Source: Dictyostelium discoideum (taxonomy: Eukaryota). Taken from it: a stretch of 64,000 nucleotides of DNA. The position numbers were made by a program, and so were the translations under genes. The stretch spans positions 1-64,000 of the forward strand of contig CM000150.2 in the NCBI GenBank assembly GCA_000004695.1, read 5' to 3'. Below the pieces are notes generated by a model. It saw only the letters and a program-made list of their open reading frames with translations. It was not told where the DNA came from and did not search any database. Positions 1 to 64,000 of this stretch are shown here, one piece after another (within the stretch, counting starts at the first letter, position 1; the number at the start of each line of letters is the position of its first letter).

Positions 1-100
1 NNNNNNNNNNNNNNNNNNNNNNNNNNNNNNNNNNNNNNNNNNNNNNNNNNNNNNNNNNNNNNNNNNNNNNNNNNNNNNNNNNNNNNNNNNNNNNNNNNNN
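1..100. other. Run of N (assembly gap or contig edge)
   Basis: 100 consecutive n characters. Confidence 0.95.
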
Positions 101-1034
101 TATAGTTACTATTGTAAATCGATAGATAACTTAATTTCATTAATATTATACATAGTAACATTATAAAAAACTTTTAATTTTTATTTGGGAATTTCAAATT
201 GCTCATTTGGGAAAATTTTTAACTAAGAAAAAATTCAAAAAAAAAAAAAATTTCAAATTTTTAAAATGGGTTCTACTCTCAATACTTGCTATTGACAATC
301 GGTAGGTAACTTAATTTCATTAATATTATCCATAGTAACATTATAAAAAACTTTTAATTTTTATTTGGGAATGTCAAATTGCTCATTTGGGAAAAATTTT
401 TTGACTTGGAAAAATTTTGGAAAAAAAAAAAATTAAATTTTTAAAATGGGCTCTAAGCTCGATACTTGCTATTGACAATCGATAGGTATCATAATTTCAT
501 CAATATCATACATAGTAACATATTAAAAATAGATTAATTTTTATTTGGGAATGTCAAATTGCTCATTTAGGAAAAAAAAAAAAATTTTCAAAATGGACTC
601 TACATTCGATACTTGCTATTGACAATCGATAGGCAAACCCTTTTTATTAATATTATCAATAGTAATGTATATTTTATCTTTTAATTTTTATTTGGGAATG
701 TCAAATTGCTCATTTAGGAAAAAAAAAAAAAATTTCAAAATGGGCTCTAAGTTCGATACTCACTATTGACAATAGTTATATAATGTAATTTTATTAATAG
801 TATACATAGTAACATATTTTCTAAAGAGTAACTATACCTTAAAAAAGTTGTTAATTTAATTGAAAATTTTGAAAAATTAAAATTTTAAAATCGATTAATT
901 AACCTATAGTTACTATTACAAATCGATAGATAACTTAATTTCATTAATATTGTCCATAGTAACATTATAAAAAACTTTTAATTTTTATTTGGGAATGTCA
1001 AATTGCTCATTTGGGAAAATTTTTTAACTTAGAA

Positions 1035-1066
<32 letters not shown>

Positions 1067-1070
1067 TGAG
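101..1070. repeat. Satellite-like tandem array, about 180-bp unit, at least 5 units
   Basis: The motif ttatttgggaat(g/t)tcaaattgctcatttgggaaaa recurs at 181, 361, 541, 688 and 985. Each unit carries ctattgacaatcgatagg and catagtaacat blocks; one unit (780-900) is diverged. Confidence 0.7.
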
Positions 1071-1725
1071 AGCTACCAGTAATTTAATATTTTATAATTT
1101 AAAATTATCTTTAAAACTTATAAATAATATGTCATTAGATTCATATATCGATTTTGAATATATCTATATATTATTTATAATTTTATGAGCTCATTTTATA
1201 ACTTAAAGTACTTAAATAATTTTCAATGAAATCCTATAAAAAATTTCGGAAAAAGTTTTGATACCAATATTTGTTCAATTTAAGTTTTATACATCCATTA
1301 TTTTTTATAATTACTTATAATATACTATTATTTATTTAAAAGGTTAATTTTATATATTTAAAAACTATTTGATCACATTTACCTTACCTAAAAATCATTT
1401 TATACCCTAAAAAAAGAATAATTTTAATTTTAATTTTTATAAATAGCCTATAAATAAATAAATTATATATCAATATACTCCTGCTGAATTTAGACATCGT
1501 TTTATATATAATTAATAAATTTATGAGCTCTTTTCAATCCCTAAAATTAATTTGAAATTTTAAAAAATTGAAATCTTAATCAAAAATCAAAATTTTATAA
1601 CGACTTCCTACAACTTTAAAACTTTTTTATTTAAACTTAAAAACATTGATAACCTATAATTGTATTAGTCAGTTATTGATTTTGAGCATAATTCAAAATT
1701 TTAAATTTATTAATTTTTAATATGA

Positions 1726-1905
1726 TCCCATATTAATTTTTTATATGGACACCCGGCCGCCTGCCCATATTAATTTTTTATATGGCACCTGGCCCTCTGC
1801 CCATATTAATTTTTTATATGGTACCTGGCCCTCTGCCCATATTAATTTTTTATATGGCACCTGGCCCTCTACCCATACTAATTTTTTATATGGCACCTGG
1901 CCCTC
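1726..1905 (+). repeat. 37-bp tandem repeat (gcccatattaattttttatatggcacctggccctct), about 4.7 units, abutting a DIRS-1 fragment
   Basis: Direct reading. The array translates in frame as reiterated MAPGPLPILIFY at the start of ORF 1782..3287. Confidence 0.8.
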
Positions 1906-3403
1906 AGTCGTCTTTCAGAGATGAATCACAAATCATCGACCAGAGTAATCAAGAGTTACAACTGGCAACTGAAGAAGGAAGTGTTCAATCGCATCCAACT
2001 TCAATTCGGTCAAATACAGATGGATCTGTTCGCATCTCACCTCAACCATCAAACGAACAACTATTCAACAATCAGAATGAATGCACTCCACCTCGATTGG
2101 AGTCAATGGAAGCAATGTCTGGCCTTTCCACCACCCATTCTTTTGCCTTCTATCCTGGAGAAGATGAACTCATCCAGTTCGAAGAAGGTTTCTATAATAC
2201 TGATCTTCCCAATCTGGAGATCAGCAACTTGGTATCCGATGATTCAAGCACAAGTTCCTCGTCATCATCGTCACATGTTTCCCCAAGTACTGGGAACATT
2301 CCAAGAAGTATTGACCAAACAATCAGTAGAGTCGATACCAATCCAGATTCAACAACGTTGGAAACTGGGGATTATTCAACTTTCCAATCTCATGTAATGT
2401 CCTTCGCTCGTACAACAAATACAAAAACAGCTGAGCTGTTAATGAAGTCTTGGGAACCTTCCACTCTCAAAGTATATAGCTCCAGTTATACAAGATTCCT
2501 CAATTTCTGTACTTTGAACTCTTTGAATCCAGCAAACATTACCTTAGTTGTTTTCATGGATTATCTTACACATCTGTTCAAACACAAACCTCCGTTAGCC
2601 TTCTCAACAATTAATGGTCATCGCTCTATGTTGAATCAGTTGTTACTCCTTAGGAATCAAACTGATATTGTTAATGATCCATTCATTACAAGAATTATGA
2701 CTGGTATTCACAAATTGCGCCCTTCATCTGCAAAGTATAAAGAGATATGGGATGCAAATCAAGTATTCAAGCACTTATCTACTATCAAAGTTATCCCTAA
2801 GTACACATACACTGCGCTATTAAACAAGACACTTGTACTCTGTAAAATGTTTGGTTTAGCAAGATCATCAGACTTGGTGAAGTGGTCGTTCAAAGGTCTC
2901 ATTATTTCTCTTGACTCAATCAAAGGTCCAGTTATTAATGCTAAAGAACAAAGAAGTGGTGTTGTTTCAGTCTTAGAATTAACTTCGTTAGATGATACTA
3001 ACTCTCAAGTATGCCCTGTTCGCCACCTTGCAACATACCTTAGAGCCTCTAAAGGAAGAAGAAAGCCCCATTCGGGTGACTCTGTCTTTATTAAGAATGA
3101 GGGTGAACCGCTCCAAGTTAATGATATTAACTCAATTGTACTATCAGCACTCTCAAAGTCAGGCATTGATATTGTCAAGTTCAAATCTCACTCTACCCGT
3201 TCCGCTATGGCTTCTCTGCTGTTGTCCAATAACGTTCTATTCCACGTTGTCAAGAAGATGATCGTTGGAAATCAAATGATACTGTAGATACCTTCTACGA
3301 TAAAAGAATCATTGGTGAAAAATCTGGTGGTTTCTTAAATACTGTCGTCCAAATTTCATAATATATATATATATATATGATAATATAAATTAAAAATTTA
3401 TAT
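1906..3403 (+). mobile_element. DIRS-1 copy A: 5'-truncated 3' portion (recombinase C-terminal half plus ICR), no right ITR
   Basis: Near-identical to 6310-7810 of the full copy. Ends in the ICR (3361-3403) and joins directly to the next copy's left ITR. Confidence 0.85.
1913..3287 (+). pseudogene. DIRS-1 tyrosine recombinase ORF, C-terminal half, frameshifted
   Basis: The KFKSHSTRSAMASLL (H..R) box is present. A net 1-bp loss near 3250 turns ...VKKMGRWKSNDTVDTFY into ...KKMIVGNQMIL*, so the catalytic Tyr is lost. Confidence 0.7.
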
Positions 3404-3847
3404 TATCATATATATATATATATTATGAATAACATTTATTTATTTGAATTTCCCAAATATTTAAGATAATTTTTTAGAATGTTCTAGAACATTCGAAGAA
3501 TAAAAAATTTTCGAAAGAAAAGTAAAAATTTCGAACCGGCACAATGACGCGATAATTGCGCAAGGTCGAAAAACTGAAAAATTCCGAACCGACACTATGC
3601 ACAAAGTTGTGAAGGGTCGAAAACTCTTATTTTTTAGAGTTTTGCGAAATTTTTAAGAAAATAAAAACGTATAAATAGTGGCACTAAAAACTAAAACAAT
3701 TTGATTTATTTTATTTGGGAATTCCTCCTATATATATATTTAAGATACACACACATACAAATTTTATACAAATAATTATTTCTCTTTATTAATTTTTAAT
3801 ATTATTATTTTTTCTCATATTATAATTTTAGATATCAACAATAAAAT
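3404..3847 (+). repeat. DIRS-1 left inverted terminal repeat (copy B)
   Basis: Reverse complement present at 7860-8231. The same block recurs at every DIRS copy in the window. Confidence 0.85.
3480..3500. promoter_or_regulatory. Heat-shock-element-like palindrome in the ITR (gTTCtaGAAcaTTCgaag)
   Basis: Three alternating nTTCn/nGAAn pentamers read directly. DIRS-1 ITRs are reported to carry heat-shock promoter elements. The same motif is in every ITR copy (for example 8103-8119). Confidence 0.45.
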
Positions 3848-4855
3848 ATGTCTACCACTGTTAATAATAACGAAGCCTCTAGTAGTAGTACCTCTATCTC
3901 TAATAGCGCTGAATCCTTTGATTTAAGAATGAAATCAATGGAGGATCAAATCAACAACCTTTCTTTAGCCTTTACAAGATTCATGAAAGAACCTATGTTC
4001 TCATCTAATACCAACTCACGTAGCCAACCTTCTCATGATAACTCTGACACTGAGAATGAACAAAGTGAAGATGAATCAAGTAACAATGTCGAAGTTCCAA
4101 CCGATTATCAATTATCCGATACCTTACTTGGTCAGTACAAACATATGGTAAACAATCAAGGTTTACTCGTCGAAGAAGAATGTATCCTCAAGAAAGATGA
4201 GATATCCGAATTGAATAAAGTATTCAACTTTCCATCTAACTTCCAAGTGAATGTCGCTCCATTCGGTACACCTGAAGGTATTACTGTATCATCCAACGTC
4301 AAGAACAATGATACTGACTTGTTGATTGTCGAAAAGCGAATCAACGATAGCTTAAAACCTTTGCTTCTCATATCAAGTATGTTATCATCTGATAGCTCTA
4401 ATGTCGATGTAGAACTTATTAGTTACTTAACTCAGAGTGCAATTGTCTTAGCCGTTAATGCTCAAGCATCGCTTAGTCGTGTCCGTCGTAAAAACATCGC
4501 TAAAGAAATCTATGGTTCTGAAGTACTCTTACCAATTAAGATCAAGGATACACCAAAGATGTTTGATGAAACTGAAACTGAACGTGTAAGAAAGCTAGCC
4601 AAGTCAATCAGAAAGAACAACGAAGCAAAACAATCATTGTTAAAATTGAATTATCATTCCAAGCCCAATGTCAAAAAATTAGTTAACTCAAGTGGTAATA
4701 ACACTACAGGAAACAGTAGTAATAGTAAATCCAGTAGTGGGAGTAATGGCCGATCTAACAACTTCAATGGATCACCAAGTAATGTTGCATCAGGTAGCAA
4801 CAATACCAAGTCTGCCAACGGTACCAACAACCGTTTTCAGAAGAACAAGAAGTAA
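3848..4855 (+). CDS. DIRS-1 ORF1, Gag-like protein (335 aa) with Ser/Asn-rich C-terminus
   Basis: ATG-initiated ORF directly after the left ITR. The same 335-aa ORF is open in copies J and L. Confidence 0.8.
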   Translation: MSTTVNNNEASSSSTSISNSAESFDLRMKSMEDQINNLSLAFTRFMKEPMFSSNTNSRSQPSHDNSDTENEQSEDESSNNVEVPTDYQLSDTLLGQYKHMVNNQGLLVEEECILKKDEISELNKVFNFPSNFQVNVAPFGTPEGITVSSNVKNNDTDLLIVEKRINDSLKPLLLISSMLSSDSSNVDVELISYLTQSAIVLAVNAQASLSRVRRKNIAKEIYGSEVLLPIKIKDTPKMFDETETERVRKLAKSIRKNNEAKQSLLKLNYHSKPNVKKLVNSSGNNTTGNSSNSKSSSGSNGRSNNFNGSPSNVASGSNNTKSANGTNNRFQKNKK

Positions 4856-7769
4856 ACTTACCAGTAGGTGGACGTCTGTTCCACCACAAACAAGTTTGGA
4901 AAGAATTGGGTCTTCCAAACTTTTGTCAAGAGGTCGTAAATGGATTAAAAGTCCATCTACTTCCAAATTTCAAGCCGATGCTAAACCCAATTCCGATTTC
5001 AATTCCAGAGGGTCCGAAATCAGATTGCATCACAAAGGAAGTACAAGACTTGTTATTAGACGATGCCATAGAACAAGTACTTCCAAACCGTTTTTCAAAG
5101 CGCGTTTTTTACTCCAACGTGTTTACGGTTCCAAAACCTGGAACAAATGTACATCGTCCATTTCTAGACTTAAAAAGGTTAAACACTTACATCAACAACC
5201 AATCATTCAAGATGGAAGGAATCAAGAATCTACCATCAATGGTCAAACAAGGTTATTACATGGTAAAACTCGATATCAAGAAAGCTTACCTACACGTGTT
5301 AGTAGATCCACAATACAGAGACTTATTCCGCTTCGTGTGGAAAGGTTCGCACTACCGTTGGAAAACAATGCCGTTCGGGTTATCGACAGCTCCTCGTATC
5401 TTTACAATGCTGTTAAGACCTGTACTTCGAATGTTGAGAGATATCAACGTATCCGTCATCGCTTACTTGGACGATCTATTAATCGTCGGTTCAACAAAAG
5501 AAGAATGTTTATCCAACCTCAAAAAGACAATGGACTTACTTGTCAAACTAGGTTTCAAGTTAAATCTAGAAAAGAGTGTTCTCGAACCAACTCAATCAAT
5601 TACGTTTCTCGGATTACAAATCGATTCGGTATCAATGAAGTTTCTTGTTCCCAAAGAAAAGAAGAAAAGTGTCATCAAGGAAATCAGAAACTTTTTAAAA
5701 CTAGATTGTTGTTCCCCAAGAAAGCTTGCTGGTTTAAAAGGAAAGCTAATCGCACTGAAAGATGCAGTCATCCCATTCAGACTTTACACTCGTCGAACAA
5801 ACAAGTTTCACTCTCAATGTCTGACTCTAGCCAATGGAGATTGGGATCAATCATTCCCCATTCCTCAAGAGGTCAAGTCAGAGATTTCACATTGGTTAAC
5901 AGTTCTAAACCAATGGAATGGAAAAGAAATCAGTCTGTTTCCAAGTTACGACTATGTTCTTACAACCGATGCCTCGGAATCAGGTGCAGGTGCCACTCTC
6001 AAGAAAGGAAACAAGGTAATCAAAACTTGGTCATTCCAGTGGTCAACAACTCAATCAAACATGTCGTCAAATCGTCGAGAAATGCTCGCTCTGCTAATGG
6101 CCTATCAAGCGCTATGTCGGAAACTGAACAACTGCAATCTGAAGATTCAAACCGACAATACTACCACTCTCTCTTACATCAATCGCCAGGGTGGTCAGAT
6201 ACAGGATCTCTCAGTTCTGTTCGAACAACTTTGGAAACAATGCCTCAAGAAGAAAGTGAACTTGATTGGAGAGCATATTCCAGGATTTTTCAATGTAAAA
6301 GCCGACCAACTCAGCCGTCTTTCAGAGATGAATCACAAATCGTCGTCCAGAGTAATCAAGAGTTACAACTGGCAACTGAAAAAGGAAGTGTTCAATCGCA
6401 TACAACTTCAATTCGGTCAAATACAGATGGATCTGTTCGCATCTCACCTCAACCATCAAACGAGCAACTACTCAACAATCAGAATGAATGCACTCCACCT
6501 CGATTGGAGTCAATGGAAGCAATGTCTAGCCTTTCCACCACCCATTCTTTTGCCTTCTATCCTGGAGAAGATGAACTCATCCAGTTCGAAGAAGGTTTCT
6601 ATAATACTGATCTTCCCAATCTGGAGATCAGCAACTTGGTATCCGATGATTCAAGCTCAAGTTCCTCGTCATCATCGTCACATGTTTCCTCAAGTATTGG
6701 GAACATTCCAAGAAGTATTGACCAAACAATCAGTAGAGTCGATACCAATCCAGATTCAACAACGTTGGAAACTGGGGATTATTCAACTTTCCAATCTCAT
6801 GTAATGTCCTTCGCTCGTACAACAAATACAAAAACAGCTGAGCTGTTAATGAAGTCTTGGGAACCTTCCACTCTCAAAGTTTATAGCTCCAGTTATACAA
6901 GATTCCGCAATTTCTGTACTTTGAACTCTTTGAATCCAGCAAACATAACCTTAGTTGTTTTCATGGATTATCTTACACATCTGTTCAAGCACAAACCTCC
7001 GTTAGCCTTCTCAACAATTAACGGTCATCGCTCTATGTTGAATCAGTTGTTACTCCTTAGGAATCAAACTGATATTGTTAATGATCCATTCATCACAAGA
7101 ATTATGACTGGTATTCACAAGTTGCGTCCTTCATCAGCAAAGTATAAAGAGATATGGGATGCAAACCAAGTATTCAAGCACTTATCTACTATCAAAGTTA
7201 TCCCTAAGTACACATACACTGCGCTATTAAACAAGACACTTGTACTCTGTAAAATGTTTGGTTTAGCAAGATCATCAGACTTGGTAAAGTGGTCGTTCAA
7301 AGGTCTCATTATTTCTCTTGACTCAATCAAAGGTCCAGTTATCAATGCTAAAGAACAAAGAAGTGGTGTTGTTTCAATCTTAGAATTAACTTCGTTAGAT
7401 GATACTAACTCTCAAGTATGCCCTGTTCGCCACCTTGCAACATACCTTAGAGCCTCTAAAGGAAGAAGAAAGCCCCATTCGGGTGACTCTGTCTTTATTA
7501 AGAATGAGGGTGAACCGCTCCAAGTTAATGATATTAACTCAATTGTATTATCAACGCTCTCAAAGTCAGGCATTGATATTGTCAAGTTCAAATCTCACTC
7601 TACCCGTTCCGCTATGGCTTCTCTGCTGTTGTCCAATAATGTTCCGTTCCACATTGTCAAGAAGATGGGTCGTTGGAAATCAAACGATACTGTAGATACC
7701 TTCTACGATAAAAGAATCATTGGTGAAAAATCTGGTGGTTTCTTAAATACTGTCGTCCAAATTTCATAA
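4692..7769 (+). CDS. DIRS-1 long ORF (1025 aa) ending in a tyrosine-recombinase domain
   Basis: C-terminal motifs ...CPVRHLATYLRASKGRR..., HSTRS (H..R) and GRWKSNDTVDTFY (catalytic Y). It overlaps the RT ORF in another frame, as in DIRS-type elements. Confidence 0.8.
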   Translation: MVITLQETVVIVNPVVGVMADLTTSMDHQVMLHQVATIPSLPTVPTTVFRRTRSKLTSRWTSVPPQTSLERIGSSKLLSRGRKWIKSPSTSKFQADAKPNSDFNSRGSEIRLHHKGSTRLVIRRCHRTSTSKPFFKARFLLQRVYGSKTWNKCTSSISRLKKVKHLHQQPIIQDGRNQESTINGQTRLLHGKTRYQESLPTRVSRSTIQRLIPLRVERFALPLENNAVRVIDSSSYLYNAVKTCTSNVERYQRIRHRLLGRSINRRFNKRRMFIQPQKDNGLTCQTRFQVKSRKECSRTNSINYVSRITNRFGINEVSCSQRKEEKCHQGNQKLFKTRLLFPKKACWFKRKANRTERCSHPIQTLHSSNKQVSLSMSDSSQWRLGSIIPHSSRGQVRDFTLVNSSKPMEWKRNQSVSKLRLCSYNRCLGIRCRCHSQERKQGNQNLVIPVVNNSIKHVVKSSRNARSANGLSSAMSETEQLQSEDSNRQYYHSLLHQSPGWSDTGSLSSVRTTLETMPQEESELDWRAYSRIFQCKSRPTQPSFRDESQIVVQSNQELQLATEKGSVQSHTTSIRSNTDGSVRISPQPSNEQLLNNQNECTPPRLESMEAMSSLSTTHSFAFYPGEDELIQFEEGFYNTDLPNLEISNLVSDDSSSSSSSSSSHVSSSIGNIPRSIDQTISRVDTNPDSTTLETGDYSTFQSHVMSFARTTNTKTAELLMKSWEPSTLKVYSSSYTRFRNFCTLNSLNPANITLVVFMDYLTHLFKHKPPLAFSTINGHRSMLNQLLLLRNQTDIVNDPFITRIMTGIHKLRPSSAKYKEIWDANQVFKHLSTIKVIPKYTYTALLNKTLVLCKMFGLARSSDLVKWSFKGLIISLDSIKGPVINAKEQRSGVVSILELTSLDDTNSQVCPVRHLATYLRASKGRRKPHSGDSVFIKNEGEPLQVNDINSIVLSTLSKSGIDIVKFKSHSTRSAMASLLLSNNVPFHIVKKMGRWKSNDTVDTFYDKRIIGEKSGGFLNTVVQIS
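4906..6804 (+). CDS. DIRS-1 pol ORF (632 aa): reverse transcriptase, RNase H and methyltransferase-like domains
   Basis: RT motifs PFGLSTAPRIF and YLDDLLIVG, RNase H TDASESGAGA, and DLFAS (methyltransferase-like motif I) near the C-terminus. Confidence 0.85.
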   Translation: MGLPNFCQEVVNGLKVHLLPNFKPMLNPIPISIPEGPKSDCITKEVQDLLLDDAIEQVLPNRFSKRVFYSNVFTVPKPGTNVHRPFLDLKRLNTYINNQSFKMEGIKNLPSMVKQGYYMVKLDIKKAYLHVLVDPQYRDLFRFVWKGSHYRWKTMPFGLSTAPRIFTMLLRPVLRMLRDINVSVIAYLDDLLIVGSTKEECLSNLKKTMDLLVKLGFKLNLEKSVLEPTQSITFLGLQIDSVSMKFLVPKEKKKSVIKEIRNFLKLDCCSPRKLAGLKGKLIALKDAVIPFRLYTRRTNKFHSQCLTLANGDWDQSFPIPQEVKSEISHWLTVLNQWNGKEISLFPSYDYVLTTDASESGAGATLKKGNKVIKTWSFQWSTTQSNMSSNRREMLALLMAYQALCRKLNNCNLKIQTDNTTTLSYINRQGGQIQDLSVLFEQLWKQCLKKKVNLIGEHIPGFFNVKADQLSRLSEMNHKSSSRVIKSYNWQLKKEVFNRIQLQFGQIQMDLFASHLNHQTSNYSTIRMNALHLDWSQWKQCLAFPPPILLPSILEKMNSSSSKKVSIILIFPIWRSATWYPMIQAQVPRHHRHMFPQVLGTFQEVLTKQSVESIPIQIQQRWKLGIIQLSNLM

Positions 7770-8231
7770 TATATATATATATATATGATAATATAAATTA
7801 AAAATTTAATTTATTAAATTATATTTTATATTAAATATATATATATATATTAGTCCCATCCCACCCGCCCTTAGTCGGAATTCCATAAATCAAATTGTTT
7901 TAGTTTTTAGTGCCACTATTTATACGTTTTTATTTTCTTAAAAATTTCGCAAAACTCTAAAAAATAAGAGTTTTCGACCCTTCACAACTTTGTGCATAGT
8001 GTCGGTTCGGAATTTTTCAGTTTTTCGACCTTTCGCAATTATCGCGTCATTGTGCCGGTTCGAAATTTTTACTTTTCTTTCGAAAATTTTTTATTCTTCG
8101 AATGTTCTAGAACATTCTAAAAAAATTATCTTAAATATTTGGGAAATTCAAATAAATAAATGTTATTCATAATATATATATATATATTTAATATAAAAAA
8201 TAATTTAATAAACTAAATTTTTAAATTATAT
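7770..8231 (+). repeat. DIRS-1 right ITR including the ICR (7770-7860)
   Basis: The ICR tcataatatatat...gataatataaattaaaaatttaatttattaaattatatttt matches or complements the outer ITR ends. It is followed by tagtcccatcccacccgcccttagtcggaattcc and then the ITR body. Confidence 0.8.
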
Positions 8232-8347
8232 TTTATCCAACCTCAAAAAGACAATGGACTTACTTGTCAAACTAGGTTTCAAGCTGAATCTAGAAAAGAG
8301 TGTCAACTCAATCAATTACATTTCTCGGATTACAAATCGATTCGGTA
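8232..8347 (+). mobile_element. Short DIRS-1 RT-region fragment (corresponds to about 5506-5640) with a small internal deletion
   Basis: atccaacctcaaaaagacaatggacttacttgtcaaactaggtttcaag... matches the RT ORF. Confidence 0.6.
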
Positions 8348-10035
8348 CTTGAGGAAACATGTGACGATGATGACGAGGAACTTGAGCTTGAATCATCGGA
8401 TACCAAGTTGCTGATCTCCAGATTGGGAAGATCAGTATTATGGAAACCTTCTTCGAACTGGATGAGTTCATCTTCTCCAGGATAGAAGGCAAAAGAATGG
8501 GTGGTGGGAAGGCTAGACATTGCTTCTATTGACTCCAATCGAGGTGGAGTGCATTCATTCTTATTGTTGAGTAGTTGTTCGTTTGATGGTTGAGGTGAGA
8601 TGCGAACAGATCCATCTGTATTTGACCGAATTGAAGTTGGATGCGATTGAACACTTTCTTCTTCAGTTGCCAGTTGTAACTCTTGATTACTCTGGTCGAT
8701 GATTTGTGATTCATATCTGAAAGACGACTGAGGTGGTCGGCTTTTACATTGAAGAATCCTGGAATATGCTCTCCAATCAAGTTCACTTTCTTCTTGAGGC
8801 ATTGTTTCCAAAGTTGTTCGAACAGAACTGAGAGATCTTGTATCTGACCACCCTGGCGATTGATGTAAGAGAGAGTGGTAGTATTGTCGGTTTGAATCTT
8901 CAGCTTGCAGTTGTTCAGTTTCTGACAAAGCGCTTGATAAGCCATTAACAGCGCGAGCATTTCTCGACGATTTGACGACATGTTTGATTGAGTTGTTGAC
9001 CACTGGAATGACCAAGTTTTGATTACCTTGTTTCCTTTCTTGAGAGAGGCACCTGCACCTGATTCTGAGGCATCGGTTGTAAGAACATAGTCGTAACTTG
9101 GAAACAGACTGATTTCTTTTCCATTCCATTGGTTTAGAACTGTTAACACGTTGGAGTAAAAAACGCGCTTTGAATAACGGTTTGGAAGTACTTGTTCGAT
9201 GGCATCGTCTAATAACAAGTCTTGTACTTCCTTTGTGATGCAATCTGATTTCGGACCCTCTGGAATTGAAATCGGAATTGGGTTTAGCATCGGCTTGAAG
9301 TTTGGAAGCAGATGGACTTTTAATCCATTTACGACCTCTTGACAAAAGTTTGGAAGACCCAATTTTTTCCAAACTTGTTTGTGGTGGAACAGACGTCCAC
9401 CTACTGGTAAGTTTACTTCTTGTTCTTCTGAAAACGGTTGTTGGTACCGTTGGCAGACTTGGTATTGTTGCTACCTGATGCAACATTACTTGGTGATCCA
9501 TTGAAGTTGTTAGATCGGCCATTACTCCCACTACTGGATTTACTATTACTACTGTTTCCTGTAGTGTTATTACCACTTGAGTTAACTAATTTCTTGGCAT
9601 TGGGCTTGGAATGATAATTCAATTTTAACAATGATTATTTTGCTTCGTTGTTCTTTCTGATTGACTTGGCTAGCTTTCTTACACGTTCAGTTTCAGTTTC
9701 ATCAAACATCTTTGGTGTATCCTTGATCTTAATTGGTAAGAGTACTTCAGAACCATAGATTTCTTTAGCGATGTTTTTACGACGGACACGACTAAGCGAT
9801 GCTTGAGCATTAACGGCTAAGATGATTGTACTCTGAGTTAAGTAACTAATAAGTTCTACATCGACATTAGAGCTATCAGATGATAACATACTTGACATGA
9901 GAAGCAAAGGTTTCAAGCTATCGTTGATTCGCTTTTCAACAATCAACAAGTCAGTATCATTGTTCTTGACGTTGGATGATACAGTAATACCTTCAGGTGT
10001 ACCGAATGGAGCGACATTCACTTGGAAGTTAGATG
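8348..10035 (-). mobile_element. DIRS-1 fragment (ORF1 3' part through ORF2 5' part) in minus orientation with an internal deletion of about 1 kb
   Basis: Minus-strand ORFs 8308..9576, 8526..9362, 9413..9631 and 9635..10021 match DIRS proteins. A deletion junction is visible (FLLQRV|NSSKPMEWK). Confidence 0.8.
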
Positions 10036-12445
10036 TCTGACTCTAGCCAACGGAGATTGGGATCAATCATTCCCCATTCTCCAAGAGGTCAAGTCAGAGA
10101 TTTCACATTGGTTAACAGTTCTAAACCAATGGAATGGAAAAGAAATCAGTCTGTTTCCAAGTTACGACTATGTTCTTACAACCGATGCCTCGGAATCAGG
10201 TGCAGGTGCCACTCTCAAGAAAGGAAACAAGGTAATCAAAACTTGGTCATTCCAGAGGTCAATAACTCAATCAAACATGTCGTCAAATCGTCGAGAAATG
10301 CTCGCGCTGTTAATGGCTTATCAAGCGCTATGTCGGAAACTGAACAACTGCAAGCTGAAGATTCAAACCGACAACACTACCACTCTCTCATACATCAATC
10401 GCCAGGGTGGTCAAATACAAGATCTCTCAGTTCTGTTCGAACAACTTTGGAAACAATGCCTCAAGAAGAAAGTGAACTTGATTGGAGAGCATATTCCAGG
10501 ATTCTTCAATGTAAAAGCCGACCACCTCAGCCGTCTTTCAGAGATGAATCACAAATCATCGACCAGAGTAATCAAGAGTTACAACTGGCAACTGAAGAAG
10601 GAAGTGTTCAATCGCATACAACTTCAATTCGGTCAAATACAGATGGATCTGTTCGCATCTCACCTCAACCATCAAACGAACAACTATTCAACAATCAGAA
10701 TGAATGCACTCCACCTCGATTGGAGTCAATGGAAGCAATGTCTAGCCTTCCCACCACCCATTCTTTTGCCTTCTATCCTGGAGAAGATGAACTCATACAG
10801 TTCGAAGAAGGTTTCTATAATACTGATCTTCCCAATCTGGAGATCAGCAACTTGGTATCCGATGATTCAAGCACAAGTTCCTCGTCATCATCGTCACATG
10901 TTTCCTCAAGTACTGGGAACATTTCAAGAAGTATTGATCAAACAATCAGTAGAGTCGATACCAATCCAGATTCAACAACGTTGGAAACTGGGGATTATTC
11001 AACTTTCCAATCTCATGTAATGTCCTTCGCTCGTACAACAAATACAAAAACAGCTGAGCTGTTAATGAAGTCTTGGGAACCTTCCACTCTCAAAGTATAT
11101 AGCTCCAGTTATACAAGATTCCTCAATTTCTGTACTTTGAACTCTTTGAATCCAGCAAACATTACCTTAGTTGTTTTCATGGATTATCTTACACATCTTG
11201 TTCAAACACAAACCTCCGTAAGCCTTCTCAACAATTAATGGTCATCGCTCTATGTTGAATCAGTTGTTACTCCTTAGGAATCAAACTGATATTGTTAATG
11301 CTCCATTCATTACAAGAATTATGACTGGTATTCACAAATTGCGCCCTTCATCTGCAAAGTATAAAGAGATATGGGATGCAAATCAAGTATTCAAGCACTT
11401 ATCTACTATCAAAGTTATCCCTAAGTACACATACACTGCGCTATTAAACAAGACACTTGTACTCTGTAAAATGTTTGGTTTAGCAAGATCATCAGACTTG
11501 GTGAAGTGGTCGTTCAAAGGTCTCATTATTTCTCTTGACTCAATCAAAGGTCCAGTTATTAATGCTAAAGAACAAAGAATTGGTGTTGTTTCAATCTTAG
11601 AATTAACTTCGTTAGATGATACTAACTCTCAAGTATGCCCTGTTCGCCACCTTGCAACATACCTTAGAGCTTCTAAAGGAAGAAGAAAGCCCCATTCGGG
11701 TGACTCTGTCTTTATTAAGAATGAGGGTGAACCGCTCCAAGTTAATGATATTAACTCAATTGTACTATCAACACTCTCAAAGTCAGGTATTGATATTGCC
11801 AAGTTCAAATCTCACTCTACCCGTTCCGCTATGGCTTCTCTGCTGTTGTCCAATAACGTTCCGTTCCACTTTGTCAAGAAGATGGGTCGTTGGAAATCAA
11901 ACGATACTGTAGATACCTTCTACGATAAAAGAATCATTGGTGAAAAATCTGGGTTTCTTAAATACTGTCGTCCAAATTTCATAATATATATATATATATA
12001 TGATAATATAAATTAAAAATTTAATTTATTAAATTATATTTTATATTAAATATATATATATATATTAGTCCCATCCCACCAGCCCTTAGTCGGAATTCCA
12101 TAAATCAAATTGTTTTTAGTTTTCAGTGCCACTATTTATACGTTTTTATTTTCTTAAAAATTTCGCAAAACTCAAAAAAATAAGAGTTTTCGACCCTTCA
12201 CAACTTTGTGCATAGTGTCGGTTCGGAATTTTTCAGTTTTTCGACCTTGCGCAATGATCGCGTCATTGTGCCGATTCGAAATTTTTACTTTTCTTTTGAA
12301 AATTTTTTATTCTTCGAATGTTCTAGAACATTCTAAAAAATTATCTTAAATATTTGGGAAATTCAAATAAATAAATGTTATTCATAATATATATATATAT
12401 ATTTAATATAAAATATAATTTAATAAATTAAATTTTTAATTTAAA
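10036..12445 (+). mobile_element. DIRS-1 copy D: 3' part (mid-RT to right ITR), frameshifted
   Basis: Starts abruptly at the RT position (SQCLTLANGDWDQ). There is a frameshift near 11200 (THLVQTQTSVSLLNN*). A complete right ITR lies at 12017-12445. Confidence 0.85.
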
Positions 12446-14207
12446 TCATTTTCATCAAAAGAGTAACTATATAATTTAAAACATATAGTTACCAATTGTT
12501 CCATAATTAAAAAATCATCATTTGATATTTGCTTTTTAATTGATATTAAAAGGTAATATAATATTGATCTACTCTCTCTTCCTTTCCTTGTTTTATTTGC
12601 AAATAGTGAAATTGATGGTTTTGGTTTGTTATCTATTATTTTTGCATTTTTTAAATTATTTAAAAAATTTGCAATTTTATTTTTATATTTATCAAAAATG
12701 TAATATAAACATCTTTGTGCGACACCTAATAAAATATTATGTAATATGTCTGGTTGTGTTTTTAAATAATTAATGGACAAAGGTTCGACCCACCCTCTGC
12801 CCACACCTTTGATACCAATATCTTTTGCTTTTTTTTCCCATATTTTTTTTAATTCTATATCAGCATTTAATTCAGCATAATTTGGTTTGGTGGAGTGAAA
12901 ATTTGTAATATCTTCTTGTTTTGTTAATGTACCTGAATGGCAAATAAATAAACCATCTCTTGGTTTGTCACATGTGTGACATGCATATTCATTTGAATTA
13001 TGTCCATTAAGTTTACACGATGCTCTAAATTCTGGAATATCCATTGTCAGTCCAAACGGTATAACATCTATTTGTTCATTTTCAATAATTAAATTAAAGC
13101 CATTACCAAAAAAGATGAAAACAATGCCCTAATTGTTTGATGAAAATTAAGTAACCAATCATTTGGTACTTCAAATAATAATAATTTATTATTTTTAAAT
13201 TCATTTCCAATATAATTTTCTATATCCAGCATTATAGTATAATCTTTCTTGTTTTGACACTGCATACTATCAGTGAATATTCTAAGTAAAACAATTTTAT
13301 TTTTATTTTTATTTTTTAAATCTTTAAATTGTTGACCACTTTTATAATTTGTATAAATTCCAGTTTCAAAATCTGTATCAAAATCTTTTCTTTCAAAAAA
13401 TTGCTTTGATTATTTGTAATAATTTTACTTTGTTCATTTTTACATTTTTTGGTGTTGAAATGTCCATTTCCATGATAAAATTGTTTATAAGAACGGTAAT
13501 ATGCAAGACAAAATGGACATATATTTTTATGCATAATATAATGAATAAAAATATTTTTAAAATTCTTTAATTTTTCTCTGCAATTAATGCATGATATGTT
13601 ATTTAAATTCATTTTGTTTGCTGGGTGGAAATTAAAAATAATTTTTTTTTTTTTTTTTTTCATTTTATTCAAATTTTAGCAATATAGCATTAAAATAACA
13701 TAATATAAAACCCAAGGCAACTGAAACACTTATTTATGATTAATTAATAAAAATAATAATAATAGAATTCAATTGCCACTGAAACAAATGAATAAAGAAT
13801 TAAAATTAATTTGGTTATCTTTTTAGTTTTTTTTTTTTTAATTTTCTTAATTTTTTTTTTTTTTTTTTTTAATAAATTTGAAATAAATAGTGTAATAATT
13901 GATTTGAAATGCATTTAAAATGTATTTTAAAAAATGTAATTAATAAAAGCTTAAAAAAGATTATTAAGTAATTTTAAATTACATTAAAAATAACTTTTTT
14001 AAATTTATTATAAATTGATTAAAACATTAGTTAAAACGCTTTATAATAAATTTAAAATGTCATTTTTAATTTAATTTTAAATGACCTTAAAAATATTTTT
14101 AAAATTACCTTTTTAAAAAGCATCACTAAAGCCAATTTAAAGCAAATTTAAATTGAATTTGCTTTAAATTGGCTTTAAAAATGCATTTTTCTTCGCTTTG
14201 TAACGTA
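12438..14207 (-). mobile_element. Element X copy (i): 5' portion in minus orientation, truncated by the DIRS ITR
   Basis: Minus ORFs 13316..13672 (zinc-finger-like N-terminus CINCREKLKNFKNIFIHYIMHKNICPFC) and 12436..13044 (MDIPEFRASC...CHTCDKPRDG...PDILHNILLG) are homologous to the 719-aa ORF at 39890. A TIR-like end caaagcgaagaaaaatgcatttttaaagcc lies at 14160-14207 on the - strand. Confidence 0.6.
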
Positions 14208-14589
14208 AAAATTAGCATTTTAATCTCTTTAAAAGCGAGGTCCGGATTTCGAAGCCGTTATTTAACGGATAAATATTTTAAATTTTTTTTTTGAATTTTT
14301 GTAAACTATATTAGGAATAAAAATGAAAATAAAAATAAAAAAAAAATATTCTAAAAGAATTACAAACCTTTTTAAATGGCAATGTTCTTTTTTTTTATTG
14401 GCAATGGTTTATATATATATATTTTTTTTTTTTAGATTTTCTAGATTTTCTAGATTTTACATATTATTCTTTATTGGACCTTTCTGTGAATAATTGAATT
14501 AATTATGAACAAAAAAAGTTATTTTTAAAAAGATAGAGTTACCCCGATCAATCTTTTCACGAATAATTTTTCATTTTTCATATTATTTT

Positions 14590-14900
14590 TTTTTTAAATT
14601 TTTTTCATTTATTCACAATTAAAATAAAAAATATAATAAATAAATAAATAAAATAAATAGTATGATTGACAAAAAAATCAAAAATACCGGGACTCAAATA
14701 AAGGATTTATTTTTTATATGTAGTTTTTTTTTTTTTAAGTTCTTTTTTTTTTCAAGTTCATTTTATTTTTATATTTTGTTTATTTCTCTATAAATACAAC
14801 CAAATTTAAATATACGATAGGTCTTAACAAATATTGTTTAATATTATTTAAAATTTTTGTTTTAAATAATGTGTTTTATTAAAAAAAAAAAAAAAAAAAA
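14590..14900 (+). repeat. Oligo(A)-terminated dispersed repeat (non-LTR retrotransposon 3'-end-like)
   Basis: ...cgataggtcttaacaaatattgtttaatattat.taaaatttttgttttaaataatg.gttttatt(A)21. A second copy lies at 35588-35775. Confidence 0.4.
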
Positions 14901-15213
14901 CATATGAAAAGTGAAAAATTTTTCAAAAAAAAATAAACTTTTCGAAATAACTGAATTTATTCCGGGATAACTCGATCTTTTTCAAAATAACTTTATATAG
15001 AATTAATTCAATTATCCACTGATAGGTCCATTTTAATAATGAATTAATTCTAATTTTTTTTTTTTTTTTATAATTATTATTCGTATTTCTATAATTAAAA
15101 ACATGAATTTTATTATTCTTATTATATAATTAATTTTTTAATGATTTCATATTTGATTTTTGTTATTAATACTGTTTAATTTTATACGACTTGAATGAAA
15201 AGTGTTTTGTGAA

Positions 15214-17011
15214 TTATAAATTTTTTTTTTTTATTTTAATTTTTTTCAATTTTTTAAAATATATTTTTTTTTTTTTTTGGCTAATAATTCCTTTCTTGAA
15301 AATTTTAACTTTTTTTGGTTTTTGAGGGGAGTCATGTTTTAGGGATCTTAGGATGATCTGTTTGTTATGTTGAATTTTGATTGGAGACAACATGGGTACA
15401 ATGACATTATCTGGATGGTTTGAAAGTGTTTGAGTGACAATTGCTGGTGTATTTGATGGTTTCTGAGTGGCAATTGCTGGTGGATTTGATGGTGCTTGAA
15501 TAACAATGGTTGGTGTATATGATGGTGCTCGAGTAACAATGAATGGTGGATTTGATGGTGCTATGGTAACAATGGTTGGTGAATTTGATGGTGTTTGAGA
15601 GACAATATCTGGTGGATTTAAAGTCTGAACAAAAGATGATGATGTTTTTGAAGTTGGTGGTTGTTGCAAAGCATTTGTCAAATGATGAATATTGGATATA
15701 TGTTCAATAGATGACACAAGTTGACGAGCAACATTCAAAGAAGGATTACAGGTAACAGATTTTTAAATAACATATTGGGGTATAGTAAGTAAACCTAATT
15801 CTTTCCTTAATTGGTTAATTAATGTTGGAGATGTCACATTACCATCCATCAATTTCAAACATTCATGTTTTAATTTTTCATTTTTAAAGGTATGGAAACA
15901 AGGATTTGCTTCATTAGGTAAATTATTATTCAATACATTAATTTTGGAAAAAAAGTCTAAAACTTTTAAAGGATCATCTTGAATCGCGATTGCATTAAAA
16001 TTGTAATTATTAAGATCATACCCAATTTTCTTTGTAAAAGAAAATAATATCTCAACAACTTTTCTATGGTTTGATAGGTGCAAATTTGATGTAAAAGAAG
16101 TTAAATCGTTTGAATCATTTGAATCGTTTGAATCATTTAAATCATTGTACTGTGGTTTAAAATCATGGATTCTTTCCTTTGCTTGATTATAATGAACTAA
16201 TTTATTTGGTCCAATACATATCGGTTTTTTGTTTGTTATTACACAGCGAAGAAAAAACCACCTTTAAATTCGCTTTAAATTAAATTTAAATTTGCTTTAA
16301 AGTCCTGAATTAAAGCAATTTTAAAGGTAATTTTAAGGTAATTTTTAAGGTTACTTTAAAATCACCTTAAAAATTACCTTTAAAATTACCTTTAAAATTA
16401 CCTTTTTAATGGCTTTAAAAGCGAGGTCCTGAGTTCGAAGCCGTTATTTAACGGATAAATTTTTTAAAATTTTTTTTTTAATTTTTCAAAAATTACCAAA
16501 AGGGATTCGATCCCCCGACCCTCTATCAAAGGGTAGTCTCATCAACCATTACACCATTTGATTGCTTTGATGAAAAATTTAAAAATGATAGAATATTTTA
16601 TCCCCATTTTTTTTTTCTAAAATTAGATCTTTTTTATTAAAAACCTTAAATTTATGTTTAAAGGAAATTTAAATTCACTTTAAATCTACTTTAAATATAC
16701 TTTAAATCCTATTTAAAATTAATTTAAAATAAATTTTAAAGGTATTTTTAAATATCTTAAAAATTATCTTAAAAATTACCTTAAAAATTACCTTTAAAAT
16801 CACCTTTAAAATCACCTTTAAAATTGCTTAAAAATTTATTTTAAAGCAAATTTTAAAGGCATTTTTAAATATCTTAAAAATTACCTTAAAAATTACCTTA
16901 AAAATGAATTTTTTAAACGCGGCTTTAAATTCAATTTAAATCCAATTTAAATCAACTTTTCTTTAAATTTGCTTTAAAGGTGCATTTTTCTTTGCTGTGT
17001 AATAACATCCT
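15214..17011 (-). pseudogene. Host-like ORF (about 340 codons) with Pro/Thr-rich 12-aa repeats, split by a MITE 3 codons after its putative ATG and carrying one in-frame TAA
   Basis: ORFs 15763..16083 and 15214..15738 share one frame and are separated by a single TAA. The frame stays open upstream to atgttatta at 17003-17011 (- strand), which is split by the MITE at 16242-16999. C-terminal repeats APSNPPxIVT occur five times. Confidence 0.4.
16242..16999. mobile_element. MITE (758 bp), complete, TIR CACAGCGAAGAAAAAACCACCTTTAAA.../...CTTTAAAGGTGCATTTTTCTTTGCTGTG, flanked by TA
   Basis: TIRs read directly. Flanks are gttatTA|...|TAataaca. The core holds a tRNA-like segment and a GAGTTCGAAGCC box. 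Confidence 0.8.
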
Positions 17012-17927
17012 CTAGAAATTGTATCCTATAGGTTTTTTATTGTTTTGATCATCATTATGTATTTCAATAATCTTGTTCTTTACCAATGTTTTCTTTTTAT
17101 TTAATGTTTCTAATAAAAACCTGTATCACCAATTTTAAATTGTTTTTTTGTTGATTTTGATGACCAATTGTTATTATATTTTTCAATATTTTTAAGAATA
17201 ATTTCTTGTCTTTGTTTATATGATATATCTGGTATACTAACTAACATTTTTCTCCTATATTTACATGAAATCCATTATCTAATGTAGCTGTTTGAAATAA
17301 TAATAATAACTGCATTTGCATTATTTGACCCTTCAATTATTATTGTTAAAATTTCGATTTTACAAAATTATAATTTAAATGTTAGAGTAAGTTTTTTTTT
17401 TAAAAAAAAAAAAAATAATAATAATTAATATAAATAACAAAAAAAAAAAAAAAAAAAGAAATAATAAAAAGTTATCTAATTTTCATTTTTTATTTTTTTT
17501 TATAATTTCAAAAAAAAAAAAAAAGAGATGGGAAACAATTTATAAAAAATCTTTTTTATAAATTTTAAGAGTACTCTTCCTTATGAAAAAGTAGTCCAAT
17601 ACCACGCCAAAAACCTAGCAGCTGCTCAAAGGCTACAAACCGCCCAGCAAGTCAACCTCCATACCACCAAAAGACTATTTGAAGATACTGACGATCTCAC
17701 TCAATCCCTCAAGCAAACATTAACAAAGAAGCGTAAGGAGCTAGACCAAGCACTCAACCACACCCAAAAAGAACTACAGGAGCCAAGAAAATCACATGAT
17801 AGTACGCAGAAAATGGCACAAAAGATCACTTAGAGCTGTACTCTTAATGAAGAACTCGCCAAAGAGCTCCTTAACTAAACCAAGCACAATAAAGATACCA
17901 TCGAAAGGATTATACCCGCTAGGCTAG

Positions 17928-18299
17928 ATGCCCCAGCAACGCCTCAAAGAGGTTACTCAACAAATAAAACACGCACAAGCAAAACAGATCGACGTAACAA
18001 AGGGAATTCAAGAACGATCCCAGCAAATAAAACAGCTTCAAGCCCAAATTGATGGAATAAACAAGCAATACCAGCCTTCTAGTCAAACTAGGCCGCTAGA
18101 AGAAGTGGAGCGTGAGCAGCAAGCACTTGAAGCGAAACTACAGCAACTCCTCAACGATTTTAGGAAAAAAAAAACACAGCTTGAGCAAGCCCAGAACCTA
18201 GCTCAAAAGGCCCAAGCAGATTTAGGGCAAGAAATAGCGCAAGAAAAAGCCAAACAAGATCAATTGGAGGCGACACAAAGAGCTAAAGGAACGCATTGA
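17928..18299 (+). pseudogene. Coiled-coil-like ORF fragment (Q/E/K/L-rich heptads) in island I1
   Basis: ...QIKQLQAQIDGINKQYQ...EREQQALEAKLQQLLNDFRKKKTQLEQAQNLAQKAQADLGQEIAQEKAKQDQLEATQRAKG. Surrounding frames are broken. Confidence 0.3.
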
Positions 18300-18751
18300 A
18301 GAAGGTAAAGTACTCAATGAGCAGGAACAAGAAGCTTGATTGATCAACAGCGCACCCCCAGCTGTTCATAGATCTCAAAGCGCCCGAAGTACCGCATTGA
18401 CTGAAAAAAAGAAAAGCTCTCTTGTATCGAAGAAAAGACGATCCGAGGCAGCTAGCCCATATGCGGCAACAGCAGCACCTTAACCTCAAAGAGAGGATGA
18501 TCGTGCTTCAAAATGCACAAACCATGCGTGAGCAAGCAGCTAGAAGAAAGGTAGAGTTTACTAACTCTAACGCTTCTTGCTGTAAAACAAGAAGTACACC
18601 AATCGCAGCAAACATGAGAGCAAGAAAACAAACGCATCATCGAAGAGAATGTTCAGGGTATAGCAGCGCTCACCAAAGAGCCCCACCAGGATAAAGAAAG
18701 GGAGAGCAGAAGAGACCAAGAAGATGTAAAAAATACAAAGAGAAAACAGGA

Positions 18752-19077
18752 GTGGGAAAACAGGGCATGGTATGTAAATTATGGGATTGGGTCAAAAAAA
18801 ATCCCATTACCGCAACTATTGTAGGGATTCTGGCTGTGGATGCATTGGTGTGTCTGGTTTCTTATGTGGTCCTACCATTATTAAAAAGCAGCATCGCGTC
18901 AACAGGAGCTGGTGGCTTTTTTGGTGGTTGTTTTCAACAAAACCCGGCTTATCTGTCTTTGGCTCATTTGCTGGTGGATGGTTAAACAATAATCTACAAC
19001 GGATTAATAATTGGGGCAATGGAAAAGGCTGGAAAACAAATGATGAGCTAAAAGCACCTTCCAAAAAAGAATTTTAG
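18752..19077 (+). pseudogene. Frameshifted ORF pair encoding two hydrophobic lobes (ITATIVGILAVDALVCLVSYVVLPLL and GLSVFGSFAGGWL)
   Basis: ORFs 18752..18985 and 18781..19077 overlap in two frames. The bilobed hydrophobic arrangement resembles membrane-insertion motifs of intracellular-bacterial proteins (speculative). Confidence 0.25.
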
Positions 19078-20254
19078 CATCTAAAAACCAACTTGGATAG
19101 GAACTCCAAGGGATACAACGTGATCTGCAAGAGGCGAAAAGAAAGTACATAGAGGAACGTGAAAAGGAAGCAGAAAAACCTGAGCAGGAGCAGGAAGAAG
19201 TTTCAGGGTAATAGTTAAACATCCTCGCTCAGCAATTCAATGCTTCTTCTGTGCAGCATGAGCCAATGTAAAACGTGACTAATCTGACCAAGCAGACACA
19301 GGAATTGCTAAAACAATGGGATACAAATAGGATGACCCTTCTCTATTCATGCAAAGCAGTGTTTTGCTAGATCAGATGGATCAGCAGATAGCGCAAGTGG
19401 AGGAAGCTAAAGAAGAGGTGTGCTACTTAAGAAGCAACCTGTCTTATCTGGTGAATTTAAAGGGAATTTACCAACTCAGAAAAGCGGCCCCGCAATCTTA
19501 ACTCGATACACTCATACAAGCCAAAGAGCAGCTATATCAAAGATCATTCGAGATACGCAACAAGAAGCCATGGTATTTGAGCAAGACTTTGAAAAAATAA
19601 CAAAGAAGCTCCATGATTTCTTATCCAGTCATGAGTACGTCCAAGAAGAATTTAAACCAACTACAACTGAGCAGCATGAACCTATCCTCACTAGACCTAC
19701 CATCGACTTGACAAACTCCCTCTCCCTAAGGCTTTAGAAGAATCAATTATGCTGCTTGCCGAAAAGATGAGCTATAATGGTTTAAAATTGGATTTTAAAC
19801 AAGCCAAGCAAGCACTAGAGAAAGATCATACTAATGTAGATTTAAAAGCCTTTAATAGGACTAAAATGGAGTTTAGCAATCATCCTCTACATCAAAAAAC
19901 CATTGAAATTGGTATGCAGAGGCAGGTTGTAAAGCTATCACCGGTTGCATTGGATTTATAGCGCAGGGTGTTAAAGTGGTAAAGGGGGCGAAGACGGAAT
20001 TTAAAACTTTGGCTGAACTAGGATTAAAAGATGGAATAAAAATTTCATATAACAGAGCTTTAGAATTAGGCGAATAATTTTTAGGAAATGATATAAAGAA
20101 TTAGTTCTTGGTAGCGGCAGATATATCTCTGTAGATGGTAAAAGAGCTTTTAAAAAGGGAACTAATGATATTATAGGCACTCGCATCAACTTAGAAACAT
20201 TAACTCTAAATCCTATAAAGAAGGGGAAAATGATGGTTGATCATAATTATTATT

Positions 20255-20261
20255 TTAAATT

Positions 20262-20299
<38 letters not shown>

Positions 20300-20551
20300 G
20301 AATAACATTTATTTATTTGAATTTCCCAAATATTTAAGATAATTTTTTAGAATGTTTCTAGAACATTCGAAGAATAAAAAATTTTCGAAAGAAAAGTAAA
20401 AATTTCGAACCGGCACAATGACGCGATCATTGCGCAAGGTCGAAAAACATAAAAAATCCGAACCGACACAATGCAGGAAAATTGTGAAGGGTCGAAAACA
20501 CTTATTTTTTTGAGTTTTGCGAAATTTTTAAGAAAATAAAAAAGTATTCAG
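20255..20551 (+). repeat. Partial DIRS-1 left ITR (variant subfamily aaaaacataaaaaatccg), inner end truncated
   Basis: Matches the ITR from its outer terminus to ...gcgaaatttttaagaaaataaaaa, then switches to element X sequence. Confidence 0.75.
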
Positions 20552-21644
20552 AACAAAAAAATCGGCATTACAGATTATGACAGATCTTGGGTAGAAAAGT
20601 TAAAAATAAATTATTTGTACTTACAACCTGATATTTTACATAACATATTATTGGGTATTGTACAATGGGTTTTAAATTATGTTTTCAAAAAATATAAGGA
20701 TCAATTTACAATTTTTATAGAAAAATTAAAAGAAGCTAAAATTGGGGTGCACCAAAATTTACATCAGCAGAGAGATTTGAAGCACAATTTAGTAAAATTA
20801 AATACCTTTTGACAAACAATACAAACAACCAAGATCAACATAAATTTGTAAGAGTTTCAAAAATATTAATGGCAACATTTTTAGATAATTTTAACAATCT
20901 AAAAGAAAAAGATGATGACAATGATGATTTAATTTTAGGGCAAATAATTAAAAAAAATGAAAATATTTATTTAAAAAATAATATTTTATCAGACATTAAC
21001 TTTCATTACAAAAACATAGAAAATATTCAATTTTATAAATCAATTAAAAATTTAAAAGAAATATATAATGTTGGTGATGGAATTGAAGTTGCCTCAGAAA
21101 ATTCATTAACTGGAAGATGTAGTGCAATAATTATCGCTATTTGTTTAATAGAATTAAAAAATAATAAAAGTGCACATTCAATTTATATACAATACTTTGA
21201 TAAAGATACAGGTGATCAAAATAATAAGCATTTCAAGTATAGTATTTGATAACATAGTAAACACATTAATACCAATACAAATCGATTCGTCCAACTATCT
21301 TATAATTTATAAGTGCCATGACCAATTTTCAATAAGTAAAAAAAAAAATGAAAAAATTTCGTCGAACTTATTTACAAAACTTTTACATTTTTACTTAACT
21401 TTTTGTTTTTTTTTTTATTCCAATTTTCTTTTTTTTTCGGTTGGGAATTATAGGATTTTAAAAAAAAATTTATAAAATATATAAAAAAAATGACTCTCAA
21501 TAATTCTGCATCTTTTGAAACACCAAATAGAAGTGGTAATTATGTAAATAGATCATATATAACTTCACAAACATCACCAATAACACCAATACCATCTCTT
21601 ATTTTAAATCAAACTGATAACTCCATAGATCCACAACGTACTGT

Positions 21645-22423
21645 CACAGCGAAGAAAAAACCATCTTTAAAGCATATTAAAATTTAATTTAAAGCGAATT
21701 TAAAGTCCTGAATTAAAGCAATTTTTAAAGTAATTTTAAAGGTAATTTTTAAGTTTACTTTAAAATCACCTTAAAAATTACCTTTAAAATTACCTTAAAA
21801 ATTAACTTTTTAATCGCTTTAAAAGCGAGGTCCAGAGTTCGAAGCCGTTATTTAACGGATAAATTTTTAAAATTTTTTTTGAATATTTTGAAAAATTACC
21901 AAAAGGGATTCGATCCCCCGACCCTTTATTAAAGGGTAATCTCATCAACCATTAAACTATTTGATTGCTTTGATGAAAATTTAAATATGATAGAATATTT
22001 TATCCCCATTTTTTTGATCTAAAATTAGATGTTTTTTTATTAAAAACCTAAAATTTATATTTAAAGGAAATTTAAATTCACTTTAAATCTACTTTAAATC
22101 TACTTTAAATTCTATTTAAAATTAATTTAAATTCTATTTATAATTAATTTAAAATAAATTTTAAAGGCATTTTTAAATATCTTAAAAATTATCTTAAAAA
22201 TTACCTTTAAAATCACCTTTAAAATTACCTTAAAAATCACCTTAAAAATTGCTTAAAAATTTAATTTAAAGCAAATTTTAAAGGCATTTTTAAATATCTT
22301 AAAAATTACCTTAAAAATTACCTTAAAAATGAGTTTTTTAAACGCGGCTTTAAATTCAACTTAAATCCAATTTAAATCAACTTTGCTTTAAATTTGCTTT
22401 AAAGGTGGATTTTTCTTCGCTGT
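21645..22423. mobile_element. MITE (779 bp), complete, inserted in an element X exon, flanked by GT
   Basis: cgtactGT[CACAGCGAAG...CTTCGCTGTG]GTaagaagac, against the uninterrupted cgtactgttagaagac at 42340. Confidence 0.85.
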
Positions 22424-22545
22424 GGTAAGAAGACAACAAAGACCTCAAAGACCAAATGCAATTCATCCACCAACAACAAATATTATAGAAAAAATATTGG
22501 TGTATGAAACATTGCACAGAAATTGTGTTTCTCAATACTATGCAA

Positions 22546-23291
22546 CTGGTAAGGTCACAGCAAAGAAAAATGCACCTTTAAAGCAAATTTAAAGCAAAGT
22601 TGATTTAAATTGGATTTAAATTGAATTTAAAGCCGCGTTTAAAAAATTCATATTTAAGGTAATTTTTAAGGTAATTTTTAAGATATTTAAAAATGCCTTT
22701 AAAATTTGCTTAAAAATTGCTTAAAAATTTATTTTAAAGGTGATTTTAAAGGTAATTTTAAAGGTAATTTTAAAGGTGGTTTTTAAGGTGATTTTTAAGA
22801 TGATTTTTAAGATATTTAAATAGGATTTAAAGTAGATTTAAAGTAGATTTAAAGTGAATTTAAATTTCCTTTAAATATAAATTTAAGGTTTTTAATAAAA
22901 AAGATCTAATTTTAGATAAAAAAAAATGGGGATAAAATATTCTATCATTTTTAAAATTTCATCAAAGCAATCAAATGGTGTAATGGTTGATGAGACTACC
23001 CTTTGATAGAGGGTCGGGGGATCGAATCCCTTTTGGTAATTTTTGAAAAATTAAAAAAAAATTAAAAAAAATTTTTCCTTTAAATAACGGCTTCGAACTC
23101 AGGACCTCGCTTTTAAAGCGATTAAAAAGGTAATTTTAAAGGTAATTTTAAAGGTAATTTTTAAGGTGATTTTAAAGTAACCTTAAAAATTACCTTTAAA
23201 ATTACCTTAAAAATTGCTTTAATTCAGGACTTTAAATTCGCTTTAAATTAAATTTAAATTTGCTTTAAAGGTGGTTTTTTCTTGGCTGTGG
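22546..23291. mobile_element. MITE (746 bp), complete, opposite orientation to 21645-22423, flanked by GT
   Basis: ggtaagGT[CACAGCAAAG...CTTGGCTGTG]GTaagataa, against the uninterrupted ggtaaggtaagataa at 42470. Confidence 0.85.
22966..23040 (+). other. tRNA-like segment inside the MITE core (not a clean cloverleaf)
   Basis: A perfect 5-bp stem ACCCT/AGGGT encloses the 7-nt loop TTGATAG (GAT in anticodon position, 23005-23007). It is followed by GGGGGATCGAATCCC (T-arm or B-box-like), an acceptor-like 7-mer and a T-run. D-arm and acceptor pairing cannot be completed. Confidence 0.3.
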
Positions 23292-23880
23292 TAAGATAAT
23301 TTTGAAGAAAAAGAATGGTACAGCGGTTCCAAATCTCTTATTTCTTTAATAGTTAAAGCATTGCGTGGTGTTTCTCAAAAGTTCATTGACTCTCCTGATG
23401 AACTTACTTACACTGAAAAGGTTGCTTTTGAATTCACTTCAATACCTCTTTATGCTCCAATAAATTAAATCGTTTAAATAAAAAAAAATTAATATGATTT
23501 CACATACTCAACTTTAATTTTTTCTTTTTTTTTTTAAATCTTTTTTAATTTTTATTTTAAATTATTATTTTTAATTTTTATTTTTAAAGTGATATTATTA
23601 ATATATCTTATCAATTTAACTTTATAATATAAATTTATAAAAGCACTTTTAAATTGAATTTTATAAATATTATTAATAAGAATAATTAATAAGTGTACTT
23701 ATAAAGAGTACATTATAATTATAATTAATAATTACGCTTAATAATTATACTTAATAAGTATACTTAATTAGTATATTTAAAAAGTATACTTTATAATTAT
23801 ACTTATTAAGTACACTTTATAATAGTACTATTTACATTCCTACTTTAAAGATGCTTTAAAGGTTTTTTTTTCGCCCCTGT

Positions 23881-26865
23881 GCAACGGTACCAACAACCGT
23901 TTTCAGAAGAACAAGAAGTAAACTTACCATGGGTGGACGTCTGTTCCACCACAAACAAGTTTGGAAAAAATTGGGTCTTCCAAACTTTTGTCAAGAGGTC
24001 CTAAATGGATTAAAAGTCCATCTACTTCCAAACTTCAAGCCGATGCTAAACCCAATTCCGATTTCAATTCCAGAGGGTCCGAAATCAGATTGCATCACAA
24101 AGGAAGTACAAGACTTGTTATTAGACGATGCCATCGAACAAGTACTTCCAAACCGTTATTCAAAGCGCGTTTTTTACTCCAACGTGTTTACGGTTCCAAA
24201 ACCTGGAACGAATCTACATCGTCCACAATACAGAGACTTATTCCGCTTCGTGTGGAAAGGTTCGCACTACCGTTGGTAAACAATGCCGTTCGGGTTATCG
24301 ACAGCTCCTCGTATCTTTACAATGTTGTTACTTGGACGATCTATTAATCGTCGGTTCAACAAATGAAAAATGTTTAGCCAACCTCAAAAAGACAATGGAC
24401 TTACTTGTCAAACTAGGTTTCAAGTTTAAGCTGGAAAAGAGTGTTCTCGAACCAACTCAATCAATTACATTTCTTGGATTACGAATCGATTCAATATCTA
24501 AGAAGCTTCTTGTTCCCAAAGAAAAGAAAAAAAGTGTCATCAAGGAAATAAGAAACTTTTTAAAACTAGATTGTTGCTCCCCAAGAAAGCTTGCTGGTTT
24601 AAAAGGAAAGCTAATGGCACTGAAAGATGCAGTCATCCCATTCAGACTTTACACTCGTCGAACAAACAAGTTTCACTCTCAGTGTCTAACTTTTAGCCAA
24701 TGGAGATTGGGATCAATCATTCCCCATTCCTCACGAGGTCAGGTCAGAGATTTCGCATTGGTTAACAATTCTAAACCAATGGAAAAGAAATCAGTCTGTT
24801 TCCAAGTTACGACTATGTTCTTACAGTGGTCAACAACTCAATCAAACATGTCATTAAATCGTCGAGAAATGCTCGCGCTGTTAATGGCTTATCAATCGCT
24901 ATGTCGGAAACTGAACAACTGCAAGCTGAAGATTCAAACCGACAACACTACCACTCTTTCTTACATCAATCGCCAGGGTGGTCAGATACAAGATCTCTTA
25001 GTTCTGTTCGAACAACTTTGGAAACAATGCCTCAAGAAGAAAGTGAACTTGATTGGAGAGCCTATTCCAGGATTCTTCAATGTAAAAGCCGACCACCTCG
25101 GCCGTCTTTCAGAAATGAATCACAAATCATCGTTCATAGTAATCAAGAGTTACAACTGGCAACTGAAGAAGGAAGTGTTCAATCGTATCCAACTTCAATT
25201 CGGTCAAATACAGATGGATCTGTTCGCATCTCACCTCAACCATCAAACGACCAACTACTCAACCATCAGAATGAATGCACTCAACCTCGATTGGAGTCAA
25301 TGGAAGCAATGTCTAGCCTTCCCACCACCCATTCTTTTGCCTTCTATCGTGGAGAAGATAAACTCATCCAGTTCGAAGAAGGTTTCTACAATACTGATCT
25401 TCCCAATCTGGAGATCAGCAACTTGGTATCTGATGATTCAAGCACAAGTTCCTCGTCATCATCGTCACATGTTTCCTCAAGTACTGGGAACATTCCAAGA
25501 AGTATTGACCAAACAATCAGTAGAGTCGATACCAATTCAGATTCAACAACGTTGGAAGTTAAGGATTATTCAACTTTCCAATATCATGTAATGTCCTTCG
25601 CTCGTACAACAAATACAAAAACAGCTGAAGTCTTGGGAACCTTCCATTCTCAAAGTATATAGCTCCAGTTATACAAGATTCCGCAATTTTTGTACTTTGA
25701 ACTCTTTGAATCCAGCAAACATTACCTTAGTTGTCTTCTTGGATTATCTTACACATCTGTTCAAGCACAAACCTCCGTTAGCCTTCTCAACAATTAACGG
25801 TCATCGATCTATGTTGAATCAGTTGTTACTCCTTAGGAATCAAACTGATATTGTTAATGATCCATTCATTACAAGAATTATGACTGGTATTCACAAGTTG
25901 CGTCCTTAATCAGTAAAGTATAAAGAGATATGGGATGCAAATCAAGTATTAAAGCACTTATCTACCATCAAAGTCATCCACCAAGTACACATACACTTAT
26001 CTACTATCAAGGTCTCATTATTACTACTGAATCAATCAAAGGTCCGGTTATTAATGCTAAAGAACAAAGAAGTGGTGTTGTTTCAATCTTAGAATTAACT
26101 TCGTTAGATGATAAAAACTCTCAAGTATGTCCTGTTCGCCACCTTGCAACATACCTTAGAGCCTCTAAAGGAAGAAGAAAGCCCCCATTCGGGTAACTCC
26201 GTCTTTATTAAGAATGAGAGTGAACCGCTCCAAGTTAATGATATTAACTCAATTGTACTATCAACACTCTCAAAGTCAGGTATTGATATTGTCAAGTTCA
26301 AATCTCACTCTACCCGTTCCGCTATGGCTTCTCTACTGTTGTCCAATAACGTTCCGTTCCACGTTGTCAAGAAGATGGGTCGTTGGAAATCAAACGATAC
26401 TGTAGATACCTTCTAGGATAAAAGAATCATTGGTGAAAAATCTGGTGGTTTCTTAAATACTGTAGTCCAAATTTCATAATATATATATATATGATAATAT
26501 AAATTAAAAATTTATTAAATTATATTTTATATTAAAAATTAATATATATTATTCCCATCCCACCCGCCCATAGTCGGAATTCCATAAATCAAATTGTTTT
26601 AGTTTTTAGTGCCACTATTTTTATTTTTTTTATTTTCTTAAAAATTTCACAAAACTGTTTTTGCCACTTGGCATAATTATCGCGCCACGTGGAAATTTTT
26701 TACTTTTCTTTCGAAAATTTTTACTTTTCTTTCGAAAATTTTTTTTTCTTCGAATGTTCTAGAACATTCTAAAAAATTATCTTATATATTTGGGAAATTC
26801 TAATAAATAAATGTTATTCATAATATATATATATATATTTTATATAATAAATTAAATTTTTAATT
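23881..26865 (+). mobile_element. DIRS-1 copy F: 5'-truncated at the ORF1 end, heavily degenerate (deletions, stops), partial right ITR
   Basis: Eight short ORFs (23929..26416) all match DIRS proteins in broken frames. The ITR at about 26480-26865 has internal deletions and a duplicated tttcgaaaattttt. Confidence 0.85.
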
Positions 26866-27830
26866 TATGGCTTCACTTTAGCATCTGAGGGAGAAACGTA
26901 ATATTTTTTTATAATATGAAAAGCGTTGGGGCCTTCACAAATAGCAGGTCGATTATACTCTAATTTGCATTGAATGTGGTGCCCAAAACCTACTGGTATG
27001 GGATCGCTCGGTTATCCTTCATGATGTTTTCTGTTCTGGGGTTAATAAGCTGCCTAGCATCCTGATAGGGGGTAGGAATTGACGCTACCTGTTGCGGAGT
27101 TTGGAGGTCAATTTGGACCCGCATCAAATTCAAACATAACTTCGATAGCGATAGATTTAGTTGGTATAGATACACATAAGGTTATGCCAATGTCTGAAGG
27201 AAGTAGGTCGAAAAGTACTCAAAATAGGGTGCTTCCCATAAGCGGTGCAGATAGAGCGCCAATGGTTATTTCCCCATTTTTGTTGATGGTCAATTTGGAT
27301 ATCTTGAAACGGTATCTTCTTCTAGCCATCTAGTACAGGAACGGTGAGTCGATCTATTTGTTGAAAACTTAAAATATAGCAGCGGTTGTTGAAAGTTTGC
27401 TTATGATAATTACGATGTAGGTCCAATATANCTTTATCATAGGCGAGGAGCCAAGTAAAATATTCGATACAAGGCAGATAATGTAGGTCGATGAGAAAGA
27501 TCTTATTGTCCCAATACATGGGGAATTAGTAATTATTGCTTGGCATGTAAATCAACTGAAGTCTCGTCCTAGCTTGGGTTTACAGCCTGTCTATCAATAA
27601 AGCCTTCGAGTCTTGTCAAGGGGTAATGATCAGACAACAAGTCAAATCCTATACTCTATAAGCAGGCTTAGTCTAAGCAAGTAATAAATGAGTTCTTCCC
27701 ATGGACTTATTCGGAACAATGGGTTAATTTTTGTAGTTGTTTATTGAATATAATAAAGGGGATGCCGATCAATAAAGTAACCCAGCTAATAAGTTTAAAC
27801 ACTTCTAGATCTCCTAGGCTAATCGCTTTT
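26866..27830. other. Higher-G+C island I2 of unknown origin (contains one ambiguous base, n at 27431)
   Basis: Composition differs from the flanks. Only short ORFs without recognisable motifs. Bounded by DIRS ITR ends on both sides. Confidence 0.4.
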
Positions 27831-27851
27831 ATATTATCATATATATATATT

Positions 27852-27889
27852 CACAGCAAAGAAAAATCCACCTTTAAAGCAAATTTTAA
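27852..27889. mobile_element. Solo MITE or element X terminus (CACAGCAAAGAAAAATCCACCTTTAAAGCAAATTTTA) inside a DIRS ITR end
   Basis: The 38-bp TIR sequence is flanked on both sides by the ITR end motif attatcatatatatatat. Confidence 0.5.
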
Positions 27890-30800
27890 ATTATCATATA
27901 TATATATATATTATGAATAACATTTATTTATTTGAATTTCCCAAATATTTAAGATAATTTTTTAGAATGTTCTAGAACATTCGAAGAATAAAAAATTTTC
28001 GAAAGAAAAGTAAAAATTTCGAACCGGCACAATGACGCGATAATTGCGCAAGGTCGAAAAACTGAAAAATTCCGAACCGACACTATGCACAAAGTTGTGG
28101 AGGGTCGAAAACTCTTATTTTTTTGAGTTTTGCGAAATTTTTAAGAAAATAAAAACGTATAAATAGTGGCACTAAAAACTAAAACAATTTGATTTATTTT
28201 ATTTGGGAATTCCTCCTATATATATTTAAGATACACACACACACAAATTTTATACAAATAATTATTTCTCTTTATTAATTTTTAATATTATTATTTTTCT
28301 CATATTATAATTTTAGATATCAACAATAAAATATGTCTACCACTGTTAATAATAACGAAGCCTCTAGTAGTAGTACCTCTGCCACTAATAGCGCTGAATC
28401 CTTTGATTTAAGAATGAAATCAATGGAGGATCAAATCAACAACCTTTCCTTAGCCTTTACAAGATTCATGAAAGAACCTATGTTCTCTTCTAATACCAAC
28501 TCTCGTAGCCAACCTTCTCATGATAACTCTGACACCGAGAATGAACAAAGTGAAGATGAATCAAGTAACAATGTCGATGTTCCAACCGATTATCAATTAT
28601 CCGATACCTTACTTGGTCAGTACAAACATATGGTAAACAATCAAGGTTTACTCGTCGAAGAAGAATGTATCCTCAAGAAAGATGAGATATCCGAATTGAA
28701 TAAAGTATTCAACTTTCCATCTAACTTCCAAGTGAATGTCGCTCCATTCGGTACACCTGAAGGTATTACTGTATCATCCAACGTCAAGAACAATGATACT
28801 GACTTGTTGATTGTCGAAAAGCGAATCAACGATAGCTTAAAACCTTTGCTTCTTATGTCAAGTATGTTATCATCTGATAGCTCTAATGTCGATGTAGAAC
28901 TCAGAGTGCAATTGTCTTAGCCGTTAATGCTCAAGCATCGCTTAGTCGTGTCCGTCGTAACAACATCGCTAAAGAAATCTATGGTTCTGAAGTACTCTTA
29001 CCAATTAAGATCAAGGATACACCAAAGATGTTTGATGAAACTGAAACTGAACGTGTAAGAAAGCTAGCCAAATCAATCAGAAAGAACAACGAAGCAAAAC
29101 AATCATTGTTAAAATTGAATTATCATTCCAAGTCCAATGCCAAGAAATCAGTTAACTCAAGTGGTAATAACACTACAGGAAACAGTAGTAATAGTAAATC
29201 CAGTAGTGGGAGTAATGGCCGATCTAACAACTTCAATGGATCACCAAGTAATGTTGCATCAGGTAGCAACAATACCAAGTCTGCCAACGGTACCAACAAC
29301 CGTTTTCAGAAGAACAGGAAGTAAACTTACCAGTAGGTGGACGTCTGTTCCACCACAAACAAGTTTGGAAAGAATTGGGTCTTCCAAACTTTTGTCAAGA
29401 GGTCGTAAATGGATTAAAAGTCCATCTACTTCCAAACTTCAAGCCGATGCTAAACCCAATTCCGATTTCAATTCCAGAGGGTCCGAAATCAGATTGTATC
29501 ACAAAGGAAGTACAAGACTTGTTATTAGACGATGCCATCGAACAAGTACTTCCAAACCGTTATTCAAAGCGCGTTTTTTACTCCAACGTGTTTACGGTTC
29601 CAAAACCTGGAACGACTCTACATCGTCCAGTTCTAGATTTAAAAAGGTTAAACACTTACATCAACAACCAATCATTCAAGATGGAAGGAATCAAGAATCT
29701 ACCATCAATGGTCAAACAAGGTTATTACATGGTAAAACTCGATATCAAGAAAGCCTACCTCCACGTTTTAGTAGATCCACAATACAGAGACTTATTCCGC
29801 TTCGTGTGGAAAGGTTCGCATTACCGTTGGAAAGCAATGCCGTTCGGGTTATCGACAGCTCCTCGTATCTTTACAATGTTGTTAAGACCTGTACTTCGAA
29901 TGTTGAGAGATATCAACGTATCCGTCATCGCTTACTTGGACGATCTATTAATCGTCGGTTCAACAAAAGAAGAATGTTTATCCAACCTCAAAAAGACAAT
30001 GGACTTACTTGTCAAACTAGGTTTCAAGTTAAATCTAGAAAAGATTGTTCTCGAACCAACTCAATTAATTACATTTCTCGGATTACAAATCGATTCGGTA
30101 TCAATGAAGCTTCTTGTTCCCAAAGAAAAGAAGAAAGGTGTCATTAAGGAAATAAGAAACTTTTTAAAACTAGATTGTTGTTCCCCAAGAAAGCTTGCTG
30201 GTTTAAAAGGAAAGCTAATCGCACTGAAAGATGCAGTCATCCCATTCAGACTTTACACTCGTCGAACAAACAAGTTTCACTCTCAGTGTCTGACTCTAGC
30301 CAACGGAGATTGGGATCAATCATTCCCCATTCCCCAAGAGGTCAAGTCAGAGATTTCACATTGGTTAACAGTTCTAAACCAATGGAATGGAAAAGAAATC
30401 AGTCTGTTTCCAAGTTACGACTATGTTCTTACAACCGATGCCTCGGAATCAGGTGCAGGTGCCACACTCAAGAAAGGAAACAAGGTAATCAAAACTTGGT
30501 CATTCCAGTGGTCAACAACTCAATCAAACATGTCGTCAAATCGTCGAGAAATGCTCGCGCTGCTAATGGCTTATCAAGCGCTATGTCGGAAACTGAACAA
30601 CTGCAAGCTGAAGATTCAAACCGACAACACTACCACTCTCTCTTACATCAATCGCCAGGGTGGTCAAATACAAGATCTCTCAGTTCTGTTCGAACAACTT
30701 TGGAAACAATGCCTCAAGAAGAAAGTGAACTTGATTGGAGAGCATATTCCAGGATTCTTCAATGTAAAAGCCGACCACCTCAGCCGTCTTTCAGAGATGA

Positions 30801-32690
30801 ATCACAAATCATCGACCAGAGTAATCAAGAGTTACAACTGGCAACTGAAGAAGGAAGTGTTCAATCGCATCCAACTTCAATTCGGTCAAATACAGATGGA
30901 TCTGTTCGCATCTCACCTGAACCATCAAACGAGCAACTACTCAACAATCAGAATGAATGCACTCCACCTCGATTGGAGTCAATGGAGGCAATGTCTGGCC
31001 TTCCCACCACCCATTCTTTTGCCTTCTATCCTGGAGAAGATGAACTCATACAGTTCGAAGAAGGTTTCTACAATACTGATCTTCCCAATCTGGAGATCAG
31101 CAACTTGGTATCCGATGATTCAAGCTCAAGTTCCTCGTCATCATCGTCACATGTTTCCTCAAGTACTGGGAACATTCCAAGAAGTATTGACCAAACAATC
31201 AGTAGAGTCGATACCAATCCAGATTCAACAACGTTGGAAACTGGGGATTATTCAACTTTCCAATCTCATGTAATGTCATTCGCTCGTACAACAAATACAA
31301 AAACAGCTGAGCTGTTAATGAAGTCTTGGGAACCTTCAACTCTCAAAGTATATAGCTCCAGTTATACAAGATTCCGCAATTTCTGTACTTTGAACTCTTT
31401 GAATCCAGCAAACATAACCTTAGTTGTTTTCATGGATTATCTTACACATCTGTTCAAGCACAAACCTCCGTTAGCCTTCTCAACAATTAACGGTCATCGC
31501 TCTATGTTGAATCAGTTGTTACTCCTTAGGAATCAAACTGATATTGTTAATGATCCATTCATTACAAGAATTATGACTGGTATTCACAAGTTGCGTCCTT
31601 CATCAGCAAAGTATAAAGAGATATGGGATGCAAACCAAGTATTCAAGCACTTATCTACTATCAAAGTCATCCCTAAGTACACATACACTGCGCTATTAAA
31701 TAAGACACTTGTACTCTGTAAAATGTTTGGTTTAGCAAGATCATCAGACTTGGTGAAGTGGTCGTTCAAAGGTCTCATTATTACTCCTGACTCAATCAAA
31801 GGTCCAGTTATCAATGCTAAAGAACAAAGAAGTGGTGTTGTTTCAATCTTAGAATTAACATCGTTAGATGATACTAACTCTCAAGTATGCCCTGTTCGCC
31901 ACCTTGCAACATACCTTAGAGCTTCTAAAGGAAGAAGAAAGCCCCATTCGGGTGACTCTGTCTTTATTAAGAATGAGGGTGAACCGCTTCAAGTTAATGA
32001 TATTAATTCAATTGTACTATCAACACTCTCAAAGTCAGGTATTGATATTGTCAAGTTCAAATCTCACTCTACCCGTTCCGCTATGGCTTCTCTGCTGTTG
32101 TCCAATAACGCTCCGTTCCACGTTGTAAAGAAGTTGGGTCGTTGGAAATCAAACGATACTGTAGATACTTTCTACGATAAAAGAATCATTGGTGAAAAAT
32201 CTGGTGGTTTCTTAAATACTGTCGTCCAAATTTCATAATATATATATATATATGATAATATAAATTAAAAATTTAATTTATTAAATTATATTTTATATTA
32301 AATATATATATATATATTAGTCCCATCCCACCCGCCCTTAGTCGGAATTCCATAAATCAAATTGTTTTAGTTTTTAGTGCCACTATTTATACGTTTTTAT
32401 TTTCTTAAAAATTTCGCAAAACTCAAAAAAATAAGAGTTTTCGACCCTTCACAACTTTGTGCATAGTGTCGGTTCGGAATTTTTTAGTTTTTTCGACCTT
32501 GCGCAATGATCGCGTCATTGTGCCGGTTCGAAATTTTTACTTTTCTTTCGAAAATTTTTTATTCTTCGAATGTTCTAGAACATTCTAAAAAATTATCTTA
32601 AATATTTGGGAAATTCAAATAAATAAATGTTATTCATAATATATATATATATATTTAATATAAAATATAATTTAATAAATTAAATTTTTA
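27890..32690 (+). mobile_element. DIRS-1 copy G: full length with both ITRs; RT ORF intact, ORF1 and recombinase ORF frameshifted
   Basis: ORF1 28333..28920 stops after a 16-bp deletion (DVELRVQLS*). RT 29375..31273 is 632 aa. The recombinase frame is split (29137..30147 and 30175..32238). Confidence 0.9.
29375..31273 (+). CDS. DIRS-1 RT/RNase H/MT ORF, intact (632 aa), copy G
   Basis: Full-length match to 4906..6804. Confidence 0.8.
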   Translation: MGLPNFCQEVVNGLKVHLLPNFKPMLNPIPISIPEGPKSDCITKEVQDLLLDDAIEQVLPNRYSKRVFYSNVFTVPKPGTTLHRPVLDLKRLNTYINNQSFKMEGIKNLPSMVKQGYYMVKLDIKKAYLHVLVDPQYRDLFRFVWKGSHYRWKAMPFGLSTAPRIFTMLLRPVLRMLRDINVSVIAYLDDLLIVGSTKEECLSNLKKTMDLLVKLGFKLNLEKIVLEPTQLITFLGLQIDSVSMKLLVPKEKKKGVIKEIRNFLKLDCCSPRKLAGLKGKLIALKDAVIPFRLYTRRTNKFHSQCLTLANGDWDQSFPIPQEVKSEISHWLTVLNQWNGKEISLFPSYDYVLTTDASESGAGATLKKGNKVIKTWSFQWSTTQSNMSSNRREMLALLMAYQALCRKLNNCKLKIQTDNTTTLSYINRQGGQIQDLSVLFEQLWKQCLKKKVNLIGEHIPGFFNVKADHLSRLSEMNHKSSTRVIKSYNWQLKKEVFNRIQLQFGQIQMDLFASHLNHQTSNYSTIRMNALHLDWSQWRQCLAFPPPILLPSILEKMNSYSSKKVSTILIFPIWRSATWYPMIQAQVPRHHRHMFPQVLGTFQEVLTKQSVESIPIQIQQRWKLGIIQLSNLM

Positions 32691-34921
32691 AACTTTCCAT
32701 CTAACTTCCAAGTGAATGTCGCTCCATTCGGTACACCTGAAGGTATTACTGTATCATCCAACGTCAAGAACAATGATACTGACTTGTTGATTGTCGAAAA
32801 GCGAATCAACGATAGCTTGAAACCTTTGCTTCTCATGTCAAGTATGTTATCATCTGATAGCTCCAATGTCGATGTAGAACTTATTAGTTACTTAACTCAG
32901 AGTGCAATCGTCTTAGCCGTTAATGCTCAAGCATCGCTTAGTCGTGTCCGTCGTAAAAACATCGCTAAAGAAATCTATGGTTCTGAAGTACTCTTACCAA
33001 TTAAGATCAAGGATACACCAAAGATGTTTGATGAAACTGAAACTGAACGTGTAAGAAAGCTAGCCAAGTCAATCAGAAAGAACAACGAAGCTAAACAATC
33101 ATTGTTAAAATTGAATTATCATTCCAAGTCCAATGTCAAGAAATCAGTTAACTCAAGTGGTAATAACACTACAGGAAACAGTAGTAATAGTAAATCCAGT
33201 AGTGGGAGTAATGGCCGATCTAACAACTTCAATGGATCACCAAGTAATGTTGCATCAGGTAGCAACAATACCAAGTCTGCCAACGGTACCAACAACCGTT
33301 TTCAGAAGAACAAGAAGTAAACTTACCAGTATGTGGACGTCTGTTCCACCACAAACAAGTTTGGAAAGAATTGGGTCTTCCAAACTTTTGTCAAGAGGTC
33401 GTAAATGGATTAAAAGTCCATCTACTTCCAAATTTCAAGCCGATGCTAAACCCAATTCCGATTTCAATTCCAGAGGGTCCAAAATCAGATTGTATCACAA
33501 AGGAAGTACAAGACTTGTTATCAGACGATGCCATCGAACAAGTACTTCCAAACTGTTATTCAAAACGCGTTTTTTACTCCAACGTGTTTACGGTTCCAAA
33601 ACCTGGGACGAATCTACATCGTCCAGTTCTAGATTTAAAAAGGTTAAACACCTACATCAACAACCAATCATTCAAGAAGGAAGGAATCAAGAATCTACCA
33701 TCAATGGTCAAACAAGGTTATTACATGGTAAAACTCGATATCAAGAAAGCTTACCTCCACGTATTAGTAGATCCACAATACAGAGACTTATTCCGCTTCG
33801 TGTGGAAAGGTTCACATTACCGTTGGAAAACAATGCCGTTCGGGTTATCGACAGCTCCTCGTATCTTTACAATGCTGTTAAGACCTGTACTTTCTTGAAT
33901 ACCAGAGACTTATTCCGCTTCGTGTGGAAAGGTTCGCATTACCGTTGGAAAACAATGCCGTTCGGGTTATCAACAGCTCCTCGTATCTTTACAATGCTGT
34001 TAAGACCTTTACTTCGAATGTTGAGAGATATCAACGTATCCGTCATCGCATACTTGGACGATCTATTAATCGTCGGTTCAACAAAAGAAGAATGTATATC
34101 CAACCTCAAAAAGACAATTGACTTACTTGTCAAACTAGGCTTCAAGTTAAACCTAGAAAAGAGTGTTCTCGAACCAACTCAATCAATTACGTTTCTCGGG
34201 TTACAGATCGATTCGGTATCAATGAAGCTTCTTGTTCCCAAAGAAAAGAAAAAAAGTGTCATCAAGGAAATAAGAAACTTTTTAAAACTAGATTGTTGCT
34301 CCCCAAGAAAGCTTGCTGGTTTAAAAGGAAAGTTAATCGCACTGAAAGATGCAGTCATCCCATTCAGACTTTACACTCGTCGAACAAACAAGTTTTCATG
34401 GATTATCTTACACGTCTGTTCAAGCACAAACCTCCGTTAGCCTTCTCAACAATTAACGGTCATCGCTCTGTGTTGAATCAGTTGTTACTCCTTAGGAATC
34501 AAACTGATATTGTTAATGATCCATTCATCTCAAGAATTATGACTAATATTCACAAGTTGCGCCCTTCATCAGCAAAGTATAAAGAGATATGGGATGCAAA
34601 TCAAGTATTCAAGCACTTATCTACTATCAAAGTCATCCCTAAGTACACATACACTGCGCTATTAAACAAGACATTTGTACTCTGTAAAATGTTTGGTTTA
34701 GCAAGATCACCAGACTTGTTTAAGTGGTCGTTCAAAGGTCTCATTATTACTCCTGACTCAATCAAAGGTCCAGTTATTAATGCTAAAGAACAAAGAAATG
34801 GTGTTGTTTCAATCTTAGAATTAACATCGTTAGATGATACAAACTCTCAAGTATGCCCTGTTCGCCACCTTGCAACATACCTTAGAGCCTCTAAAGGAAG
34901 AAGAAAACCCCATTCGGGTGA
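32691..34921 (+). mobile_element. DIRS-1 copy H: starts mid-ORF1 directly after copy G's ITR, with internal duplication and deletion, truncated in the recombinase ORF
   Basis: YRDLFRFVWKGSHYRWKTMPFGLSTAPRIFTMLLRP is duplicated at 33780-34010. A deletion joins the RT end to the recombinase middle at about 34395. Ends ...PHSGD at 34921. Confidence 0.85.
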
Positions 34922-35578
34922 TTTGTTTATATTATCATATATATATATATATTATGAATAACATTTATTTATTTGAATTTCCCAAATATCTAAGATAATT
35001 TTTTAGAATGTTATAGAACATTCGAAGAATAAAAAATTTTCCAAAGAAAAGTAAAAATTTCGAACCGGCACAATGACGCGATCATTGAGCAAGGTCGAAA
35101 AACATAAAAATTAAATTGAAACCTTTGATTTAAGAATGAAATCAATGGAAGATCAAATCAACAACCTTTCCTTAGCCTTTACAAGATTCATGAAAGAACC
35201 AATGTTCTATTCTAATAAAAATTCACGTAGCCAACCTTCTCATGATAACTCTGACACTGAGAATGAACAAAGTGAAGATGAATCAAGTAACAATTTCGAT
35301 GTTTCAACCGATTATCAATTATCCGATACCTTACTTGGTCAGTACAAACATATGGTAAACAATCAAGGTTTACTCGTAGAAGAAGAATGTATCCTCAAGA
35401 AAGATGAGATATCCGAATTGAATAAAGTATTCAACTTTCCATCTAACTTCCAAGTGAATGTCGCTCCATTTATTACACTTGAAGGTAATTCTGTATCATC
35501 CAACTTCAAAAACAATGATACTGACTTGTTGATTGTCGAAAAGAGAATCAATGATAGCTTGAAACCTTTGATTCTCTT
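34922..35578 (+). mobile_element. DIRS-1 copy I: partial variant left ITR fused to a diverged ORF1 N-terminal part
   Basis: ITR outer 175 bp (same aaaaacataaaaa variant as at 20440), then ESFDLRMKSMEDQINNLSLAFTRFMKEP... with several substitutions. Confidence 0.75.
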
Positions 35579-35587
35579 TTTTTTATA

Positions 35588-35775
35588 AATTTTTTGATAT
35601 TTATTAACAATTAAAATAAAAAATATATATAAAAATAAATAAAATAAAAGAATGATTTACATACTAAATTTTAATTCTACGATAAGTCTTAACAAATATT
35701 GTTTAATATTATATAAAATTTTTGTTTTAAATAATGCGTTTTATTAAAAAAAAAAAAAAAAAAAAACAAATTTCA
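35588..35775 (+). repeat. Second copy of the oligo(A)-terminated repeat end
   Basis: Shares its first about 50 bp and last about 75 bp plus the A-run with 14590-14900. Confidence 0.4.
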
Positions 35776-35919
35776 TTTTAATTTTAAATCTTATAATTTT
35801 TTTTTTTTTTTTATTATTTTTTTTCACTTGAAAAGGTGTAAACATAGAAGTAGAAGATATCATCTACTTTTCATATTAATTTAATATGAAGTTTTTAACT
35901 TGGAAAAATTAAATTTATT

Positions 35920-37600
35920 GAATATCAAAAAGAGCACCAAAATCAACAAGTTTTGTTTCATTTGATAAATCACTTCTGATTGTTTGGTATTTATTGACTA
36001 AATAGCCAATGACACACCACACATCGTGATGTCTTTCCAAAACTTTATCCATATCTATTGTATCGCTTTTAAATTTATATATAAGTGGTAGACTTGCTAT
36101 TTAAAATTGTTTAATTCTTGTAAATACGTTTTCTATAATTATTCTAATAGATTTTTGATTGTTATCTTTTTATTTTTGGTAATCAGTTCTTTGACCTGAT
36201 GGGATCGTAAATATATTTTTGAAATGTTTTGTTAAACCCCTGAATCTTTTGTCACCAAACACGGAATCAACATTTTCATCTAATGATTTAATAAATTCTA
36301 AATCTCTTTGAAATAAATTAATATCGTTTTTACAACCACCACTTGGGTACCCTATGTGTAATATTTTCCCACTATTAGGACAACAATAAACTAGTAGAGT
36401 TAAAGTTGATTTACATTTTTTACCACTGTATAACATATTTCTTAATTTTTCATTGGTGGGAATAGTTATTTGTTGTTCCGATCCATCCACCACCATTGTT
36501 ACTGTATATTGTTTAACACCATCATTATAGTCACAACTATTTGATTTATCTTTTCTATCATTAAATATTGATTGGAAATTATTAATTGCTAATTGTTTTG
36601 TATATATTATATATTCATCAACATATCTTTTTAAAGTTCTGGTATCAATATTAAAAAGAACTTCCATTATAACAGGTCATGTATAGTGGCGAAAATAAAT
36701 GCAATATAGTTTCTTTCGACCCCTTTTTTCACCATTTTTAACAACCAACTTTTCTAAAATGTAGTCATTGAAATTTTCGTATGATATTCCAATTAAAGAT
36801 AAAAATTTATCCTTTAATTTTTCAATGGATACATTTGTTAAAAATTGTCTTTTATTTTTATTTTTTTGTTTTGATATTTTTGGAATTACCTTTTGGTTTT
36901 CCTTGAACCAACTCTTGTTCATCCTCTTCTTCTTCTTCATCATTTTTTGATTTTGATCTTGTTTTAATTGGTTCTTTTTTATCTTTTGATTTTTCATCTT
37001 TTTCTTCTTTTTCTTTTTCTTTTTCTTTTTCTTTTGGGGAGAATCTTCTTATAATTGTCTCCATGGTTTGTGTATATTGTTTCAATTTTACTGGTGAATT
37101 TACATTTGATATTTGTTTTGTTTGTTGAGTCGATTCTATCTGTTGAATGGGTTCAATGTTTTCAATGGTTTCGATTGGTTGTTTGGACTGATTTTGATGT
37201 TTGAACTAGCTGTGATTCATCTTTGAAGAAATTTAGTTTTAATTCATTTGTTCTTTTTCTTTTCCACCTTTCTTCACTTGAGAGTGAACAATTATTCATA
37301 TTTTATTCAACAAAGTTCAATTTAAAAGTTAATTCTTCAACTTTTTTTGATAATTCTTCTATCTGTTTTTGTTTATCATTAAATTGTTCAATTGTTGGAA
37401 ATCTTTCAATTTCATTTTCATCTAGTTTAACATTTATACATTTATGAACATGTTCTTGAATTAATTCAATCGTTTTGGCTGAAAATTCAATTACACAATT
37501 ACATATAAAACATTCAGTTGTAAACTTTTTCATATTAAATTTTATATTGTAAAACAAAAAAAAAAATTTAACAAAAAAAAACAAATTTTTTTTTTTTTAT
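35920..37600 (-). mobile_element. Harbinger/PIF-like DNA transposon remnant (DDE_Tnp_4-type transposase), degenerate
   Basis: Minus ORF 36170..36667 carries MVVDGSEQQITIP (DG-hip), GYPSGGCKNDINLFQ (pGS-hD) and VFGDKRFRGL (GDsgY) in the order and spacing typical of PIF/Harbinger DDE transposases. The N-terminal piece 36677..36997 is in another frame. A small C2HC-like ORF lies at 37303..37584. Confidence 0.55.
36170..36997 (-). pseudogene. Harbinger/PIF-like transposase, split by a stop or frameshift
   Basis: See parent feature. Two adjacent frames are separated by a stop. Confidence 0.5.
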
Positions 37601-39884
37601 TTTTTTTTGTTTTTTTTTTTTGCGGAAATTTATGATATATTTTTGTTCTTTTTCATTTCCATTAACAATAATATGTTTAAGTTTGATATTATTAATTATT
37701 AATTCAGTCCCAAATAATTCATTATAATCATCATTAAATAAGTTGCTAAATGATTATATTGATTTGGTTTTAAGTTTCTAACAATTATTTGATTGATAAA
37801 ATCTGTGACTGATTTATTTTCTTTTACATGCAACTGATTATCTTCTTTCCTTTGTATATTGGATGACATATCTGGATTAGAAACAAATTTGGAATTGATT
37901 AGACACTTTCGGAGAACATTCGAGACAATTCTGACCATGATTTGAGCTTGACCATTACCATGATGGTGGTAAGGCAGACATGTATTGTGAGTAATATTGT
38001 TGACTTGAATACATTTCTTCCAAGGTGTTGATGTGAACAAAGTATCATTATACTCAACTTGATCAACAGTACAGGCATCCAACCCGGATATAAAGTCCAT
38101 ATTGATTTCCATAAAGCATCAGACAGGTAAATGAGATGGCAAGTATAATCCCATGTTCATCTGTGGCGCATAAACAAACATTGCAACTCTTGCAGTAAAA
38201 TAAGATATATTCCATCATTCCATACCAATAAAAATTTCTCTTGACTAATTCAGAAGTTTTACGATTACTCCAGTGTCCAGCAATAGCAGAATCATGATAA
38301 CTTGAAATGACTAACTGTATGACATCTTCAATCTTGATCCATTCGATACCATTCTGATATGTGATACTTAAACTTTTATACTGGTCGTTGATGGTTTCAG
38401 ATTTAATAAGTTTAGCTTCCAATTCATAACCTTTTAAAATTTCCTTAACGATCTTCATTTCATCAAGAATGATACCTGTATTAAAATAATTTTTATCACA
38501 AAAAGAATTTTTAAGAGAGTTAGTAATTTGAGAGAAGTCCATTTTACTTCGATCGAAGTTATGTGATAAATATTATTATTATAATGTGATCTGAAAGACC
38601 ATCAGCGGCTGAATTGGTGACGCCTTTGATGTATTCAAGTGTGACTTTTCAGGCATCAATCTTCTGCATCCATCTGTTGATTCTTTGATTTAACCCAAGG
38701 ACCCTTTGGTTTCTTAGGAATTAAATATTATTATGATGATTACCTTGAACCCAAAGATATTGAAGTGATGCATTTCTAATGATTTCACGAATAGGCTTCC
38801 TTTTCTAACACATTCAAGGTAGAATGGATACTTGGTATTTGGAAGGTTGAGACTTACCGCATTGGCTACAGCTGATTTAACTTGATCAAAAGCCAATTGC
38901 ACCTCAGTATCCCATGTGAAAGCAGAATTCTTCTTAGTGAGACGATAGAGTGGATCAGCTATAATGGCTAAATTTCGGATGAAATCCTTGCAATAATTAA
39001 CGGTTCCCATAAATTATCTAACGGTAGTCTTATCAATTGGTTCTGGCCACTCGACGATTTGACACGGATGAAGAGTTGTACTACATTACATTGAGGTTAT
39101 GATACTTGAGCTTATTGAATACCTGTGATAAATCTTGTTTATGTTGATCATAATAAAAAGATTTTGTTAGTACTAAAATATCATCGATATAGACCACGAC
39201 GAGTCCTCAATCGATTTCATCGGCCAATATTTGTTACATAAATCTTTGAAAAGTATACGGTGCATTCTTGGCACCGAATGGCATTCCCCTCCACTGGAAT
39301 GTACCAAAAGGTGTATGGAATGCTGTCTTTGACCGATCTCTAGGTTCTACTTGGATCTGGTGGAAACCATCGGCTAAATCGATCCTGGACATTAACTTTG
39401 CACCTTTGGTCTTCTGGATGAGTACCGTTGTATTTGGAAGTGGATAACTATCATAAATAGTAAAGTCATTTAATGAACGGTTATCGATGCACATTCACCA
39501 CTTACCATTTTTCTTCTTTGCGAATATCACTGGTGCACCGAATTCTGATTTGTTTCTTTCAATCCATAACTTCTTTAACCTTTCAGTAAGTTGATCTTTC
39601 AATTCTTGTTATATTGACAATAGTACTGGATAACATCTTGATTTTGGAACTTGTGCACCATATTTTAACTTCACTTCAAAATTGAAACCTTTCCGAGATG
39701 GCGGAACTTGGTCTAATGAATCGAAGACTTCCTTGTAGTTTCCCTTCAGATGTTTGATGATGAATTGATCTTGAACTTCTTTCCATTCTTGGTGTTTTAC
39801 TTCCACTACCTTGTATTTCTCTTGATTTGGCTGATGATTAACTTTGTGAACTTGGTACGTTGGTTGATGATTGAAGACCTCTTG
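37600..39884 (-). mobile_element. Ty3/gypsy LTR-retrotransposon pol fragment (Skipper-like), degenerate, RT through integrase
   Basis: Minus ORFs give the RT block YPLPNTTVLIQKTKGAKLMSRIDLADGFHQIQV...MPFGAKNAPYTFQRFM (39234..39494), the integrase zinc region H..H...C..C (38063..38542) and the integrase core ...HHGNGQAQ... (37699..38112). Multiple stops and frameshifts. Confidence 0.7.
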
Positions 39885-39889
39885 ATCAT

Positions 39890-42049
39890 ATGAGCCAACA
39901 AAATTTAAATGAAAATTTTATAATTGATGAGAATAATAATAATTTAGAAAATGAAAATGAAAATGAAAATGAAAATAATTCATTTGAGGATATAGGAAAT
40001 ATATTAAACCAAAATGGACAAGAAAATGATGATATTGAAATTTTAAAAGAAAAAGAAAATGGAAATTTAGGAAAAGAATTAAATAATTATGAAATTGGAT
40101 TTTTAAAGTTGGGTTTAGAAAATGCTAAATCGTTAAAATTTATGCAACAAATTTTGGATTTTTTTAAAAACAATATAAATGCAATTAATGAAATTAGATA
40201 TACAACAAAGTATATGGATTCTATATTTTTAGCAAATTTACCTATCGATGGTCACTTTTTGAGTTACAAATATTATGAAGAGTCAATTTTTTATTATGAA
40301 ATTTGTTCAGTTGTAAAATTATTAATTGAAAAAAAAATTTTTTTAGAATATTTAGATTTCTCAAAAGACTATGAGCAAGGTATTTATAAAAATTATAAAT
40401 CTGGAGAACAATTCAAAAAAGTAAAAAATTCAATTTCAGATAAATTTATTTTATTAAGAATATTTAGTGACGGAATGAGTCATCAAGGTAGATCAGATTA
40501 TACTATAATGGTGGATTTTGAAAATTATAATGGTCCATTTTTTAAAAATAACAAAATTGTTTTATTTAGTGTTCCAAAAGAAAGGTTTCACAATATACAT
40601 CAAACAATTAAAAAATTATTTTCAGCGCAATTTAATAATAAATTAATAATTAAAGATAATAATGGAAATGATTATGAAATTATACCATATGGATTAACAA
40701 TGGATATACCAGAATTTAGATCATCTTGTAGGATTAACCATTATAATTGCAATGAGTTCTCATGTCATACATGTGATAAAGCAAGAGGTGTCGATTATTT
40801 ATTAAAAGAAGGAAATTATAGAAATCAAAAAGACATTATTGACTTTCACAATTCAAAACCAAATAAACAAGATTTTTTGAATCCTCAAAATAAAATTTTA
40901 AAATTAGAAACAGAACAAAAAATGAAAAAAATCGGCATTACAGATTATGACAGATCTTGGGTAGAAAATTTAAAAATAAATTATTTGTACTTACATACTG
41001 ATATTTTACACAAAATATTATTGGGTATTGTACAATGGGTTTTAAATTATATTTTCAAAAAATATAAGGATCAAATTACAATTTTTATAAAAAAATTAAA
41101 AGAAGCTAAAATCATTCCAGATCATTTACCACCATCAGAATCTTTATTTGGTGTAAAAACAAGAAAAGGTAGAGAGAATAGAAGCATATTATATTTTATT
41201 TTATTTTTTACTAAATCAAATGTATCAAATGATGATTCCTTATTATTAGAAGAAATGGTTCAGATTACTTTTTTATTATATCAAGATTCTTTCGACGAAG
41301 ATGATTTGGATAAAATAAATTATTTAGTTAAAAATTTTAATAAAAAAATATTTATGATAATACCAAATGAACCAATCAACTTTCACCTTTTATTACATTA
41401 TCCTTTATATATAAAAAATTGGGGTGCACCAAAATTTACATCAGCAGAGAGATTTGAAGCACAATTTAGTAAAATTAAAGACCTTTTGACAAACAATACA
41501 AACAACCAAGATCAACATAAATTTGAAAGAGTAACAAAAATATTAATGGCAACATTTTTAGATAATTTTAACAATCTAAAAGAAAAAGATGATGACAATA
41601 ATGATTTAATTTTAGGGCAAATAATTAAAAAAAATGAAAATATTTATTTAAAAAATAATATTTTATCAGACATTAACTTGCATTACAAAAACATTGAAAA
41701 TATTCAATTTCATAAATCAATTAAAAATTTAAAAGAAATATATAATGTTGGTGATGGAATTGAAGTTGCCTCAGAAAATTCATTAACTGGACGATGGAGT
41801 GCAATAATTATTGCTATTTGTTTAATAGAATTAAAAAATAAAAAAAGTGCACATTCTATTTATATACAATACTTTGATAAAGATATAGGTGATCAAAATA
41901 ATAAGTACCACTTTTTAAGAAAAAGCTTTTCAAGTATAGTATTTGATAACATAGTAAACACATTAATACCAATACAAATCGATTCGTCTAACTATCTTAT
42001 AATTTATAAGTGCCATGACCAATTTTCAATAAGTAAAAAAAAAAAATGA
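39890..42049 (+). CDS. Element X transposase-like ORF (719 aa here, N-terminally truncated), CACTA/En-Spm (Tnp2-like) family motif
   Basis: HLLLHYPLYIKNWGAPKFTSAERFEAQFSKIKDL fits the conserved H..l.HL...i..wGP......f..ERf...lK box of Tnp2/TnpD-type transposases. In copy (iv) the same ORF is continuous with an upstream zinc-finger-like exon (63601 onward). Confidence 0.55.
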   Translation: MSQQNLNENFIIDENNNNLENENENENENNSFEDIGNILNQNGQENDDIEILKEKENGNLGKELNNYEIGFLKLGLENAKSLKFMQQILDFFKNNINAINEIRYTTKYMDSIFLANLPIDGHFLSYKYYEESIFYYEICSVVKLLIEKKIFLEYLDFSKDYEQGIYKNYKSGEQFKKVKNSISDKFILLRIFSDGMSHQGRSDYTIMVDFENYNGPFFKNNKIVLFSVPKERFHNIHQTIKKLFSAQFNNKLIIKDNNGNDYEIIPYGLTMDIPEFRSSCRINHYNCNEFSCHTCDKARGVDYLLKEGNYRNQKDIIDFHNSKPNKQDFLNPQNKILKLETEQKMKKIGITDYDRSWVENLKINYLYLHTDILHKILLGIVQWVLNYIFKKYKDQITIFIKKLKEAKIIPDHLPPSESLFGVKTRKGRENRSILYFILFFTKSNVSNDDSLLLEEMVQITFLLYQDSFDEDDLDKINYLVKNFNKKIFMIIPNEPINFHLLLHYPLYIKNWGAPKFTSAERFEAQFSKIKDLLTNNTNNQDQHKFERVTKILMATFLDNFNNLKEKDDDNNDLILGQIIKKNENIYLKNNILSDINLHYKNIENIQFHKSIKNLKEIYNVGDGIEVASENSLTGRWSAIIIAICLIELKNKKSAHSIYIQYFDKDIGDQNNKYHFLRKSFSSIVFDNIVNTLIPIQIDSSNYLIIYKCHDQFSISKKKK

Positions 42050-42192
42050 AAAAAATTCGTTGAACTTATTTACATAACTTTTACATTTTTACGTAACTTT
42101 TTCTTTTTTTTTTTTCTTTTTTTCCAATTTTCTTTTTTTTCGGTTGGAAATTATAGGATTTTAAAAAAAATTAAAAAAATATTATAAAAAAA

Positions 42193-42482
42193 ATGACTCA
42201 CAATAATTCTACATCATTTGAAACACCAAATAGAAGTGGTAATTATGTAAATAGATCATCTTTAACTTCACCAACATCACCAATAACACCAATACCATCT
42301 CTTATTTTAAATCAAACTGATACCTCCATAGGTCCACAACGTACTGTTAGAAGACAACAAAGACCTCAAAGACCAAATGCAAGTCATCCACCAACAACAA
42401 ATATTGTAGAAAAAATATTGGTGTATGAAACATTGCACAGAAATTGTGTTTCTCAATACTATGCAACTGGTAAGGTAAGATA

Positions 42483-42530
<48 letters not shown>

Positions 42531-43179
42531 GACTAATTAAATTAAATAAACAAAAACAATACATAAGATTTCCTCTCGTTTTATTAGGACCTGTATATTA
42601 AATGCTGGCGGTACAAATTCAAATGAAAATAAAGTTGTTCTATCCAAATTGGTTAAATGGGTCAACAATAAACGTGGTAACACACGTATTAAAGCCCTAA
42701 ATACCCTTAGACTTTTAGTTAGAAATAAAGTAGAACAGTTCAGCGAGTTGCTCTCTCAGGTTCCAGCATTAATGGAGTATGAATCGGTATGTAAAAAAAA
42801 AAAAAAATAAAAAAATAAAAAAAAAAAAAAAAATAAAAAAAAAAATAAAAAAAAAAAAAAAAATAAATTATTAATAATTTGTTTTTTTAATTTTTTAATT
42901 ATTATTTAGATAACTCCTTTTGATTTGGCCACTCTTATTATCGATACAGTTACCTTAGAAGCTTTTGACTCCGATCCTTTTGTAAAGTTCTTAGTGTCTC
43001 AATGCTTTACAATTGAAGAAAAAGAATGGTACAGCGGTTCCAAACCTCTTATTTCTTTAATAGTTAAAGCATTGCGTGGTGTTTCTCAAAAGTTCATTGA
43101 CTCTCCTGATGAACTTACTTACACTGAAAAGGTTGCTTTTGAATTCACTTCAATACCTCTTTATGCTCCACTAAATTAA
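42193..43179 (+). CDS. Putative downstream exons of the element X gene (42193-42483, about 42590-42782, 42909-43179), separated by short AT-rich introns
   Basis: GTAAG and GTATGT donors and TAG acceptors were read off. The same linked segments recur in copy (ii). The splice pattern is inferred, not verified. Confidence 0.3.
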
Positions 43180-43975
43180 ATCGTTTAAATAAAAAAAATT
43201 AATATGATTTCACATACTCAACTTTAATTTTTTCTTTTTTTTTTAAATCTTTATTTAATTTTTATTTTAAATTTTTATTTTTAATTTTTATTTTTAAAGT
43301 GATATTATTAATATATCTTATTAAGTTAACTTTATAATATAAATTTATAAATGCACTTTTAAATTGAATTTTATAAATATAATTAATAAGAATACTTAAT
43401 AAGTGTACTTATAAAGAGTACATTATAATTATAAATAGTAATTACGCTTAATAAGTATACTTAATAATAATACTTAATAATAATACTTAATAAGTATACT
43501 TATTAAGTATACTTATTAATTTTACTTAATATGTATACTTATTAATTTTACTTAATATGTATACTTAATAATTATACTTAATAAGTATACTAATTAATTA
43601 TACTTAATAATTATACTTAATAATTATACTTAATAAGTATACTTAATAAGTATACTTAATAAGTGTATTTAATAAGTATACTTAATAAGTATACTTTATA
43701 AGTATATTTAATAAGTATACTTAAAAAGTATACTTTATAACTATACTTATTAAGTACACTTTATAATAGTACTATTTACATTCCTACTTTAAAGATGCTT
43801 TTAAGTATTTTTTTTCGCCCCTGTGAAAGGTATAGACAGGGTCATAGGTTCCCCGTCATTTTTTGAAAATGGGGTATATCCCTCTAAATAAATAAATCTA
43901 AAGCTAAATCCTATATTGACTTGCTATATTGCTAAAATTTGAATAAAATGAAAAAAAAAAAAAAAAATCGTAAAA

Positions 43976-44127
43976 ACTCGAGGAAAAAAAAAAAAAAAAT
44001 ATTATTTTTAATTTCCACCCAGCAAACAAAATGAATTTAAATAACATATCATGCATTAATTGCAGAGAAAAATTAAAGAATTTTAAAAATATTATTATTC
44101 ATTATTTTATGCATAAAAATATATGTC
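43976..44127 (+). mobile_element. Element X zinc-finger exon fragment (subfamily of copy i), interrupted by a MITE
   Basis: atttccacccagcaaacaaaATGAATTTAAATAACATATCATGCATTAATTGCAGAG... matches 13672 to 13560 on the - strand. Confidence 0.5.
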
Positions 44128-44770
44128 CACAGCAAAGAAAAATGCACCTTTAAAGCAAATTTAAAGCAAAGTTGATTTAAATTTGATTTAAATTGAATTT
44201 AAAGCCGCATTTAAAAAATTCATTTTTAAGGTAATTTTTAAGGTTATTTTTAAGATATTTAAAAATGCTTTTAAAATTTGCTTTAAAATAAATTTTTAAG
44301 CAATTTTAAAGGTGATTTTAAAGGTGATTTTAAAGGTGATTTTTAAGGTAATTTTTAAGATAATTTTTAAGATATTTAAAAATACCTTTAAAATTTATTT
44401 TAAATTAATTTTAAATTGAATTTAAGTAGATTTAAAGTAGATTTATAGTGAATTTAAATTTCCTTTAAATATAAATTTAAGGTTTTTAATAAAAAAGATC
44501 TAATTTTAGATCAAAATGGGGATAAAATATTCTATCAATTTTAAATTTTCATCAAAGCAATCAAATGGTGAAATGGTTGATGAGACTACCCTTTGATAAA
44601 GGGTCGGGGGGTNGAATCCCTTTTGGTAATTTTTGAAAAATTTAAAAAAAAAATTAAATAATTTTATCCGTTAAATAACGGCTTCGAACTCAGGACCTCG
44701 CTTTTAAAGCGATTAAAAAGGTTATTTTAAAGGTAATTTTTAAGGTGATTTTAAAGTAAACTTTTAAATT
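44128..44770. mobile_element. MITE, truncated (one arm plus core)
   Basis: CACAGCAAAGAAAAATGCACCTTTAAAGC... through the tRNA-like core (n at 44613), ending near ...gattaaaaaggttatttt. Confidence 0.7.
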
Positions 44771-44789
44771 TTTCAAGTAGCTTTAAACT

Positions 44790-45649
44790 TATTGAGTTTT
44801 CAATTCCCAACATTAAACACCGTCCAATAGCTCGTTAGTGGATATAATTCTTTCGTGGAACGTTTTAATGTGCGGGTGTTTCCGCGCCAATGACGGCTAG
44901 CTGGTGGTCGCTTTTTGTAATAACGAACAAGATTGAACAGAGATATCATCATTTGCGATCAACTTAAATAAATAGTCGACAGTCTGGGGAGTAGTGGGCA
45001 TTTCTGGATCGATAAGGTAAGCGTGACGATCATTTTAAATGGTTTCGCCTAAGCCCTTAACTTTACGTGCAACCATCTCAGTAAATTGCTCTGTGGTTAT
45101 TACACCCGCTGTGAGGTCTTGTTTACAGTTAGCGTACCATTGATCTAATTTTTGATTTGGTGTTTGTTTCATGATTGATACTCACTAATGGCTGATAGTA
45201 TTTAATGGGATGCGTGTTTCTTCAGACGACGCTGTAATACCGAATAGCCTTTGTTGAACCGTTCAGCATATAAATTTGACAAGCCGTTATACTGTATGAT
45301 GCGCCGCCATCCATCCGATGCTTACTGCTCAAATGAGGCTGCTGAACGACACAGTACCTTGAATGCCGGCATTAGATTCGATCACCTCATTGCTGGTTTC
45401 AAATGACACTGGCGCACGTCCGACGACCAGACCATCTTTAAGATTGTCGTAAGCTGTTGCGTACTGTAGCAAAGCACGTTTGAAATATAAATTGATTACC
45501 ACAACTAGAACGTTAGGGTTACGTATAGTATACTCAATTAACCAGCGAGTTTTCCCAGTTTGACGTGAGCCACTGAAGCCAATTGTAAACAACTCTCGTA
45601 AATGACATGCCTTAGTACCGCCAAGATTATTAGCAGCGCTACGCATTAT
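44790..45649 (-). other. Higher-G+C island I3: phage-like DNA with a terminase-large-subunit-type ATPase fragment
   Basis: Minus ORF 45329..45646 contains GFSGSRQTGKTRWL. The SRQTGKT box closely matches the T4 gp17 Walker A box SRQLGKT. Downstream frames are broken. Confidence 0.45.
45329..45646 (-). pseudogene. T4-type large terminase N-terminal ATPase fragment (Walker A SRQTGKT)
   Basis: See island I3. Only about 105 codons are open. Confidence 0.4.
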
Positions 45650-46104
45650 TTAAAAATTTAATTTATTAAATTATATTTTATATTAAATATATATATATAT
45701 ATTATGAATAACATTTATTTATTTGAATTTCCCAAATATTTAAGATAATTTTTTAGAATGTTCTAGAACATTCGAAGAATAAAAAAAAATTTTCGAAAGA
45801 AAAGTAAAAATTTCGAACCGGCACAATGACGCGATCATTGTGTAAGGTCGAAAAACTGAAAAATTCCGAACCGACACTATGCACAAAGTTGTGAAGGGTC
45901 GAAAACTCTTATTTTTTTGAGTTTTGCGAAATTTTTAAGAAAATAAAAACGTATAAATAGTGGCACAAAAAACTAAAACAATTTGATTTATGGAATTCCG
46001 ACTAAGGGCGGGTGGGATGGGACTAATATATATATATATATTTAATATAAAATATAATTTAATAAATTAAATTTTTAATTTATATTATCATATATATATA
46101 TATA

Positions 46105-49100
46105 TTATGAAATTTGGACGACAGTATTTAAGAAACCACCAGATTTTTCACCAATGATTCTTTTATCGTAGAAGGTATCTACAGTATCATTTGATTTCCA
46201 ACGACCCATCTTCTTAACAACGTGGAACGGAACGTTATTGGACAACAGCAGAGAAGCCATAGCGGAACGGGTAGAGTGAGATTTGAACTTGACAATATCA
46301 ATACCTGACTTTGAGAGTGTTGATAGTACAATTGAGTTAATATCATTAACTTGGAGCGGTTCACCCTCATTCTTAATAAAGACAGAGTCACCCGAATGGG
46401 GCTTTCTTCTTCCTTTAGAGGCTCTAAGGTATGTTGCAAGGTGGCGAACAGGGCATACTTGAGAGTTTGTATCATCTAACGATGTTAATTCTAATATTGA
46501 AACAACACCACTTCTTTGTTCTTTAGCATTAATAACTGGACCTTTAATTGAGTCAGTAGTAATAATGAGACCTTTGAACGACCACTTCACCAAGTCTGAT
46601 GATCTTGCTAAACCAAACATTTTACAGAGTACAAGTGTCTTGTTTAATAGCGCAGTGTATGTGTACTTAGGGATAACTTTGATAGTAGATAAGTGCTTGA
46701 ATACTTGATTTGCATCCCATATCTCTTTATACTTTGCAGATGAAGGACGCAACTTGTGAATACCAGTCATAATTCTTGTGATGAATGGATCATTAACAAT
46801 ATCAGTTTGATTCCTGAGGAGTAACAACTGATTCAACATAGAGCGATGACCGTTAATTGTTGAGAAGGCTAACGGAGGTTTGTGTTTGAATAGATGTGTA
46901 AGATAATCCATGAAAACAACTAAGGTAATGTTTGCTGGATTCAAAGAGTTCAAAGTACAGAAATTGCGGAATCTTGTATAACTGGAGCTATATACTTTGA
47001 GAGTTGAAGGTTCCCAAGACTTCATTAACAGCTCAGCTGTTTTTGTATTTGCTGTACGAGCGAAGGACATTACATGAGATTGGAAAGTTGAATAATCCCC
47101 AGTTTCCAACGTTGTTGAATCTGGATTGGTATCGACTCTACTGATTGTTTGGTCAATACTTCTTGGAATGTTCCCAGTACTTGAGGGAACATGTGACGAT
47201 GATGACGAGGAACTTGTGCTTGAATCATCGGATACCAAGTTGCTGATCTCCAGATTGGGAAGATCAGTATTATAGAAACCTTCTTCGAACTGGATGAGTT
47301 CATCTTCTCCAGGATAGAAGGCAAAAGAATGGGTGGTGGGAAGGCCAGACATTGCTTCCATTGACTCCAGTCGAGGTGGAGTGCATTCATTCTGATTGTT
47401 GAGTAGTTGTTCGTTTGATGGTTCAGGTGAGATGCGAACAGATCCATCTGTATTTGACCGAATTGAAGTTGGATGCGATTGAACACTTCTTTCTTCAGTT
47501 GCCAGTTGTAACTCTTGATTACTCTGGTGGATGATTTGTGATTCATCTCTGAAAGACGGCTGAGGTGGTCGGCTTTTACATTGAAGAATCCTGGAATATG
47601 CTCTCCAATCAAGTTCACTTTCTTTTTGAGGCATTGTTTCCAAAGTTGTTCGAACAGAACTGAGAGATCTTGTATTTGACCACCCTGGCGATTGATGTAA
47701 GAGAGAGTAGTAGTGTTGTCGGTTTGAATCTTCAGCTTGCAGTTGTTTAGTTTCCGACATAGCGCTTGATAGGCCATAAGCAGCGCGAGCATTTCTCGAC
47801 GATTTGACGACATGTTTGATTGAGTTGTTGACCACTGGAATGACCAAGTTTTGATTACCTTGTTTCCTTTCTTGAGTGTGGCACCTGCACCTGATTCCGA
47901 GGCATCGGTTGTAAGAACATAGTCGTAACTTGGAAACAGACTGATTTCTTTTCCATTCCATTGGTTTAGAACTGTTAACCAATGCGAAATCTCTGACTTG
48001 ACCTCTTGGGGAATGGGGAATGATTGATCCCAATCTCCTTTGGCTATAGTCAGACACTGAGAGTGAAACTTGTTTGTTCGACGAGTGTAAAGTCTGAATG
48101 GGATGACTGCATCTTTCAGTGCGATTAACTTTCCTTTTAAACCAGCAAGCTTTCTTGGGGAGCAACAATCTAGTTTTAAAAAGTTTCTTATTTCTTTGAT
48201 GACACTTTTCTTCTTTTCTTTGGGAACAAGAAGCTTCATTGATACCGAATCGATTTGTAATCCGAGAAACGTAATTGATTGAGTTGGTTCGAGAACACTC
48301 TTTTCTAGATTTAACTTGAAGCCTAGTTTGACAAGTAAGTCCATTGTCTTTTTGAGGTTGGATAAACATTCTTCTTTTGTTGAACCGACGATTAATAGAT
48401 CGTCCAAGTAAGCGATGACGGATACGTTGATATCTCTCAACATTCGAAGTACAGGTCTTAACAGCATTGTAAATATACGAGGAGCTGTCGATAACCCGAA
48501 CGGCATTGTTTTCCAACGGTAGTGCGAACCTTTCCACACGAAGCGGAATAAGTCTCTGTATTGTGGATCTACTAACACGTGGAGGTAGGCTTTCTTGATA
48601 TCGAGTTTTACCATGTAATAACCTTGTTTGACCATTGACGGTAGATTCTTGATTCCTTCCATCTTGAATGATTGGTTGTTGATGTAAGTGTTTAACCTTT
48701 TTAGATCGAGAACTGGACGATGTAGATTCGTTCCAGGTTTTGGAACCGTAAACACGTTGGAGTAAAAAACGCGCTTTGAATAACGGTTTGGAAGTACTTG
48801 TTCGATAGCATCGTCTAATAACAAGTCTTGTACTTCCTTTGTGATGCAATCTGATTTCGGACCCTCTGGAATTGAAATCGGAATTGGGTTTAGCATCGGC
48901 TTGAAATTTGGAAGCAGATGGACTTTTAATCCATTTACGACCTCTTGACAAAAGTTTGGAAGACCCAATTCTTTCCAAACTTGTTTGTGGTGGAACAGAC
49001 GTCCACCTACTGGTAAGTTTACTTCTTGTTCTTCTGAAAACGGTTGTTGGTACCGTTTGCAGACTTGGTATTGTTGCTACCTGATGCAACACTACTTGGT

Positions 49101-49182
49101 GATCCATTGAAGTTGTTAGATCGGCCATTACTCCCACTACTGGATTTACTATTACTACTGTTTCCTGTAGTGTTATTACCAC
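46105..49182 (-). CDS. DIRS-1 recombinase-containing ORF (1025 aa), copy J
   Basis: Full length with a C-terminal ...GRWKSNDTVDTFY. Confidence 0.8.
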   Translation of the reverse strand: MVITLQETVVIVNPVVGVMADLTTSMDHQVVLHQVATIPSLQTVPTTVFRRTRSKLTSRWTSVPPQTSLERIGSSKLLSRGRKWIKSPSASKFQADAKPNSDFNSRGSEIRLHHKGSTRLVIRRCYRTSTSKPLFKARFLLQRVYGSKTWNESTSSSSRSKKVKHLHQQPIIQDGRNQESTVNGQTRLLHGKTRYQESLPPRVSRSTIQRLIPLRVERFALPLENNAVRVIDSSSYIYNAVKTCTSNVERYQRIRHRLLGRSINRRFNKRRMFIQPQKDNGLTCQTRLQVKSRKECSRTNSINYVSRITNRFGINEASCSQRKEEKCHQRNKKLFKTRLLLPKKACWFKRKVNRTERCSHPIQTLHSSNKQVSLSVSDYSQRRLGSIIPHSPRGQVRDFALVNSSKPMEWKRNQSVSKLRLCSYNRCLGIRCRCHTQERKQGNQNLVIPVVNNSIKHVVKSSRNARAAYGLSSAMSETKQLQAEDSNRQHYYSLLHQSPGWSNTRSLSSVRTTLETMPQKESELDWRAYSRILQCKSRPPQPSFRDESQIIHQSNQELQLATEERSVQSHPTSIRSNTDGSVRISPEPSNEQLLNNQNECTPPRLESMEAMSGLPTTHSFAFYPGEDELIQFEEGFYNTDLPNLEISNLVSDDSSTSSSSSSSHVPSSTGNIPRSIDQTISRVDTNPDSTTLETGDYSTFQSHVMSFARTANTKTAELLMKSWEPSTLKVYSSSYTRFRNFCTLNSLNPANITLVVFMDYLTHLFKHKPPLAFSTINGHRSMLNQLLLLRNQTDIVNDPFITRIMTGIHKLRPSSAKYKEIWDANQVFKHLSTIKVIPKYTYTALLNKTLVLCKMFGLARSSDLVKWSFKGLIITTDSIKGPVINAKEQRSGVVSILELTSLDDTNSQVCPVRHLATYLRASKGRRKPHSGDSVFIKNEGEPLQVNDINSIVLSTLSKSGIDIVKFKSHSTRSAMASLLLSNNVPFHVVKKMGRWKSNDTVDTFYDKRIIGEKSGGFLNTVVQIS
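47070..48968 (-). CDS. DIRS-1 RT/RNase H/MT ORF (632 aa), copy J
   Basis: Carries YLDDLLIVG and TDASESGAGA. Confidence 0.85.
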   Translation of the reverse strand: MGLPNFCQEVVNGLKVHLLPNFKPMLNPIPISIPEGPKSDCITKEVQDLLLDDAIEQVLPNRYSKRVFYSNVFTVPKPGTNLHRPVLDLKRLNTYINNQSFKMEGIKNLPSMVKQGYYMVKLDIKKAYLHVLVDPQYRDLFRFVWKGSHYRWKTMPFGLSTAPRIFTMLLRPVLRMLRDINVSVIAYLDDLLIVGSTKEECLSNLKKTMDLLVKLGFKLNLEKSVLEPTQSITFLGLQIDSVSMKLLVPKEKKKSVIKEIRNFLKLDCCSPRKLAGLKGKLIALKDAVIPFRLYTRRTNKFHSQCLTIAKGDWDQSFPIPQEVKSEISHWLTVLNQWNGKEISLFPSYDYVLTTDASESGAGATLKKGNKVIKTWSFQWSTTQSNMSSNRREMLALLMAYQALCRKLNNCKLKIQTDNTTTLSYINRQGGQIQDLSVLFEQLWKQCLKKKVNLIGEHIPGFFNVKADHLSRLSEMNHKSSTRVIKSYNWQLKKEVFNRIQLQFGQIQMDLFASHLNHQTNNYSTIRMNALHLDWSQWKQCLAFPPPILLPSILEKMNSSSSKKVSIILIFPIWRSATWYPMIQAQVPRHHRHMFPQVLGTFQEVLTKQSVESIPIQIQQRWKLGIIQLSNLM

Positions 49183-50026
49183 TTGAGTTAACTAATTTCT
49201 TGACATTGGACTTGGAATGATAATTCAATTTTAACAATGATTGTTTAGCTTCGTTGTTCTTTCTGATTGACTTGGCTAGCTTTCTTACACGTTCAGTTTC
49301 AGTTTCATCAAACATCTTTGGTGTATCCTTGATCTTAATTGGTAAGAGTACTTCAGAACCATAGATTTCTTTAGCGATGTTGTTACGACGGACACGACTA
49401 AGCGATGCTTGAGCATTAACGGCTAAAACGATTGCACTCTGAGTTAAGTAACTAATAAGTTCTACATCGACATTAGAGCTATCAGATGATAACATACTTG
49501 ACATGAGAAGCAAAGGTTTTAAGCTATCGTTGATTCGCTTTTCAACAATCAACAAGTCAGTATCATTGTTCTTGACGTTGGATGATACAGTAATACCTTC
49601 AGGTGTACCGAATGGAGCGACATTCACTTGGAAGTTAGATGGAAAGTTGAATACTTTATTCAATTCGGATATTTCATCTTTCTTGAGGATACATTCTTCT
49701 TCGACGAGTAAACCTTGATTGTTAACCATATGTTTGTACTGACCAAGTAAGGTATCGGATAATTGATAATCGGTTGGAACATCGACATTGTTACTTGATT
49801 CATCTTCACTTTGTTCATTCTCGGTGTCAGAGTCATCATGAGAAGGTTGGCTACGTGAATTGGTATTAGATGAGAACATAGGTTCTTTCATGAATCTTGT
49901 AAAGGCTAAGGAAAGGTTGTTGATTTGATCCTCCATTGATTTCATTCTTAAATCAAAGGATTCAGCGCTATTAGAGACAGAGGTACTACTACTAGAGGCA
50001 TCATTATTATTAACAGTGGTAGACAT
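49019..50026 (-). CDS. DIRS-1 ORF1 Gag-like (335 aa), copy J
   Basis: Full length. Confidence 0.8.
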   Translation of the reverse strand: MSTTVNNNDASSSSTSVSNSAESFDLRMKSMEDQINNLSLAFTRFMKEPMFSSNTNSRSQPSHDDSDTENEQSEDESSNNVDVPTDYQLSDTLLGQYKHMVNNQGLLVEEECILKKDEISELNKVFNFPSNFQVNVAPFGTPEGITVSSNVKNNDTDLLIVEKRINDSLKPLLLMSSMLSSDSSNVDVELISYLTQSAIVLAVNAQASLSRVRRNNIAKEIYGSEVLLPIKIKDTPKMFDETETERVRKLAKSIRKNNEAKQSLLKLNYHSKSNVKKLVNSSGNNTTGNSSNSKSSSGSNGRSNNFNGSPSSVASGSNNTKSANGTNNRFQKNKK

Positions 50027-50486
50027 ATTTTATTGTTGATATCTAAAATTATAATATGAGAAAAATAATAATATTAAAAATTAATAAAGAGAAATAATTA
50101 TTTGTATAAAATTTGTGTGTGTGTGTATCTTAAATATATATAGGAGGAATTCCCAAATAAAATAAATCAAATTGTTTTAGTTTTTTGTGCCACTATTTAT
50201 ACGTTTTTATTTTCTTAAAAATTTCGCAAAACTCAAAAAAATAAGAGTTTTCGACCCTTCACAACTTTGTGCATAGTGTCGGTTCGGAATTTTTCAGTTT
50301 TTCGACCTTACACAATGATCGCGTCATTGTGCCGGTTCGAAATTTTTACTTTTCTTTCGAAAATTTTTTTTTATTCTTCGAATGTTCTAGAACATTCTAA
50401 AAAATTATCTTAAATATTTGGGAAATTCAAATAAATAAATGTTATTCATAATATATATATATATATGATAATATAAATAATCGCAA

Positions 50487-51585
50487 TACTTTTCTCAAGT
50501 TCTTGAACTATCGCATCATAATCAATGGTAGAAGTCATGATTTTTTACCTCATTTATTTAAGTGGTTGTATGAACCCACAGGGTTATAGTCCTCATAAAC
50601 AGGAAGTAGTAGACCAGGTGCATTAGGCATTATTATTAATACACGCTGACCACGCACATAAGGTTGGTTGTTAACATATTTAAAATCAGTTGCCACATAG
50701 CCTTTTGGAATTTCCATGTTAAACTAATCCTCTTAATAGGTGACCGATGGCGGGGTTGACCGTCAGACTTCTACAACACCCAACCACGTAATATCGGAAG
50801 TGCTTCTGTCATTGTTCTTTTATTTTTAGATGCTACGCGGTTGATTGTGGTTTACTTACACCAAAGTGTAAGCGTCGGTTATTTGCTGGCATACTTTCAG
50901 ACACGTCCCAAGTCTCCAATTCACCGCCTTCCGCTATTAAGGGTGCCTAATGACGGACATTCATCTCAAAATAAAACCAGGAGGGGTAAAACCATCCTAT
51001 ATACTAATCTTACGGACGTGGTGATATCGAATACCACATTCTGTAATTTAGATCATGATCGGTGTTATTTATTTAATGTTTTGGCTATTGCTATAACCGA
51101 CCAAGCTACTGTGTTTCCACAGAAATGACTCGAACCATCGACCCACAGCGTGTATATAGTGAGCTGGTGGTTTAACCTCCCAAGGGCGGTGTTCGACTAT
51201 TCGTCAAACGATGACAAGCTTTTTAATTTAATTAAACTACCACACCATCTACAATTTCGATTTTGGTAGAAGAGTTAGATTCAGTTAACGCGTAATCAAT
51301 GTTGGCTTCGAAATCCAGAATCTCTTTTTCCTACTGCTTGATTACTTTGCTGATCTCCAGCGGATACAGCACGCCTGGCTGATAACGTTCGATAACTGGA
51401 TTAACGAACGCAGCAATGGAAGCTTCATCGGCTTTCTTAGTACCGTTGAATGCTTCGGTGCGCGCGATATTTTCACGCTGGTCAAAATTGGAGTTACCGT
51501 TGTGACGAGATATCGATTCGTAGTTCGCTTTCAAAGCTTTGACAATATCGCGTTTCTCACCTAATGCATTATGTGCATGTGCAGC
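50487..51585 (-). other. Higher-G+C island I4: bacterial or phage-like operon fragment
   Basis: The minus strand has a small ORF (MEIPKGYVATDFKYVNNQPYVRGQRVL...NHLNK*) whose stop overlaps the next start in a taaATGa arrangement, preceded by gaggtaaaaaatcATG (Shine-Dalgarno-like). That next gene (MTSTIDYDAIVQELEK...) is cut by the DIRS ITR. A further ORF lies at 51331..51534. Confidence 0.45.
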
Positions 51586-51987
51586 AAAGAAAAATCCACA
51601 TTTAAAGCAAATTTAAAGCAAAGTTGATTTAAATTGGATTTAAATTGAATTTAAAGCCGGGTTTAAAAAATTCATTTTCAAGGTAATTTTTAAGATAATT
51701 TTAAGATATTTAAAAATGCTTTAAAATTTATTTTAAAATAATTTTAAAGAGGATTTAAAGTTGATTTAAAGTAGATTTAAAGTGAATTAAAATTTCCTTT
51801 AAATATAAATTTAAGGTTTTTAATAAAAAACATCTAATTTTAGATCAAAAAAATGGGGATAAAATATTCTATCATTTTTAAATTATCATCAAAGCAATCA
51901 AATGGTGAAATGGTTGATGAGACTACCCTTTGATTGATGAGACTACCCTTTTGGTAAATTTTCAAAAAATTTAAAAATTTAATTTAT
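51586..51987. mobile_element. MITE fragment (one arm plus a partly deleted tRNA-like core)
   Basis: gtgCAGCAAAGAAAAATCCACATTTAAAGCAAATTTAAAGC...tgatgagactaccctttgat|tgatgagactacccttttggtaa. Confidence 0.65.
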
Positions 51988-52424
51988 TAAATTATATTTT
52001 ATATTAAATATATATATATATATATTATGAATAACATTTATTTATTTGAATTTCCCAAATATTTAAGATAATTTTTTAGAATGTTCTAGAACATTCGAAG
52101 AATAAAAAATTTTCGAAAGAAAAGTAAAAATTTCGAACCGGCACAATGACGCGATCATTGCGACAGGTCGAAAAACTGAAAAATTCCGAACCGACACTAT
52201 GCACAAAGTTGTGAAGGGTCGAAAATACTTATTTTTTTTGAGTTTTGCGAAATTTTTAAGAAAAGAAAAACTTATAAATAGGGCACTAAAAACTAAAACA
52301 ATTTGATTTATGGAATTCCGACTAAGGGCGGGTGGGATGGGACTAATATATATATATATTTAATATAAAATATAATTTAATAAATTAAATTTTTAATTTA
52401 TATTATCATATATATATATATATA

Positions 52425-55400
52425 TTATGAAATTTGGACGACAGTATTTAAGAAACCACCAGATTTTTCACCAATGATTCTCTTATCGTAGAAGGTATCT
52501 ACAGTATCGTTTGATTTCCAACGACCCATCTTCTTGACAACGTGGAACGGAACGTTATTGGACAACAGCAGAGAAGCCATAGCGGAACGGGTAGAGTGAG
52601 ATTTGAACTTGGAAATATCAATACCTGACTTTGAGAGTGTTGATAGTACAATTGAGTTAATATCATTAACTTGGAGTGATTCACCTTCATTCTTAATAAA
52701 GACAGAGTCACCCGAATGGGGCTTTCTTCTTCCTTTAGAGGCTCTAAGGTATGTTGCAAGGTGGCGAACAGGGCATACTTGAGAGTTAGTATCATCTAAA
52801 GATGTTAATTCTAAGATTGAAACAACACCACTTCTTTGTTCTTTAGCATTAATAACTGGACCTTTAATTGAGTCAGGAGTAATAATGAGACCTTTGAACG
52901 ACCACTTCACCAAGTCTGATGATCTTGCTAAACCAAACATTTTACAGAGTACAAGTGTCTTGTTTAATAGCGCAGTGTATGTGTACTTAGGGATAACTTT
53001 GATAGTAGATAAGTGCTTGAATACTTGATTTGCATCCCATATCTCTTTATACTTTGCTGATGAAGGACGCAACTTGTGAATACCAGTCATAATTCTTGTA
53101 ATGAATGGATCATTAACAATATCAGTTTGATTCCTAAGGAGTAATAACTGATTCAACATAGATCGATGACCGTTAATTGTTGAGAAGGCTAACGGAGGTT
53201 TGTGCTTGAACAGATGTGTAAGATAATCCATGAAAACAACTAAGGTAATGTTTGCTGGATTCAAAGAGTTCAAAGTACAGAAATTGCGGAATCTTGTATA
53301 ACTGGAGCTATATACTTTGAGAGTTGAAGGTTCCCAAGACTTCATTAACAGCTCAGCTGTTTTTGTATTTGTTGTACGAGCGAAGGACATTACATGAGAT
53401 TGGAAAGTTGAATAATCCCCAGTTTCCAACGTTGTTGAATCTGGATTGGTATCGACTCTACTGATTGTTTGGTCAATACTTCTTGGAATGTTCCCAGTAC
53501 TTGAGGAAACATGTGACGATGATGACGAGGAACTTGTGCTTGAATCATCGGATACCAAGTTGCTGATCTCCAGATTGGGAAGATCAGTATTATAGAAACC
53601 TTCTTCGAACTGGATGAGTTCATCTTCTCCAGGATAGAAGGCAAAAGAATGGGTGGTGGGAAGGCCAGACATTGCTTCTATTGACTCCAATCGAGGTGGA
53701 GTGCATTCATTCTGATTGTTGAGTAGTTGTTCGTTTGATGGTTGAGGTGAGATGCGAACAGATCCATCTGTATTTGACCGAATTGAAGTTGGATGCGATT
53801 GAACACTTCTTTCTTCAGTTGCCAGTTGTGACTCTTGATTACTCTGGTCGATGATTTGTGATTCATCTCTGAAAGACGACTGAGGTGGTCGGCTTTTACA
53901 TTGAAGAATCCTGGAATATGCTCTCCAATTAAGTTCACTTTCTTCTTGAGGCATTGTTTCCAAAGTTGTTCGAACAGAACTGAGAGATCTTGTATCTGAC
54001 CACCCTGGCGATTGATATAAGAGAGAGTGGTAGTGTTGTCGGTTTGAATCTTCAGCTTGCAGTTGTTCAGTTTCTGACATAGCGCTTGATAGGCCATTAG
54101 CAGTGCGAGCATTTCTCGACGATTTGACGACATGTTTGATTGAGTTGTTGACCACTGGAATGACCAAGTTTTGATTACCTTGTTTCCTTTCTTGAGAGTG
54201 GCACCTGCACCTGATTCCGAGGCATCGGTTGTAAGAACATAGTCGTAACTTGGAAACAGACTGATTTCTTTTCCATTCCATTGGTTTAGAACTGTTAACC
54301 AATGTGAAATCTCTGACTTGACATCTTGAGGAATGGGGAATGATTGATCCCAATCTCCATTGGCTAGAGTCAGACACTGAGAGTGAAACTTGTTTGTTCG
54401 ACGAGTGTAAAGTCTGAATGGGATGACTGCATCTTTCAGTGCGATTAGCTTTCCTTTTAAACCAGCAAGCTTTCTTGGGGAGCAAAAATCTAGTATTAAA
54501 AAGTTTCTTATTTCCTTGATGACACTTTTCTTCTTTTCTTTGGGAACAAGAAGCTTCATTGATACCGAATCGATTTGTAATCCGAGAAACGTAATTGATT
54601 GAGTTGGTTCGAGAACACTCTTTTCTAAGTTTAACTTGAAACCTAGTTTGACAAGTAAGTCCATTGTCTTTTTGAGGTTGGATAAACATTCTTCTTTTGT
54701 TGAACCGACGATTAATAGATCGTCCAAGTAAGCGATGACGGATACGTTGATATCTCTCAACATTCGAAGTACAGGTCTTAACAACATTGTAAAGATACGA
54801 GGAGCTGTCGATAACCCGAACGGCATTGTTTTCCAACGGTAGTGCGAACCTTTCCACACGAAGCGGAATAAGTCTCTGTATTGCGGATCTACTAATACGT
54901 GGAGGTAGGCTTTCTTGATATCGAGTTTTACCATGTAATAACCTTGTTTGACCATTGATGGTAGATTCTTGATTCCTTCCATCTTGAATGATTGGTTGTT
55001 GATGTAAGTGTTTAACCTTTTTAGATCGAGAACTGGACGATGTAGATTCGTTCCAGGTTTTGGAACCGTAAACACGTTGGAGTAAAAAACGCGCTTTGAA
55101 TAACGGTTTGGAAGAACTTGTTCGATAGCATCGTCTGATAACAAGTCTTGTACTTCCTTTGTGATGCAATCTGGACCCTCTGGAATTGAAATCGGAATTG
55201 GGTTTAGCATCGGCTTGAAATTTGGAAGTAGATGGACTTTTAATCCATTTACGACCTCTTGACAAAAGTTTGGAAGACCCAATTCTTTCCAAACTTGTTT
55301 GTGGTGGAACAGACGTCCACCTACTGGTAAGTTTACTTCTTGTTCTTCTGAAAACGGTTGTTGGTACCGTTGGCAGACTTGGTATTGTTGCTACCTGATG

Positions 55401-55520
55401 CAACACTACTTGGTGATCCATTGAAGTTGTTAGATCGGCCATTACTCCCACTACTGGATTTACTATTACTACTGTTTCCTGTAGTGTTAATACCACTTGA
55501 GTTAACTGATTTCTTGACAT
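52425..55520 (-). CDS. DIRS-1 recombinase-containing ORF (1031 aa as called), copy K
   Basis: C-terminal HSTRS...GRWKSNDTVDTFY is present. Confidence 0.7.
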   Translation of the reverse strand: MSRNQLTQVVLTLQETVVIVNPVVGVMADLTTSMDHQVVLHQVATIPSLPTVPTTVFRRTRSKLTSRWTSVPPQTSLERIGSSKLLSRGRKWIKSPSTSKFQADAKPNSDFNSRGSRLHHKGSTRLVIRRCYRTSSSKPLFKARFLLQRVYGSKTWNESTSSSSRSKKVKHLHQQPIIQDGRNQESTINGQTRLLHGKTRYQESLPPRISRSAIQRLIPLRVERFALPLENNAVRVIDSSSYLYNVVKTCTSNVERYQRIRHRLLGRSINRRFNKRRMFIQPQKDNGLTCQTRFQVKLRKECSRTNSINYVSRITNRFGINEASCSQRKEEKCHQGNKKLFNTRFLLPKKACWFKRKANRTERCSHPIQTLHSSNKQVSLSVSDSSQWRLGSIIPHSSRCQVRDFTLVNSSKPMEWKRNQSVSKLRLCSYNRCLGIRCRCHSQERKQGNQNLVIPVVNNSIKHVVKSSRNARTANGLSSAMSETEQLQAEDSNRQHYHSLLYQSPGWSDTRSLSSVRTTLETMPQEESELNWRAYSRILQCKSRPPQSSFRDESQIIDQSNQESQLATEERSVQSHPTSIRSNTDGSVRISPQPSNEQLLNNQNECTPPRLESIEAMSGLPTTHSFAFYPGEDELIQFEEGFYNTDLPNLEISNLVSDDSSTSSSSSSSHVSSSTGNIPRSIDQTISRVDTNPDSTTLETGDYSTFQSHVMSFARTTNTKTAELLMKSWEPSTLKVYSSSYTRFRNFCTLNSLNPANITLVVFMDYLTHLFKHKPPLAFSTINGHRSMLNQLLLLRNQTDIVNDPFITRIMTGIHKLRPSSAKYKEIWDANQVFKHLSTIKVIPKYTYTALLNKTLVLCKMFGLARSSDLVKWSFKGLIITPDSIKGPVINAKEQRSGVVSILELTSLDDTNSQVCPVRHLATYLRASKGRRKPHSGDSVFIKNEGESLQVNDINSIVLSTLSKSGIDISKFKSHSTRSAMASLLLSNNVPFHVVKKMGRWKSNDTVDTFYDKRIIGEKSGGFLNTVVQIS

Positions 55521-56811
55521 TGGGCTTGGAATGATAATTCAATTTTAACAATGATTGTTTTGCTTCGTTGTTCTTTCTGATTGACTTGGCTAGCTTTCTT
55601 ACACGTTCAGTTTCAGTTTCATCAAACATCTTTGGTGTATCCTTGATCTTAATTGGTAAGAGTACTTCAGAACCATAGATTTCTTTAGCGATGTTGTTAC
55701 GACGGACACGACTAAGCGATGCTTGAGCATTAACGGCTAAGACGATTGCACTCTGAGTTAAGTAACTAATAAGTTCTACATCGACATTAGAGCTATCAGA
55801 TGATAACATACTTGACATGAGAAGCAAAGGTTTCAAGCTATCGTTGATTCGCTTTTCGACAATCAACAAGTCAGTATCATTGTTCTTGACGTTGGATGAT
55901 ACAGTAATACCTTCAGGTGTACCGAATGGAGCGACATTCACTTGGAAGTTAGATGGAAAGTTGAATACTTTATTCAATTCGGATATCTCATCTTTCTTGA
56001 GGATACATTCTTCTTCGACAAGTAAACCTTGATTGTTTACCATATGTTTGTACTGACCAAGTAAGGTATCGGATAATTGATAATCGGTTGGAACATCAAC
56101 ATTGTTACTTGATTCATCTTCACTTTGTTCATTCTCGGTGTCAGAGTTATCATGAGAAGGTTGGCTACGTGAGTTGGCACGATTAAGCGATGCTTGAGCA
56201 TTAACGGCTAAGACGATTGCACTCTGAGTTAAGTAACTAATAAGTTCTACATCGACATTAGAGCTATCAGATGATAACATACTTGACATGAGAAGCAAAG
56301 GTTTCAAGCTATCGTTGATTCGCTTTTCGACAATCAACAAGTCAGTATCATTGTTCTTGACGTTGGATGATACAGTAATACCTTCAGGTGTACCGAATGG
56401 AGCGACATTCACTTGGAAGTTAGATGGAAAGTTGAATACTTTATTCAATTCGGATATCTCATCTTTCTTGAGGATACATTCTTCTTCGACAAGTAAACCT
56501 TGATTGTTTACCATATGTTTGTACTGACCAAGTAAGGTATCGGATAATTGATAATCGGTTGGAACATCAACATTGTTACTTGATTCATCTTCACTTTGTT
56601 CATTCTCGGTGTCAGAGTTATCATGAGAAGGTTGGCTACGTGAGTTGGTATTAGAAGAGAACATAGGTTCTTTCATGAATCTTGTAAAGGCTAAGGAAAG
56701 GTTGTTGATTTGATCCTCCATTGATTTCATTCTTAAATCAAAGGATTCAGCGCTTTTAGAGGCAGAGGTACTACTACTAGAGGTATCATTATTATTAACA
56801 GTGGTAGACAT
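55333..56811 (-). CDS. DIRS-1 ORF1 with internal in-frame duplication (492 aa)
   Basis: ...AQASLNR|ANSRSQPSHDNSDTENEQ... repeats the block NSRSQPSHD...AQASL. Confidence 0.7.
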   Translation of the reverse strand: MSTTVNNNDTSSSSTSASKSAESFDLRMKSMEDQINNLSLAFTRFMKEPMFSSNTNSRSQPSHDNSDTENEQSEDESSNNVDVPTDYQLSDTLLGQYKHMVNNQGLLVEEECILKKDEISELNKVFNFPSNFQVNVAPFGTPEGITVSSNVKNNDTDLLIVEKRINDSLKPLLLMSSMLSSDSSNVDVELISYLTQSAIVLAVNAQASLNRANSRSQPSHDNSDTENEQSEDESSNNVDVPTDYQLSDTLLGQYKHMVNNQGLLVEEECILKKDEISELNKVFNFPSNFQVNVAPFGTPEGITVSSNVKNNDTDLLIVEKRINDSLKPLLLMSSMLSSDSSNVDVELISYLTQSAIVLAVNAQASLSRVRRNNIAKEIYGSEVLLPIKIKDTPKMFDETETERVRKLAKSIRKNNEAKQSLLKLNYHSKPNVKKSVNSSGINTTGNSSNSKSSSGSNGRSNNFNGSPSSVASGSNNTKSANGTNNRFQKNKK

Positions 56812-57225
56812 ATTTTATTGTTGATATCTAAAATTATAATATGAGAAAAATAATAATATTAAAAATTAATAAAGAGAAATAATTATTTGTATAAAATTTG
56901 TGTGTGTGTGTATCTTAAATATATATAGGAGGAATTCCCAAATAAAATAAATCAAATTGTTTTAGTTTTTAGTGCCACTATTTATACGTTTTTATTTTCT
57001 TAAAAATTTCGCAAAATCAAAAAAATAAGAGTTTTCGACCCTTCACAACTTTGTGCATAGTGTCGGTTCGGAATTTTTCAGTTTTTCGACCTTGCGCAAT
57101 GATCGCGTCATTTTGCCGGTTCGAAATTTTTACTTTTCTTTCGAAAATTTTTTATTCTTCGAATGTTCTAGAACATTCTAAAAAATTATCTTAAATATTT
57201 GGGAAATTCAAATAAATAAATGTTA

Positions 57226-60200
57226 CAGTATCGTTTGATTTTCAACGACCCATCTTCTTGACAACGTGGAACGGAACGTTATTGGACAACAGCAGAGAAG
57301 CCATAGCGGAACGGGTAGAGTGAGATTTGAACTTGACAATATCAATGCCTGACTTTGAGAGCGTTGATAATACAATTGAGTTAATATCATTAACTTGGAG
57401 CGGTTCACCCTCATTCTTAATAAAGACAGAGTCACCCGAATGGGGCTTTCTTCTTCCTTTAGAGGCTCTAAGGTATGTTGCAAGGTGGCGAACAGGACAT
57501 ACTTGAGAGTTTGTATCATCTAACGAAGTTAATTCTAAGATTGAAACAACACCACTTCTTTGTTCTTTAGCATTAATAACTGGACCTTTGATTGAGTCAG
57601 GAGTAATAATGAGACCTTTGAACGACCACTTCACCAAGTCTGATGATCTTGCTAAACCAAACATTTTACAGAGTGCAAGTGTCTTGTTTAATAGCGCAGT
57701 GTATGTGTACTTAGGGATAACTTTGATAGTAGATAAGTGCTTGAATACTTGGTTTGCATCCCATATCTCTTTATACTTTGCAGATGAAGGACGCAACTTG
57801 TGAATACCAGTCATAATTCTTGTGATGAATGGATCATTAACAATATCAGTTTGATTCCTAAGGAGTAACAACTGATTCAACATAGAGCGATGACCGTTAA
57901 TTGTTGAGAAGGCTAACGGAGGTTTGTGCTTGAACAGATGTGTAAGATAATCCATGAAAACAACTAAGGTAATGTTTGCTGGATTCAAAGAGTTCAAAGT
58001 ACAGAAATTGCGGAATCTTGTATAACTGGAGCTATATACTTTGAGAGTGGAAGGTTCCCAAGACTTCATTAACAGCTCAGCTGTTTTTGTATTTGTTGTA
58101 CGAGCGAATGACATTACATGAGATTGGAAAGTTGAATAATCCCCAGTTTCCAACGTTGTTGAATCTGGATTGGTATCGACTCTACTGATTGTTTGGTCAA
58201 TACTTCTTGGAATGTTCCCAATACTTGAGGAAACATGTGACGATGATGACGAGGAACTTGAGCTTGAATCATCGGATACCAAGTTGCTGATCTCCAGATT
58301 GGGAAGATCAGTATTATAGAAACCTTCTTCGAACTGGATGAGTTCATCTTCTCCAGGATAGAAGGCAAAAGAATGGGTGGTGGAAAGGCCAGACATTGCT
58401 TCCATTGACTCCAATCGAGGTGGAGTGCATTCATTCTGATTGTTGAGTAGTTGTTCGTTTGATGGTTGAGGTGAGATGCGAACAGATCCATCTGTATTTG
58501 ACCGAATTGAAGTTGGATGCGATTGAACACTTCCTTCTTCAGTTGCCAGTTGTAACTCTTGATTACTCTGGACGATGATTTGTGATTCATCTCTGAAAGA
58601 CGACTGAGGTGGTCGGCTTTTACATTGAAGAATCCTGGAATATGCTCTCCAATCAAGTTCACTTTCTTCTTGAGGCATTGTTTCCAAAGTTGTTCGAATA
58701 GAACTGAGAGATCTTGTATTTGACCACCTTGGCGATTGATGTAAGAGAGAGTGGTAGTGTTGTCGGTTTGAATCTTCAGCTTGCAGTTGTTCAGTTTCCG
58801 ACATAGCGCTTGATAGGCCATCAGCAGCGCTAGCATTTCTCGACGATTTGACGACATGTTTGATTGAGTTATTGACCACTGGAATGACCAAGTTTTGATT
58901 ACCTTGTTTCCTTTCTTGAGAGTGGCACCTGCACCTGATTCCGAGGCATCGGTTGTAAGAACATAGTCGTAACTTGGAAACAGACTGATTTCTTTTCCAT
59001 TCCATTGGTTTAGAACTGTTAACCAATGTGAAATCTCTGACTTGACATCTTGAGGAATGGGGAATGATTGATCCCAATCTCCATTGGCTAGAGTCAGACA
59101 TTGAGAGTGAAACTTGTTTGTTCGACGAGTGTAAAGTCTGAATGGGATGACTGCATCCTTCAGTGCAATTAGCTTTCCTTTTAAACCAGCAAGCTTTCTT
59201 GGGGAACAACAATCTAGTTTTAAAAAGTTTCTTATTTCCTTGATGACACTTTTCTTCTTTTCTTTGGGAACAAGAAGCTTCATTGATACCGAATCGATTT
59301 GTAATCCGAGAAAAGTAATTGATTGAGTTGGTTCGAGAACACTCTTTTCTAGATTTAACTTGAAACCTAGTTTGACAAGTAAGTCCATTGTCTTTTTGAG
59401 GTTGGATAAACATTCTTCTTTTGTTGAACCGACGATTAATAGATCGTCCAAGTATGCGATGACGGATACGTTGATATCTCTCAACATTCGAAGTACAGGT
59501 CTTAACAACATTGTAAAGATACGAGGAGCTTTCGATAACCCGAACGGCATTGTTTTCCAACGGTAGTGCGAACCTTTCCACACGAAGCGGAATAAGTCTC
59601 TGTATTGTGGATCTACTAACACGTGTAGGTAAGCTTTCTTGATATCGAGTTTTACCATGTAATAACCTTGTTTGACCATTGATGGTAGATTCTTGATCCC
59701 TTCCATCTTGAATGATTGGTTGTTGATGTAAGTGTTTAACCTTTTTAAATCTAGAACTGGACGATGTAGATTCGTTCCAGGTTTTGGAACCGTAAACACG
59801 TTGGAGTAAAAAACGCGCTTTGAAAAACGGTTTGGAAGTACTTGTTCTATGGCATCGTCTAATAACAAGTCTTGTACTTCCTTTGTGATGCAATCTGATT
59901 TCGGACCCTCCGGAATTGAAATCGGAATTGGGTTTAGCATCGGCTTGAAATTTGGAAGTAGATGGATTTTTAATCCATTTACGATCTCTTGACAAAAGTT
60001 TGGAAGACCCAATTCTTTCCAAACTTGTTTGTGGTGGAACAGACGTCCACCTACTGGTAAGTTTACTTCTTGTTCTTCTGAAAACGGTTGTTGGTACCGT
60101 TTGCAGACTTGGTATTGTTGCTACCTGATGCAACACTACTTGGTGATCCATTGAAGTTGTTAGATCGGCCATTACTCCCACTACTGGATTTACTATTACT

Positions 60201-61510
60201 ACTGTTTCCTGTAGTGTTATTACCACTTGAGTTAACTAATTTCTTGACATTGGGCTTGGAATGATAATTCAATTTTAACAATGATTGTTTTGCTTCGTTG
60301 TTCTTTCTGATTGACTTGGCTAGCTTCCTTACACGTTCAGTTTCAGTTTCATCAAACATCTTTGGTGTATCCTTGATCTTAATTGGTAAGAGTACTTCAG
60401 AACCATAGATTTCTTTAGCGATGTTGTTACGACGGACACGACTAAGCGATGCTTGAGCATTAACGGCTAAGATGATTGCACTCTGAGTTAAGTAACTAAT
60501 AAGTTCTACATCGACATTAGAGCTATCAGATGATAACATACTTGATATGAGAAGCAAAGGTTTCAAGCTATCGTTGATTCGCTTTTCGACAATCAACAAG
60601 TCAGTATCATTGTTTTTGACGTTGGATGATACAGTAATACCTTCAGGTGTACCGAATGGAGCGACATTCACTTGGAAGTTAGATGGAAAGTTGAATACTT
60701 TATTCAATTCGGATATCTCATCTTTCTTGAGGATACATTCTTCTTCGACGAGTAAACCTTGATTGTTTACCATATGTTTGTACTGACCAAGTAAGGTATC
60801 GGATAATTGATAATCGGTTGGAACATCGACATTCTTACTTGATTCATCTTCACTTTGTTCATTCTCGGTGTCAGAGTTATCATGAGAAGGTTGGCTACGT
60901 GAATTGGTATTAGAAGAGAACATAGGTTCTTTCATGAATCTTGTAAAGGCTAAGGAAAGGTTGTTGATTTGATCCTCCATTGATTTCATTCTTGAATCAA
61001 AGGATTCAGCACTATTAGAGGCAGAGGTACTACTACTAGAGGCATCATTATTATTAACAGTGGCAGACATATTTTATTGTTGATATCTAAAATTATAATA
61101 TGAGAAAAATAATAATATTAAAAATTAATAAAGAGAAATAATTATTTGTATAAAATTTGTGTGTGTGTGTATCTTAAATATATATAGGAGGAATTCCCAA
61201 ATAAAATAAATCAAATTGTTTTAGTTTTTAGTGCCACTATTTATACGTTTTTATTTTCTTAAAAATTTCGCAAAACTCAAAAAAATAAGAGTTTTCGACC
61301 CTTCACAACTTTGTGCATAGTGTCGGTTCGGAATTTTTCAGTTTTTCGACTTTGTGCAATTATCGCGTCATTGTGCCGGTTCGAAATTTTTACTTTTCTT
61401 TCGAAAATTTTTTATTCTTCGAATGTTCTAGAACATTCTAAAAAATTATCTTAAATATTTGGGAAATTCAAATAAATAAATGTTATTCATAATATATATA
61501 TATATGATAA
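57226..61510 (-). mobile_element. DIRS-1 copy L: minus orientation, 3'-truncated (no right ITR); ORF1 and RT intact, recombinase ORF ends before the catalytic Tyr
   Basis: ORFs 60063..61070 (335 aa), 58114..60012 (632 aa) and 57242..60226 (994 aa, ending ...VVKKMGR then a TGA). Left ITR (reverse complement) 61071-61510. Confidence 0.85.
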
Positions 61511-62255
61511 TATAAATAAATTAAATTTTTAATTTATATTATCATATATATATATATATTATGAAATTTGGACAGTATTTAAGAAACCACCAGATTTTTC
61601 ACCAATGATTCTTTTATCGTAGAAGGTATCTACAGTATCGTTTGATTTCCAACGACCCATCTTCTTGACAACGTGGAACGGAACGTTATTGGACAACAGC
61701 AGAGAAGCCATAGCGGAACGGGTAGAGTGAGATTTGAACTTGACAATATCAATACCTGACTTTGAGAGTGTTGATAGTACAATTGAATTAATATCATTAA
61801 CTTGGAGCGGTTCACCCTCATTCTTAATAAAGACAGAGTCACCCGAATGGGGCTTTCTTCTTCCTTTAGAGGCTCTAAGGTATGTTGCAAGGTGGCGAAC
61901 AGGGCATACTTGAGAGTTTGTATCATCTAACGAAGTTAATTCTAAGATTGAAACAACACCACTTCTTTGTTCTTTAGCATTAATAACTGGACCTTTGATT
62001 GAGTCAATAGTAATAATGAGACCTTTGAACGACCACTTCACCAAGTCTGATGATCTTGCTAAACCAAACATTTTACAGAGTACAAGTGTCTTGTTTAATA
62101 ACGCAGTGTATGTGTACTTAGGGATAACTTTGATAGTAGATAAGTGCTTGAATACTTGGTTTGCATCCCATATCTCTTTATACTTTGCTGATGAAGGACG
62201 CAACTTGTGAATACCAGTCATAATTCTTGTAATGAATGGATCATTAACAATATCA
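61511..62255 (-). mobile_element. DIRS-1 copy M: 3' fragment (recombinase C-terminus plus ICR) abutting copy L's ITR and cut by the element X TIR
   Basis: ORF 61559..62221 (220 aa, one codon deleted). The ICR is fused directly to copy L's left ITR terminus. Confidence 0.8.
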
Positions 62256-62514
62256 CACAGCGGCGAAAATCAACACTTTAAAGCACCTTTAAATCCAAGT
62301 ACTCTTTTTAATATATATTAATAAGTATACTTAATAAGTAATACTTAATAAGTACACTTAATAAGTATACTTAATAAATATACTTTATAAGTACTACTTA
62401 ATAAGTACACTTATTAAGTATACTTATTAAGTATACTTATAAAGTATTACTTTTTAAGTATACTTATTAATATATATTAATAATTAATTATTTTTATTTT
62501 TTTTTTTAAAAAAT

Positions 62515-62660
62515 GTTTTGTGTGGGAATTGAACCCGTGACCTCCCTTCCTGAAGTTCCGTGGAAATGTTTTATGTGGGAATTTAACCATGACCTCCCTT
62601 CTGGAAGTTCCGGGGGAAAAAATGTTTTATATGGGAATCGAACCCTTGACCTCTACCTTA
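62515..62660 (-). repeat. Three tandem units of about 48 bp resembling tRNA 3' halves (T-arm or B-box GGGTTCAATTCCC / GGGTTCGATTCCC, then an acceptor-like 7-mer and a T-run)
   Basis: The minus strand reads ...GAGGTCACGGGTTCAATTCCCACACAAAACATTTTTT, ...GGTCATGGTTAAATTCCCACATAAAACATTT and ...GGTCAAGGGTTCGATTCCCATATAAAACATTTTTT. No 5' half or anticodon arm is present. Confidence 0.45.
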
Positions 62661-62759
62661 TTAATTTATCGTATTTCTATGTAAGCTATAGACACTTTGA
62701 TAATTTTCATTGAAAATAGCTATAATATGAATGTTAAAAAACTTCCAAGTAAAAAAAAA

Positions 62760-63289
62760 AAGAATGTGAAATAACTCTGTGGTTGTTGTATTATTGATAT
62801 TGCTGTATGTAATTTCTATTGCTGTTGCTGTATTAGTGATGTTGTATTATTATTGTTGCTTTATTATTGCTGTTGTTGTACTATTGATGTTGCTGTTTTA
62901 TTGATGTTGCAGTCCTAACTGTTGTTGTGTTGTTATTATGTTGTAATTATTGTTGTTGTCGCACCTGTTGTGTTCAGCTACAGTGTTGTTATTGTGTTGT
63001 TATTGTGTTGTAATTGATTTTGAAGTTGTTTTGTTATTGTGTTGTTATTGTGTTTGTTGTGTTGTTATTGTGTTGTTATTGTGTTTGTTGTGTTGTTATT
63101 GTGTTGTTATTGTGTTTTTTGTGTTGTTATTGTGTTGATTTCATTTTTCAATTGATTTTGCAGTTGTTGTTGTACCTGTTATTGTTTTATTGTTTTATGG
63201 TTGCACCTGTTGTGGTTTTTATTATTGTTGCTAAAATTGTTGGTGTGTGTTGTAGTTGTTTGTTCTGTGTATATATTCATAAAATTTTC

Positions 63290-63290
<1 letters not shown>
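62760..63290. repeat. GT-rich minisatellite (tgttgttattgtg-type units), then a poly-T tract at 63290-63340
   Basis: Direct reading. It produces the artefactual Cys/Val-rich ORFs 62950..63138 and 63014..63577. Confidence 0.8.
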
Positions 63291-63334
<44 letters not shown>

Positions 63335-64000
63335 ACTTTTTTCAATTTTTTCATTTTTTATTTTTTTTTTGCCGAAAAGGGAAAACATGCATGTTTAATT
63401 TTTAATTTTATTTTTTTTAATTTAATTTTATTTAATTCTTTTTTTTTTTTTGTATTTTTTTTTTTTTTTCATTTTTTTATTTCACTTTTTTATTTTTATT
63501 TTTTCATTTTTCATTTTTTTTTTTTCGCTTTTTTATTTCACTTTTTTATTTTTATTTTTTTAATTTATTTATTTTAAAAACATATTTGAAATGGATTTAA
63601 AAAAAGTGGATTGCATTATTTGTAAACAACCAATTAAATGTTTCAAAGATATAGTTATACATTTTATTAAACATAATGATCGTTGCCCAATTTGTTTAAG
63701 CAAATATACATCATTTTCAAAAATGTATGCTTTAACAGGTCATTATTATTCACAAGGTTGTAATAATAAAAAAAATAATATAAAGGGTGAACAAAAATTG
63801 CAAGATGAATTTTATCAGAGGTTATCAAAGATTACAGGCGATAATATTATATACCCAACCAACTTATCCGATGACCCTTTCAATCATATGAGCCAACAAA
63901 ATTTAAATGAAAATTTTATAATTGATGAGAATAATAATAATTTAGAAAATGAAAATGAAAATGAAAATAATTCATTTGAGGATATAGGAAATATATTAAA

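Follow-up and report, generated by a model that had tools for sequence, protein, structure and literature searches.

Insertion of the retrotransposon DIRS-1 of Dictyostelium discoideum into other copies of DIRS-1 has been known since 1984 (Cappello, Cohen & Lodish, as cited in PMC7192593 and PMC5633606), and the centromeric DIRS clusters of this organism have been described (Glöckner & Heidel 2009, PMC2665215). The literature consulted, including PMC2665215, states that no specific target of this self-targeting has been defined at the sequence level. For DIRS1-like elements, integration is modelled as a crossover within 3 bp (NTT, usually ATT) that are common to the circle junction and the target, without target-site duplication (Goodwin & Poulter; Piednoël et al. 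2011, PMC3266345). The replication model of Cappello 1985, as summarised in PMC7192593, concerns the internal complementary region (ICR) and the circle junction, with the ICR acting as splint or template.

The sequence compared here with these systems (‘the window', the whole stretch analysed, 64,000 nucleotides, positions 1 to 64,000 of contig CM000150.2 in assembly GCA_000004695.1) is a cluster of DIRS-1 retrotransposons on chromosome 1 of D. discoideum AX4. When mapped by BLAST against one complete copy, denoted B, the window resolves into four full-length copies and many fragments, with AT-rich non-DIRS repeats between them. The copies that bear on the argument, with reference positions from this map, are:

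1903-3395, + strand: copy A, a 5'-truncated host DIRS-1 (reference ~2914 to the ICR)
3396-8223, + strand: copy B, a complete DIRS-1 of 4828 bp
3396-3428, + strand: left terminus of copy B, the left ITR extending to ~3720
3848-4855, + strand: GAG of copy B (DDB_G0267180)
4906-6804, + strand: RT/RH/MT ORF of copy B, the YR ORF ending at 7769
~7764-7851, + strand: canonical ICR of copy B itself, with the right ITR at 7885-8223
51972-57225, - strand: copy K, joined to the truncated copy L at 57224/57225
57224-61517, - strand: copy L, with a complete left terminus (61517-61487), 3'-truncated at reference ~4298
61518-62255, - strand: copy M, a 5'-truncated host DIRS-1 (reference ~3674 to the ICR)

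Copy B is arranged as published (left ITR, GAG, RT/RH/MT and YR ORFs that overlap, ICR, ~30-bp spacer, right ITR), and its GAG matches DDB_G0267180 of AX4 with 100% identity. Its ITRs, its GAG, RT-RH-MT and YR ORFs and the complementarity of its ICR to the two termini place it in DIRS-1. In copy B, each half of the ICR is reverse-complementary to one end of the element, the left half (lICR) to the left terminus and the right half (rICR) to the right terminus. Read on the opposite strand, the entire ICR therefore equals the right terminus followed by the left terminus, i.e. the circle junction of the Cappello model, with which the element agrees in this respect.

The YR ORF of copy A is frameshifted, and a stop codon precedes the lICR. 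The 5' truncations of both hosts, A and M, abut non-DIRS repeats (1727-1905; 62314-62483, also found at 23673-23822 and 43373-43766; 62510-62653), namely a 36-bp tandem repeat (4.9 copies), a 13-bp repeat (TATACTTAATAAG) and a 53-bp repeat resembling a tRNA T arm; no tRNA genes were called by ARAGORN in the window. At 27830-27885, a 23-nt fragment of a left terminus (ttttatattatcatatatatatatt) lies ~45 nt upstream of the full copy that starts at 27885, the own terminus of which is a variant (tttaaattatc).

At two places, in opposite orientations, one copy passes directly into the next:

3356-3390, + strand: lICR of copy A, followed by an rICR stub of only 5 nt (taaaa, 3391-3395)
3395/3396, + strand: break between the ICR of copy A and base 1 of the left terminus of copy B
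3396-3398, + strand: ATT at the A-to-B crossover, being both the first three bases of the left terminus of B and an ATT of the canonical ICR (taaaaATTtaattt; six canonical ICRs compared)
61564-61532, - strand: lICR of copy M, followed by a 14-nt rICR stub (taaaaatttaattt, 61531-61518)
61518/61517, - strand: break between the ICR of copy M and base 1 of the left terminus of copy L

With a slash marking the break, the first junction reads ...gataatataaat-taaaa/ATTtatattatc and the second ...gataatataaat-taaaaatttaattt/ATTtatattatc; the left terminus of B, ‘ATTTATATTATC...', begins at 3396 and runs on through the left ITR to GAG. The canonical ICR is ...taaaaATTtaatttATTaaatt..., and both breaks fall on an ATT within it, copy L sitting at the ICR ATT within aatttaatttATTaaatt. 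Each of the six remaining ICRs of the window continues into a ~30-bp spacer (‘tagtcccatccc...') and then into the right ITR; neither a spacer nor a right ITR is present in the sequence between A and B or between M and L. An earlier note on this DNA had reported junctions of this kind near 3361-3404 (+ strand) and 61511-61540 (- strand) and the absence of the upstream copy's right ITR between head-to-tail copies, and both observations hold. Its further statement that the same type of junction occurs twice is correct as to the recurrence, although the breakpoints are not identical but lie 9 nt apart. Length variation of the slippage type is found in the same stretch of ATTTA repeats in which both junctions lie: the ICR at 26474-26560, in a degraded copy (23882-26852), is short of 5 core nucleotides (taaaaatttattaaatt instead of taaaaatttaatttattaaatt).

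The two junctions are probably the left junctions of DIRS-1 copies nested, in the same orientation, at an ATT of the ICR core of a resident copy. Copies B and L begin at the normal first base of the element, and an ICR ATT lies at exactly both break positions; breaks of the ICR on ATT, combined with inserted copies that start with ATT, are the signature of the published ATT-crossover model. Following the published replication model, the substrate would be a double-stranded circle produced from cDNA with the ICR as splint, and the tyrosine recombinase of the element would join this circle, by a 3-bp crossover, to an ATT in the ICR of resident copy A or M, so that a complete DIRS-1 would be integrated in the orientation of its host. 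The distal ICR, the spacer and the right ITR of each host would at first have lain beyond the inserted copy (B or L); unrelated deletions or rearrangements probably removed the host right ITRs afterwards.

The comparison set, collected from three other D. discoideum assemblies with GAG homologues as bait, consisted of 11 DIRS loci and L002, a short contig of a sequencing run. One of these loci (L008; long-read assembly GCA_054859355.1, contig JBTAPG010000116.1) contains an intact DIRS-1 insertion in an ICR with both junctions present. On the left, the ICR of the older copy (‘...taaaaatttaatttattaaattat') is followed by ATT and the new copy (9599 to ~14321), the ICR-to-left-ITR join being at a third ATT; on the right, the right terminus of the new copy is followed by ATT, the remainder of the ICR (‘taatattaaatat...'), the spacer (‘tagtcccatcccacccgccc...') and the right ITR of the host. 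The host right ITR in this intact insertion was therefore displaced to the far side and not removed by the joining mechanism. At both window junctions, as at this locus, the element starts at its first base (ATT) and the target has an ATT at that point.

Insertions at other positions of the element follow the same pattern. In locus L001, one copy (Z) lies inside another (Y) at reference 3966, with ATT or AT at both junctions, and Y in turn lies inside a third copy (X) at 2464/2495, where 30 nt of the target were lost between two ATTs. Locus L004 has insertions at reference 3253 and, inverted, at 3409, and locus L005 has one at reference 3788, all of them flanked by ATT or AT at either end. L008, L001, L004 and L005 show a complete reciprocal right junction, in which ATT follows the right terminus and the same target then resumes, and the clean external insertions are free of target-site duplication.

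In L009, the ICR of a copy P is continuous, at 11567-11654 (- strand), with the inverted right ITR of an internally deleted copy Q, and the left ITR of Q, at 9545-9600 (+ strand), combines a terminus of the right type with an inner part of the left type and GAG; at both joins, a complete rICR passes directly into an ITR in ‘left' orientation (...tattaa(at)n/tatgaataacattt). Both joins fit either recombination between the 55-nt inverted repeats of rICR and right terminus or flipping between ITRs. In L003 (at 9592) and L004 (at 6644), which come from different strains and contigs, left termini abut inverted DIRS sequence at nearly the same position of the host (‘...ggaca/tttatatt', at the ATG of ‘MSFARTTNT...'), mapped to reference ~3448 and 3409, respectively; the mapped positions differ because the host copy in L003 is divergent. 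These two abutments either go back to one old event common to both loci or mark a second site of recurrence.

The far sides of B and L are less well preserved than these examples, and a full reciprocal right junction is found at neither. Downstream of B lies one short element:

8224-8236, + strand: 13-nt distal rICR remnant (AATTATATTTTAT) in the orientation of copy A, abutting the right terminus of copy B (8223)

The 13-mer occurs 10 more times in the window, always in an ICR or a right terminus, with 0.06 chance matches expected in the whole window, and its position next to B supports nested insertion. Its last 5 nt are shared with the start of the next DIRS fragment (reference ~2108-2235), which leaves only 7-8 nt that belong to the ICR without ambiguity. 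After the remnant comes an unrelated DIRS fragment. The incomplete far sides count against nested insertion, as does the right junction of B, which is AAT and not ATT; to explain this side, insertion of B would require a loss of ~13 nt of target and a later truncation of A, and the 30-nt target loss in L001 parallels that of ~13 nt inferred for B. The right end of L is truncated (reference 4298), with loss of the right junction. The join of L to K leads from reference 4298 to 34 with microhomology of only ‘ta' (57214-57237), and K, which starts at reference base 34, is devoid of exactly the 33-nt left terminus that pairs with the lICR; this join is a secondary rearrangement that removed the right junction of L. 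Copy K also contains a 471-bp internal tandem duplication (55707-56648, two copies 99% identical, reference ~615-1085).

Read as nested insertions, the A-B and M-L pairs are two further cases, in the published centromeric cluster, of a known process. They resemble the described self-insertions in that a complete DIRS-1 lies in another one, in the centromeric cluster of AX4 chromosome 1, with the host fragmented; what sets them apart is that the ICR core is the target, with two cases in the window and a further one in another strain. The 3-bp crossover model is matched by the copies that start with ATT, by the target ATT at the break and by the clean examples without duplication, whereas in some events a target stretch of 13-30 nt between two ATTs is missing (L001 and, probably, B) and several right junctions in AX4 are AAT or AAC instead of ATT. 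Among the flanks of genuine right termini, ATT comes first in ~16 of 22 in the long-read loci, compared with AAT or AAC in four of five in the AX4 window. The difference from the Cappello 1985 model concerns the role of the ICR, which appears here as a passive chromosomal integration target, not as a splint or template, the observed junction not being the circle junction. The earlier note had proposed integration of products of the circular replication intermediate, with the ICR templating the joining of the termini; integration of a circle-derived product is retained in the present interpretation, and the templating is dropped, the ICR being read simply as the target.

The strongest competitor, although itself unlikely, is a deletion from a canonical head-to-tail dimer (...ICR-spacer-right ITR/left ITR...), in which the ~430 bp between the ICR ATT and the circle-junction ATT would have been lost through the action of the recombinase in cis or through microhomology. 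Microhomology is indeed present at both junctions (ATTTA at A to B, ATT at M to L), the right breakpoint coincides exactly with the first base of the left terminus, which is what a site-specific event would give, and the reciprocal right junction is complete in neither window case. The postulated precursor, a right terminus followed by a left terminus and left ITR, is found at none of the 27 true right ends that occur in ~300 kb (window plus fetched loci), and no circle-junction join occurs in the window or in the 11 DIRS loci from other assemblies. Furthermore, A and B differ at 18 of 625 positions and M and L at 12 of 625 (1.9-2.9%), as random pairs of copies do, so these neighbours are not sister copies, unlike copies made together; that their divergence is no lower than that of random pairs argues against concatemers or tandem duplication. 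A true concatemeric array, with near-identical units joined through right and left termini, was not encountered. Neither the distal-ICR 13-mer after B nor the intact insertion in L008 is predicted by the deletion of a dimer.

An error of assembly, with reads mis-joined through the ICR/ITR complementarity or inside near-identical DIRS copies, is quite improbable. The centromere of AX4 chromosome 1 was reconstructed manually from short-insert Sanger clones (PMC2665215), the window has gaps (N at 1-100, 27431 and 44613), and its DIRS mosaics are more scrambled than those of the long-read loci. Moreover, a comparison with GCA_054883475.1 gave no locus in synteny with the window, the matches being confined to near-identical DIRS interiors. 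Collapse via the 88-nt identity between ICR and circle junction, however, would yield a complete ICR running into an ITR (‘...tattaa(at)n/tatgaataacattt') and not a 5- or 14-nt rICR stub set on base 1, the two junctions are unlike each other, and a junction of the same type is present in an independent long-read assembly (L008). The interior of B, given the manual Sanger reconstruction, could be a chimeric join of two copies.

Aberrant reverse transcription is a very remote prospect. Template switching or ICR-primed over-extension would produce concatemeric cDNA that is integrated as a unit, and the ICR does serve as the template in terminus restoration and is essential for retrotransposition (PMC7192593). 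A minus-strand 3' end extended on the ICR would, however, place the right terminus (aaattaaattttta) before the left terminus, and the reverse complement of this sequence is what is observed; the transcript is devoid of the left terminus (PMC7192593), and the 2-3% divergence of adjacent copies again does not fit. ICR-templated models worked through on paper (minus-strand 3' over-extension, snap-back priming and RNA template switching) were rejected, as they predict either the right-terminus sequence, not its reverse complement, or long inverted duplications, neither of which is seen. Recombination in register between the circle junction and the ICR core, which is quasi-palindromic, was rejected as well: the joins are offset by -5 and +4 nt and are better explained by a simple ATT crossover.

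Homologous recombination between the ICR and the terminus of the left ITR, which the earlier note based on a shared segment of about 60 bp, can be discarded for practical purposes: the relationship between the ICR half and the left terminus extends over 33-35 nt only and is one of reverse complements, so that recombination would invert the intervening DNA and leave hybrid repeats, whereas both repeats are intact, adjacent and retained as a palindrome with flanks collinear head to tail, and the ICR and the left terminus have no homology in direct orientation that would be long enough to be of use.

Under nested insertion, a palindrome is left at each junction, because the lICR of the host is the reverse complement of the left terminus of the incoming copy:

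3355-3429: palindrome of the lICR of A and the left terminus of B, 100% complementary
61486-61565: palindrome of the lICR of M and the left terminus of L, 97-100% complementary, its arms separated by a 14-nt spacer

The DNA fold energies are -24 (A to B) and -21.9 (M to L) kcal/mol, with z = -9.0 and -7.8, respectively. Each ICR insertion of this type would thus create a perfect palindrome with arms of 33-35 bp, a potentially fragile structure, and these palindromes could contribute to the secondary rearrangements that adjoin both junctions.

The possibility that the ICR core is a preferred landing site, or pseudo-attachment site, for the DIRS-1 recombinase is put forward tentatively, and it is doubtful on present counts. 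The core (ATAAATTAAA-AA-TTTAATTTAT) is a near-perfect palindrome of 22 nt that mirrors the circle junction and therefore resembles the circle junction, or recombinase substrate, in either orientation; judged from this sequence, a preference for integration is plausible. Among the 17 distinct left junctions of DIRS-in-DIRS insertions mapped in the window and in loci L001-L012, three lie in the ICR core (reference 4408, 4417 and 4427), or four if an ambiguous junction in L009 (-19984; reference 4417) is counted, where 18 nt of ICR-like sequence precede the left terminus and an inverted insertion in a real right terminus is equally possible. All these three to four core hits (reference 4408-4427) are in the orientation of the host. 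In the whole set, 12 of the 17 insertions have the host orientation (P = 0.02 against the ATT:AAT ratio of the element, 0.07 against 50:50). The 40-nt core makes up 0.8% of the element and holds 10 of its 309 ATT/AAT sites. The enrichment in the core has P = 1e-5 to 4e-4 by length and P = 0.002 to 0.016 by share of ATT/AAT sites, values that include as two of the core hits the very junctions that prompted the finding; in the independent loci alone, 1-2 of 14 junctions are in the core (P = 0.07-0.37 by site share). Given the ATT density and this ascertainment, the clustering in the ICR core is only suggestive. The ICR preference is the sole point that is possibly new, nested insertion itself being known.

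For the DIRS clusters, the implication is that ‘tandems' devoid of a right ITR can be read as insertion junctions followed by later decay, with no special fusion mechanism. If true, a hotspot in the ICR core would provide a sequence-level basis for the self-targeting of DIRS-1 and the growth of centromeric clusters and, once confirmed, it would bear on the growth of the centromeres of D. discoideum.

Follow-up and report, generated by a model that had tools for sequence, protein, structure and literature searches.

Wolbachia-derived "nuwts", described by Dunning Hotopp and co-workers in 2007, are reportedly pieces of endosymbiont DNA in insect and nematode nuclei. For Dictyostelium discoideum, the genome paper of Eichinger and co-workers from 2005 is said to list horizontally acquired bacterial genes. 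Amoebophilus infects wild D. discoideum and has been observed inside spores, and ~27% of wild isolates are infected with Chlamydiae (PMC8518690). The centromere of chromosome 1 was assembled by hand from shotgun reads, with 86.5% repeats reported, and its published description does not mention foreign-derived sequence (PMC2665215). Here we describe a 2.7-kb island (17572-20250) on chromosome 1 of D. discoideum AX4, within a window of 64 kb (the whole stretch of DNA that was analysed). We consider the island to be a pseudogenised remnant of DNA that was acquired laterally, probably from an endosymbiont. More specifically, the reading that we favour with modest confidence is that of a non-functional relic of a laterally transferred cluster of at least three genes, whose donor most likely belonged to the Amoebophilus lineage (Bacteroidota, Amoebophilaceae).

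The overall G+C content of the island is 0.41, with 38% A and 21% T on the + strand. In consecutive 100-nt segments, the G+C content was 0.38-0.48 across 17601-20000 as against 0.05-0.25 in both flanks (~0.2), in agreement with the first-pass annotation, which had called the composition foreign to Dictyostelium and had placed decayed former genes on the + strand. The latter was borne out by the tiling of open frames: averaged over the positions of the + strand, the longest open frame was 84 codons, compared with 51 ± 8 codons in first-order Markov shuffles, and the summed length of the eight longest open runs was matched by none of 1,000 such shuffles. In the independent assembly GCA_054883475.1, a contig covering 11491-19808 of the window agrees in full with the left flank and the island, with zero differences over 17572-19808, so that read errors are excluded as the source of the frameshifts. 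When the island was compared with the remainder of the window by blastn and tblastx, no similarity, further copies, or transposon relatives were found. Structured RNA was also considered, and neither Rfam nor ARAGORN gave anything credible.

Host DNA in the form of DIRS-1 and DDT-type repeats lies on both sides of the island, the left flank and the island being covered by independent data, and both junctions pass into Dictyostelium repeats. To the left, the island borders an A/T tract, and the left junction falls inside a perfect 12-nt palindrome, AAGAGT|ACTCTT (17567-17578, no strand assigned). On the right, the outer terminus of a DIRS-1 inverted terminal repeat (ITR) fragment on the - strand (20251-20547) adjoins and truncates the island. 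The stretch 20245-20547 is 92-95% identical by blastn to ~10 other DIRS-1 ITR copies in the window, and a DDT-type element begins at 20555, to the right of the fragment. The flanks are thus those given by the first-pass annotation, which had named an A/T-tract region to the left and a DIRS ITR to the right.

The first former gene, ex-gene 1, occupies 17572-18339 on the + strand. An exact look-up in the 4.92-Mb AX4 chromosome 1 record identified its 123-aa open reading frame (ORF) at 17928-18299 (+) as DDB_G0267196 (Q55H67_DICDI, XP_647759.1), and no paper came up in a full-text literature search with this identifier. The first-pass annotation had named a high-identity match to a D. discoideum locus already known as grounds for giving up its reading. 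Such a match formally exists, but it shows merely that the window belongs to the reference genome and is no argument against foreign ancestry. The ORF consists of 24% Q, and its heptad contrast was 0.52 compared with 0.27 ± 0.05 in shuffles, indicating the coiled coil that had been proposed for this segment. The exact 123-aa ORF was used as the query of an exhaustive HMMER scan of 1.84 billion representatives, which returned P0117 (EukProt gene97-130_t; E=1.2e-21, 58% identity over 121 aa), an intact 794-aa orphan protein with a long Q-rich coiled coil. By tblastn, residues 353-436, 516-621, and 627-747 of P0117 aligned with 17582-18296 in three collinear blocks. The relationship, which is confined to 17572-18339, makes P0117 the sole full-length relative of the island, and the two are alike in the coiled-coil C-terminus and in the order of the three blocks. 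The island differs from P0117 in that it lacks the first ~352 residues and ~140 internal residues and is disabled. Ex-gene 1 thus retains ~40% of a P0117-like gene, from its 3' part, and is 5'-truncated and internally deleted. Two stops (17831 and 17876) interrupt it, the frame shifts near 17930-17935, and 2 nt are missing at 18274; DDB_G0267196 is a chance open fragment within it. The N-terminus of P0117 resembles a bacterial-type signal or lipobox. P0117 had no relatives in Pfam, PDB, or elsewhere, and in the word-indexed protein database only P0117 itself was among the matches listed (Q-rich words). A single-sequence AlphaFold model of P0117 gave a mean pLDDT of 49, with the N-domain unmodelled.

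A sister copy, represented by DDB_G0294272 and by Logan contigs, is 98.5% identical to the island. Three independent SRA-derived contigs bear this copy and have most lesions in common with the window copy. The 2-nt deletion at 18274 is private to the window copy, and the sister copy reads past this position to the same stop at 18337-18339. Because this stop is common to the intact-frame sister copy, it is the real end of ex-gene 1 and not a lesion. The sister copy also lacks the deletion at 18917 and the stop at 19269, and has a stop of its own at 19148. At the sites that differ, the window copy has A/T at 12 and G/C at 5. Coding integrity has been lost both through the lesions relative to P0117 and through the private lesions in each copy, and the latter indicate ongoing neutral decay in place. 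Upstream of ~17572, the two copies diverge completely. The left flank of the sister copy is AT-rich and host-like, and the two left flanks were unalignable (local score of 15 against 14.5 ± 2.4 in shuffles); homology between them, which had been considered, was dropped since the score was at shuffle level. With one left end and unrelated flanks, a simple single insertion fails to explain both copies.

Ex-gene 2 (18401-19077, +), whose N-terminus is tentative, consists of a charged, coiled-coil-like N-terminal part (18401-18776) followed by a C-terminal membrane segment. It is damaged by frame changes near 18575 and 18776 and by a stop at 18615, and its final 103 codons form a single intact ORF in the sister copy (L012). 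The stop at 19075 is probably its true end and not a lesion. The hydrophobic region (18776-19077) had been described as two lobes split over two frames, and the split was confirmed; comparison with the sister copy shows that it was caused by the loss of one nucleotide from a T-run at 18917. Lobe 1 (18806-18883, +; ITATIVGILAVDALVCLVSYVVLPLL) is a strong predicted transmembrane helix, with a Kyte-Doolittle mean of up to 2.77 over 19 residues. Lobe 2 (18908-18984, +), which is rich in G, F, and W and reads AGGFFWWLFSTKPGLSVFGSFAGGWL when restored, is only weakly hydrophobic, its Kyte-Doolittle maximum of 0.94 in the restored reading being under the usual 1.6. In the restored reading, a loop of 8 residues joins the lobes.

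Ex-gene 3 (19071-20250, +), which possibly comprises more than one gene, is alpha-helical and charged and extends over ~390 codons or more. Its frame changes five times, and it is interrupted by stops at 19098, 19209, 19212, 19269, 19499, and 20075; the stop at 19269, private to the window copy, is CAA in the sister copy. The 3' end of ex-gene 3 is cut by the DIRS-1 ITR. Along the reading path of the whole island, there are 12 frame changes and 11 stops, the remaining stops lying at 17831, 17876, 18337, 18615, and 19075. Interruption by frameshifts and stops, as noted in the first-pass annotation, is thus real, except that 18337, and probably 19075, are true ends. Since the stop at 18337 is genuine, there are at least three collinear ex-genes, and the earlier estimate of one or two former genes was an undercount. 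The layout is prokaryote-like: the ex-genes lie on one strand, closely spaced and intronless.

Beyond P0117, homology searches returned no relatives of the island. The stitched readings gave only sub-threshold noise against Pfam, NCBIfam, PHROGs, and PDB sequences (Sec62, SMC/Rad50 coiled coils, and DUF3927), and tblastn and blastn comparisons with phage, plasmid, and E. coli genome sequences were negative. The 531 aa of the transmembrane and C-terminal parts drew no match in a word-indexed database of 5.8 billion proteins, and neither the island reading nor P0117 gave a match when used for pattern scans of IMG/VR, of GTDB genomes, and of JGI metagenomes. No homologue of ex-gene 2 was found among the 5.8 billion proteins, in PDB, Pfam, and NCBIfam, or in phages, plasmids, and E. 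coli, and none of ex-gene 3 in any library searched (Pfam, NCBIfam, PDB, PHROGs, phage, plasmid, and E. coli sequences, IMG/VR, GTDB, and JGI). For all parts of the island, these searches yielded no matching protein from any sequenced Amoebophilus or other bacterium, and the comparison with Amoebophilus-like loci and GTDB genomes gave no match. Signals of transposase, reverse transcriptase, or integrase and terminal repeats were not found in the island either.

The island is accompanied by other foreign DNA in the window. The island at 26880-27880 holds a PTR2-WbqC fragment of the Amoebophilus lineage whose synteny is bacterial; among named organisms, it is closest to Candidatus Amoebophilus sp. 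and A. asiaticus 5a2 (55-57% identity). In a neighbour-joining tree, its WbqC fragment is sister to EukProt gene2957-3690_t, whose header style is the same as that of gene97-130_t (P0117). This EukProt WbqC nests among sequences of the Amoebophilus lineage in the WbqC tree, which suggests symbiont contamination of that EukProt data set. The genes beside WbqC in Amoebophilus-like genomes are PTR2, ClpB, GidB, and MutS2, and none of them matched the island. Furthermore, the islands at 44791-45650 and 50481-51638, 25-34 kb downstream, are collinear jumbo-phage-like DNA with a DIRS-1 element between them. They match phrog_1491 (E=2.6e-19) and phrog_2586 (E=4.8e-7) and show 41-47% identity by tblastn to adjacent phage genes of Erwinia, Salmonella, and Serratia jumbo phages. 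tRNA-like remnants were observed in the jumbo-phage-like fragment.

The composition of the island is nearest to that of Amoebophilus-like contigs. The symbiont or other foreign origin proposed in the first-pass annotation is probably correct. The dinucleotide distance of the island was 123 to Amoebophilus-like contigs as against 195-213 to jumbo phage, DIRS-1, and host or transposable-element DNA, and fragments of the latter classes were at distances of 205-251 from Amoebophilus-like DNA; the value of 123 is nevertheless well outside the same-genome range (53 ± 13). Synonymous codon usage fitted best to an Amoebophilus-like contig (L009), with gaps of 0.19 per codon relative to phage (95% CI 0.15-0.24) and 0.06 per codon relative to DIRS-1 (CI 0.03-0.09), a signal that is largely a GC3 match. 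As jumbo-phage-like DNA lies in the same array, nearness to the Amoebophilus-like fragment is weak evidence for a common donor.

Four other origins were weighed against this one. Phage genomes contain many orphan genes, and tape-measure proteins combine a coiled coil with hydrophobic architecture. The presence of the phage-like islands means that phage DNA reached the transposon array, and the coiled coil of the island is followed by a glycine-rich hydrophobic segment and further helix, as might be expected if it came from a phage or virus, perhaps as the gene of a tape-measure-like or injected virion protein. However, no match to either the 904-aa stitched reading or P0117 turned up in PHROGs, in pattern scans of IMG/VR, or among 50,697 phage genomes searched by both tblastn and blastn, and a tape-measure HMM or tail module was detected neither in PHROGs and Pfam, where nothing appeared at E <0.3, nor by tblastn against phage genomes. 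The dinucleotide distance to phage was 213 for the island and 61-75 for the phage-like islands, and codon usage separates them too; we consider a phage source unlikely. Descent from the genes of membrane-inserted effectors of another amoeba-associated intracellular bacterium (Inc-like genes of Chlamydiae, or genes from relatives of Legionella and Coxiella) would agree with the G+C content of 40-45%, which suits several such lineages, with the coiled coil and hairpin-like hydrophobic segment, and with the prevalence of Chlamydiae in wild D. discoideum. The first-pass annotation had raised chlamydial inclusion proteins, and the island does resemble these Inc proteins in having a coiled coil and a two-lobed hydrophobic segment. 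Against this, no Inc or effector family was matched in Pfam, NCBIfam, or PDB, protein searches found no chlamydial or gammaproteobacterial homologue, the hydrophobic segment is the C-terminus of a separate small ex-gene, and lobe 2 is unconvincing as a transmembrane helix. Moreover, the only bacterial DNA in the window that can be placed taxonomically is that of Bacteroidota. The chlamydial Inc idea is not supported, and the effector idea in general is given little credence.

A eukaryotic origin, in which a low-copy Dictyostelium mobile element (its cargo or a part of it) or other protist DNA was duplicated by transposition, is suggested by the exact common left terminus with unrelated flanks, as in a mobile unit, and by the palindrome at the junction. 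P0117 comes from a collection of eukaryote proteins and may genuinely be eukaryotic, and Dictyostelium elements such as DIRS-1 can reach ~39% G+C. The island, however, contains none of the enzymes or terminal repeats of such elements, and DIRS-1 and a host ORF fit its codon usage worse than Amoebophilus-like genes. The start of P0117 is of bacterial type, and the EukProt WbqC of the same header style points to symbiont contamination, which leaves a eukaryotic source improbable in our view. An artefact, through contamination, chimeric assembly, or poor sequence quality, might be suspected from the manual assembly of the centromere and from the high frameshift density; low-quality and contaminant reads had been raised at first pass. 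The independent assembly, identical including the left flank, and the three contigs that hold the sister copy with most lesions alike exclude low-quality or contaminant reads; plasmid, phage, and E. coli genome sequences gave no match either, and Dictyostelium repeats lie at both junctions. An artefact of any kind is thus scarcely credible.

Under the preferred reading of a cluster from the Amoebophilus lineage, ex-gene 1 would formerly have encoded a P0117-like protein. Its N-terminus would have resembled a signal or lipobox, and its long Q-rich coiled coil would have followed an N-domain; only the C-terminal coil remains in the island. Ex-gene 2 would have encoded a ~200-aa protein with a charged helical N-terminal part and a C-terminal membrane anchor or hairpin, and ex-gene 3 an alpha-helical protein of ~390 aa or more. 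These were possibly envelope or host-interaction proteins. Lysis of the symbiont may have allowed its DNA to reach the nucleus and to be joined by end-joining into insertion-tolerant heterochromatin, and neutral decay would have followed since entry, within the array of DIRS-1 and DDT transposons of which the chromosome 1 centromere is made. Since AX4 is the standard laboratory strain and axenic, the transfer would be historical. More tentatively, the centromere may be a graveyard that repeatedly captured DNA from hosted and eaten organisms, the cluster being a fossil host-interaction operon that was duplicated or mobilised after entry. This broader proposal is based on three pieces of DNA in the window (the PTR2-WbqC fragment, the jumbo-phage-like fragment, and the orphan cluster). 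The operon would then have encoded a secreted coiled-coil protein and a membrane-hairpin protein, its source would be an extinct or unsampled Dictyostelium endosymbiont, and it may even have moved as one unit ending in a defined palindrome.

If the Amoebophilus-type donor is right, the AX4 centromere holds a fossil of an Amoebophilus-type endosymbiosis in addition to phage DNA, and the symbiont association in the NC4/AX4 lineage would be dated and documented. A protist case would be added to symbiont-to-nucleus DNA transfer, and DIRS-1 centromeric heterochromatin would be seen to tolerate and preserve foreign DNA. DDB_G0267196 and DDB_G0294272, annotated as hypothetical proteins, are really pseudogene fragments and should be flagged in the annotation.

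The island differs from the known Dictyostelium transposons (DIRS-1, DDT, Skipper, and others), in that comparison with the rest of this transposon-rich window and with Pfam revealed no similarity, enzyme domains, or terminal repeats, and from chlamydial Inc proteins, with which it shares no sequence homology. Like the genes listed in the 2005 genome paper, it is bacterial-type sequence in the D. discoideum nuclear genome. Those genes are reportedly intact and functional-looking, with host-like composition, whereas the island has retained a foreign G+C content, and is in this sense recent enough, and is disabled and heterochromatic. The likeness to nuwts extends to prokaryote-type fragments in a host chromosome, mostly pseudogenised, in repeat-rich regions, and with an intracellular donor lineage. 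For the island, the donor is deduced from composition and a neighbouring fragment and not from direct homology, and, unlike nuwts, the relic lies in a social amoeba, in a DIRS-1 centromere.

The higher-G+C cluster of gene fragments (window 17572-20250, plus strand; hereafter the island) lies in the centromeric DIRS-1 array on chromosome 1 of D. discoideum AX4. Between 17601 and 20000, G+C was 0.38-0.48 per 100 nt, compared with 0.05-0.25 in both flanks; overall, the island contained 41% G+C with an A-rich plus strand (A 38%, T 21%), and it showed no similarity to the remainder of the 64-kb window. Open stretches of 68-123 codons interleave across its three plus-strand frames. The mean longest open frame per position was 84 codons versus 51 ± 8 in first-order Markov shuffles, and none of 1000 shuffles reached the combined length of its eight longest open runs. 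A reading path through the island required 12 frame changes and crossed 11 stops. On the left the island is bounded by an A/T tract, and on the right by a DIRS-1 inverted terminal repeat (ITR) fragment (20251-20547), whose outer terminus abuts it and which was 92-95% identical to ~10 other ITRs. These results bear out the first-pass annotation as to the non-Dictyostelium composition, the frequent frameshifts and stops, and both edges. In the AT-rich unique DNA left of the island, a 174-aa minus-strand ORF (15214-15738) with proline-rich repeats of the PSN(P/T)P type was also observed; the local GC skew there is strong (0.36).

Low-quality or contaminant reads had been considered as a source of the frameshifts. 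A contig of a second assembly (GCA_054883475.1, JBTAPE010000010.1) shares window 11491-19808 with zero differences within the island; the differences were confined to a DIRS-1 stretch and junction (11583-11667), homopolymer runs (13827-14337), and position 16335. No DNA-level match of the island to E. coli genomes, plasmids, or phages was detected. Read errors and contamination are thereby excluded. The contig itself terminates at 19808, within the island and away from any repeat boundary.

The 123-aa ORF at 17928-18299 is exactly DDB_G0267196 (XP_647759.1, Q55H67_DICDI), of which no mention was found in published papers. The long coiled coil proposed here was supported by a glutamine content of 24% and a clear heptad periodicity of 0.52 against 0.27 ± 0.05 for shuffles. 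An exhaustive HMMER scan with this ORF against 1.84 billion representative proteins gave two relatives only: DDB_G0294272, encoded on an unplaced 8.9-kb AX4 contig, and P0117, a 794-aa EukProt orphan ('gene97-130_t'; 58% identity over 121 residues, E = 1.2e-21). In tblastn, residues 353-436, 516-621, and 627-747 of P0117 were collinear on 17582-18296. Against P0117, ~352 N-terminal and ~140 internal residues are missing from the island, which is interrupted by stops at 17831 and 17876 and shifts frame near 17930. P0117 has a signal or lipobox-like sequence at its N-terminus (…LLISHSLMSC…) and is predicted to consist of an N-terminal region of ~280 residues ahead of long helices spanning ~500 residues; no relative of P0117 was found in Pfam, in PDB, or elsewhere.

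For DDB_G0294272, a 137-aa cluster mate, P0118, led to three Logan contigs (L012-L014), which match window 17572-19371 at 98.5% identity and represent a sister copy. This copy stays in frame as far as the stop at 18337, which is therefore the true end of the P0117-related ex-gene 1 (17572-18339). The island therefore contains at least three collinear plus-strand ex-genes, more than the "one or two former genes" initially supposed. Ex-gene 2 (~18401-19077) has a charged, helical N-part ahead of a membrane segment, and ex-gene 3 (19071-20250 or beyond) is cut by the DIRS ITR; neither had a detectable relative in any searched library.

Comparison with L012 revealed three lesions private to the window copy: deletions of 2 nt at 18274 and of 1 nt at 18917, the latter in a T-run, and a stop created by a C-to-T change at 19269. 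The deletion at 18917 divides the hydrophobic region of ex-gene 2 (18776-19077) between two frames; the last 103 codons of this gene form a single ORF in L012. The split into two frames was correctly recognized. After frame restoration, lobe 1 (ITATIVGILAV[G/D]ALVCLVSYVVLPLL) is a predicted strong transmembrane helix (Kyte-Doolittle 2.77), while lobe 2 (AGGFFWWLFSTKPGLSVFGSFAGGWL), also described as hydrophobic, is only weakly so (0.94). L012 has a private stop at 19148, and the majority of the remaining lesions are common to both copies. Since most lesions are shared and some are private, the cluster was disabled before duplication, and both copies are still decaying. At sites differing between the copies, the window copy had A/T at 12 and G/C at 5, as expected from host AT-biased mutation.

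The window has three further unique higher-G+C islands, all on the minus strand. Island B (26880-27880), which abuts the outer termini of DIRS-1 ITRs at both ends, is an Amoebophilus-lineage bacterial chromosome fragment. It comprises a frameshifted WbqC pseudogene (~26915-27520, with one N base; Pfam PF08889, E = 7e-9, passing the curated cut-off) and, upstream, the C-terminus of a PTR2/MFS transporter gene (~27700-27830), in the same order as in the Amoebophilus-like bacterial contigs L002-L009. The stitched WbqC had 106 homologues, the best clusters being 'Candidatus Amoebophilus sp.' (57% identity) and A. asiaticus 5a2 Aasi_0464/0458 (55%). In a neighbour-joining tree, it was sister to EukProt 'gene2957-3690_t', and this pair was sister to the Amoebophilus clade.

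Islands C (44791-45650; phrog_2586) and D (50481-51638; phrog_1491, E = 2.6e-19) are phage-like, with 41-47% identity to genes that lie next to each other in Erwinia Agricanvirus phages and Salmonella phage SA002. In Erwinia, Salmonella, and other large phages, a small 'tail fiber' gene shares 45% identity with island D, and island C also matches the gene 1.4-1.9 kb downstream of it in the same phages. C and D are two pieces of one jumbo-phage-like fragment. As they are collinear with the phage and parted by a complete DIRS-1 (45650-50480), insertion of DIRS-1 into foreign DNA is directly demonstrated. Within island D, non-coding DNA at 51040-51260 (minus strand) with tRNA-like motifs (GGTTCGA T-arm, AGCTnnGTCGGTTAnAGCA D-arm) aligns to jumbo-phage intergenic DNA downstream of the same gene; ARAGORN detected no tRNA there in either the window or the phage. 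This segment may correspond to the tRNA pseudogenes reported in centromere 1 (PMC2665215).

The left end of the first island (~17567-17572) is common to both copies, and the sequences upstream are unrelated. In the window, the junction (17567-17578) falls inside a perfect 12-nt palindrome (AAGAGT/ACTCTT); in the sister copy (L013:60-100, L014:70-112), the same terminus adjoins an unrelated AT-rich flank (…AGAAGAGGGTACT/TACTCTTCC…). This arrangement suggests that a unit with a defined end was moved or duplicated. An AT-rich repeat of ~760 bp with internal 12-13-nt tandem units (16242-16999, 21645-22424, 22556-23290, 44128-44790, and 51639-51985) brackets the island and the C-D fragment alike in direct orientation, and may constitute a terminal portion of the DDT-type element encoding an intact 719-aa ORF (39890-42049, plus strand). 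Given the common left end with unrelated flanks and the bracketing repeat, the island could have been mobilised as one unit. The 719-aa ORF has no Pfam family match; partial copies lie at 12436-13044 (minus) and 20555-21644 (plus), and it is adjoined by a degraded LTR-retrotransposon pol with reverse-transcriptase and integrase-like ORFs (37700-39800, minus).

Because the island has no direct homology to taxonomically placed sequence, composition was used to address its donor. Its dinucleotide relative-abundance distance was 123 to the pooled Amoebophilus-like contigs, outside the same-genome range (true members, 53 ± 13); the corresponding distances were 213 for both jumbo phage and DIRS-1 and 195 for host AT/TE DNA. 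When drawn at random from these last three classes, 2.7-kb fragments lay 205-251 from the Amoebophilus-like pool. Island B was at 102 from that pool (true 1-kb members, 76 ± 25), and islands C and D were at 61-75 from the enterobacterial jumbo phage pool. Synonymous codon usage of the island best fitted the Amoebophilus-like contig L009 (40.6% G+C), ahead of phage by 0.19 per codon (95% CI 0.15-0.24) and DIRS-1 by 0.06 (CI 0.03-0.09), with GC3 similarity behind much of this result; phage was the best fit for C and D. The first-pass annotation had suggested symbiont- or phage-derived pseudogenes. The island is indeed foreign, decayed, and probably symbiont-derived, whereas a phage origin is disfavoured by dinucleotide distance and codon usage; no phage tape-measure protein was recognisable. 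Membership of the chlamydial Inc family was not supported: neither homology nor a relative from Chlamydiae was found, and lobe 2 is weak. Nor is it a known Dictyostelium transposon. P0117, the sole full-length relative of the island, and P0014, the closest relative of island B, both come from EukProt with the same unusual header style, and Amoebophilus is known to live as an endosymbiont in wild D. discoideum, where it has been observed within spores (PMC8518690). Taken together, composition, codon usage, EukProt headers, and ecology favour a donor of the Amoebophilus lineage above any other single hypothesis, although this assignment is inferred.

We propose that DNA of an intracellular bacterium entered the nucleus and was joined into a centromeric transposon array tolerant of insertions, where insertions of this kind persist. 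The decay of the genes, which lacked eukaryotic expression signals, is shown by the sequence itself. DIRS-1 and DDT-type elements inserted in and around the foreign DNA, truncating it, as shown for the right end of the island and for islands B, C, and D. The segment containing the island was duplicated, as the sister copy shows, and AT-biased substitutions and homopolymer indels are still accruing in both copies. The island has no present function; it does nothing now. The published analysis of the chromosome 1 centromere gave 86.5% repeats and did not mention foreign DNA (PMC2665215). The pseudogenes themselves are of less value than what the islands, as a set, indicate about the passage of symbiont and phage DNA into the centromere of a protist. 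The island is comparable to endosymbiont DNA inserted into the nuclear genomes of Wolbachia hosts, and differs from the bacterial genes earlier listed for D. discoideum, which are intact and host-adapted.

Follow-up and report, generated by a model that had tools for sequence, protein, structure and literature searches.

Short, probably DDT-type elements inserted into a larger DNA transposon of Dictyostelium discoideum: target-site duplications, empty sites and autonomous relatives

Two short non-coding repeats interrupt one copy of a larger DNA transposon, here called X, in the window (the whole 64,000-nucleotide stretch of D. discoideum DNA that was analysed), and such insertions are nothing unusual for DDT transposons. 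The window itself is a centromere-type repeat cluster of Dictyostelium, dense in DIRS-1. With high confidence, we assign the repeats, which are about 758 bp long, to the DDT group of Dictyostelium DNA transposons, as non-autonomous (MITE-type) members that would move by cut-and-paste, with a CMC-type transposase given in trans by elements of the X′ type, a sister family of X. Judged on its ends and subterminal repeats, the short element has its closest autonomous relative in X′ and not in X. Here, we describe the copies of the short element, the duplications and empty sites that mark their insertion, and the autonomous elements to which they are related.

Copies and anatomy of the short element

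Every copy of the short element that was listed in an earlier note on this DNA exists in the window, although several boundaries have been revised. MITE1 (21645-22424, plus strand, 780 bp) begins where the note had placed it and ends at 22424 rather than 22423; it lies in X copy ii (20555-23881, plus strand), where it interrupts the second gene in exon 1. MITE2 (22556-23290, minus strand, 735 bp) is inserted exactly at the GT of the 5′ splice site behind this exon, and the range given before, 22546-23291, had taken in 10 bp of flank and one base of the duplication. The central observation of the note, namely two independent insertions in opposite orientations within one X copy, with empty sites visible in another, is borne out. 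MITE3 (16242-16999, plus strand, 758 bp) is hosted by a degenerate LTR-retroelement integrase remnant. The truncated and solo pieces are equally real, with ranges now mended. A truncated MITE at 44128-44790 on the minus strand interrupts the N-terminal exon of an X′ transposase gene, of which a fragment beginning MNLNNISCINCREKLKNF is left at 44031-44127 on the plus strand and is cut by the MITE at 44128; the matching exon is uninterrupted at 13612-13406 on the minus strand and has its empty site near 13515/13516. Another truncated MITE (51582-51985, minus strand), whose outer 2 nt are missing or mutated, ends abruptly at the outer edge of a DIRS-1 inverted terminal repeat. A solo terminus of 42 bp (27852-27893, plus strand) sits within the (AT)n stretch that ends a DIRS-1 terminal repeat, with a direct repeat of approximately 17 bp (ATCATATATATATATAT) on either side, while an internal fragment of 93 bp (14208-14300, plus strand) corresponds to consensus positions 153-245.

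The consensus of the family is 758 bp, and its copies are 92-99% identical; MITE1 shares 93% identity with the consensus-like 758-bp copy m3, and between MITE3 and copies from other strains the figure is approximately 99%. The 28-nt MITE terminus, allowing up to three mismatches, has eight matches in the window and none in 100 shuffles. Features of the sequence agree with the earlier classification as MITE-type non-autonomous DNA transposons: there is no open reading frame (ORF) of at least 40 aa (the longest internal ORF has 37 aa), the element has terminal inverted repeats (TIRs) of 51 nt with 75% complementarity and CACAG...CTGTG ends, and insertion is accompanied by 2-bp target-site duplications (TSDs). 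The arms are formed by long subterminal arrays of TTTAAAGGTAAT-type repeats in both orientations, where the measured period is 11-12 bp and not the 10 bp reported before. The element is strongly self-complementary (DNA fold z = -13), and its arms give sub-threshold matches to MITE-derived miRNA models, e.g. mir-548.

The core is the best-conserved part in comparison with a divergent variant, and its matches to X and X′ are confined to runs of A and T. In MITE3, part of the core (16493-16563, minus strand) resembles a degenerate tRNA and has an A-box-like and a B-box-like motif; a second B-box-like motif, GAGTTCGAAGCC, is found at about 16425-16440 on the plus strand. The tRNA-like segment scores 14.8 bits with the Rfam tRNA model, which is under the gathering score of 29, and is found by ARAGORN solely at an 80% threshold; at default thresholds, ARAGORN and Rfam detect neither a tRNA nor any other family of RNA across the window. 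Since the same relaxed ARAGORN setting also gives a spurious AT-rich 'tRNA', we treat this signal as a resemblance, and any function of the core is putative.

Target-site duplications and empty sites

The tally of complete elements covers the window together with seven loci (L001 to L007) taken from further assemblies of D. discoideum. Perfect 2-bp TSDs flank 13 of these 14 elements (11 MITEs, two X and one X′). The earlier note had made its reading depend on consistent 2-bp flanks at other copies, and such flanks are present at 10 of the 11 MITEs and at all three autonomous elements. The duplications in the window are GT for MITE1 (21643-21644 and 22425-22426), GT for MITE2 (22554-22555 and 23291-23292) and TA for MITE3; those at the other loci are TT and TT (L001), TA (L003), and GT, TA, TA and TA (L007). 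The sole exception among the complete MITEs, at 17010-17766 of L007, has mismatched flanks (TC/TA). The X elements are flanked by CA (L003) and TA (L002), and the X′ element by TG (L004).

Base-precise empty sites are seen for five MITE insertions (MITE1, MITE2, MITE3 and two in L001), in paralogous copies or other strains that are not proven alleles. When both MITEs and one GT each are removed from X copy ii, the remainder is colinear across both sites with X copy iii (39885-43825, plus strand), which is not interrupted by MITEs. Empty site 1 follows position 42347 (GT at 42346-42347), beside a single substitution that reads T in copy iii and A in copy ii. Empty site 2 follows 42476, and here the GT (42475-42476) also forms the 5′ splice site of the intron. 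Between copies ii and iii, the sequences to the left of the two sites are 93% identical over 935 bp and 97.7% identical over 131 bp. The right flank of site 2 has only 8 exact bases (14/16) before copy ii is interrupted by a separate deletion of approximately 525 bp, equivalent to about 42485-43010 of copy iii, which adjoins MITE2. Filled and empty copies differ at site 2 by more than the insertion, although the junction is precise. The empty site of MITE3, GTTAT-TA-ATA, is seen in L004 at 13600-13720, both L001 MITE insertions have precise empty sites when compared with the window X 5′ region, and L005 and L006 contain X copies without a MITE. Exact-protein look-ups with two window ORFs, aimed at the allelic locus in other strains, returned no record.

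Of six MITE pieces in the window, three lie within X or X′, elements that together account for about 16% of its length (p ~0.06, binomial). The earlier proposal that the family targets its own parent is consequently suggestive only. The additional loci were chosen for containing X or X′ and are thus biased.

Autonomous relatives and their transposase

X copy ii is 5′-truncated beside a DIRS-1 repeat, and its 3′ terminus, ending in CGCCCCTGTG, is at 23881. Copy iii is also 5′-truncated and has the end of its 3′ TIR at 43825; it carries a transposase ORF (39890-42049) and a second gene of three exons encoding approximately 256 aa (42193-43179), the exons of this second gene (ORF2) having been read off the frame-0 translation. 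The 5′ end of a further X copy (62256-64000, plus strand) carries the TIR CACAGCGGCGAAAATC, has 13-bp subterminal repeats and contains the first transposase exon from 63591. On the minus strand of this copy, at about 62520-62690 (X positions ~265-435), lie three tRNA-3′-half-like/B-box repeats, comprising the B-box GGGTTCGATTCCC and two related repeats. The L003 copy of X has a length of 5410 bp, and a composite X reaches 5568 bp. X′ is approximately 5.0 kb, with about 50% protein identity to X; its 5′ part is found at 12439-14200 on the minus strand, with the terminus at 14200 (CAAAGCGAAGAAAAATGC) and transposase exons at 13612-12439. The second gene encodes 256-275 aa in X and X′.

Both autonomous elements have termini in common with the MITE and the same TSD length of 2 bp, and they differ in how close the likeness is. 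Over the terminal 40 nt, X′ matches the MITE at 33-35 positions and X at 27; the whole window contains 13 40-mers that match at 27/40 or better, and these are taken as element termini. Both ends of X′ are 70-75% identical to the MITE arms over 300-500 bp (70% for the 300-bp subterminal array at 13902-14200), while the subterminal repeat of X is a 13-bp unit, AAGTATACTTAAT, unlike that of the MITE. The earlier statement that the TIRs alone are common to the short and autonomous elements is correct for X and incorrect for X′. Because termini and subterminal arrays are common to X′ and the MITE, X′ (probably DDT-A) would be the likeliest supplier of transposase, and not X (~5.5 kb, probably DDT-B). 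Given the CACAG ends and 2-bp TSDs of X, cross-mobilisation of the MITE by X is possible as well.

The transposases of X and X′ carry the signature D-D-C(2)C-H(3)H-E, as in the CACTA/Mirage/Chapaev group. The residues D194, D272, C292-H-T-C295, FHLLLHY (H(3)H) and E523 are conserved across the X and X′ subfamilies, and align with those of remote relatives (hhalign). These relatives were found by a profile search with the transposase and carry Pfam Transposase_21 and DUF4218; the putative link of the transposase to TNP2-type proteins is indirect, as in this remote set one member is above the Transposase_21 cut-off and two have sub-threshold DUF4218 matches. Alignment of the transposase with this set by hhalign gives 99.7% probability (E 3.7e-26, 396 columns). 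Pfam has no direct match for X or X′ proteins, a profile search of PDB sequences gave no match, and the AlphaFold model of ORF1 (pLDDT 39.6) is unusable and lends the fold no support. The CMC(T) signature has been described together with 5′-CA..TG-3′ termini and 2-5-bp TSDs (PMC12730594); the CACAG...CTGTG ends and 2-bp TSDs agree with this description, and the signature in X and X′ in turn fits these ends and duplications. A DDE transposase of the CACTA/EnSpm-Mirage-Chapaev (CMC) group would make a staggered 2-bp cut that generates the 2-bp TSDs, and the second-gene protein may bind the subterminal repeats as an accessory factor, by analogy with En/Spm TNPA.

The earlier note had derived the MITE from X, and a version of this view is the rival that deserves most attention, unlikely as we consider it: the MITE would be an internally deleted or replaced derivative of X that is mobilised by X, and its insertions would be true self-targeting of the parent. 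X and the MITE have in common, besides their CACAG ends, partly matching termini and 2-bp TSDs, the motif CTTTAAAG, and insertion into X is repeated, with two cases in the window, two in the L001 X 5′ region and one further L001 insertion in the same X exon. The derivation is not upheld, however, since the termini of X′ fit much better and X′ has a subterminal repeat family in common with the MITE, whereas X has a different repeat; furthermore, the MITE core matches neither element, and MITEs are also found in X′, DIRS-1 and LTR-element remnants.

Far less probable still is that the copies multiplied within the centromeric repeats through segmental duplication, recombination or gene conversion and not through transposition, in which case the empty sites would be non-allelic differences. 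The cluster is indeed heavily rearranged, as seen in the deletion beside MITE2, the truncated copies and the one mismatched flank pair, but ten MITEs in unrelated hosts have identical terminal bases and a 2-bp duplication of their own, where we estimate that a chance dinucleotide match at this composition occurs at about 0.1 per element. With five base-precise empty sites in addition, spread by duplication only is rejected. The least credible reading is that of a tRNA-derived SINE-like retroposon, with an RNA polymerase III transcript made from the A/B-box core and copied via RNA. The tRNA-like cloverleaf and B-box-like motifs lie in a relatively conserved core, and TRE5-A does target A/B-box motifs of DDT-B when it integrates (PMC9012585). 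Against this, the tRNA-like segment is central and not 5′, its scores are poor, and there is no A-rich or LINE-derived 3′ tail. The perfect CACAG/CTGTG inverted termini and fixed 2-bp duplications effectively rule out a SINE.

Relation to DDT and other known transposons

Very probably, the 758-bp family corresponds to a DDT element that has been catalogued and is as such already known. Glöckner et al. reportedly catalogued the DDT family, with DDT-A, DDT-B and DDT-S, in 2001 (Genome Res 11:585). Judged by size, centromeric location and the tRNA-like A/B-box, X probably corresponds to DDT-B, X′ to DDT-A and the small element to DDT-S; these names are provisional and based on indirect evidence, and DDT-S is presumably the ~0.8-kb non-coding member. 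A short 'S' member of DDT exists by name (PMC4559204). The host is the same, as every protein match is from D. discoideum, and so is the location: DDT accounts for approximately 20% of the sequence in DIRS-1-rich centromere-type clusters such as that in the window, where it tends to sit among its own kind in nested insertions that are a known part of cluster make-up (PMC2665215). The DDT-B consensus is 5471 bp with an A/B-box motif near one end (PMC9012585), while X is 5.4-5.6 kb with such a motif in its first ~430 nt. The DDT transposase is said to have no likeness to known families (PMC5633606), and the X and X′ transposases likewise have no direct match. Compared in this indirect way, by description, DDT shows no difference from X, X′ and the MITE.

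The nested insertion itself matters little, as DDT nesting is already known (PMC2665215). Of modest use are the clean 2-bp duplication rule, the assignment of the short element to one of a pair of autonomous sister families, and a CMC-type DDE assignment for transposases that reviews call unclassifiable (PMC5633606). The tRNA-like A/B-box modules in the short element and X bear on why DDT-B has this motif (PMC9012585). A bolder proposal, which we regard as doubtful, is that DDT represents a divergent amoebozoan branch of CMC with 2-bp duplications, and that the A/B-box of the MITE and X is a functional TFIIIC/pol III site. If true, DDT elements might serve as portable decoys that draw in the TRE retrotransposons, which target tRNA genes, or might act as landmarks in the chromatin of centromeric clusters.

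The MITEs of the Tc1/mariner group (Stowaway, Made1/mir-548) are likewise small, AT-rich, hairpin-forming and non-autonomous, with 2-bp duplications. The TSD in Tc1/mariner is only TA, whereas GT, TT, CA and TG are also found here, which rules out membership; the Tc1/mariner transposase is of the DD34-37E/D type, in contrast to the CMC-type transposase and CACAG termini seen here. CACTA/En-Spm with its non-autonomous dSpm/I derivatives, and the wider CMC group, provide another parallel in organization. Unlike in CACTA/En-Spm, neither of the two proteins encoded by X and X′ scores above a Pfam threshold, no similarity to En/Spm TNPA is detected for the second gene, and the host is amoebozoan; the plant CACTA TSD is 3 bp, compared with 2 bp here and in Mirage. 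In both systems, however, the elements have CAC...GTG termini and short TSDs, the autonomous element has two genes, subterminal repeats of approximately 12 bp form arrays in both orientations, and the non-autonomous partners retain only the ends.

Insertion sites and 2-bp duplications

Copies of the small non-coding element (MITE) were located by BLAST of three proposed full copies and by a search for its 28-nt terminus, which has eight matches in the window versus none in 100 shuffles. Complete elements occupy 16242–16999 (plus strand; MITE3), 21645–22424 (plus) and 22556–23290 (minus); truncated ones lie at 44128–44790 and 51582–51985, a 93-bp fragment at 14208–14300 and a solo 42-bp terminus at 27852–27893. 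Every complete, partial and solo-terminus copy named in the earlier note is present where it was placed, to within 1–10 bp. An N at 44613 falls within the B-box of a truncated copy.

X, a transposon of approximately 5.5 kb with two genes, is uninterrupted in its copy iii (39885–43825) and hosts two MITEs in its copy ii (20555–23881). Deleting both insertions, along with a single GT apiece, leaves a copy ii that is colinear with copy iii across both sites, in agreement with the earlier claim that GT was duplicated at each. In copy iii coordinates the first insertion point (site 1) follows 42347; the second (site 2) follows 42476 and is the 5′ splice site GT that closes exon 1 of the second gene of X. 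The junctions are colinear, with 8 exact bases in the right flank of site 2 (14/16 overall), but the two copies differ by more than the insertions: a single substitution directly adjoins site 1, and copy ii carries an independent deletion of approximately 525 bp beyond the site 2 flank.

Exact-protein look-up in four additional assemblies, labelled D. discoideum or ‘cf. discoideum’, supplied seven further loci (L001–L007), and flanks were read for every complete element in these loci and in the window. The MITE is flanked by TA (at MITE3, as the earlier note had it), GT and GT in the window, TT and TT in L001, TA in L003, and GT, TA, TA and TA in L007; X is flanked by CA (L003 8615–14024) and TA (L002 6434–14226), and its sister family X′ by TG (L004 5218–10251). 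With a mismatch (TC/TA) solely at the MITE at L007 17010–17766, perfect 2-bp duplications are found in 13 of the 14 complete elements, and the consistency on which the earlier claim depended extends to other copies. Base-precise empty sites were found for both L001 insertions (within the window's own X 5′ region) and for MITE3 (in L004), while the empty site of the 44128 copy is the uninterrupted exon 13612–13406; the X copies of L005 and L006 contain no MITE at all. The perfect duplications, together with the base-precise empty sites, make transposition with a fixed 2-bp duplication well established.

Anatomy and parentage

The MITE consensus, derived from eight copies including those of other assemblies, is 758 bp long. 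Copies are mutually 92–99% identical, with a divergent variant in L003 at approximately 83%. The element has 51-nt terminal inverted repeats, contains no ORF of at least 40 aa and, as single-stranded DNA, folds far better than shuffled sequences (z = −13). Its arms are arrays of 11–12-bp units, CTTTAAAATTAC / AATTTTAAAGGT, not of the 10-bp unit described previously. The core is the best-conserved part (90–94% versus 58–88% in the arms, comparing the L003 variant with the main family) and holds, on the minus strand (16493–16563 in MITE3), a degenerate cloverleaf of 71 nt in which TGGTGTAATGG resembles an A box and GGATCGAATCC a B box; a further B-box-like motif lies approximately 60 nt away on the opposite strand. 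The cloverleaf scores 14.8 bits against the Rfam tRNA model, versus a gathering score of 29 (E = 6.3 over 4227 families, or approximately 0.0015 for tRNA alone by our own calculation), and ARAGORN detects it solely at the 80% threshold.

There are two autonomous sister families, X and X′, and the earlier note had derived the MITE from X. The X transposase is the family of protein record P0001; the element measures 5410 bp in L003, and a composite put together from pieces in the window comes to 5568 bp. Its termini are CACAGCGGCGAAAATC... and CACAGGGGCGAAAAAAAA..., and its subterminal arrays repeat a 13-bp unit of the AAGTATACTTAAT type. The X′ transposase, the family of P0017, is approximately 50% identical to that of X; the element is 5034 bp in L004, its termini are CACAGCAATGAAAAATGC...TTTAAAGC, and each end carries 300–500 bp of TTTAAAGGTAAT-type repeats, a type that X′ shares with the MITE, whose arms these ends match at 70–75% identity. 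Of its 40 terminal nucleotides, the MITE has 33–35 in common with X′ versus 27 with X. Just 13 40-mers in the whole window reach at least 27 matches to the MITE terminus, and these are taken to be element termini. The MITE core (consensus approximately 165–430) has no match in X or X′ beyond A/T runs. Because its termini and subterminal repeats are closer to those of X′, the MITE is, judged by sequence, the partner of X′, and its insertions in X would therefore have hit a relative, not its own parent.

In the window, X′ is represented by a 5′ part (12439–14200, minus) and an N-terminal exon fragment (44031–44127) cut by the MITE at 44128. The C-terminus of gene model P0021 reads FKGNFKGHFKG..., which is the subterminal repeats translated and hence an annotation artefact. 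The X copy at L002 6434–14226, from a ‘Dictyostelium cf. discoideum’ assembly, lies outside a repeat cluster, adjoins ordinary genes, for S-adenosylmethionine synthase and a lipid A acyltransferase-like protein, and has grown to 7.8 kb via longer subterminal arrays. The X 5′ subterminal region (window 62520–62690, minus) has three tandem tRNA-3′-half-like repeats. In one of them an A-box-like TATAGCTTACATAG is followed by GGGTTCGATTCCC, a near-perfect B box; this probably corresponds to the A/B-box motif of DDT-B, which is reported to attract TRE5-A integration (PMC9012585).

Target choice and genomic setting

The window, AT-rich and broken by numerous GC-richer repeats, is a centromere-type DIRS-1 cluster of D. 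discoideum. Its large ORFs are DIRS-1-type and LTR-type retroelements, and the one long non-retroelement ORF has homologues that are all from Dictyostelium discoideum. Such clusters are reported to consist of approximately 49% DIRS-1, 19% DDT DNA transposons and 10% skipper; DDT accounts for approximately 20% of centromeres and prefers its own kind (PMC2665215). A stretch of approximately 2.3 kb (17900–20240; 42% GC, strong AT skew of 0.28), with an AT-rich region on one side and a DIRS-1 repeat on the other, has ORFs without significant Pfam match, such as 17928–18299 (Q/K-rich, coiled-coil-like), and no second copy in the window at 100 bp or more and 80% identity or more. A 165-aa ORF (36170–36667, minus) in an AT-rich block (35600–37700) adjoining an LTR-element remnant matches Pfam DDE_Tnp_4 (PIF/Harbinger-type transposase) above the cut-off (E = 2.8e-10).

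Three of the six MITE pieces in the window lie inside X or X′, which make up approximately 16% of the sequence; the self-targeting proposed earlier is suggestive only (binomial p approximately 0.06, own calculation). The fetched loci are biased toward X and X′ and so are unusable for enrichment. Post hoc, three independent insertions in different X copies fall within 140 bp of exon 1 of the second gene (after 42347, after 42476 and at L001 12594, equivalent to window 42387), one of them precisely on the splice-donor GT, and this exon may be an insertion hot spot. Also post hoc, close pairs in opposite orientation occur twice, at window 21645–23290 (131 bp apart) and L001 8043–9599 (39 bp apart, 99.2% identical), which may reflect chance, local hopping or a favoured arrangement. 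Another strain shows the reverse of the window's nesting: at L001 6043–6699 | 6700, internal MITE sequence (consensus approximately 655) runs directly into the 5′ terminus of X, so X has inserted into a MITE.

The solo terminus lies within the (AT)n end of a DIRS-1 terminal repeat, as first described, but is 42 bp long rather than 38. Across 27835–27915 it is bounded on both sides by ATCATATATATATATAT of the DIRS-1 repeat end. With this direct repeat of approximately 17 bp in place of a 2-bp duplication, the terminus looks more like the product of a deletion or repair than a simple insertion. The 51582 copy ends abruptly at a DIRS-1 repeat end.

Relation to known transposons

The reading of the small repeats as transposons is right, and the MITE family has almost certainly been catalogued already. 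The 2001 D. discoideum repeat catalogue reportedly defined the DDT class (DDT-A, DDT-B and DDT-S). X agrees in size and A/B-box with DDT-B, whose consensus is 5471 bp and includes an A/B-box motif (PMC9012585), and DDT-S is named as a DDT member (PMC4559204). It is probable that X is DDT-B and, by elimination, that X′ is DDT-A and the 758-bp element DDT-S. Just two points might be new: that the DDT transposase is assigned to the CMC (CACTA/Mirage/Chapaev) type, and that the tRNA-like core is conserved.

The X and X′ proteins have no Pfam matches, in agreement with the published view that the transposases of Dictyostelium DNA transposons are unlike anything known (PMC5633606). When 1.8 billion representatives were searched with a profile built from 13 transposase family members, weak relatives (E 1e-8 to 1e-3) emerged that match its C-terminal half. 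Ten of these were scanned: Transposase_21, the CACTA-element family TNP2, exceeded its Pfam cut-off in one, and DUF4218 gave sub-threshold matches in two. Profile–profile comparison with twelve of the relatives (99.7% probability, E 3.7e-26, 396 columns) reaches the N-terminal catalytic region, absent from the original matches, and aligns the landmarks RIFSD194G, LTMD272IPE, C292-H-T-C295, DILHxILLG, FHLLLHY and SAExFE523, all six of which are conserved in both subfamilies. Together these landmarks form the D-D-C(2)C-H(3-4)H-E signature that marks the CACTA/Mirage/Chapaev(-Transib) clade, members of which have 5′-CA..TG-3′ ends and 2–5-bp duplications (PMC12730594). An AlphaFold model was too poor for use (pLDDT 39.6), and a profile search of PDB sequences returned nothing. 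The second gene of X and X′ may have a TNPA-like role; En/Spm has a two-gene layout with subterminal repeats of approximately 12 bp in both orientations, and X and X′ resemble it in their two genes and their approximately 12-bp subterminal repeat arrays in both orientations.

Follow-up and report, generated by a model that had tools for sequence, protein, structure and literature searches.

We report that tRNA-shaped modules with B boxes are carried inside a family of DNA transposons with terminal inverted repeats (TIRs) in Dictyostelium discoideum. A DIRS-1/transposon cluster fills the 64,000-nt stretch of DNA that was analysed (the window). The modules exist, lie inside the elements and recur across subfamilies. 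We read them as promoter relics derived from tRNA genes, whose B boxes may act as landing sites for TFIIIC at the level of DNA; judged from sequence, we give this reading a probability of roughly 0.45. An origin from tRNA genes, binding of TFIIIC and a benefit to the element are the parts of it that we infer. tRNA genes organise the landing of retrotransposons in Dictyostelium, and B boxes bound by TFIIIC are boundary elements in other eukaryotes. If TFIIIC binds the modules, dozens of mobile extra TFIIIC sites would lie in the centromeric clusters of DIRS-1, Skipper and DNA transposons, which would bear on the silencing or opening of these clusters and on why the elements nest in one another. 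If TFIIIC does not bind, the modules would be a tidy case of capture and decay of a tRNA gene in a DNA transposon.

In the history that we propose, tRNA genes would have been taken up as DNA, together with their flanks, into the family with CACAG... TIRs. The tRNA would then have decayed to the point that no stable cloverleaf is left and that the anticodon arm is gone in some lineages. The layout of a D. discoideum Pol III promoter would have persisted: an internal B box is followed, 55-70 bp downstream, by one or two more B boxes at places like those of the ex B boxes of real D. discoideum tRNA genes, and the MITE has an A box as well. The B boxes may serve as TFIIIC landing sites akin to extra-TFIIIC sites, and they may have been kept because factor binding holds the end or the core of the element accessible or insulated in transposon clusters that are heterochromatic. 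Pol III-homing retroelements might now and then be drawn to the boxes as a by-product. That the family keeps a B-box array under selection near one end (in the core in MITEs) and so recruits host TFIIIC is a tentative proposal, with odds that we put well below even. Were it true, the array would provide an insulated or accessible patch of chromatin in centromeric repeat clusters, and Pol III-homing retroelements would have a secondary landing pad in it. The family would then be the first lineage of DNA transposons to have a conserved module for a Pol III factor, and its TFIIIC sites would form a class new to Dictyostelium.

The transposon family and its copies

The MITE is about 740 bp long, has CACAGC.../...GCTGTG TIRs and 2-bp target duplications (GT, TA, AC) and contains no ORF. 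Two empty sites are visible for its insertions (window 42475 and 42347). TIRs, target duplication, lack of an ORF, many copies and empty sites together identify it as a MITE, a non-autonomous TIR DNA transposon. Autonomous partners with matching ends exist: the ends of subfamily B match the autonomous element X2 (L002 9218-14251) and those of subfamily C an autonomous P0015-type element (L009 4979-10650). The tRNA-like module is missing from both autonomous elements, hence not every family member depends on it to transpose. Element X, of 5.6 kb, is an autonomous relative of the MITE. Its ORF of 719 aa has 98% matches in D. discoideum assemblies and no sequence match in Pfam or PDB, so that no recognisable transposase family can be named. 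The family with CACAG... terminal repeats and 2-bp duplications we take to be, probably, the DDT elements and their short derivative.

We found 13 MITE copies in the three subfamilies A, B and C, 12 of them with an intact module and one cut within it; nine modules lie beyond the window in other D. discoideum loci. Subfamily A copies are 88-96% identical to each other, and between the three subfamilies the arms share only about 40-65% identity. The features of the window are listed in Table 1. The MITE motif strings described in an earlier note on this DNA were located where it had placed them (22969-23039 and the other window copies), and the modules are indeed integral, repeated parts of TIR transposons.

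Table 1. Positions of the modules, their parts and the elements that carry them (window coordinates)
Feature	Position	Strand	Basis or remark
tRNA-shaped module, 71 nt	22969..23039	+	Aligns to Rfam tRNA model positions 1-71
A box TGGTGTAATGG	22976..22986	+	Fits stringent D. discoideum motif TRRYNNARYNG
Anticodon-like hairpin ACCCT-TTGATAG-AGGGT	22998..23014	+	Sequence
T-arm block GGGGATCGAATCCCTTTTGGTAA (invariant)	23017..23039	+	T arm and 3' acceptor side
T-arm or B-box-like string GGATCGAATCC	23019-23029	+	Sequence
T5 run TTTTT, Pol III terminator-like	23040..23044	+	Sequence
Second module, CCGTT-loop-AACGG hairpin overlapping perfect B-box core	23077..23100	-	Copy alignment
Element X copy, 5' part	62256..64000	+	Terminal repeat, GTATACTTATTAAG subterminal arrays, modules; 719-aa ORF starts at about 63885; runs off window
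Element X module 1, tRNA-sized	62617..62695	-	TAGCTTA at +8, T arm GGGTTCGATTCCC, T6 run
Element X unit 2	62561..62616	-	CCGGAACTTCC... and ATGGTTAAATTCCC; B box broken in window copy
Element X unit 3	62508..62560	-	GGGTTCAATTCCC and T6
Second element X copy	39885..43825	+	719-aa ORF 39890-42049, downstream exons, 3' subterminal arrays, terminal repeat ...CGCCCCTGTG; 5' module region missing
Full MITE, subfamily A	22556..23290	+	TIR CACAGCAAAGAAAAATGC... / ...TTTTTTCTTGGCTGTG, target duplication GT; copy alignment; sits in intron-like part of an element X copy (flanks and empty site window 42475)
Full MITE	16242..16999	-	Target duplication TA; module 16493-16563(-)
Full MITE	21645..22424	-	Target duplication AC, empty site window 42347; module 21896-21966(-)
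MITE copy	44128..44756	+	Module 44559-44629(+); copy ends 127 bp downstream of module; interrupted by fragment of another DNA transposon, not TRE
MITE fragment	51582..51934	+	Truncated inside module; A box 51903-51913
MITE core fragment	14208..14300	-	Hairpin and degraded second box; abuts end of X2-type element

tRNA-like parts and conservation of the B boxes

The first module of the MITE resembles a tRNA gene part by part. In the copy at 22969-23039 (the flagged copy), pairing is possible at 6 of 7 positions of the acceptor, 3 of 4 of the D stem and 5 of 5 of the anticodon stem, and the T stem consists of three G-C and two G-U pairs. The predicted +1 is an A. The A box, which fits the stringent motif (PMC5391098), lies at +8 and is preserved in all copies of subfamilies A and B, with one mismatch in subfamily C. 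It is separated by 33 bp from the B box; the spacing for efficient transcription of tRNA genes is 30-60 bp (PMC5391098). The first B box reads GATCGAATC, with A at position 54 as its one mismatch to GTTCRANNC, and TTTGGTA(A) precedes the T-run. Of the tRNA-like arrangement of A box, B box and T-run, the module shows a perfect A box and a T5 run, but its B box has A54. A54 is a signature of eukaryotic initiator tRNAs (PMC3950347). Genes of initiator tRNAs are presumably transcribed by Pol III themselves, in which case A54 need not disable TFIIIC binding, and it offers a lead that connects the MITE module to an initiator tRNA donor.

An anticodon-type stem-loop had been ascribed to every MITE core. 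The hairpin is present in the flagged copy, but its TTGATAG loop occurs in only two of the four window copies, the others having TTAATAA and TTGATAA. Subfamily B has lost one pair of the hairpin and subfamily C the whole hairpin, which argues that it is not under selection. The second box that had been described next to a hairpin is also there: the B-box core GAGTTCGAAGCC lies at 23089-23100 on the minus strand, 70 bp from the first box and thus at an ex B-like position. The neighbouring hairpin, however, is imperfect in the flagged copy (CCTTTAAATAACGG, 23077-23090) and reads CCGTTAAATAACGG in the other copies. Differences in this second module are limited to the hairpin loop and to N59/N60, also in subfamily C, where the box is GAGTTCGATTCC. 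GTTCRANNC is matched by the element X units, by the second box of the MITE and by that of subfamily C.

About 250 bp in from one of its ends, element X has a tRNA-sized relic accompanied by one or two additional T-arm units. In module 1 the predicted +1 G lies exactly 52 nt before G53, and Rfam finds the T arm alone, with 7.2 bits. The A-box region TAGCTTACATA has three mismatches to TRRYNNARYNG, though +1 is a G. Further B boxes follow 55 and 109 bp after the first. Three tandem GGGTTC(A/G)ATTCCC units, each followed by 7 nt and T5-6, had been claimed for this element. Units 1 and 3 agree with this sequence, but unit 2 does not in the window; it is intact (GGTTCAATTCC) in L001, which is 97% identical to the window copy. 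The spacing was misjudged, as the T-run comes 10 nt on and unit 2 has none, and the T-runs are not conserved in L004 and L005. To call the units similar to the 3' half of a tRNA was generous, since Rfam (by its tmRNA model) recognises only the 13-nt T arm, both in element X modules and in MITE subfamily C. The array lies at the same place in six diverged lineages of element X (window/L001, L004, L005, L009 and two copies in L010), and 2.5-kb deletion derivatives retain it. The units have a second motif in common, CCGGAA(C/G)TTCC, which is unrelated to tRNA.

Homology between the MITE core and the element X modules was considered and rejected. An nhmmer profile of 13 MITE modules matches element X over about 28 nt of the T arm only, with 4.7 bits as compared to 5.1 bits for a genuine tRNA-Leu. 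As the MITE module is no closer to element X modules than to the T arm of tRNA-Leu, common descent is unproven. The two share their geometry: the MITE module and the element X array both point toward one terminal repeat and stop about 250 bp short of it. Modules are found at one end only. Subterminal arrays, which are likely the transposase sites, are found at both ends (those of element X as listed in Table 1, GGTAATTTTAAAG in the MITE).

The modules of the MITE and of element X are not tRNA genes, in line with the earlier note. Neither ARAGORN nor Rfam at its gathering threshold finds a functional tRNA gene. The fold of the MITE module at 22969-23039 is no better than that of shuffled sequence (z = -0.27), and the same holds for all modules except one minihelix of L004 (z = -2.1); with folding energies no better than those of shuffles, we dropped a function at the level of RNA. 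Nor is the cloverleaf maintained across copies, as substitutions break pairs rather than compensate and the anticodon arm is lost in subfamily C. The Rfam tRNA model does align to 22969-23039 over its full length (model 1-71), with 14.8 bits against a cut-off of 29. The E value is 0.66 for 4227 families and 89 nt, and for the tRNA family by itself a 64-kb window should give about 0.1 such matches by chance, which makes an alignment beyond chance suggestive, not decisive. Subfamily C of the MITE and all element X modules give no tRNA match in Rfam. A relaxed tRNA search, which had been recommended, was run with ARAGORN at an 80% threshold. It calls exactly 22969-23039, but the search gives 106 calls over 176 kb and about 76 in each shuffled set, which leaves the call uninformative. 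The invariant 23-mer had no exact match in the JGI metagenomes scanned.

Conservation is concentrated on the B boxes. Between MITE subfamilies A and C the T-arm block is identical at 23 of 23 positions, as compared to 36 of 50 (72%) in the 5' part of the module (counted by hand from the alignment). By our estimate, however, an invariant run of 23 nt is only moderately improbable, about 0.03 for a 200-bp core at 72% identity. Among the 17 element X B-box 9-mers that were tabulated, no change is seen at G53, T55, A58 or C61, and T54 and C56 are each kept in 16. The remaining positions vary: R57 is G in 13 and A in 4, N59 is T in 12 and C in 5, and N60 is T in 13, A in 3 and G in 1. Across diverged lineages the variation therefore sits almost entirely on R57/N59/N60, the free positions of GTTCRANNC, and this bears out the view that the B boxes matter. 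The flanks of the element X modules are barely alignable between the six lineages. Within these alignments selective preservation of B-box positions is shown, and so well preserved a B box hints at a DNA-level function that may have been retained.

Weighing other explanations

The modules might be neutral debris, that is a fragment of a tRNA gene captured once or twice (e.g. by gap repair) and now decaying, with recent ancestry or short gene conversion as the source of the conservation. Decay of the cloverleaf, the missing folding signal and stems that are broken and not compensated are all consistent with this, as is the lack of the module in the autonomous X2 and P0015-type elements; moreover, subfamily A copies are so alike that they carry little information. 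Against neutral decay stand the contrast of 72% (5' part) and 100% (3' block) identity within one 71-nt module, the confinement of B-box variation to R57/N59/N60 in 17 element X units of six lineages and the persistence of the array in the 2.5-kb deletion derivatives. We consider neutral debris unlikely, although it deserves serious weight. A mere chance resemblance in AT-rich DNA could appeal to the frequency of the B-box 9-mer, which alone occurs once per 7.1 kb (470 kb of sequence, both strands), and to the many calls of relaxed ARAGORN. Yet the 33-nt core motif occurs four times in the window at <=3 mismatches as compared to 0 expected from shuffles. The full-length Rfam alignment, the A box at +8, the exact 52 nt between +1 G and G53 in element X and the recurrence of the layout in three MITE subfamilies and six element X lineages point the same way. 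As far as sequence can go, chance is refuted, and we regard it as hardly worth considering.

The blocks may alternatively be binding sites of the transposase or of another element-specific factor, such as a cis-acting enhancer of transposition, in which case their likeness to B boxes would be inherited or accidental and would have no bearing on Pol III factors. Their fixed position relative to one terminal repeat in MITE and element X would fit, and so would conservation that reaches past the B box into CCCTTTTGGTAA and the CCGTT/AACGG hairpin stems, as well as the non-tRNA motif of the element X units. This explanation is nevertheless improbable, for the subterminal arrays, which occur at both ends, are the likelier transposase sites, and the modules occupy one end only; the autonomous partners of the MITE are without the block, and the tolerated changes follow exactly the B-box consensus. 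We judge it very improbable that Pol III actively transcribes the MITE module as a gene for a small tRNA-like RNA, comparable to a SINE-like head on a DNA transposon. The module's perfect A box, its tRNA-like distance from A to B box and a T5 run directly after the acceptor-like end are what such a gene should have, and small RNAs from D. discoideum transposons are known, e.g. thug-S. Still, a T4 stretch lies within the T stem/acceptor junction (CCCTTTTGG), structure is not conserved, with no anticodon arm in subfamily C, the T-runs after the X units are not conserved (L004, L005) and folding z values are about 0.

Related systems and neighbouring retroelements

TFIIIC occupancy and chromatin-boundary activity are demonstrated for ETC sites and B-box clusters in yeasts. 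Like these, the modules are solo or clustered B boxes without a transcribed gene; unlike these, they ride on mobile DNA and are known from sequence alone. tRNA-derived SINEs, e.g. mammalian B2 and MIR, are retroposed RNAs with a 5' promoter, a 3' tail and B boxes able to bind TFIIIC. A Pol III promoter of (here putative) tRNA origin spread by a mobile element is common to both. The TIRs, the fixed 2-bp duplications and the internal position of the module rule out a SINE here, and autonomous DNA-transposon partners are a further difference.

D. discoideum tRNA genes have ex B boxes in about 80% of cases (PMC5911963). With their promoters the MITE shares an A box at +8, a tRNA-like spacing, a T-run and a further B-box core 70 bp on, and element X shares the additional boxes 55 and 109 bp after the first. 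In contrast to those genes no foldable tRNA is present, the MITE has A54 in its internal box and a downstream box that is best read on the other strand, and element X is without a good A box. The extrachromosomal rDNA palindrome of D. discoideum contains A/B-box loci; experiments have shown (Spaller et al. 2017, PMC5391098) that TRE5-A targets them 47 bp upstream of a +1 G. These, too, are A and B boxes without a tRNA, duplicated and conserved, and assembly of Pol III factors has been proposed for them (PMC5391098). They differ in that no single module described here joins a +1 G, a stringent A box and a canonical B box, and in the TRE5-A insertions, of which the intact MITE modules have none. 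The DDT and thug DNA transposons (Glockner et al. 2001; mentioned in PMC5633606) resemble our family in having no recognisable transposase family, in clustering with DIRS-1 and in occurring in long and short forms; tRNA-like parts of DDT or thug elements are not mentioned in the literature searched, i.e. outside the 2001 repeat catalogue.

The proposal that the modules are decoys for TRE or DGLT-A elements has little support. At the expected distances, TRE5, TRE3, DGLT-A and Skipper-2 insertions are absent from all 12 MITE copies whose module is intact. A TRE5-A insertion about 47 bp upstream is found neither at these 12 modules nor at the eight element X copies, a small sample of natural copies. 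Isolated B boxes are poor targets of TRE5-A, at <1% of a tRNA gene (PMC5391098). LTR-type insertions do lie directly beside the module in two of the eight element X copies. In L004 an LTR element is inserted 3 bp downstream of an element X unit. From its chromodomain it was first read by hand as the tRNA-homing Skipper-2, which we reject on three grounds: what sits 5 bp downstream of a real tRNA-Leu is P0027, a 61%-identical relative; the strong Pfam Chromo match is in P0025, those of P0027 and P0028 being weak or faint; and the LTR, about 375 bp long, agrees with the 390 bp of Skipper-1 and not with the 208 bp of Skipper-2. The element is probably the non-tRNA-targeting Skipper-1. In L001 the insertion is LTR-like, 503 bp long, with TG...CA ends and a 4-bp duplication. 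It sits 11 bp upstream of where +1 of the element X module is predicted, which is close to the position of DGLT-A at real tRNA genes (13-18 bp). The window copy of element X does not have this insertion, which is thus polymorphic. Only a 96-nt stretch of it finds a match (93%), to sequence upstream of a tRNA-Leu in L007.

The transposon family carrying the modules

The window is one DIRS-1-rich transposon cluster of Dictyostelium discoideum, as shown by a 719-aa ORF (39890-42049) with 98%-identical products in D. discoideum assemblies and by GC-richer stretches encoding a DIRS-1-type reverse transcriptase, methyltransferase and tyrosine recombinase. The MITE, a short transposon devoid of any ORF, has terminal inverted repeats CACAGC(A/G)AAGAAAAAT... 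/ ...TTTTTTCTTCGCTGTG and arms composed of GGTAATTTTAAAG-type subrepeats. Of the MITE copies in the window, three are complete, one is truncated and two are fragments. Target duplications, read from the flanks, are 2 bp (GT, TA, AC), and two insertion sites (42475 and 42347) are comparable with an uninterrupted copy of element X. Nine additional MITE modules came from another ten loci of D. discoideum and D. cf. discoideum (L001-L010). Three subfamilies are distinguished, A (nine copies), B (L002, L006) and C (L009). The ends of subfamily B are nearly those of X2, an autonomous element whose ORF is 49% identical to that of element X, and a third autonomous relative, located in L009, has the ends of subfamily C. 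The MITE is therefore a non-autonomous member of a transposon family including element X (about 5.6 kb, terminal repeat CACAGGGGCGAAAA...). Pfam and PDB sequences gave no known transposase family for the element ORF. The family probably corresponds to the DDT elements, listed in the repeat catalogue of 2001.

MITEs insert repeatedly into element X, twice side by side in one window copy, which also misses about 525 bp (42485-43010) including an exon. A lone MITE terminal repeat (CACAGCAAAGAAAAATCCACCTTTAAAGC...) extends for about 40 bp before a DIRS-1 terminal repeat interrupts it. The MITE arms (window 23143-23200 and equivalents in all copies) form long AT-rich hairpins that weakly match models of microRNA precursors from plants and animals (<=26.6 bits, far below cut-offs); they may be relevant, since transposon-derived small RNAs have been reported in D. 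discoideum (thug-S).

Coordinates of the elements and motifs discussed
Feature	Location	Strand	Remarks
MITE, flagged copy	window 22556-23290	+	~740 bp; contains the flagged segment
Three-unit array of element X	window 62508-62695	-	
X2, autonomous element	L002 9218-14251		5.0 kb
Diverged X copy	L004		about 85% DNA identity over aligned ORF-proximal stretch
Diverged X copies	L005, L009		D. cf. discoideum
X deletion derivatives, adjacent	L010 8926-11381, 11516-14057		2.5 kb, internally deleted; three-unit B-box array kept in each
MITE pairs inside element X	window 20738-23889 (vs 41415-43832); L001 8043-9599; L003 6033-9899		
Lone MITE terminal repeat	window 27852-27890		
DIRS-1 box pairs	window 3179, 7586, 11803, 26296, 32055	+	
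DIRS-1 box pairs	window 46288, 52608, 57332, 61739	-	
Antisense T-arm-like motif	L009 7417; L010 7441	-	inside ORFs
tRNA-Leu(AAG) gene	L007 10942-11023	-	genuine
GC-richer segment	window 44818-45650		0.83 kb

The MITE module as a tRNA look-alike

The Rfam tRNA model aligns the MITE module (22969-23039) over its full length at 14.8 bits, against a cut-off of 29, with 6/7 acceptor, 3/4 D-stem and 5/5 anticodon-stem pairs and a partial T stem. About 0.1 such matches are expected per 64-kb window (tRNA family alone, scaled from the Rfam result). ARAGORN finds the module only at a threshold lowered to 80%, a setting swamped by false calls, and the RNA folds no better than shuffles, its minimum-energy fold not being a cloverleaf. 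With no RNA gene in the 64-kb window by ARAGORN or by Rfam at gathering thresholds, the earlier note was right that the modules are not tRNA genes; all strings it listed are in the window, small corrections aside.

The first B-box-like element of the MITE, GATCGAATC, departs from GTTCRANNC at a single position, 54. Initiator tRNA genes are also Pol III genes, so that the A54 variant may be no defect. A54 is a signature of eukaryotic initiator tRNAs (PMC3950347). By the D. discoideum criteria (stringent A box TRRYNNARYNG, B box GTTCRANNC; PMC5391098), TGGTGTAATGG at +8 fits the stringent A box, and a perfect GTTCRANNC, GAGTTCGAAGCC, lies on the opposite strand seventy bp past the first box, beside a CCGTT/AACGG hairpin. 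Since an external 'ex B' box lies downstream of about 80% of D. discoideum tRNA genes (PMC5911963), the MITE core resembles a complete tRNA gene unit plus flanks rather than a retroposed tRNA. The window has a run of 100 N at 1-100 and single N at 27431 and 44613, one of the latter within a B-box-like motif of the MITE copy at 44128.

Conservation of the B boxes

When the three subfamilies are aligned together, the MITE arms are 40-65% identical and the T arm is the best 30-column window (93%), GGGGATCGAATCCCTTTTGGTAA being identical in all three. Modules A and C share 36/50 columns in the 5' part versus 23/23 in the T-arm block; the expectation of such a 23-column identical run is estimated at ~0.03 (200-bp core, 72% identity). 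The anticodon-like hairpin has one pair broken in subfamily B and is absent from subfamily C, in whose module Rfam recognises no tRNA. The second module differs between A and C only in the hairpin loop and at two free B-box positions (AG vs TT). Selection, if there is any, therefore targets motifs in the DNA rather than a fold of the RNA.

The three tandem units described earlier in element X are real. They are integral to the element: X starts at 62256, where a DIRS-1 fragment stops, and L001 has the same array within a different flank. In much more diverged copies, units occupy this same position, flanked by the GTATACTTATTAAG subterminal arrays on one side and the ORF-proximal region on the other. 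Unit one has the size of a tRNA, with a G 52 nt before G53, ATCAAA ahead of it and TAGCTTA at +8; a unit in L005 has a D-arm-like GCTC-TCTTGGCA-GAGC exactly 23 nt ahead of the T stem. Rfam recognised only the 13-nt T arm of X units. Across the 17 units tabulated, G53, T55, A58 and C61 are invariant, T54 and C56 occur in 16 each, and substitutions otherwise fall at R57 (G13, A4), N59 (T12, C5) and N60 (T13, A3, G1), while the flanks are barely alignable between copies. This is the pattern expected of a working B box and the strongest argument for maintenance of the motif. The boxes lie 55 and 109 bp apart, an ex-B-like spacing.

MITE module and X array both point toward one terminal repeat and stop some 250 bp short of it, and a MITE-module profile matched X units no better than it did the T arm of a genuine tRNA-Leu; common descent is possible. 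The module is absent from the autonomous X2 and P0015-type (L009) elements. Two distant members of the family have a T-arm-like GGTCAAGGGTTCGACCCACCC antisense within their ORFs, where coding constraint probably maintains it. Every window copy of DIRS-1 has an A-box/B-box-like pair at tRNA spacing (TAACTCAATTG, 40 nt, GTTCAAATC) inside the recombinase-end coding region, which may be coincidence within coding sequence.

The observation of the earlier note holds and has been extended. Judged from sequence, the modules are best described as tRNA-gene-derived promoter relics on a Dictyostelium DNA transposon family, not tRNA genes, with B boxes that are preferentially preserved. Because of this conservation pattern, binding of TFIIIC by the transposon-borne B boxes is the most economical explanation (probability about 0.45). 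Neutral decay of the modules is a live rival, albeit a rather unlikely one; an element-specific binding site is also live and more doubtful still. The TFIIIC recruitment, boundary and decoy roles put forward in the earlier note are hypotheses. The motif is akin to ETC-like B-box sites, rDNA-palindrome A/B-box loci and tRNA-derived promoters on SINEs; its carrier here is a cut-and-paste element.

Retroelements and other insertions near the modules

According to published work, TRE5-A inserts about 47 bp upstream, DGLT-A 13-18 bp (up to 33) upstream, Skipper-2 8-23 bp downstream and TRE3 14 to about 300 bp downstream. At the 12 MITE copies with intact modules in the window and the ten loci, these intervals are colinear with the consensus except in one copy, which a fragment of another DNA transposon truncates 127 bp downstream, and none holds a TRE5, TRE3, DGLT-A or Skipper-2 insertion there. 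Given about 300 catalogued tRNA-associated insertions for about 418 tRNA genes, MITE modules are clearly far worse targets than real tRNA genes, or far younger ones.

LTR-type insertions lie hard against the module in 2/8 X copies. In L001, an insertion of 503 bp with TG...CA ends and a duplication of 4 bp, missing from the 97%-identical window copy, lies 11 bp upstream of the predicted +1. In L004, a complete Skipper-type element (duplication TTAT) lies 3 bp past the first unit; initially read as tRNA-homing Skipper-2, it is better assigned to Skipper-1, which is without tRNA preference. The two insertions prove nothing. At the tRNA-Leu(AAG) gene of L007, a Skipper-2-type LTR begins 5 bp past the 3' end, and ATTGTTACAATGGTT, repeated three times upstream, looks like a nest of insertions.

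A GC-richer segment (about 45% by eye), with no other copy in the window or the ten loci, separates a transposon fragment from a DIRS-1 terminal repeat. Within it, a 106-aa ORF fragment bearing a P-loop (GSRQTGKT) has no Pfam match and no near match in phage or plasmid collections; its sole match, at E = 1e-7, is to phrog_2586, a phage family of unknown function.

Follow-up and report, generated by a model that had tools for sequence, protein, structure and literature searches.

The CACTA/EnSpm, Mirage, Chapaev and Transib elements form the CMC, or CMCT, clade (Yuan and Wessler 2011, cited in PMC12730594), characterized by 5'-CA..TG-3' termini and target site duplications (TSDs) of 2–5 bp (PMC12730594). 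Within this clade, Chapaev elements have CAC...GTG termini, C(2)C and LH motifs, an H(4)H motif and TSDs of 3–4 bp (PMC4079192). According to a 2017 review, no DNA transposase of Dictyostelium resembles known ones (PMC5633606); the Tdd-4 and Tdd-5 elements are integrase-like and related to Ginger (PMC2836005). The DDT elements of D. discoideum account for about 20% of its centromeres versus 1% of the remaining genome; at the centromere of chromosome 1 their share is 22% (PMC2665215). In this major model organism no other DNA transposons are as abundant, and DDT elements are a main building block of its centromeres. Three types, DDT-A, DDT-B and DDT-S, were reportedly distinguished by Glockner et al. 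in 2001.

Here we analyze an element, hereafter X, in a 64,000-nucleotide stretch of D. discoideum DNA from the centromere of chromosome 1 (the window). We propose, with a probability of nearly nine in ten, that X moves by cut and paste as an autonomous DNA transposon and belongs, among the DDE transposons, to the CACTA/EnSpm-Mirage-Chapaev(-Transib) clade. It very probably represents the family catalogued as DDT-A, to which the host species, the centromeric position, the abundance and the presence of one short and two autonomous types all point, as does the identity of its second gene with a gene of strain AX4 (below); DDT-B-like and DDT-S-like relatives also occur in the window. X is no new element, the family having been known since 2001. 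Repbase curators may already hold a CMC classification of DDT; our literature search returned nothing on DDT together with EnSpm or Mirage.

Self-BLAST resolved three copies of X, all on the forward strand. [quoted passage not shown] The second (62256–64000; composite positions 1–1751) is a 5' portion that continues past the window edge, with a DIRS-type tyrosine-recombinase ORF on its left flank. The third (20555–23881) is older and fragmented, 93–97% identical, and carries internal deletions as well as two nested short elements. Joining the first two copies at their common ATGAGCCAAC yields 5,568 bp. A reading of the letters before any search (the sequence-only reading) had described an element of about 5.6 kb; the length holds, but for a composite of two copies, since the window contains fragments only and no intact copy.

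Two consecutive genes of the element

The first gene, ORF1, spans 719 amino acids in 39890–42049 and 818 once joined to 63591–63887. We are confident that it encodes the transposase, in which a pair of zinc fingers at the N terminus is followed by a RAG1-like catalytic core and then by a beta domain at the C terminus. Residues 1–99 (63591–63887) are read from the second copy, whose forward-strand portion of the gene (63591–64000) runs onward as 39890 does; residues 100–818 and the stop codon occupy 39890–42049 on the forward strand, where the signature alignment and the predicted fold both point to a transposase. The protein contains HLLLHYPLYIKNWGAPKFTSAERFEAQF in addition to its N-terminal Cys/His motifs. 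These motifs form two C2H2/C2HC-like fingers (C8, C11, H24, H28 and C32, C35, H50, C57), which AlphaFold models at low confidence as two strand-strand-helix units. All eight ligands are kept between the A-type protein and the 47%-identical B-type protein. Both the long ORF and the zinc fingers of the sequence-only reading stand.

The catalytic DDE triad of an RNase H-like core is assigned to D293 (40469), D371 (40703) and E622 (41456), which fall on the conserved D, D and E positions in an alignment with 15 proteins that a DDT profile had recruited. Further signature residues are C391/C394 (40763–40774), L472-H473 (41009) and H598/H602 (41384–41398). The C391-x2-C394 and H598-x3-H602 motifs are invariant in the family and aligned with the motifs of the homologues; they probably form a zinc site, as a comparison with the ZnC2/ZnH2 modules in RAG1 structures suggests. 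ORF1 is under purifying selection, with dN/dS of 0.24 against the related locus L001 and 0.37 against the B-type. A word-indexed protein search found relatives in D. discoideum only, and a homologue is also present in another dictyostelid, Heterostelium album.

The second gene, ORF2, lies downstream on the forward strand (42193–43179). Our splice model comprises three exons (42193–42474, 42568–42786 and 42910–43179, the last including the stop) separated by introns at 42475–42567 and 42787–42909. It yields a 256-amino-acid protein, confirming the multi-exon downstream gene that had been suggested from the letters. The spliced protein matches DDB_G0267230 of D. discoideum AX4 with 100% identity, a gene that sits on a 4.92-Mb contig taken as chromosome 1. 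NCBI and dictyBase both list DDB_G0267230 as a hypothetical protein, and a literature search returned nothing on it.

Is ORF2 part of the transposition machinery, or a host gene captured by one element lineage and without a role in transposition? Capture would fit its hypothetical annotation in both databases, its introns, which ORF1 lacks, and a Pfam scan that detected no domain in either the exons or the spliced protein. Against it, a homologous downstream gene also occurs in the B-type family, although the two transposases share only 47% identity (tblastn E 2e-10, inside a called 276-amino-acid gene at 10619–11610 of locus L003). Moreover, L001 preserves both the splice sites and the reading frame of ORF2, which is under purifying selection within the element, with a dN/dS of 0.32 overall and 0.24 over the C-terminal 160 amino acids. 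These three observations indicate that ORF2 predates the split of A and B types and has been selected within the element, which makes capture unlikely. We therefore retain ORF2 as a gene of the element, one that may act in transposition by analogy with En/Spm.

Relationship to CMC transposases and RAG1

The sequence-only reading had assigned ORF1 to Tnp2/CMC-like transposases. A direct scan gives no such assignment: Pfam returned nothing significant for ORF1, and the Transposase_21 model (PF02992) matched neither ORF1 nor any of 14 family members at E up to 10, which on that reading's own terms counts against the claim. The relationship emerges instead through a profile built from DDT proteins only, and it is transitive, running via intermediate proteins with a best distant E of 2e-7. 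An exhaustive search with this profile reached 47 distant proteins (E 2e-7 to 1e-3), among which nine carry DUF4218, five Transposase_21 and five DUF1258. Three of the proteins reached exceed the Pfam thresholds: on Transposase_21, where the cut-off is 28.6, P0054 has 42 bits and P0068 has 32.5 bits, and P0075 has 52 bits on DUF1258 against a cut-off of 33.1.

Profile–profile comparison strengthens the link. When the DDT family was aligned by hhalign with 15 recruited proteins, several of which carry Transposase_21, DUF4218 or DUF1258, it gave a probability of 99.7% and an E of 4.8e-26 over 464 columns, part of that score being circular because the set was recruited via likeness to the C-terminal half of the core. 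Every CMC signature residue falls in register. Aligned by itself, the N-terminal half, through which none of these proteins had been recruited, recovers the same register (P 5e-4). These alignments show that ORF1 is homologous to the CMC transposases; the DDT transposase is very likely a distant relative of plant CACTA/En-Spm transposases.

The predicted fold of the ORF1 core matches RAG1 at 11–12% sequence identity, and a distant relationship of the DDT transposase to the RAG1 recombinase is likewise highly probable. A sequence-profile search of the PDB with the core found nothing significant, RAG1 appearing below threshold at E 0.16, and no RAG2-like partner for the DDT transposase was detected. 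Should X then be placed in the Transib/RAG1 lineage proper, outside CACTA-Mirage-Chapaev? The fold match invites this, but the structural hits include no solved CMC structure, so RAG1 may be just the nearest solved relative. Moreover, the domains carried by profile matches are Transposase_21, DUF4218 or DUF1258 rather than those of RAG1/Transib, and the TSD of DDT is 2 bp versus the 5 bp of Transib. We consider this placement very unlikely and favor the CMC clade.

Features of the whole element agree with CMC membership. Its termini are 5'-CAC...GTG-3' (CACAG...CTGTG), and its 2-bp TSD lies inside the 2–5 bp range. DDT differs from described members in being too diverged for a direct Pfam match, in its amoebozoan host, in its N-terminal zinc-finger pair, and perhaps in a BAH-like fold at its C terminus. 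In organization it parallels En/Spm of maize, likewise a two-gene element with a large transposase (TnpD), whose TIRs enclose short subterminal repeats in long arrays and whose short non-autonomous derivatives have only the ends in common. In En/Spm, TNPA and TNPD arise by alternative splicing of a single transcript, whereas DDT has two separate consecutive genes; no similarity between ORF2 and TNPA was detected. DDT does not fit EnSpm/CACTA proper, which is defined by a 3-bp TSD and CACTA termini: DDT has 2 bp and CACAG.

Two other branches come into question. DDT and Chapaev have in common the C(2)C and LH motifs as well as termini of the CAC...GTG type, but the H(3)H of DDT, in place of H(4)H, argues against that assignment, and its 2-bp TSD differs from the 3–4 bp of Chapaev. 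Mirage, a Repbase superfamily of C. elegans, has a 2-bp TSD as DDT does. Some of the distant profile matches carry DUF1258, which we take to be a Caenorhabditis family; Pfam describes it only as a protein of unknown function. As the sequence-only reading proposed, DDT may lie nearer the Mirage branch, on the two characters of TSD length and H(3)H. Tdd-4 and Tdd-5 were rejected as identities for X because no integrase match was obtained for ORF1, whose predicted fold is RAG1-like.

If DDT belongs to the CMC(T) clade, its catalytic residues become identifiable targets for mutation, the clade reaches into Amoebozoa, and it gains a RAG1-like, deep-branching transposase whose host is amenable to genetics.

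Residues ~700–806 of ORF1 (41690–42010, forward strand) form a C-terminal, beta-rich domain whose predicted fold may be BAH-like. At the sequence level, neither the Pfam BAH model, run on ORF1 and 14 family members, nor PDB BAH sequences gave a match, and hhalign found no similarity between this domain and the CMC-like protein set (E 0.12). The only PDB profile match for the domain, to a mannan-binding lectin (E 0.004 whole-sequence, 0.84 per-stretch), looks spurious. Building on the predicted fold, one could imagine a BAH-like histone reader through which the transposition complex is held at methylated heterochromatin of the centromere, comparable to the chromodomain of chromoviral integrases. 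We regard this as doubtful. If true, it would account for the centromere enrichment of DDT and for the insertion of these elements into one another, and it offers a testable lead on how a DNA transposon might become confined to centromeres. We know of no earlier DNA transposase with a BAH domain for safe-haven targeting, and DDT would then be the first.

Termini, target sites and related elements

The element has defined, inverted ends. Its 5' terminus, CACAGCGGCGAAAA, lies at 62256, and its 3' terminus, ...TTTTCGCCCCTGTG, ends at 43825 and at 23881. The TIRs are imperfect and 38 bp long, with ~32 of the first 38 bases matching between the ends: the 5' repeat, CACAGCGGCGAAAATCAACACTTTAAAGCACCTTTAAA, occupies 62256–62293 and the 3' repeat 43788–43825, both on the forward strand. 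The terminus pattern occurs 22 times versus 4.3 expected by chance, and the subterminal motif 59 times versus 0.1. Inside the TIRs, a 13-bp unit, ATAAGTATACTTA, built around the 10-bp palindrome AAGTATACTT, is repeated in tandem: 13 copies make up the 5' array (62314–62483, forward strand) and 30 the 3' array (43373–43766, forward strand). ARAGORN found no tRNA genes, and the palindromic repeats gave only far-sub-threshold, miRNA-like hairpin matches in Rfam.

Together with the ORFs, these ends and arrays bear out the TIR transposon proposed by the sequence-only reading, and the terminal sequences it quoted are correct, except that one 3' end falls at 23881 rather than 23880. Its 16-bp subterminal repeat has to be corrected: the claimed 16-mer is one 13-bp unit plus overlap. 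The 2-bp duplications that it listed (TA, GT, GT) are present, two of them matched to empty sites.

We collected complete insertions from the window and three related loci (L001, L002 and L003). All seven carry a 2-bp TSD (TA, GT, GT, TA, CG, AT and AA), and none extends to 3 bp. The first three belong to short elements in the window. The others flank a full-length copy (L001 2434–10226, TA/TA), a deletion derivative (L003 13817–16563, CG/CG), L002 14789–16834 (AT/AT) and a B-type element (L003 6979–12558, AA/AA). Both GT duplications (two of the seven insertions) match empty sites in the uninterrupted 39885–43825 copy. Such duplications imply a 2-bp staggered strand transfer.

It is scarcely credible that segmental duplication of centromeric DNA, and no mobile element, produced the repeats: the window copies are indeed all fragments in a repeat-rich centromere prone to rearrangement (PMC2665215), but X has defined ends in inverted orientation, seven insertions bear 2-bp duplications, two with matching empty sites, copies occupy unrelated loci in other strains, and both ORFs are under purifying selection.

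For X as a mobile element, a mechanism can be sketched. The transposase would recognize the 38-bp TIRs, and the palindromic 13-bp subterminal repeats may be bound either by its zinc fingers or by the product of ORF2, which would pair the ends in the manner of TNPA of En/Spm, which binds 12-bp repeats and pairs ends. Cleavage might follow the nick-then-hairpin route of RAG1/Transib. Short elements with the same TIR and no genes would be mobilized in trans.

Several relatives of X populate the window. Two are nested in the third copy of X in opposite orientations: a DDT-S-like, non-autonomous element at 21645–22424 (forward strand; TSD GT, checked against 42337–42360) and a short element at 22556–23290 (reverse strand; TSD GT, checked against 42470–42490). 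A further short, non-autonomous element lies at 16242–16999 (forward strand; TSD TA), and a truncated one, 95% identical to it, at 44128–44756 (reverse strand). The B-type autonomous family is represented by a reverse-strand fragment at 12438–14200, including its 5' terminus at 14200, that shares 84–88% identity with the L003 B-type element. Taken together, X, the B-type and the short elements make up 19% of this DIRS- and retrotransposon-rich window.

Element X and its two genes

The window has a high AT content, interrupted by islands richer in GC, and is densely filled with mobile elements, including DIRS-type ORFs with a Phage_integrase domain at 61559-62218 (-) and 46105-49179 (-) and an RT fragment of an LTR-retrotransposon at 39234-39491 (-). 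We take it to be part of the chromosome 1 centromeric repeat cluster described by Glockner and Heidel (PMC2665215). Self-BLAST with a 5,568-bp composite of element X (62256-63887 joined to 39890-43825) revealed three copies: a 3' portion of 3.9 kb truncated against retrotransposon sequence (39885-43825), a 5' portion of 1.7 kb continuing past the window edge (62256-64000), and an older, fragmented copy that is 93-97% identical (20555-23881). The composite, built from two copies, bears out the sequence-only reading of a TIR transposon of about 5.6 kb. It opens with CACAGCGGCGAAAA at 62256 and closes with TTTTCGCCCCTGTG at 43825, an end that the third copy also has at 23881, forming imperfect 38-bp terminal inverted repeats (TIRs) in which ~32/38 bases match. 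Inside each TIR lies a tandem array of ATAAGTATACTTA, with 13 copies at the 5' end (62314-62483) and 30 at the 3' end (43373-43766); at both ends the unit is 13 bp, not the 16 bp first claimed. Its core AAGTATACTT reads identically on both strands, and the subterminal motif occurs 59 times versus 0.1 expected by chance.

Two genes lie between these ends, and purifying selection acts on both. ORF1 runs without interruption for 818 aa in the composite (residues 1-99 at 63591-63887, residues 100-818 at 39890-42046), and its counterpart P0002, from the full copy at locus L001 of D. cf. discoideum, is likewise an 818-aa, single-exon gene model. ORF1 dN/dS is 0.24 versus L001 and 0.37 versus a related B-type element; that of ORF2 is 0.32. 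ORF2 comprises three exons (42193-42474, 42568-42786, 42910-43179) separated by two A/T-rich introns with GT..AG boundaries. Across all 256 aa the spliced product matches DDB_G0267230 of Dictyostelium discoideum AX4 with 100% identity and reproduces that gene model exactly, which supports the multi-exon transposon gene proposed at 42193-43179. The 4.92-Mb contig bearing DDB_G0267230 is taken to be chromosome 1. The splice pattern is also kept in L001, and the B-type family carries a downstream gene homologous to ORF2.

In the 5' untranslated region of element X, a 53-bp unit is repeated in tandem ~2.6 times (62510-62653). It contains GGGAATTGAACCC / GGAATCGAACCC, which on the opposite strand reads as a tRNA T-arm/B-box-like motif; ARAGORN found no tRNA there and Rfam nothing above threshold, and similar motifs occur in the L001 copy at about 2740-2860. 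Between these repeats and the ORF1 start (62798-63140 and 63294-63577) lie a TG-rich minisatellite with 11-, 31- and 62-bp periods, a 77-nt poly(T) tract and then T-rich repeats, a region whose length differs among the copies in the window, L001 and L002 (another D. discoideum strain). The full-length L001 copy measures 7.8 kb versus 5.6 kb, with ~3 kb of additional DNA in its 5' region (2740-5700), long (ATT)n/(GTT)n tracts, and two extra called genes (1888-4062 and the Cys-rich 4201-4584). Within ORF1, a coding (GAAAAT)n microsatellite, translated as an Asn-Glu repeat in a disordered linker, differs by one GAAAAT unit between the two A-type copies that carry it at 63943-63966 and 39945-39974.

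Relatives of element X and the DDT family

The window also holds a B-type autonomous fragment (12438-14200, -) that matches the B-type element at locus L003 with 84-88% identity; the transposase of that L003 element, P0015, shares 47% identity with ORF1. Short elements occur at 16242-16999, 21645-22424, 22556-23290 and, truncated, 44128-44756. All but the truncated one span 735-780 bp; the short elements share the TIR consensus CACAGnnnnGAAAA...CCTTTAAAGCA and lack genes and 13-bp arrays. With a pair of autonomous types and a single short type, the set fits the DDT-A, DDT-B and DDT-S nomenclature, and element X is very probably DDT-A. The DDT family has reportedly been catalogued since 2001. 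Element X, B-type and short elements make up 19% of the window. DDT elements, strongly enriched in centromeres, constitute 22% of the chromosome 1 centromere (PMC2665215), and DDT-A transcripts are found in RNA-seq data (PMC4559204).

Two short elements (21645-22424 and 22556-23290) are nested within ~130 bp of one another, in opposite orientations, in ORF2 of the old copy, one in exon 1 and the other at the splice-donor GT of the first intron. At 27852-27895, a short-type element is represented by its 5' terminus alone (~44 bp), set in an (AT)n tract and with atattatgaataac after it; this right flank also adjoins a complete 2,046-bp element in the other strain (L002 14789-16834). This may be a strain polymorphism, produced by internal deletion in AX4 or by some other history.

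Target duplications

Comparing the two nested short elements with the uninterrupted copy at 39885-43825 showed that exactly GT is duplicated in both. The other target duplications (TSDs) are TA at the short element 16242-16999 and the full-length copy L001 2434-10226, CG at a deletion derivative (L003 13817-16563), AT at L002 14789-16834, and AA at the B-type element L003 6979-12558, the last tentative because its locus is rearranged. There, the B-type terminus with 14 bp of flank is present twice, inverted, at 4776 and 12558 (ttttaccttctgtt/CACAG and CTGTG/aacagaaggtaaaa), and a second 3' terminus lies at 12650, 92 bp beyond 12558. The proposed 2-bp duplication thus holds in 7/7 complete insertions across the window and the three outside loci, with a 3-bp extension in 0/7. 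By our estimate from local base composition, a dinucleotide matches by chance with a probability of roughly 0.1, and 7/7 therefore far exceeds chance.

Superfamily placement of the transposase

ORF1 was initially called a Tnp2/CMC-like transposase, and this call stands through intermediate proteins and profile-profile alignment, not through a direct Pfam scan, which gave no match. A word-indexed protein search with ORF1 returned D. discoideum proteins only. With a profile built from DDT proteins only, HMMER was run exhaustively over 1.84 billion representatives and yielded 68 hits. Of these, 47 come from beyond the family, with E-values between 2e-7 and 1e-3, and every one of the 47 falls on profile positions about 466-720. 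Among these 47, nine carry DUF4218, five Transposase_21 and five DUF1258. As full-length proteins, P0054 and P0068 (the latter from the thrips Frankliniella fusca) exceed the Pfam cut-off for Transposase_21 at 42 and 32.5 bits, and P0075 that for DUF1258 at 52 bits, with Transposase_21 and DUF4218 sub-threshold. The dictyostelid Heterostelium album contributes one further match.

Profile-profile comparison of the DDT family with 15 such proteins gave a probability of 99.7% (E 4.8e-26, 464 columns) and placed the motifs in register: the first DG at IFSD293G, the second D at MD371IPEF, CxxC at C391HTC394, D-x-M/L-H at DIL-H473, HxLLH at H598LLLH602 and FxFE at AERFE622. Because the 15 proteins had been recruited through the C-terminal half, we ran the alignment again on residues 225-462 alone, and the register was unchanged (P 5e-4).

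Within the CMC group, Mirage is defined in Repbase by a 2-bp TSD; DDT agrees with it in TSD length, and the proposed placement nearer Mirage is tentative. Element X has CACAG termini and duplicates 2 bp, both of which argue against EnSpm proper. Chapaev has H(4)H and duplicates 3-4 bp (PMC4079192); the H(3)H of ORF1 and the shorter, 2-bp TSD argue against it.

The family combines TIRs, subterminal arrays and a 2-bp TSD with two genes under selection; derivatives that lack genes keep the same ends, and the ORF1 core has conserved DDE/CxxC/HxxxH residues with a predicted RAG1-like fold. ORF1 would bind and cleave the element ends and integrate with a 2-bp stagger; the palindromic 13-bp repeats might be bound by its zinc fingers or by ORF2, by analogy with TNPA of En/Spm, and short elements would be mobilised in trans.

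The DDT family and its centromeric abundance are already published. We found no paper in the accessible literature linking DDT to CACTA, EnSpm or Mirage, and the superfamily assignment therefore appears absent from it, although Repbase may already hold one. The advance is sound but modest: an element already on record is assigned to an established superfamily, with one structural lead of interest, the C-terminal fold. ORF1 residues about 700-806 (41690-42010) form a beta-rich domain with a BAH-like predicted fold; sequence-level searches gave no support for BAH, and BAH domains were the top matches in three fold searches, at moderate model confidence. The predicted domain may direct the transposase to chromatin and so bear on the strong centromere enrichment of DDT elements (PMC2665215), which a chromatin reader on the transposase would naturally explain.
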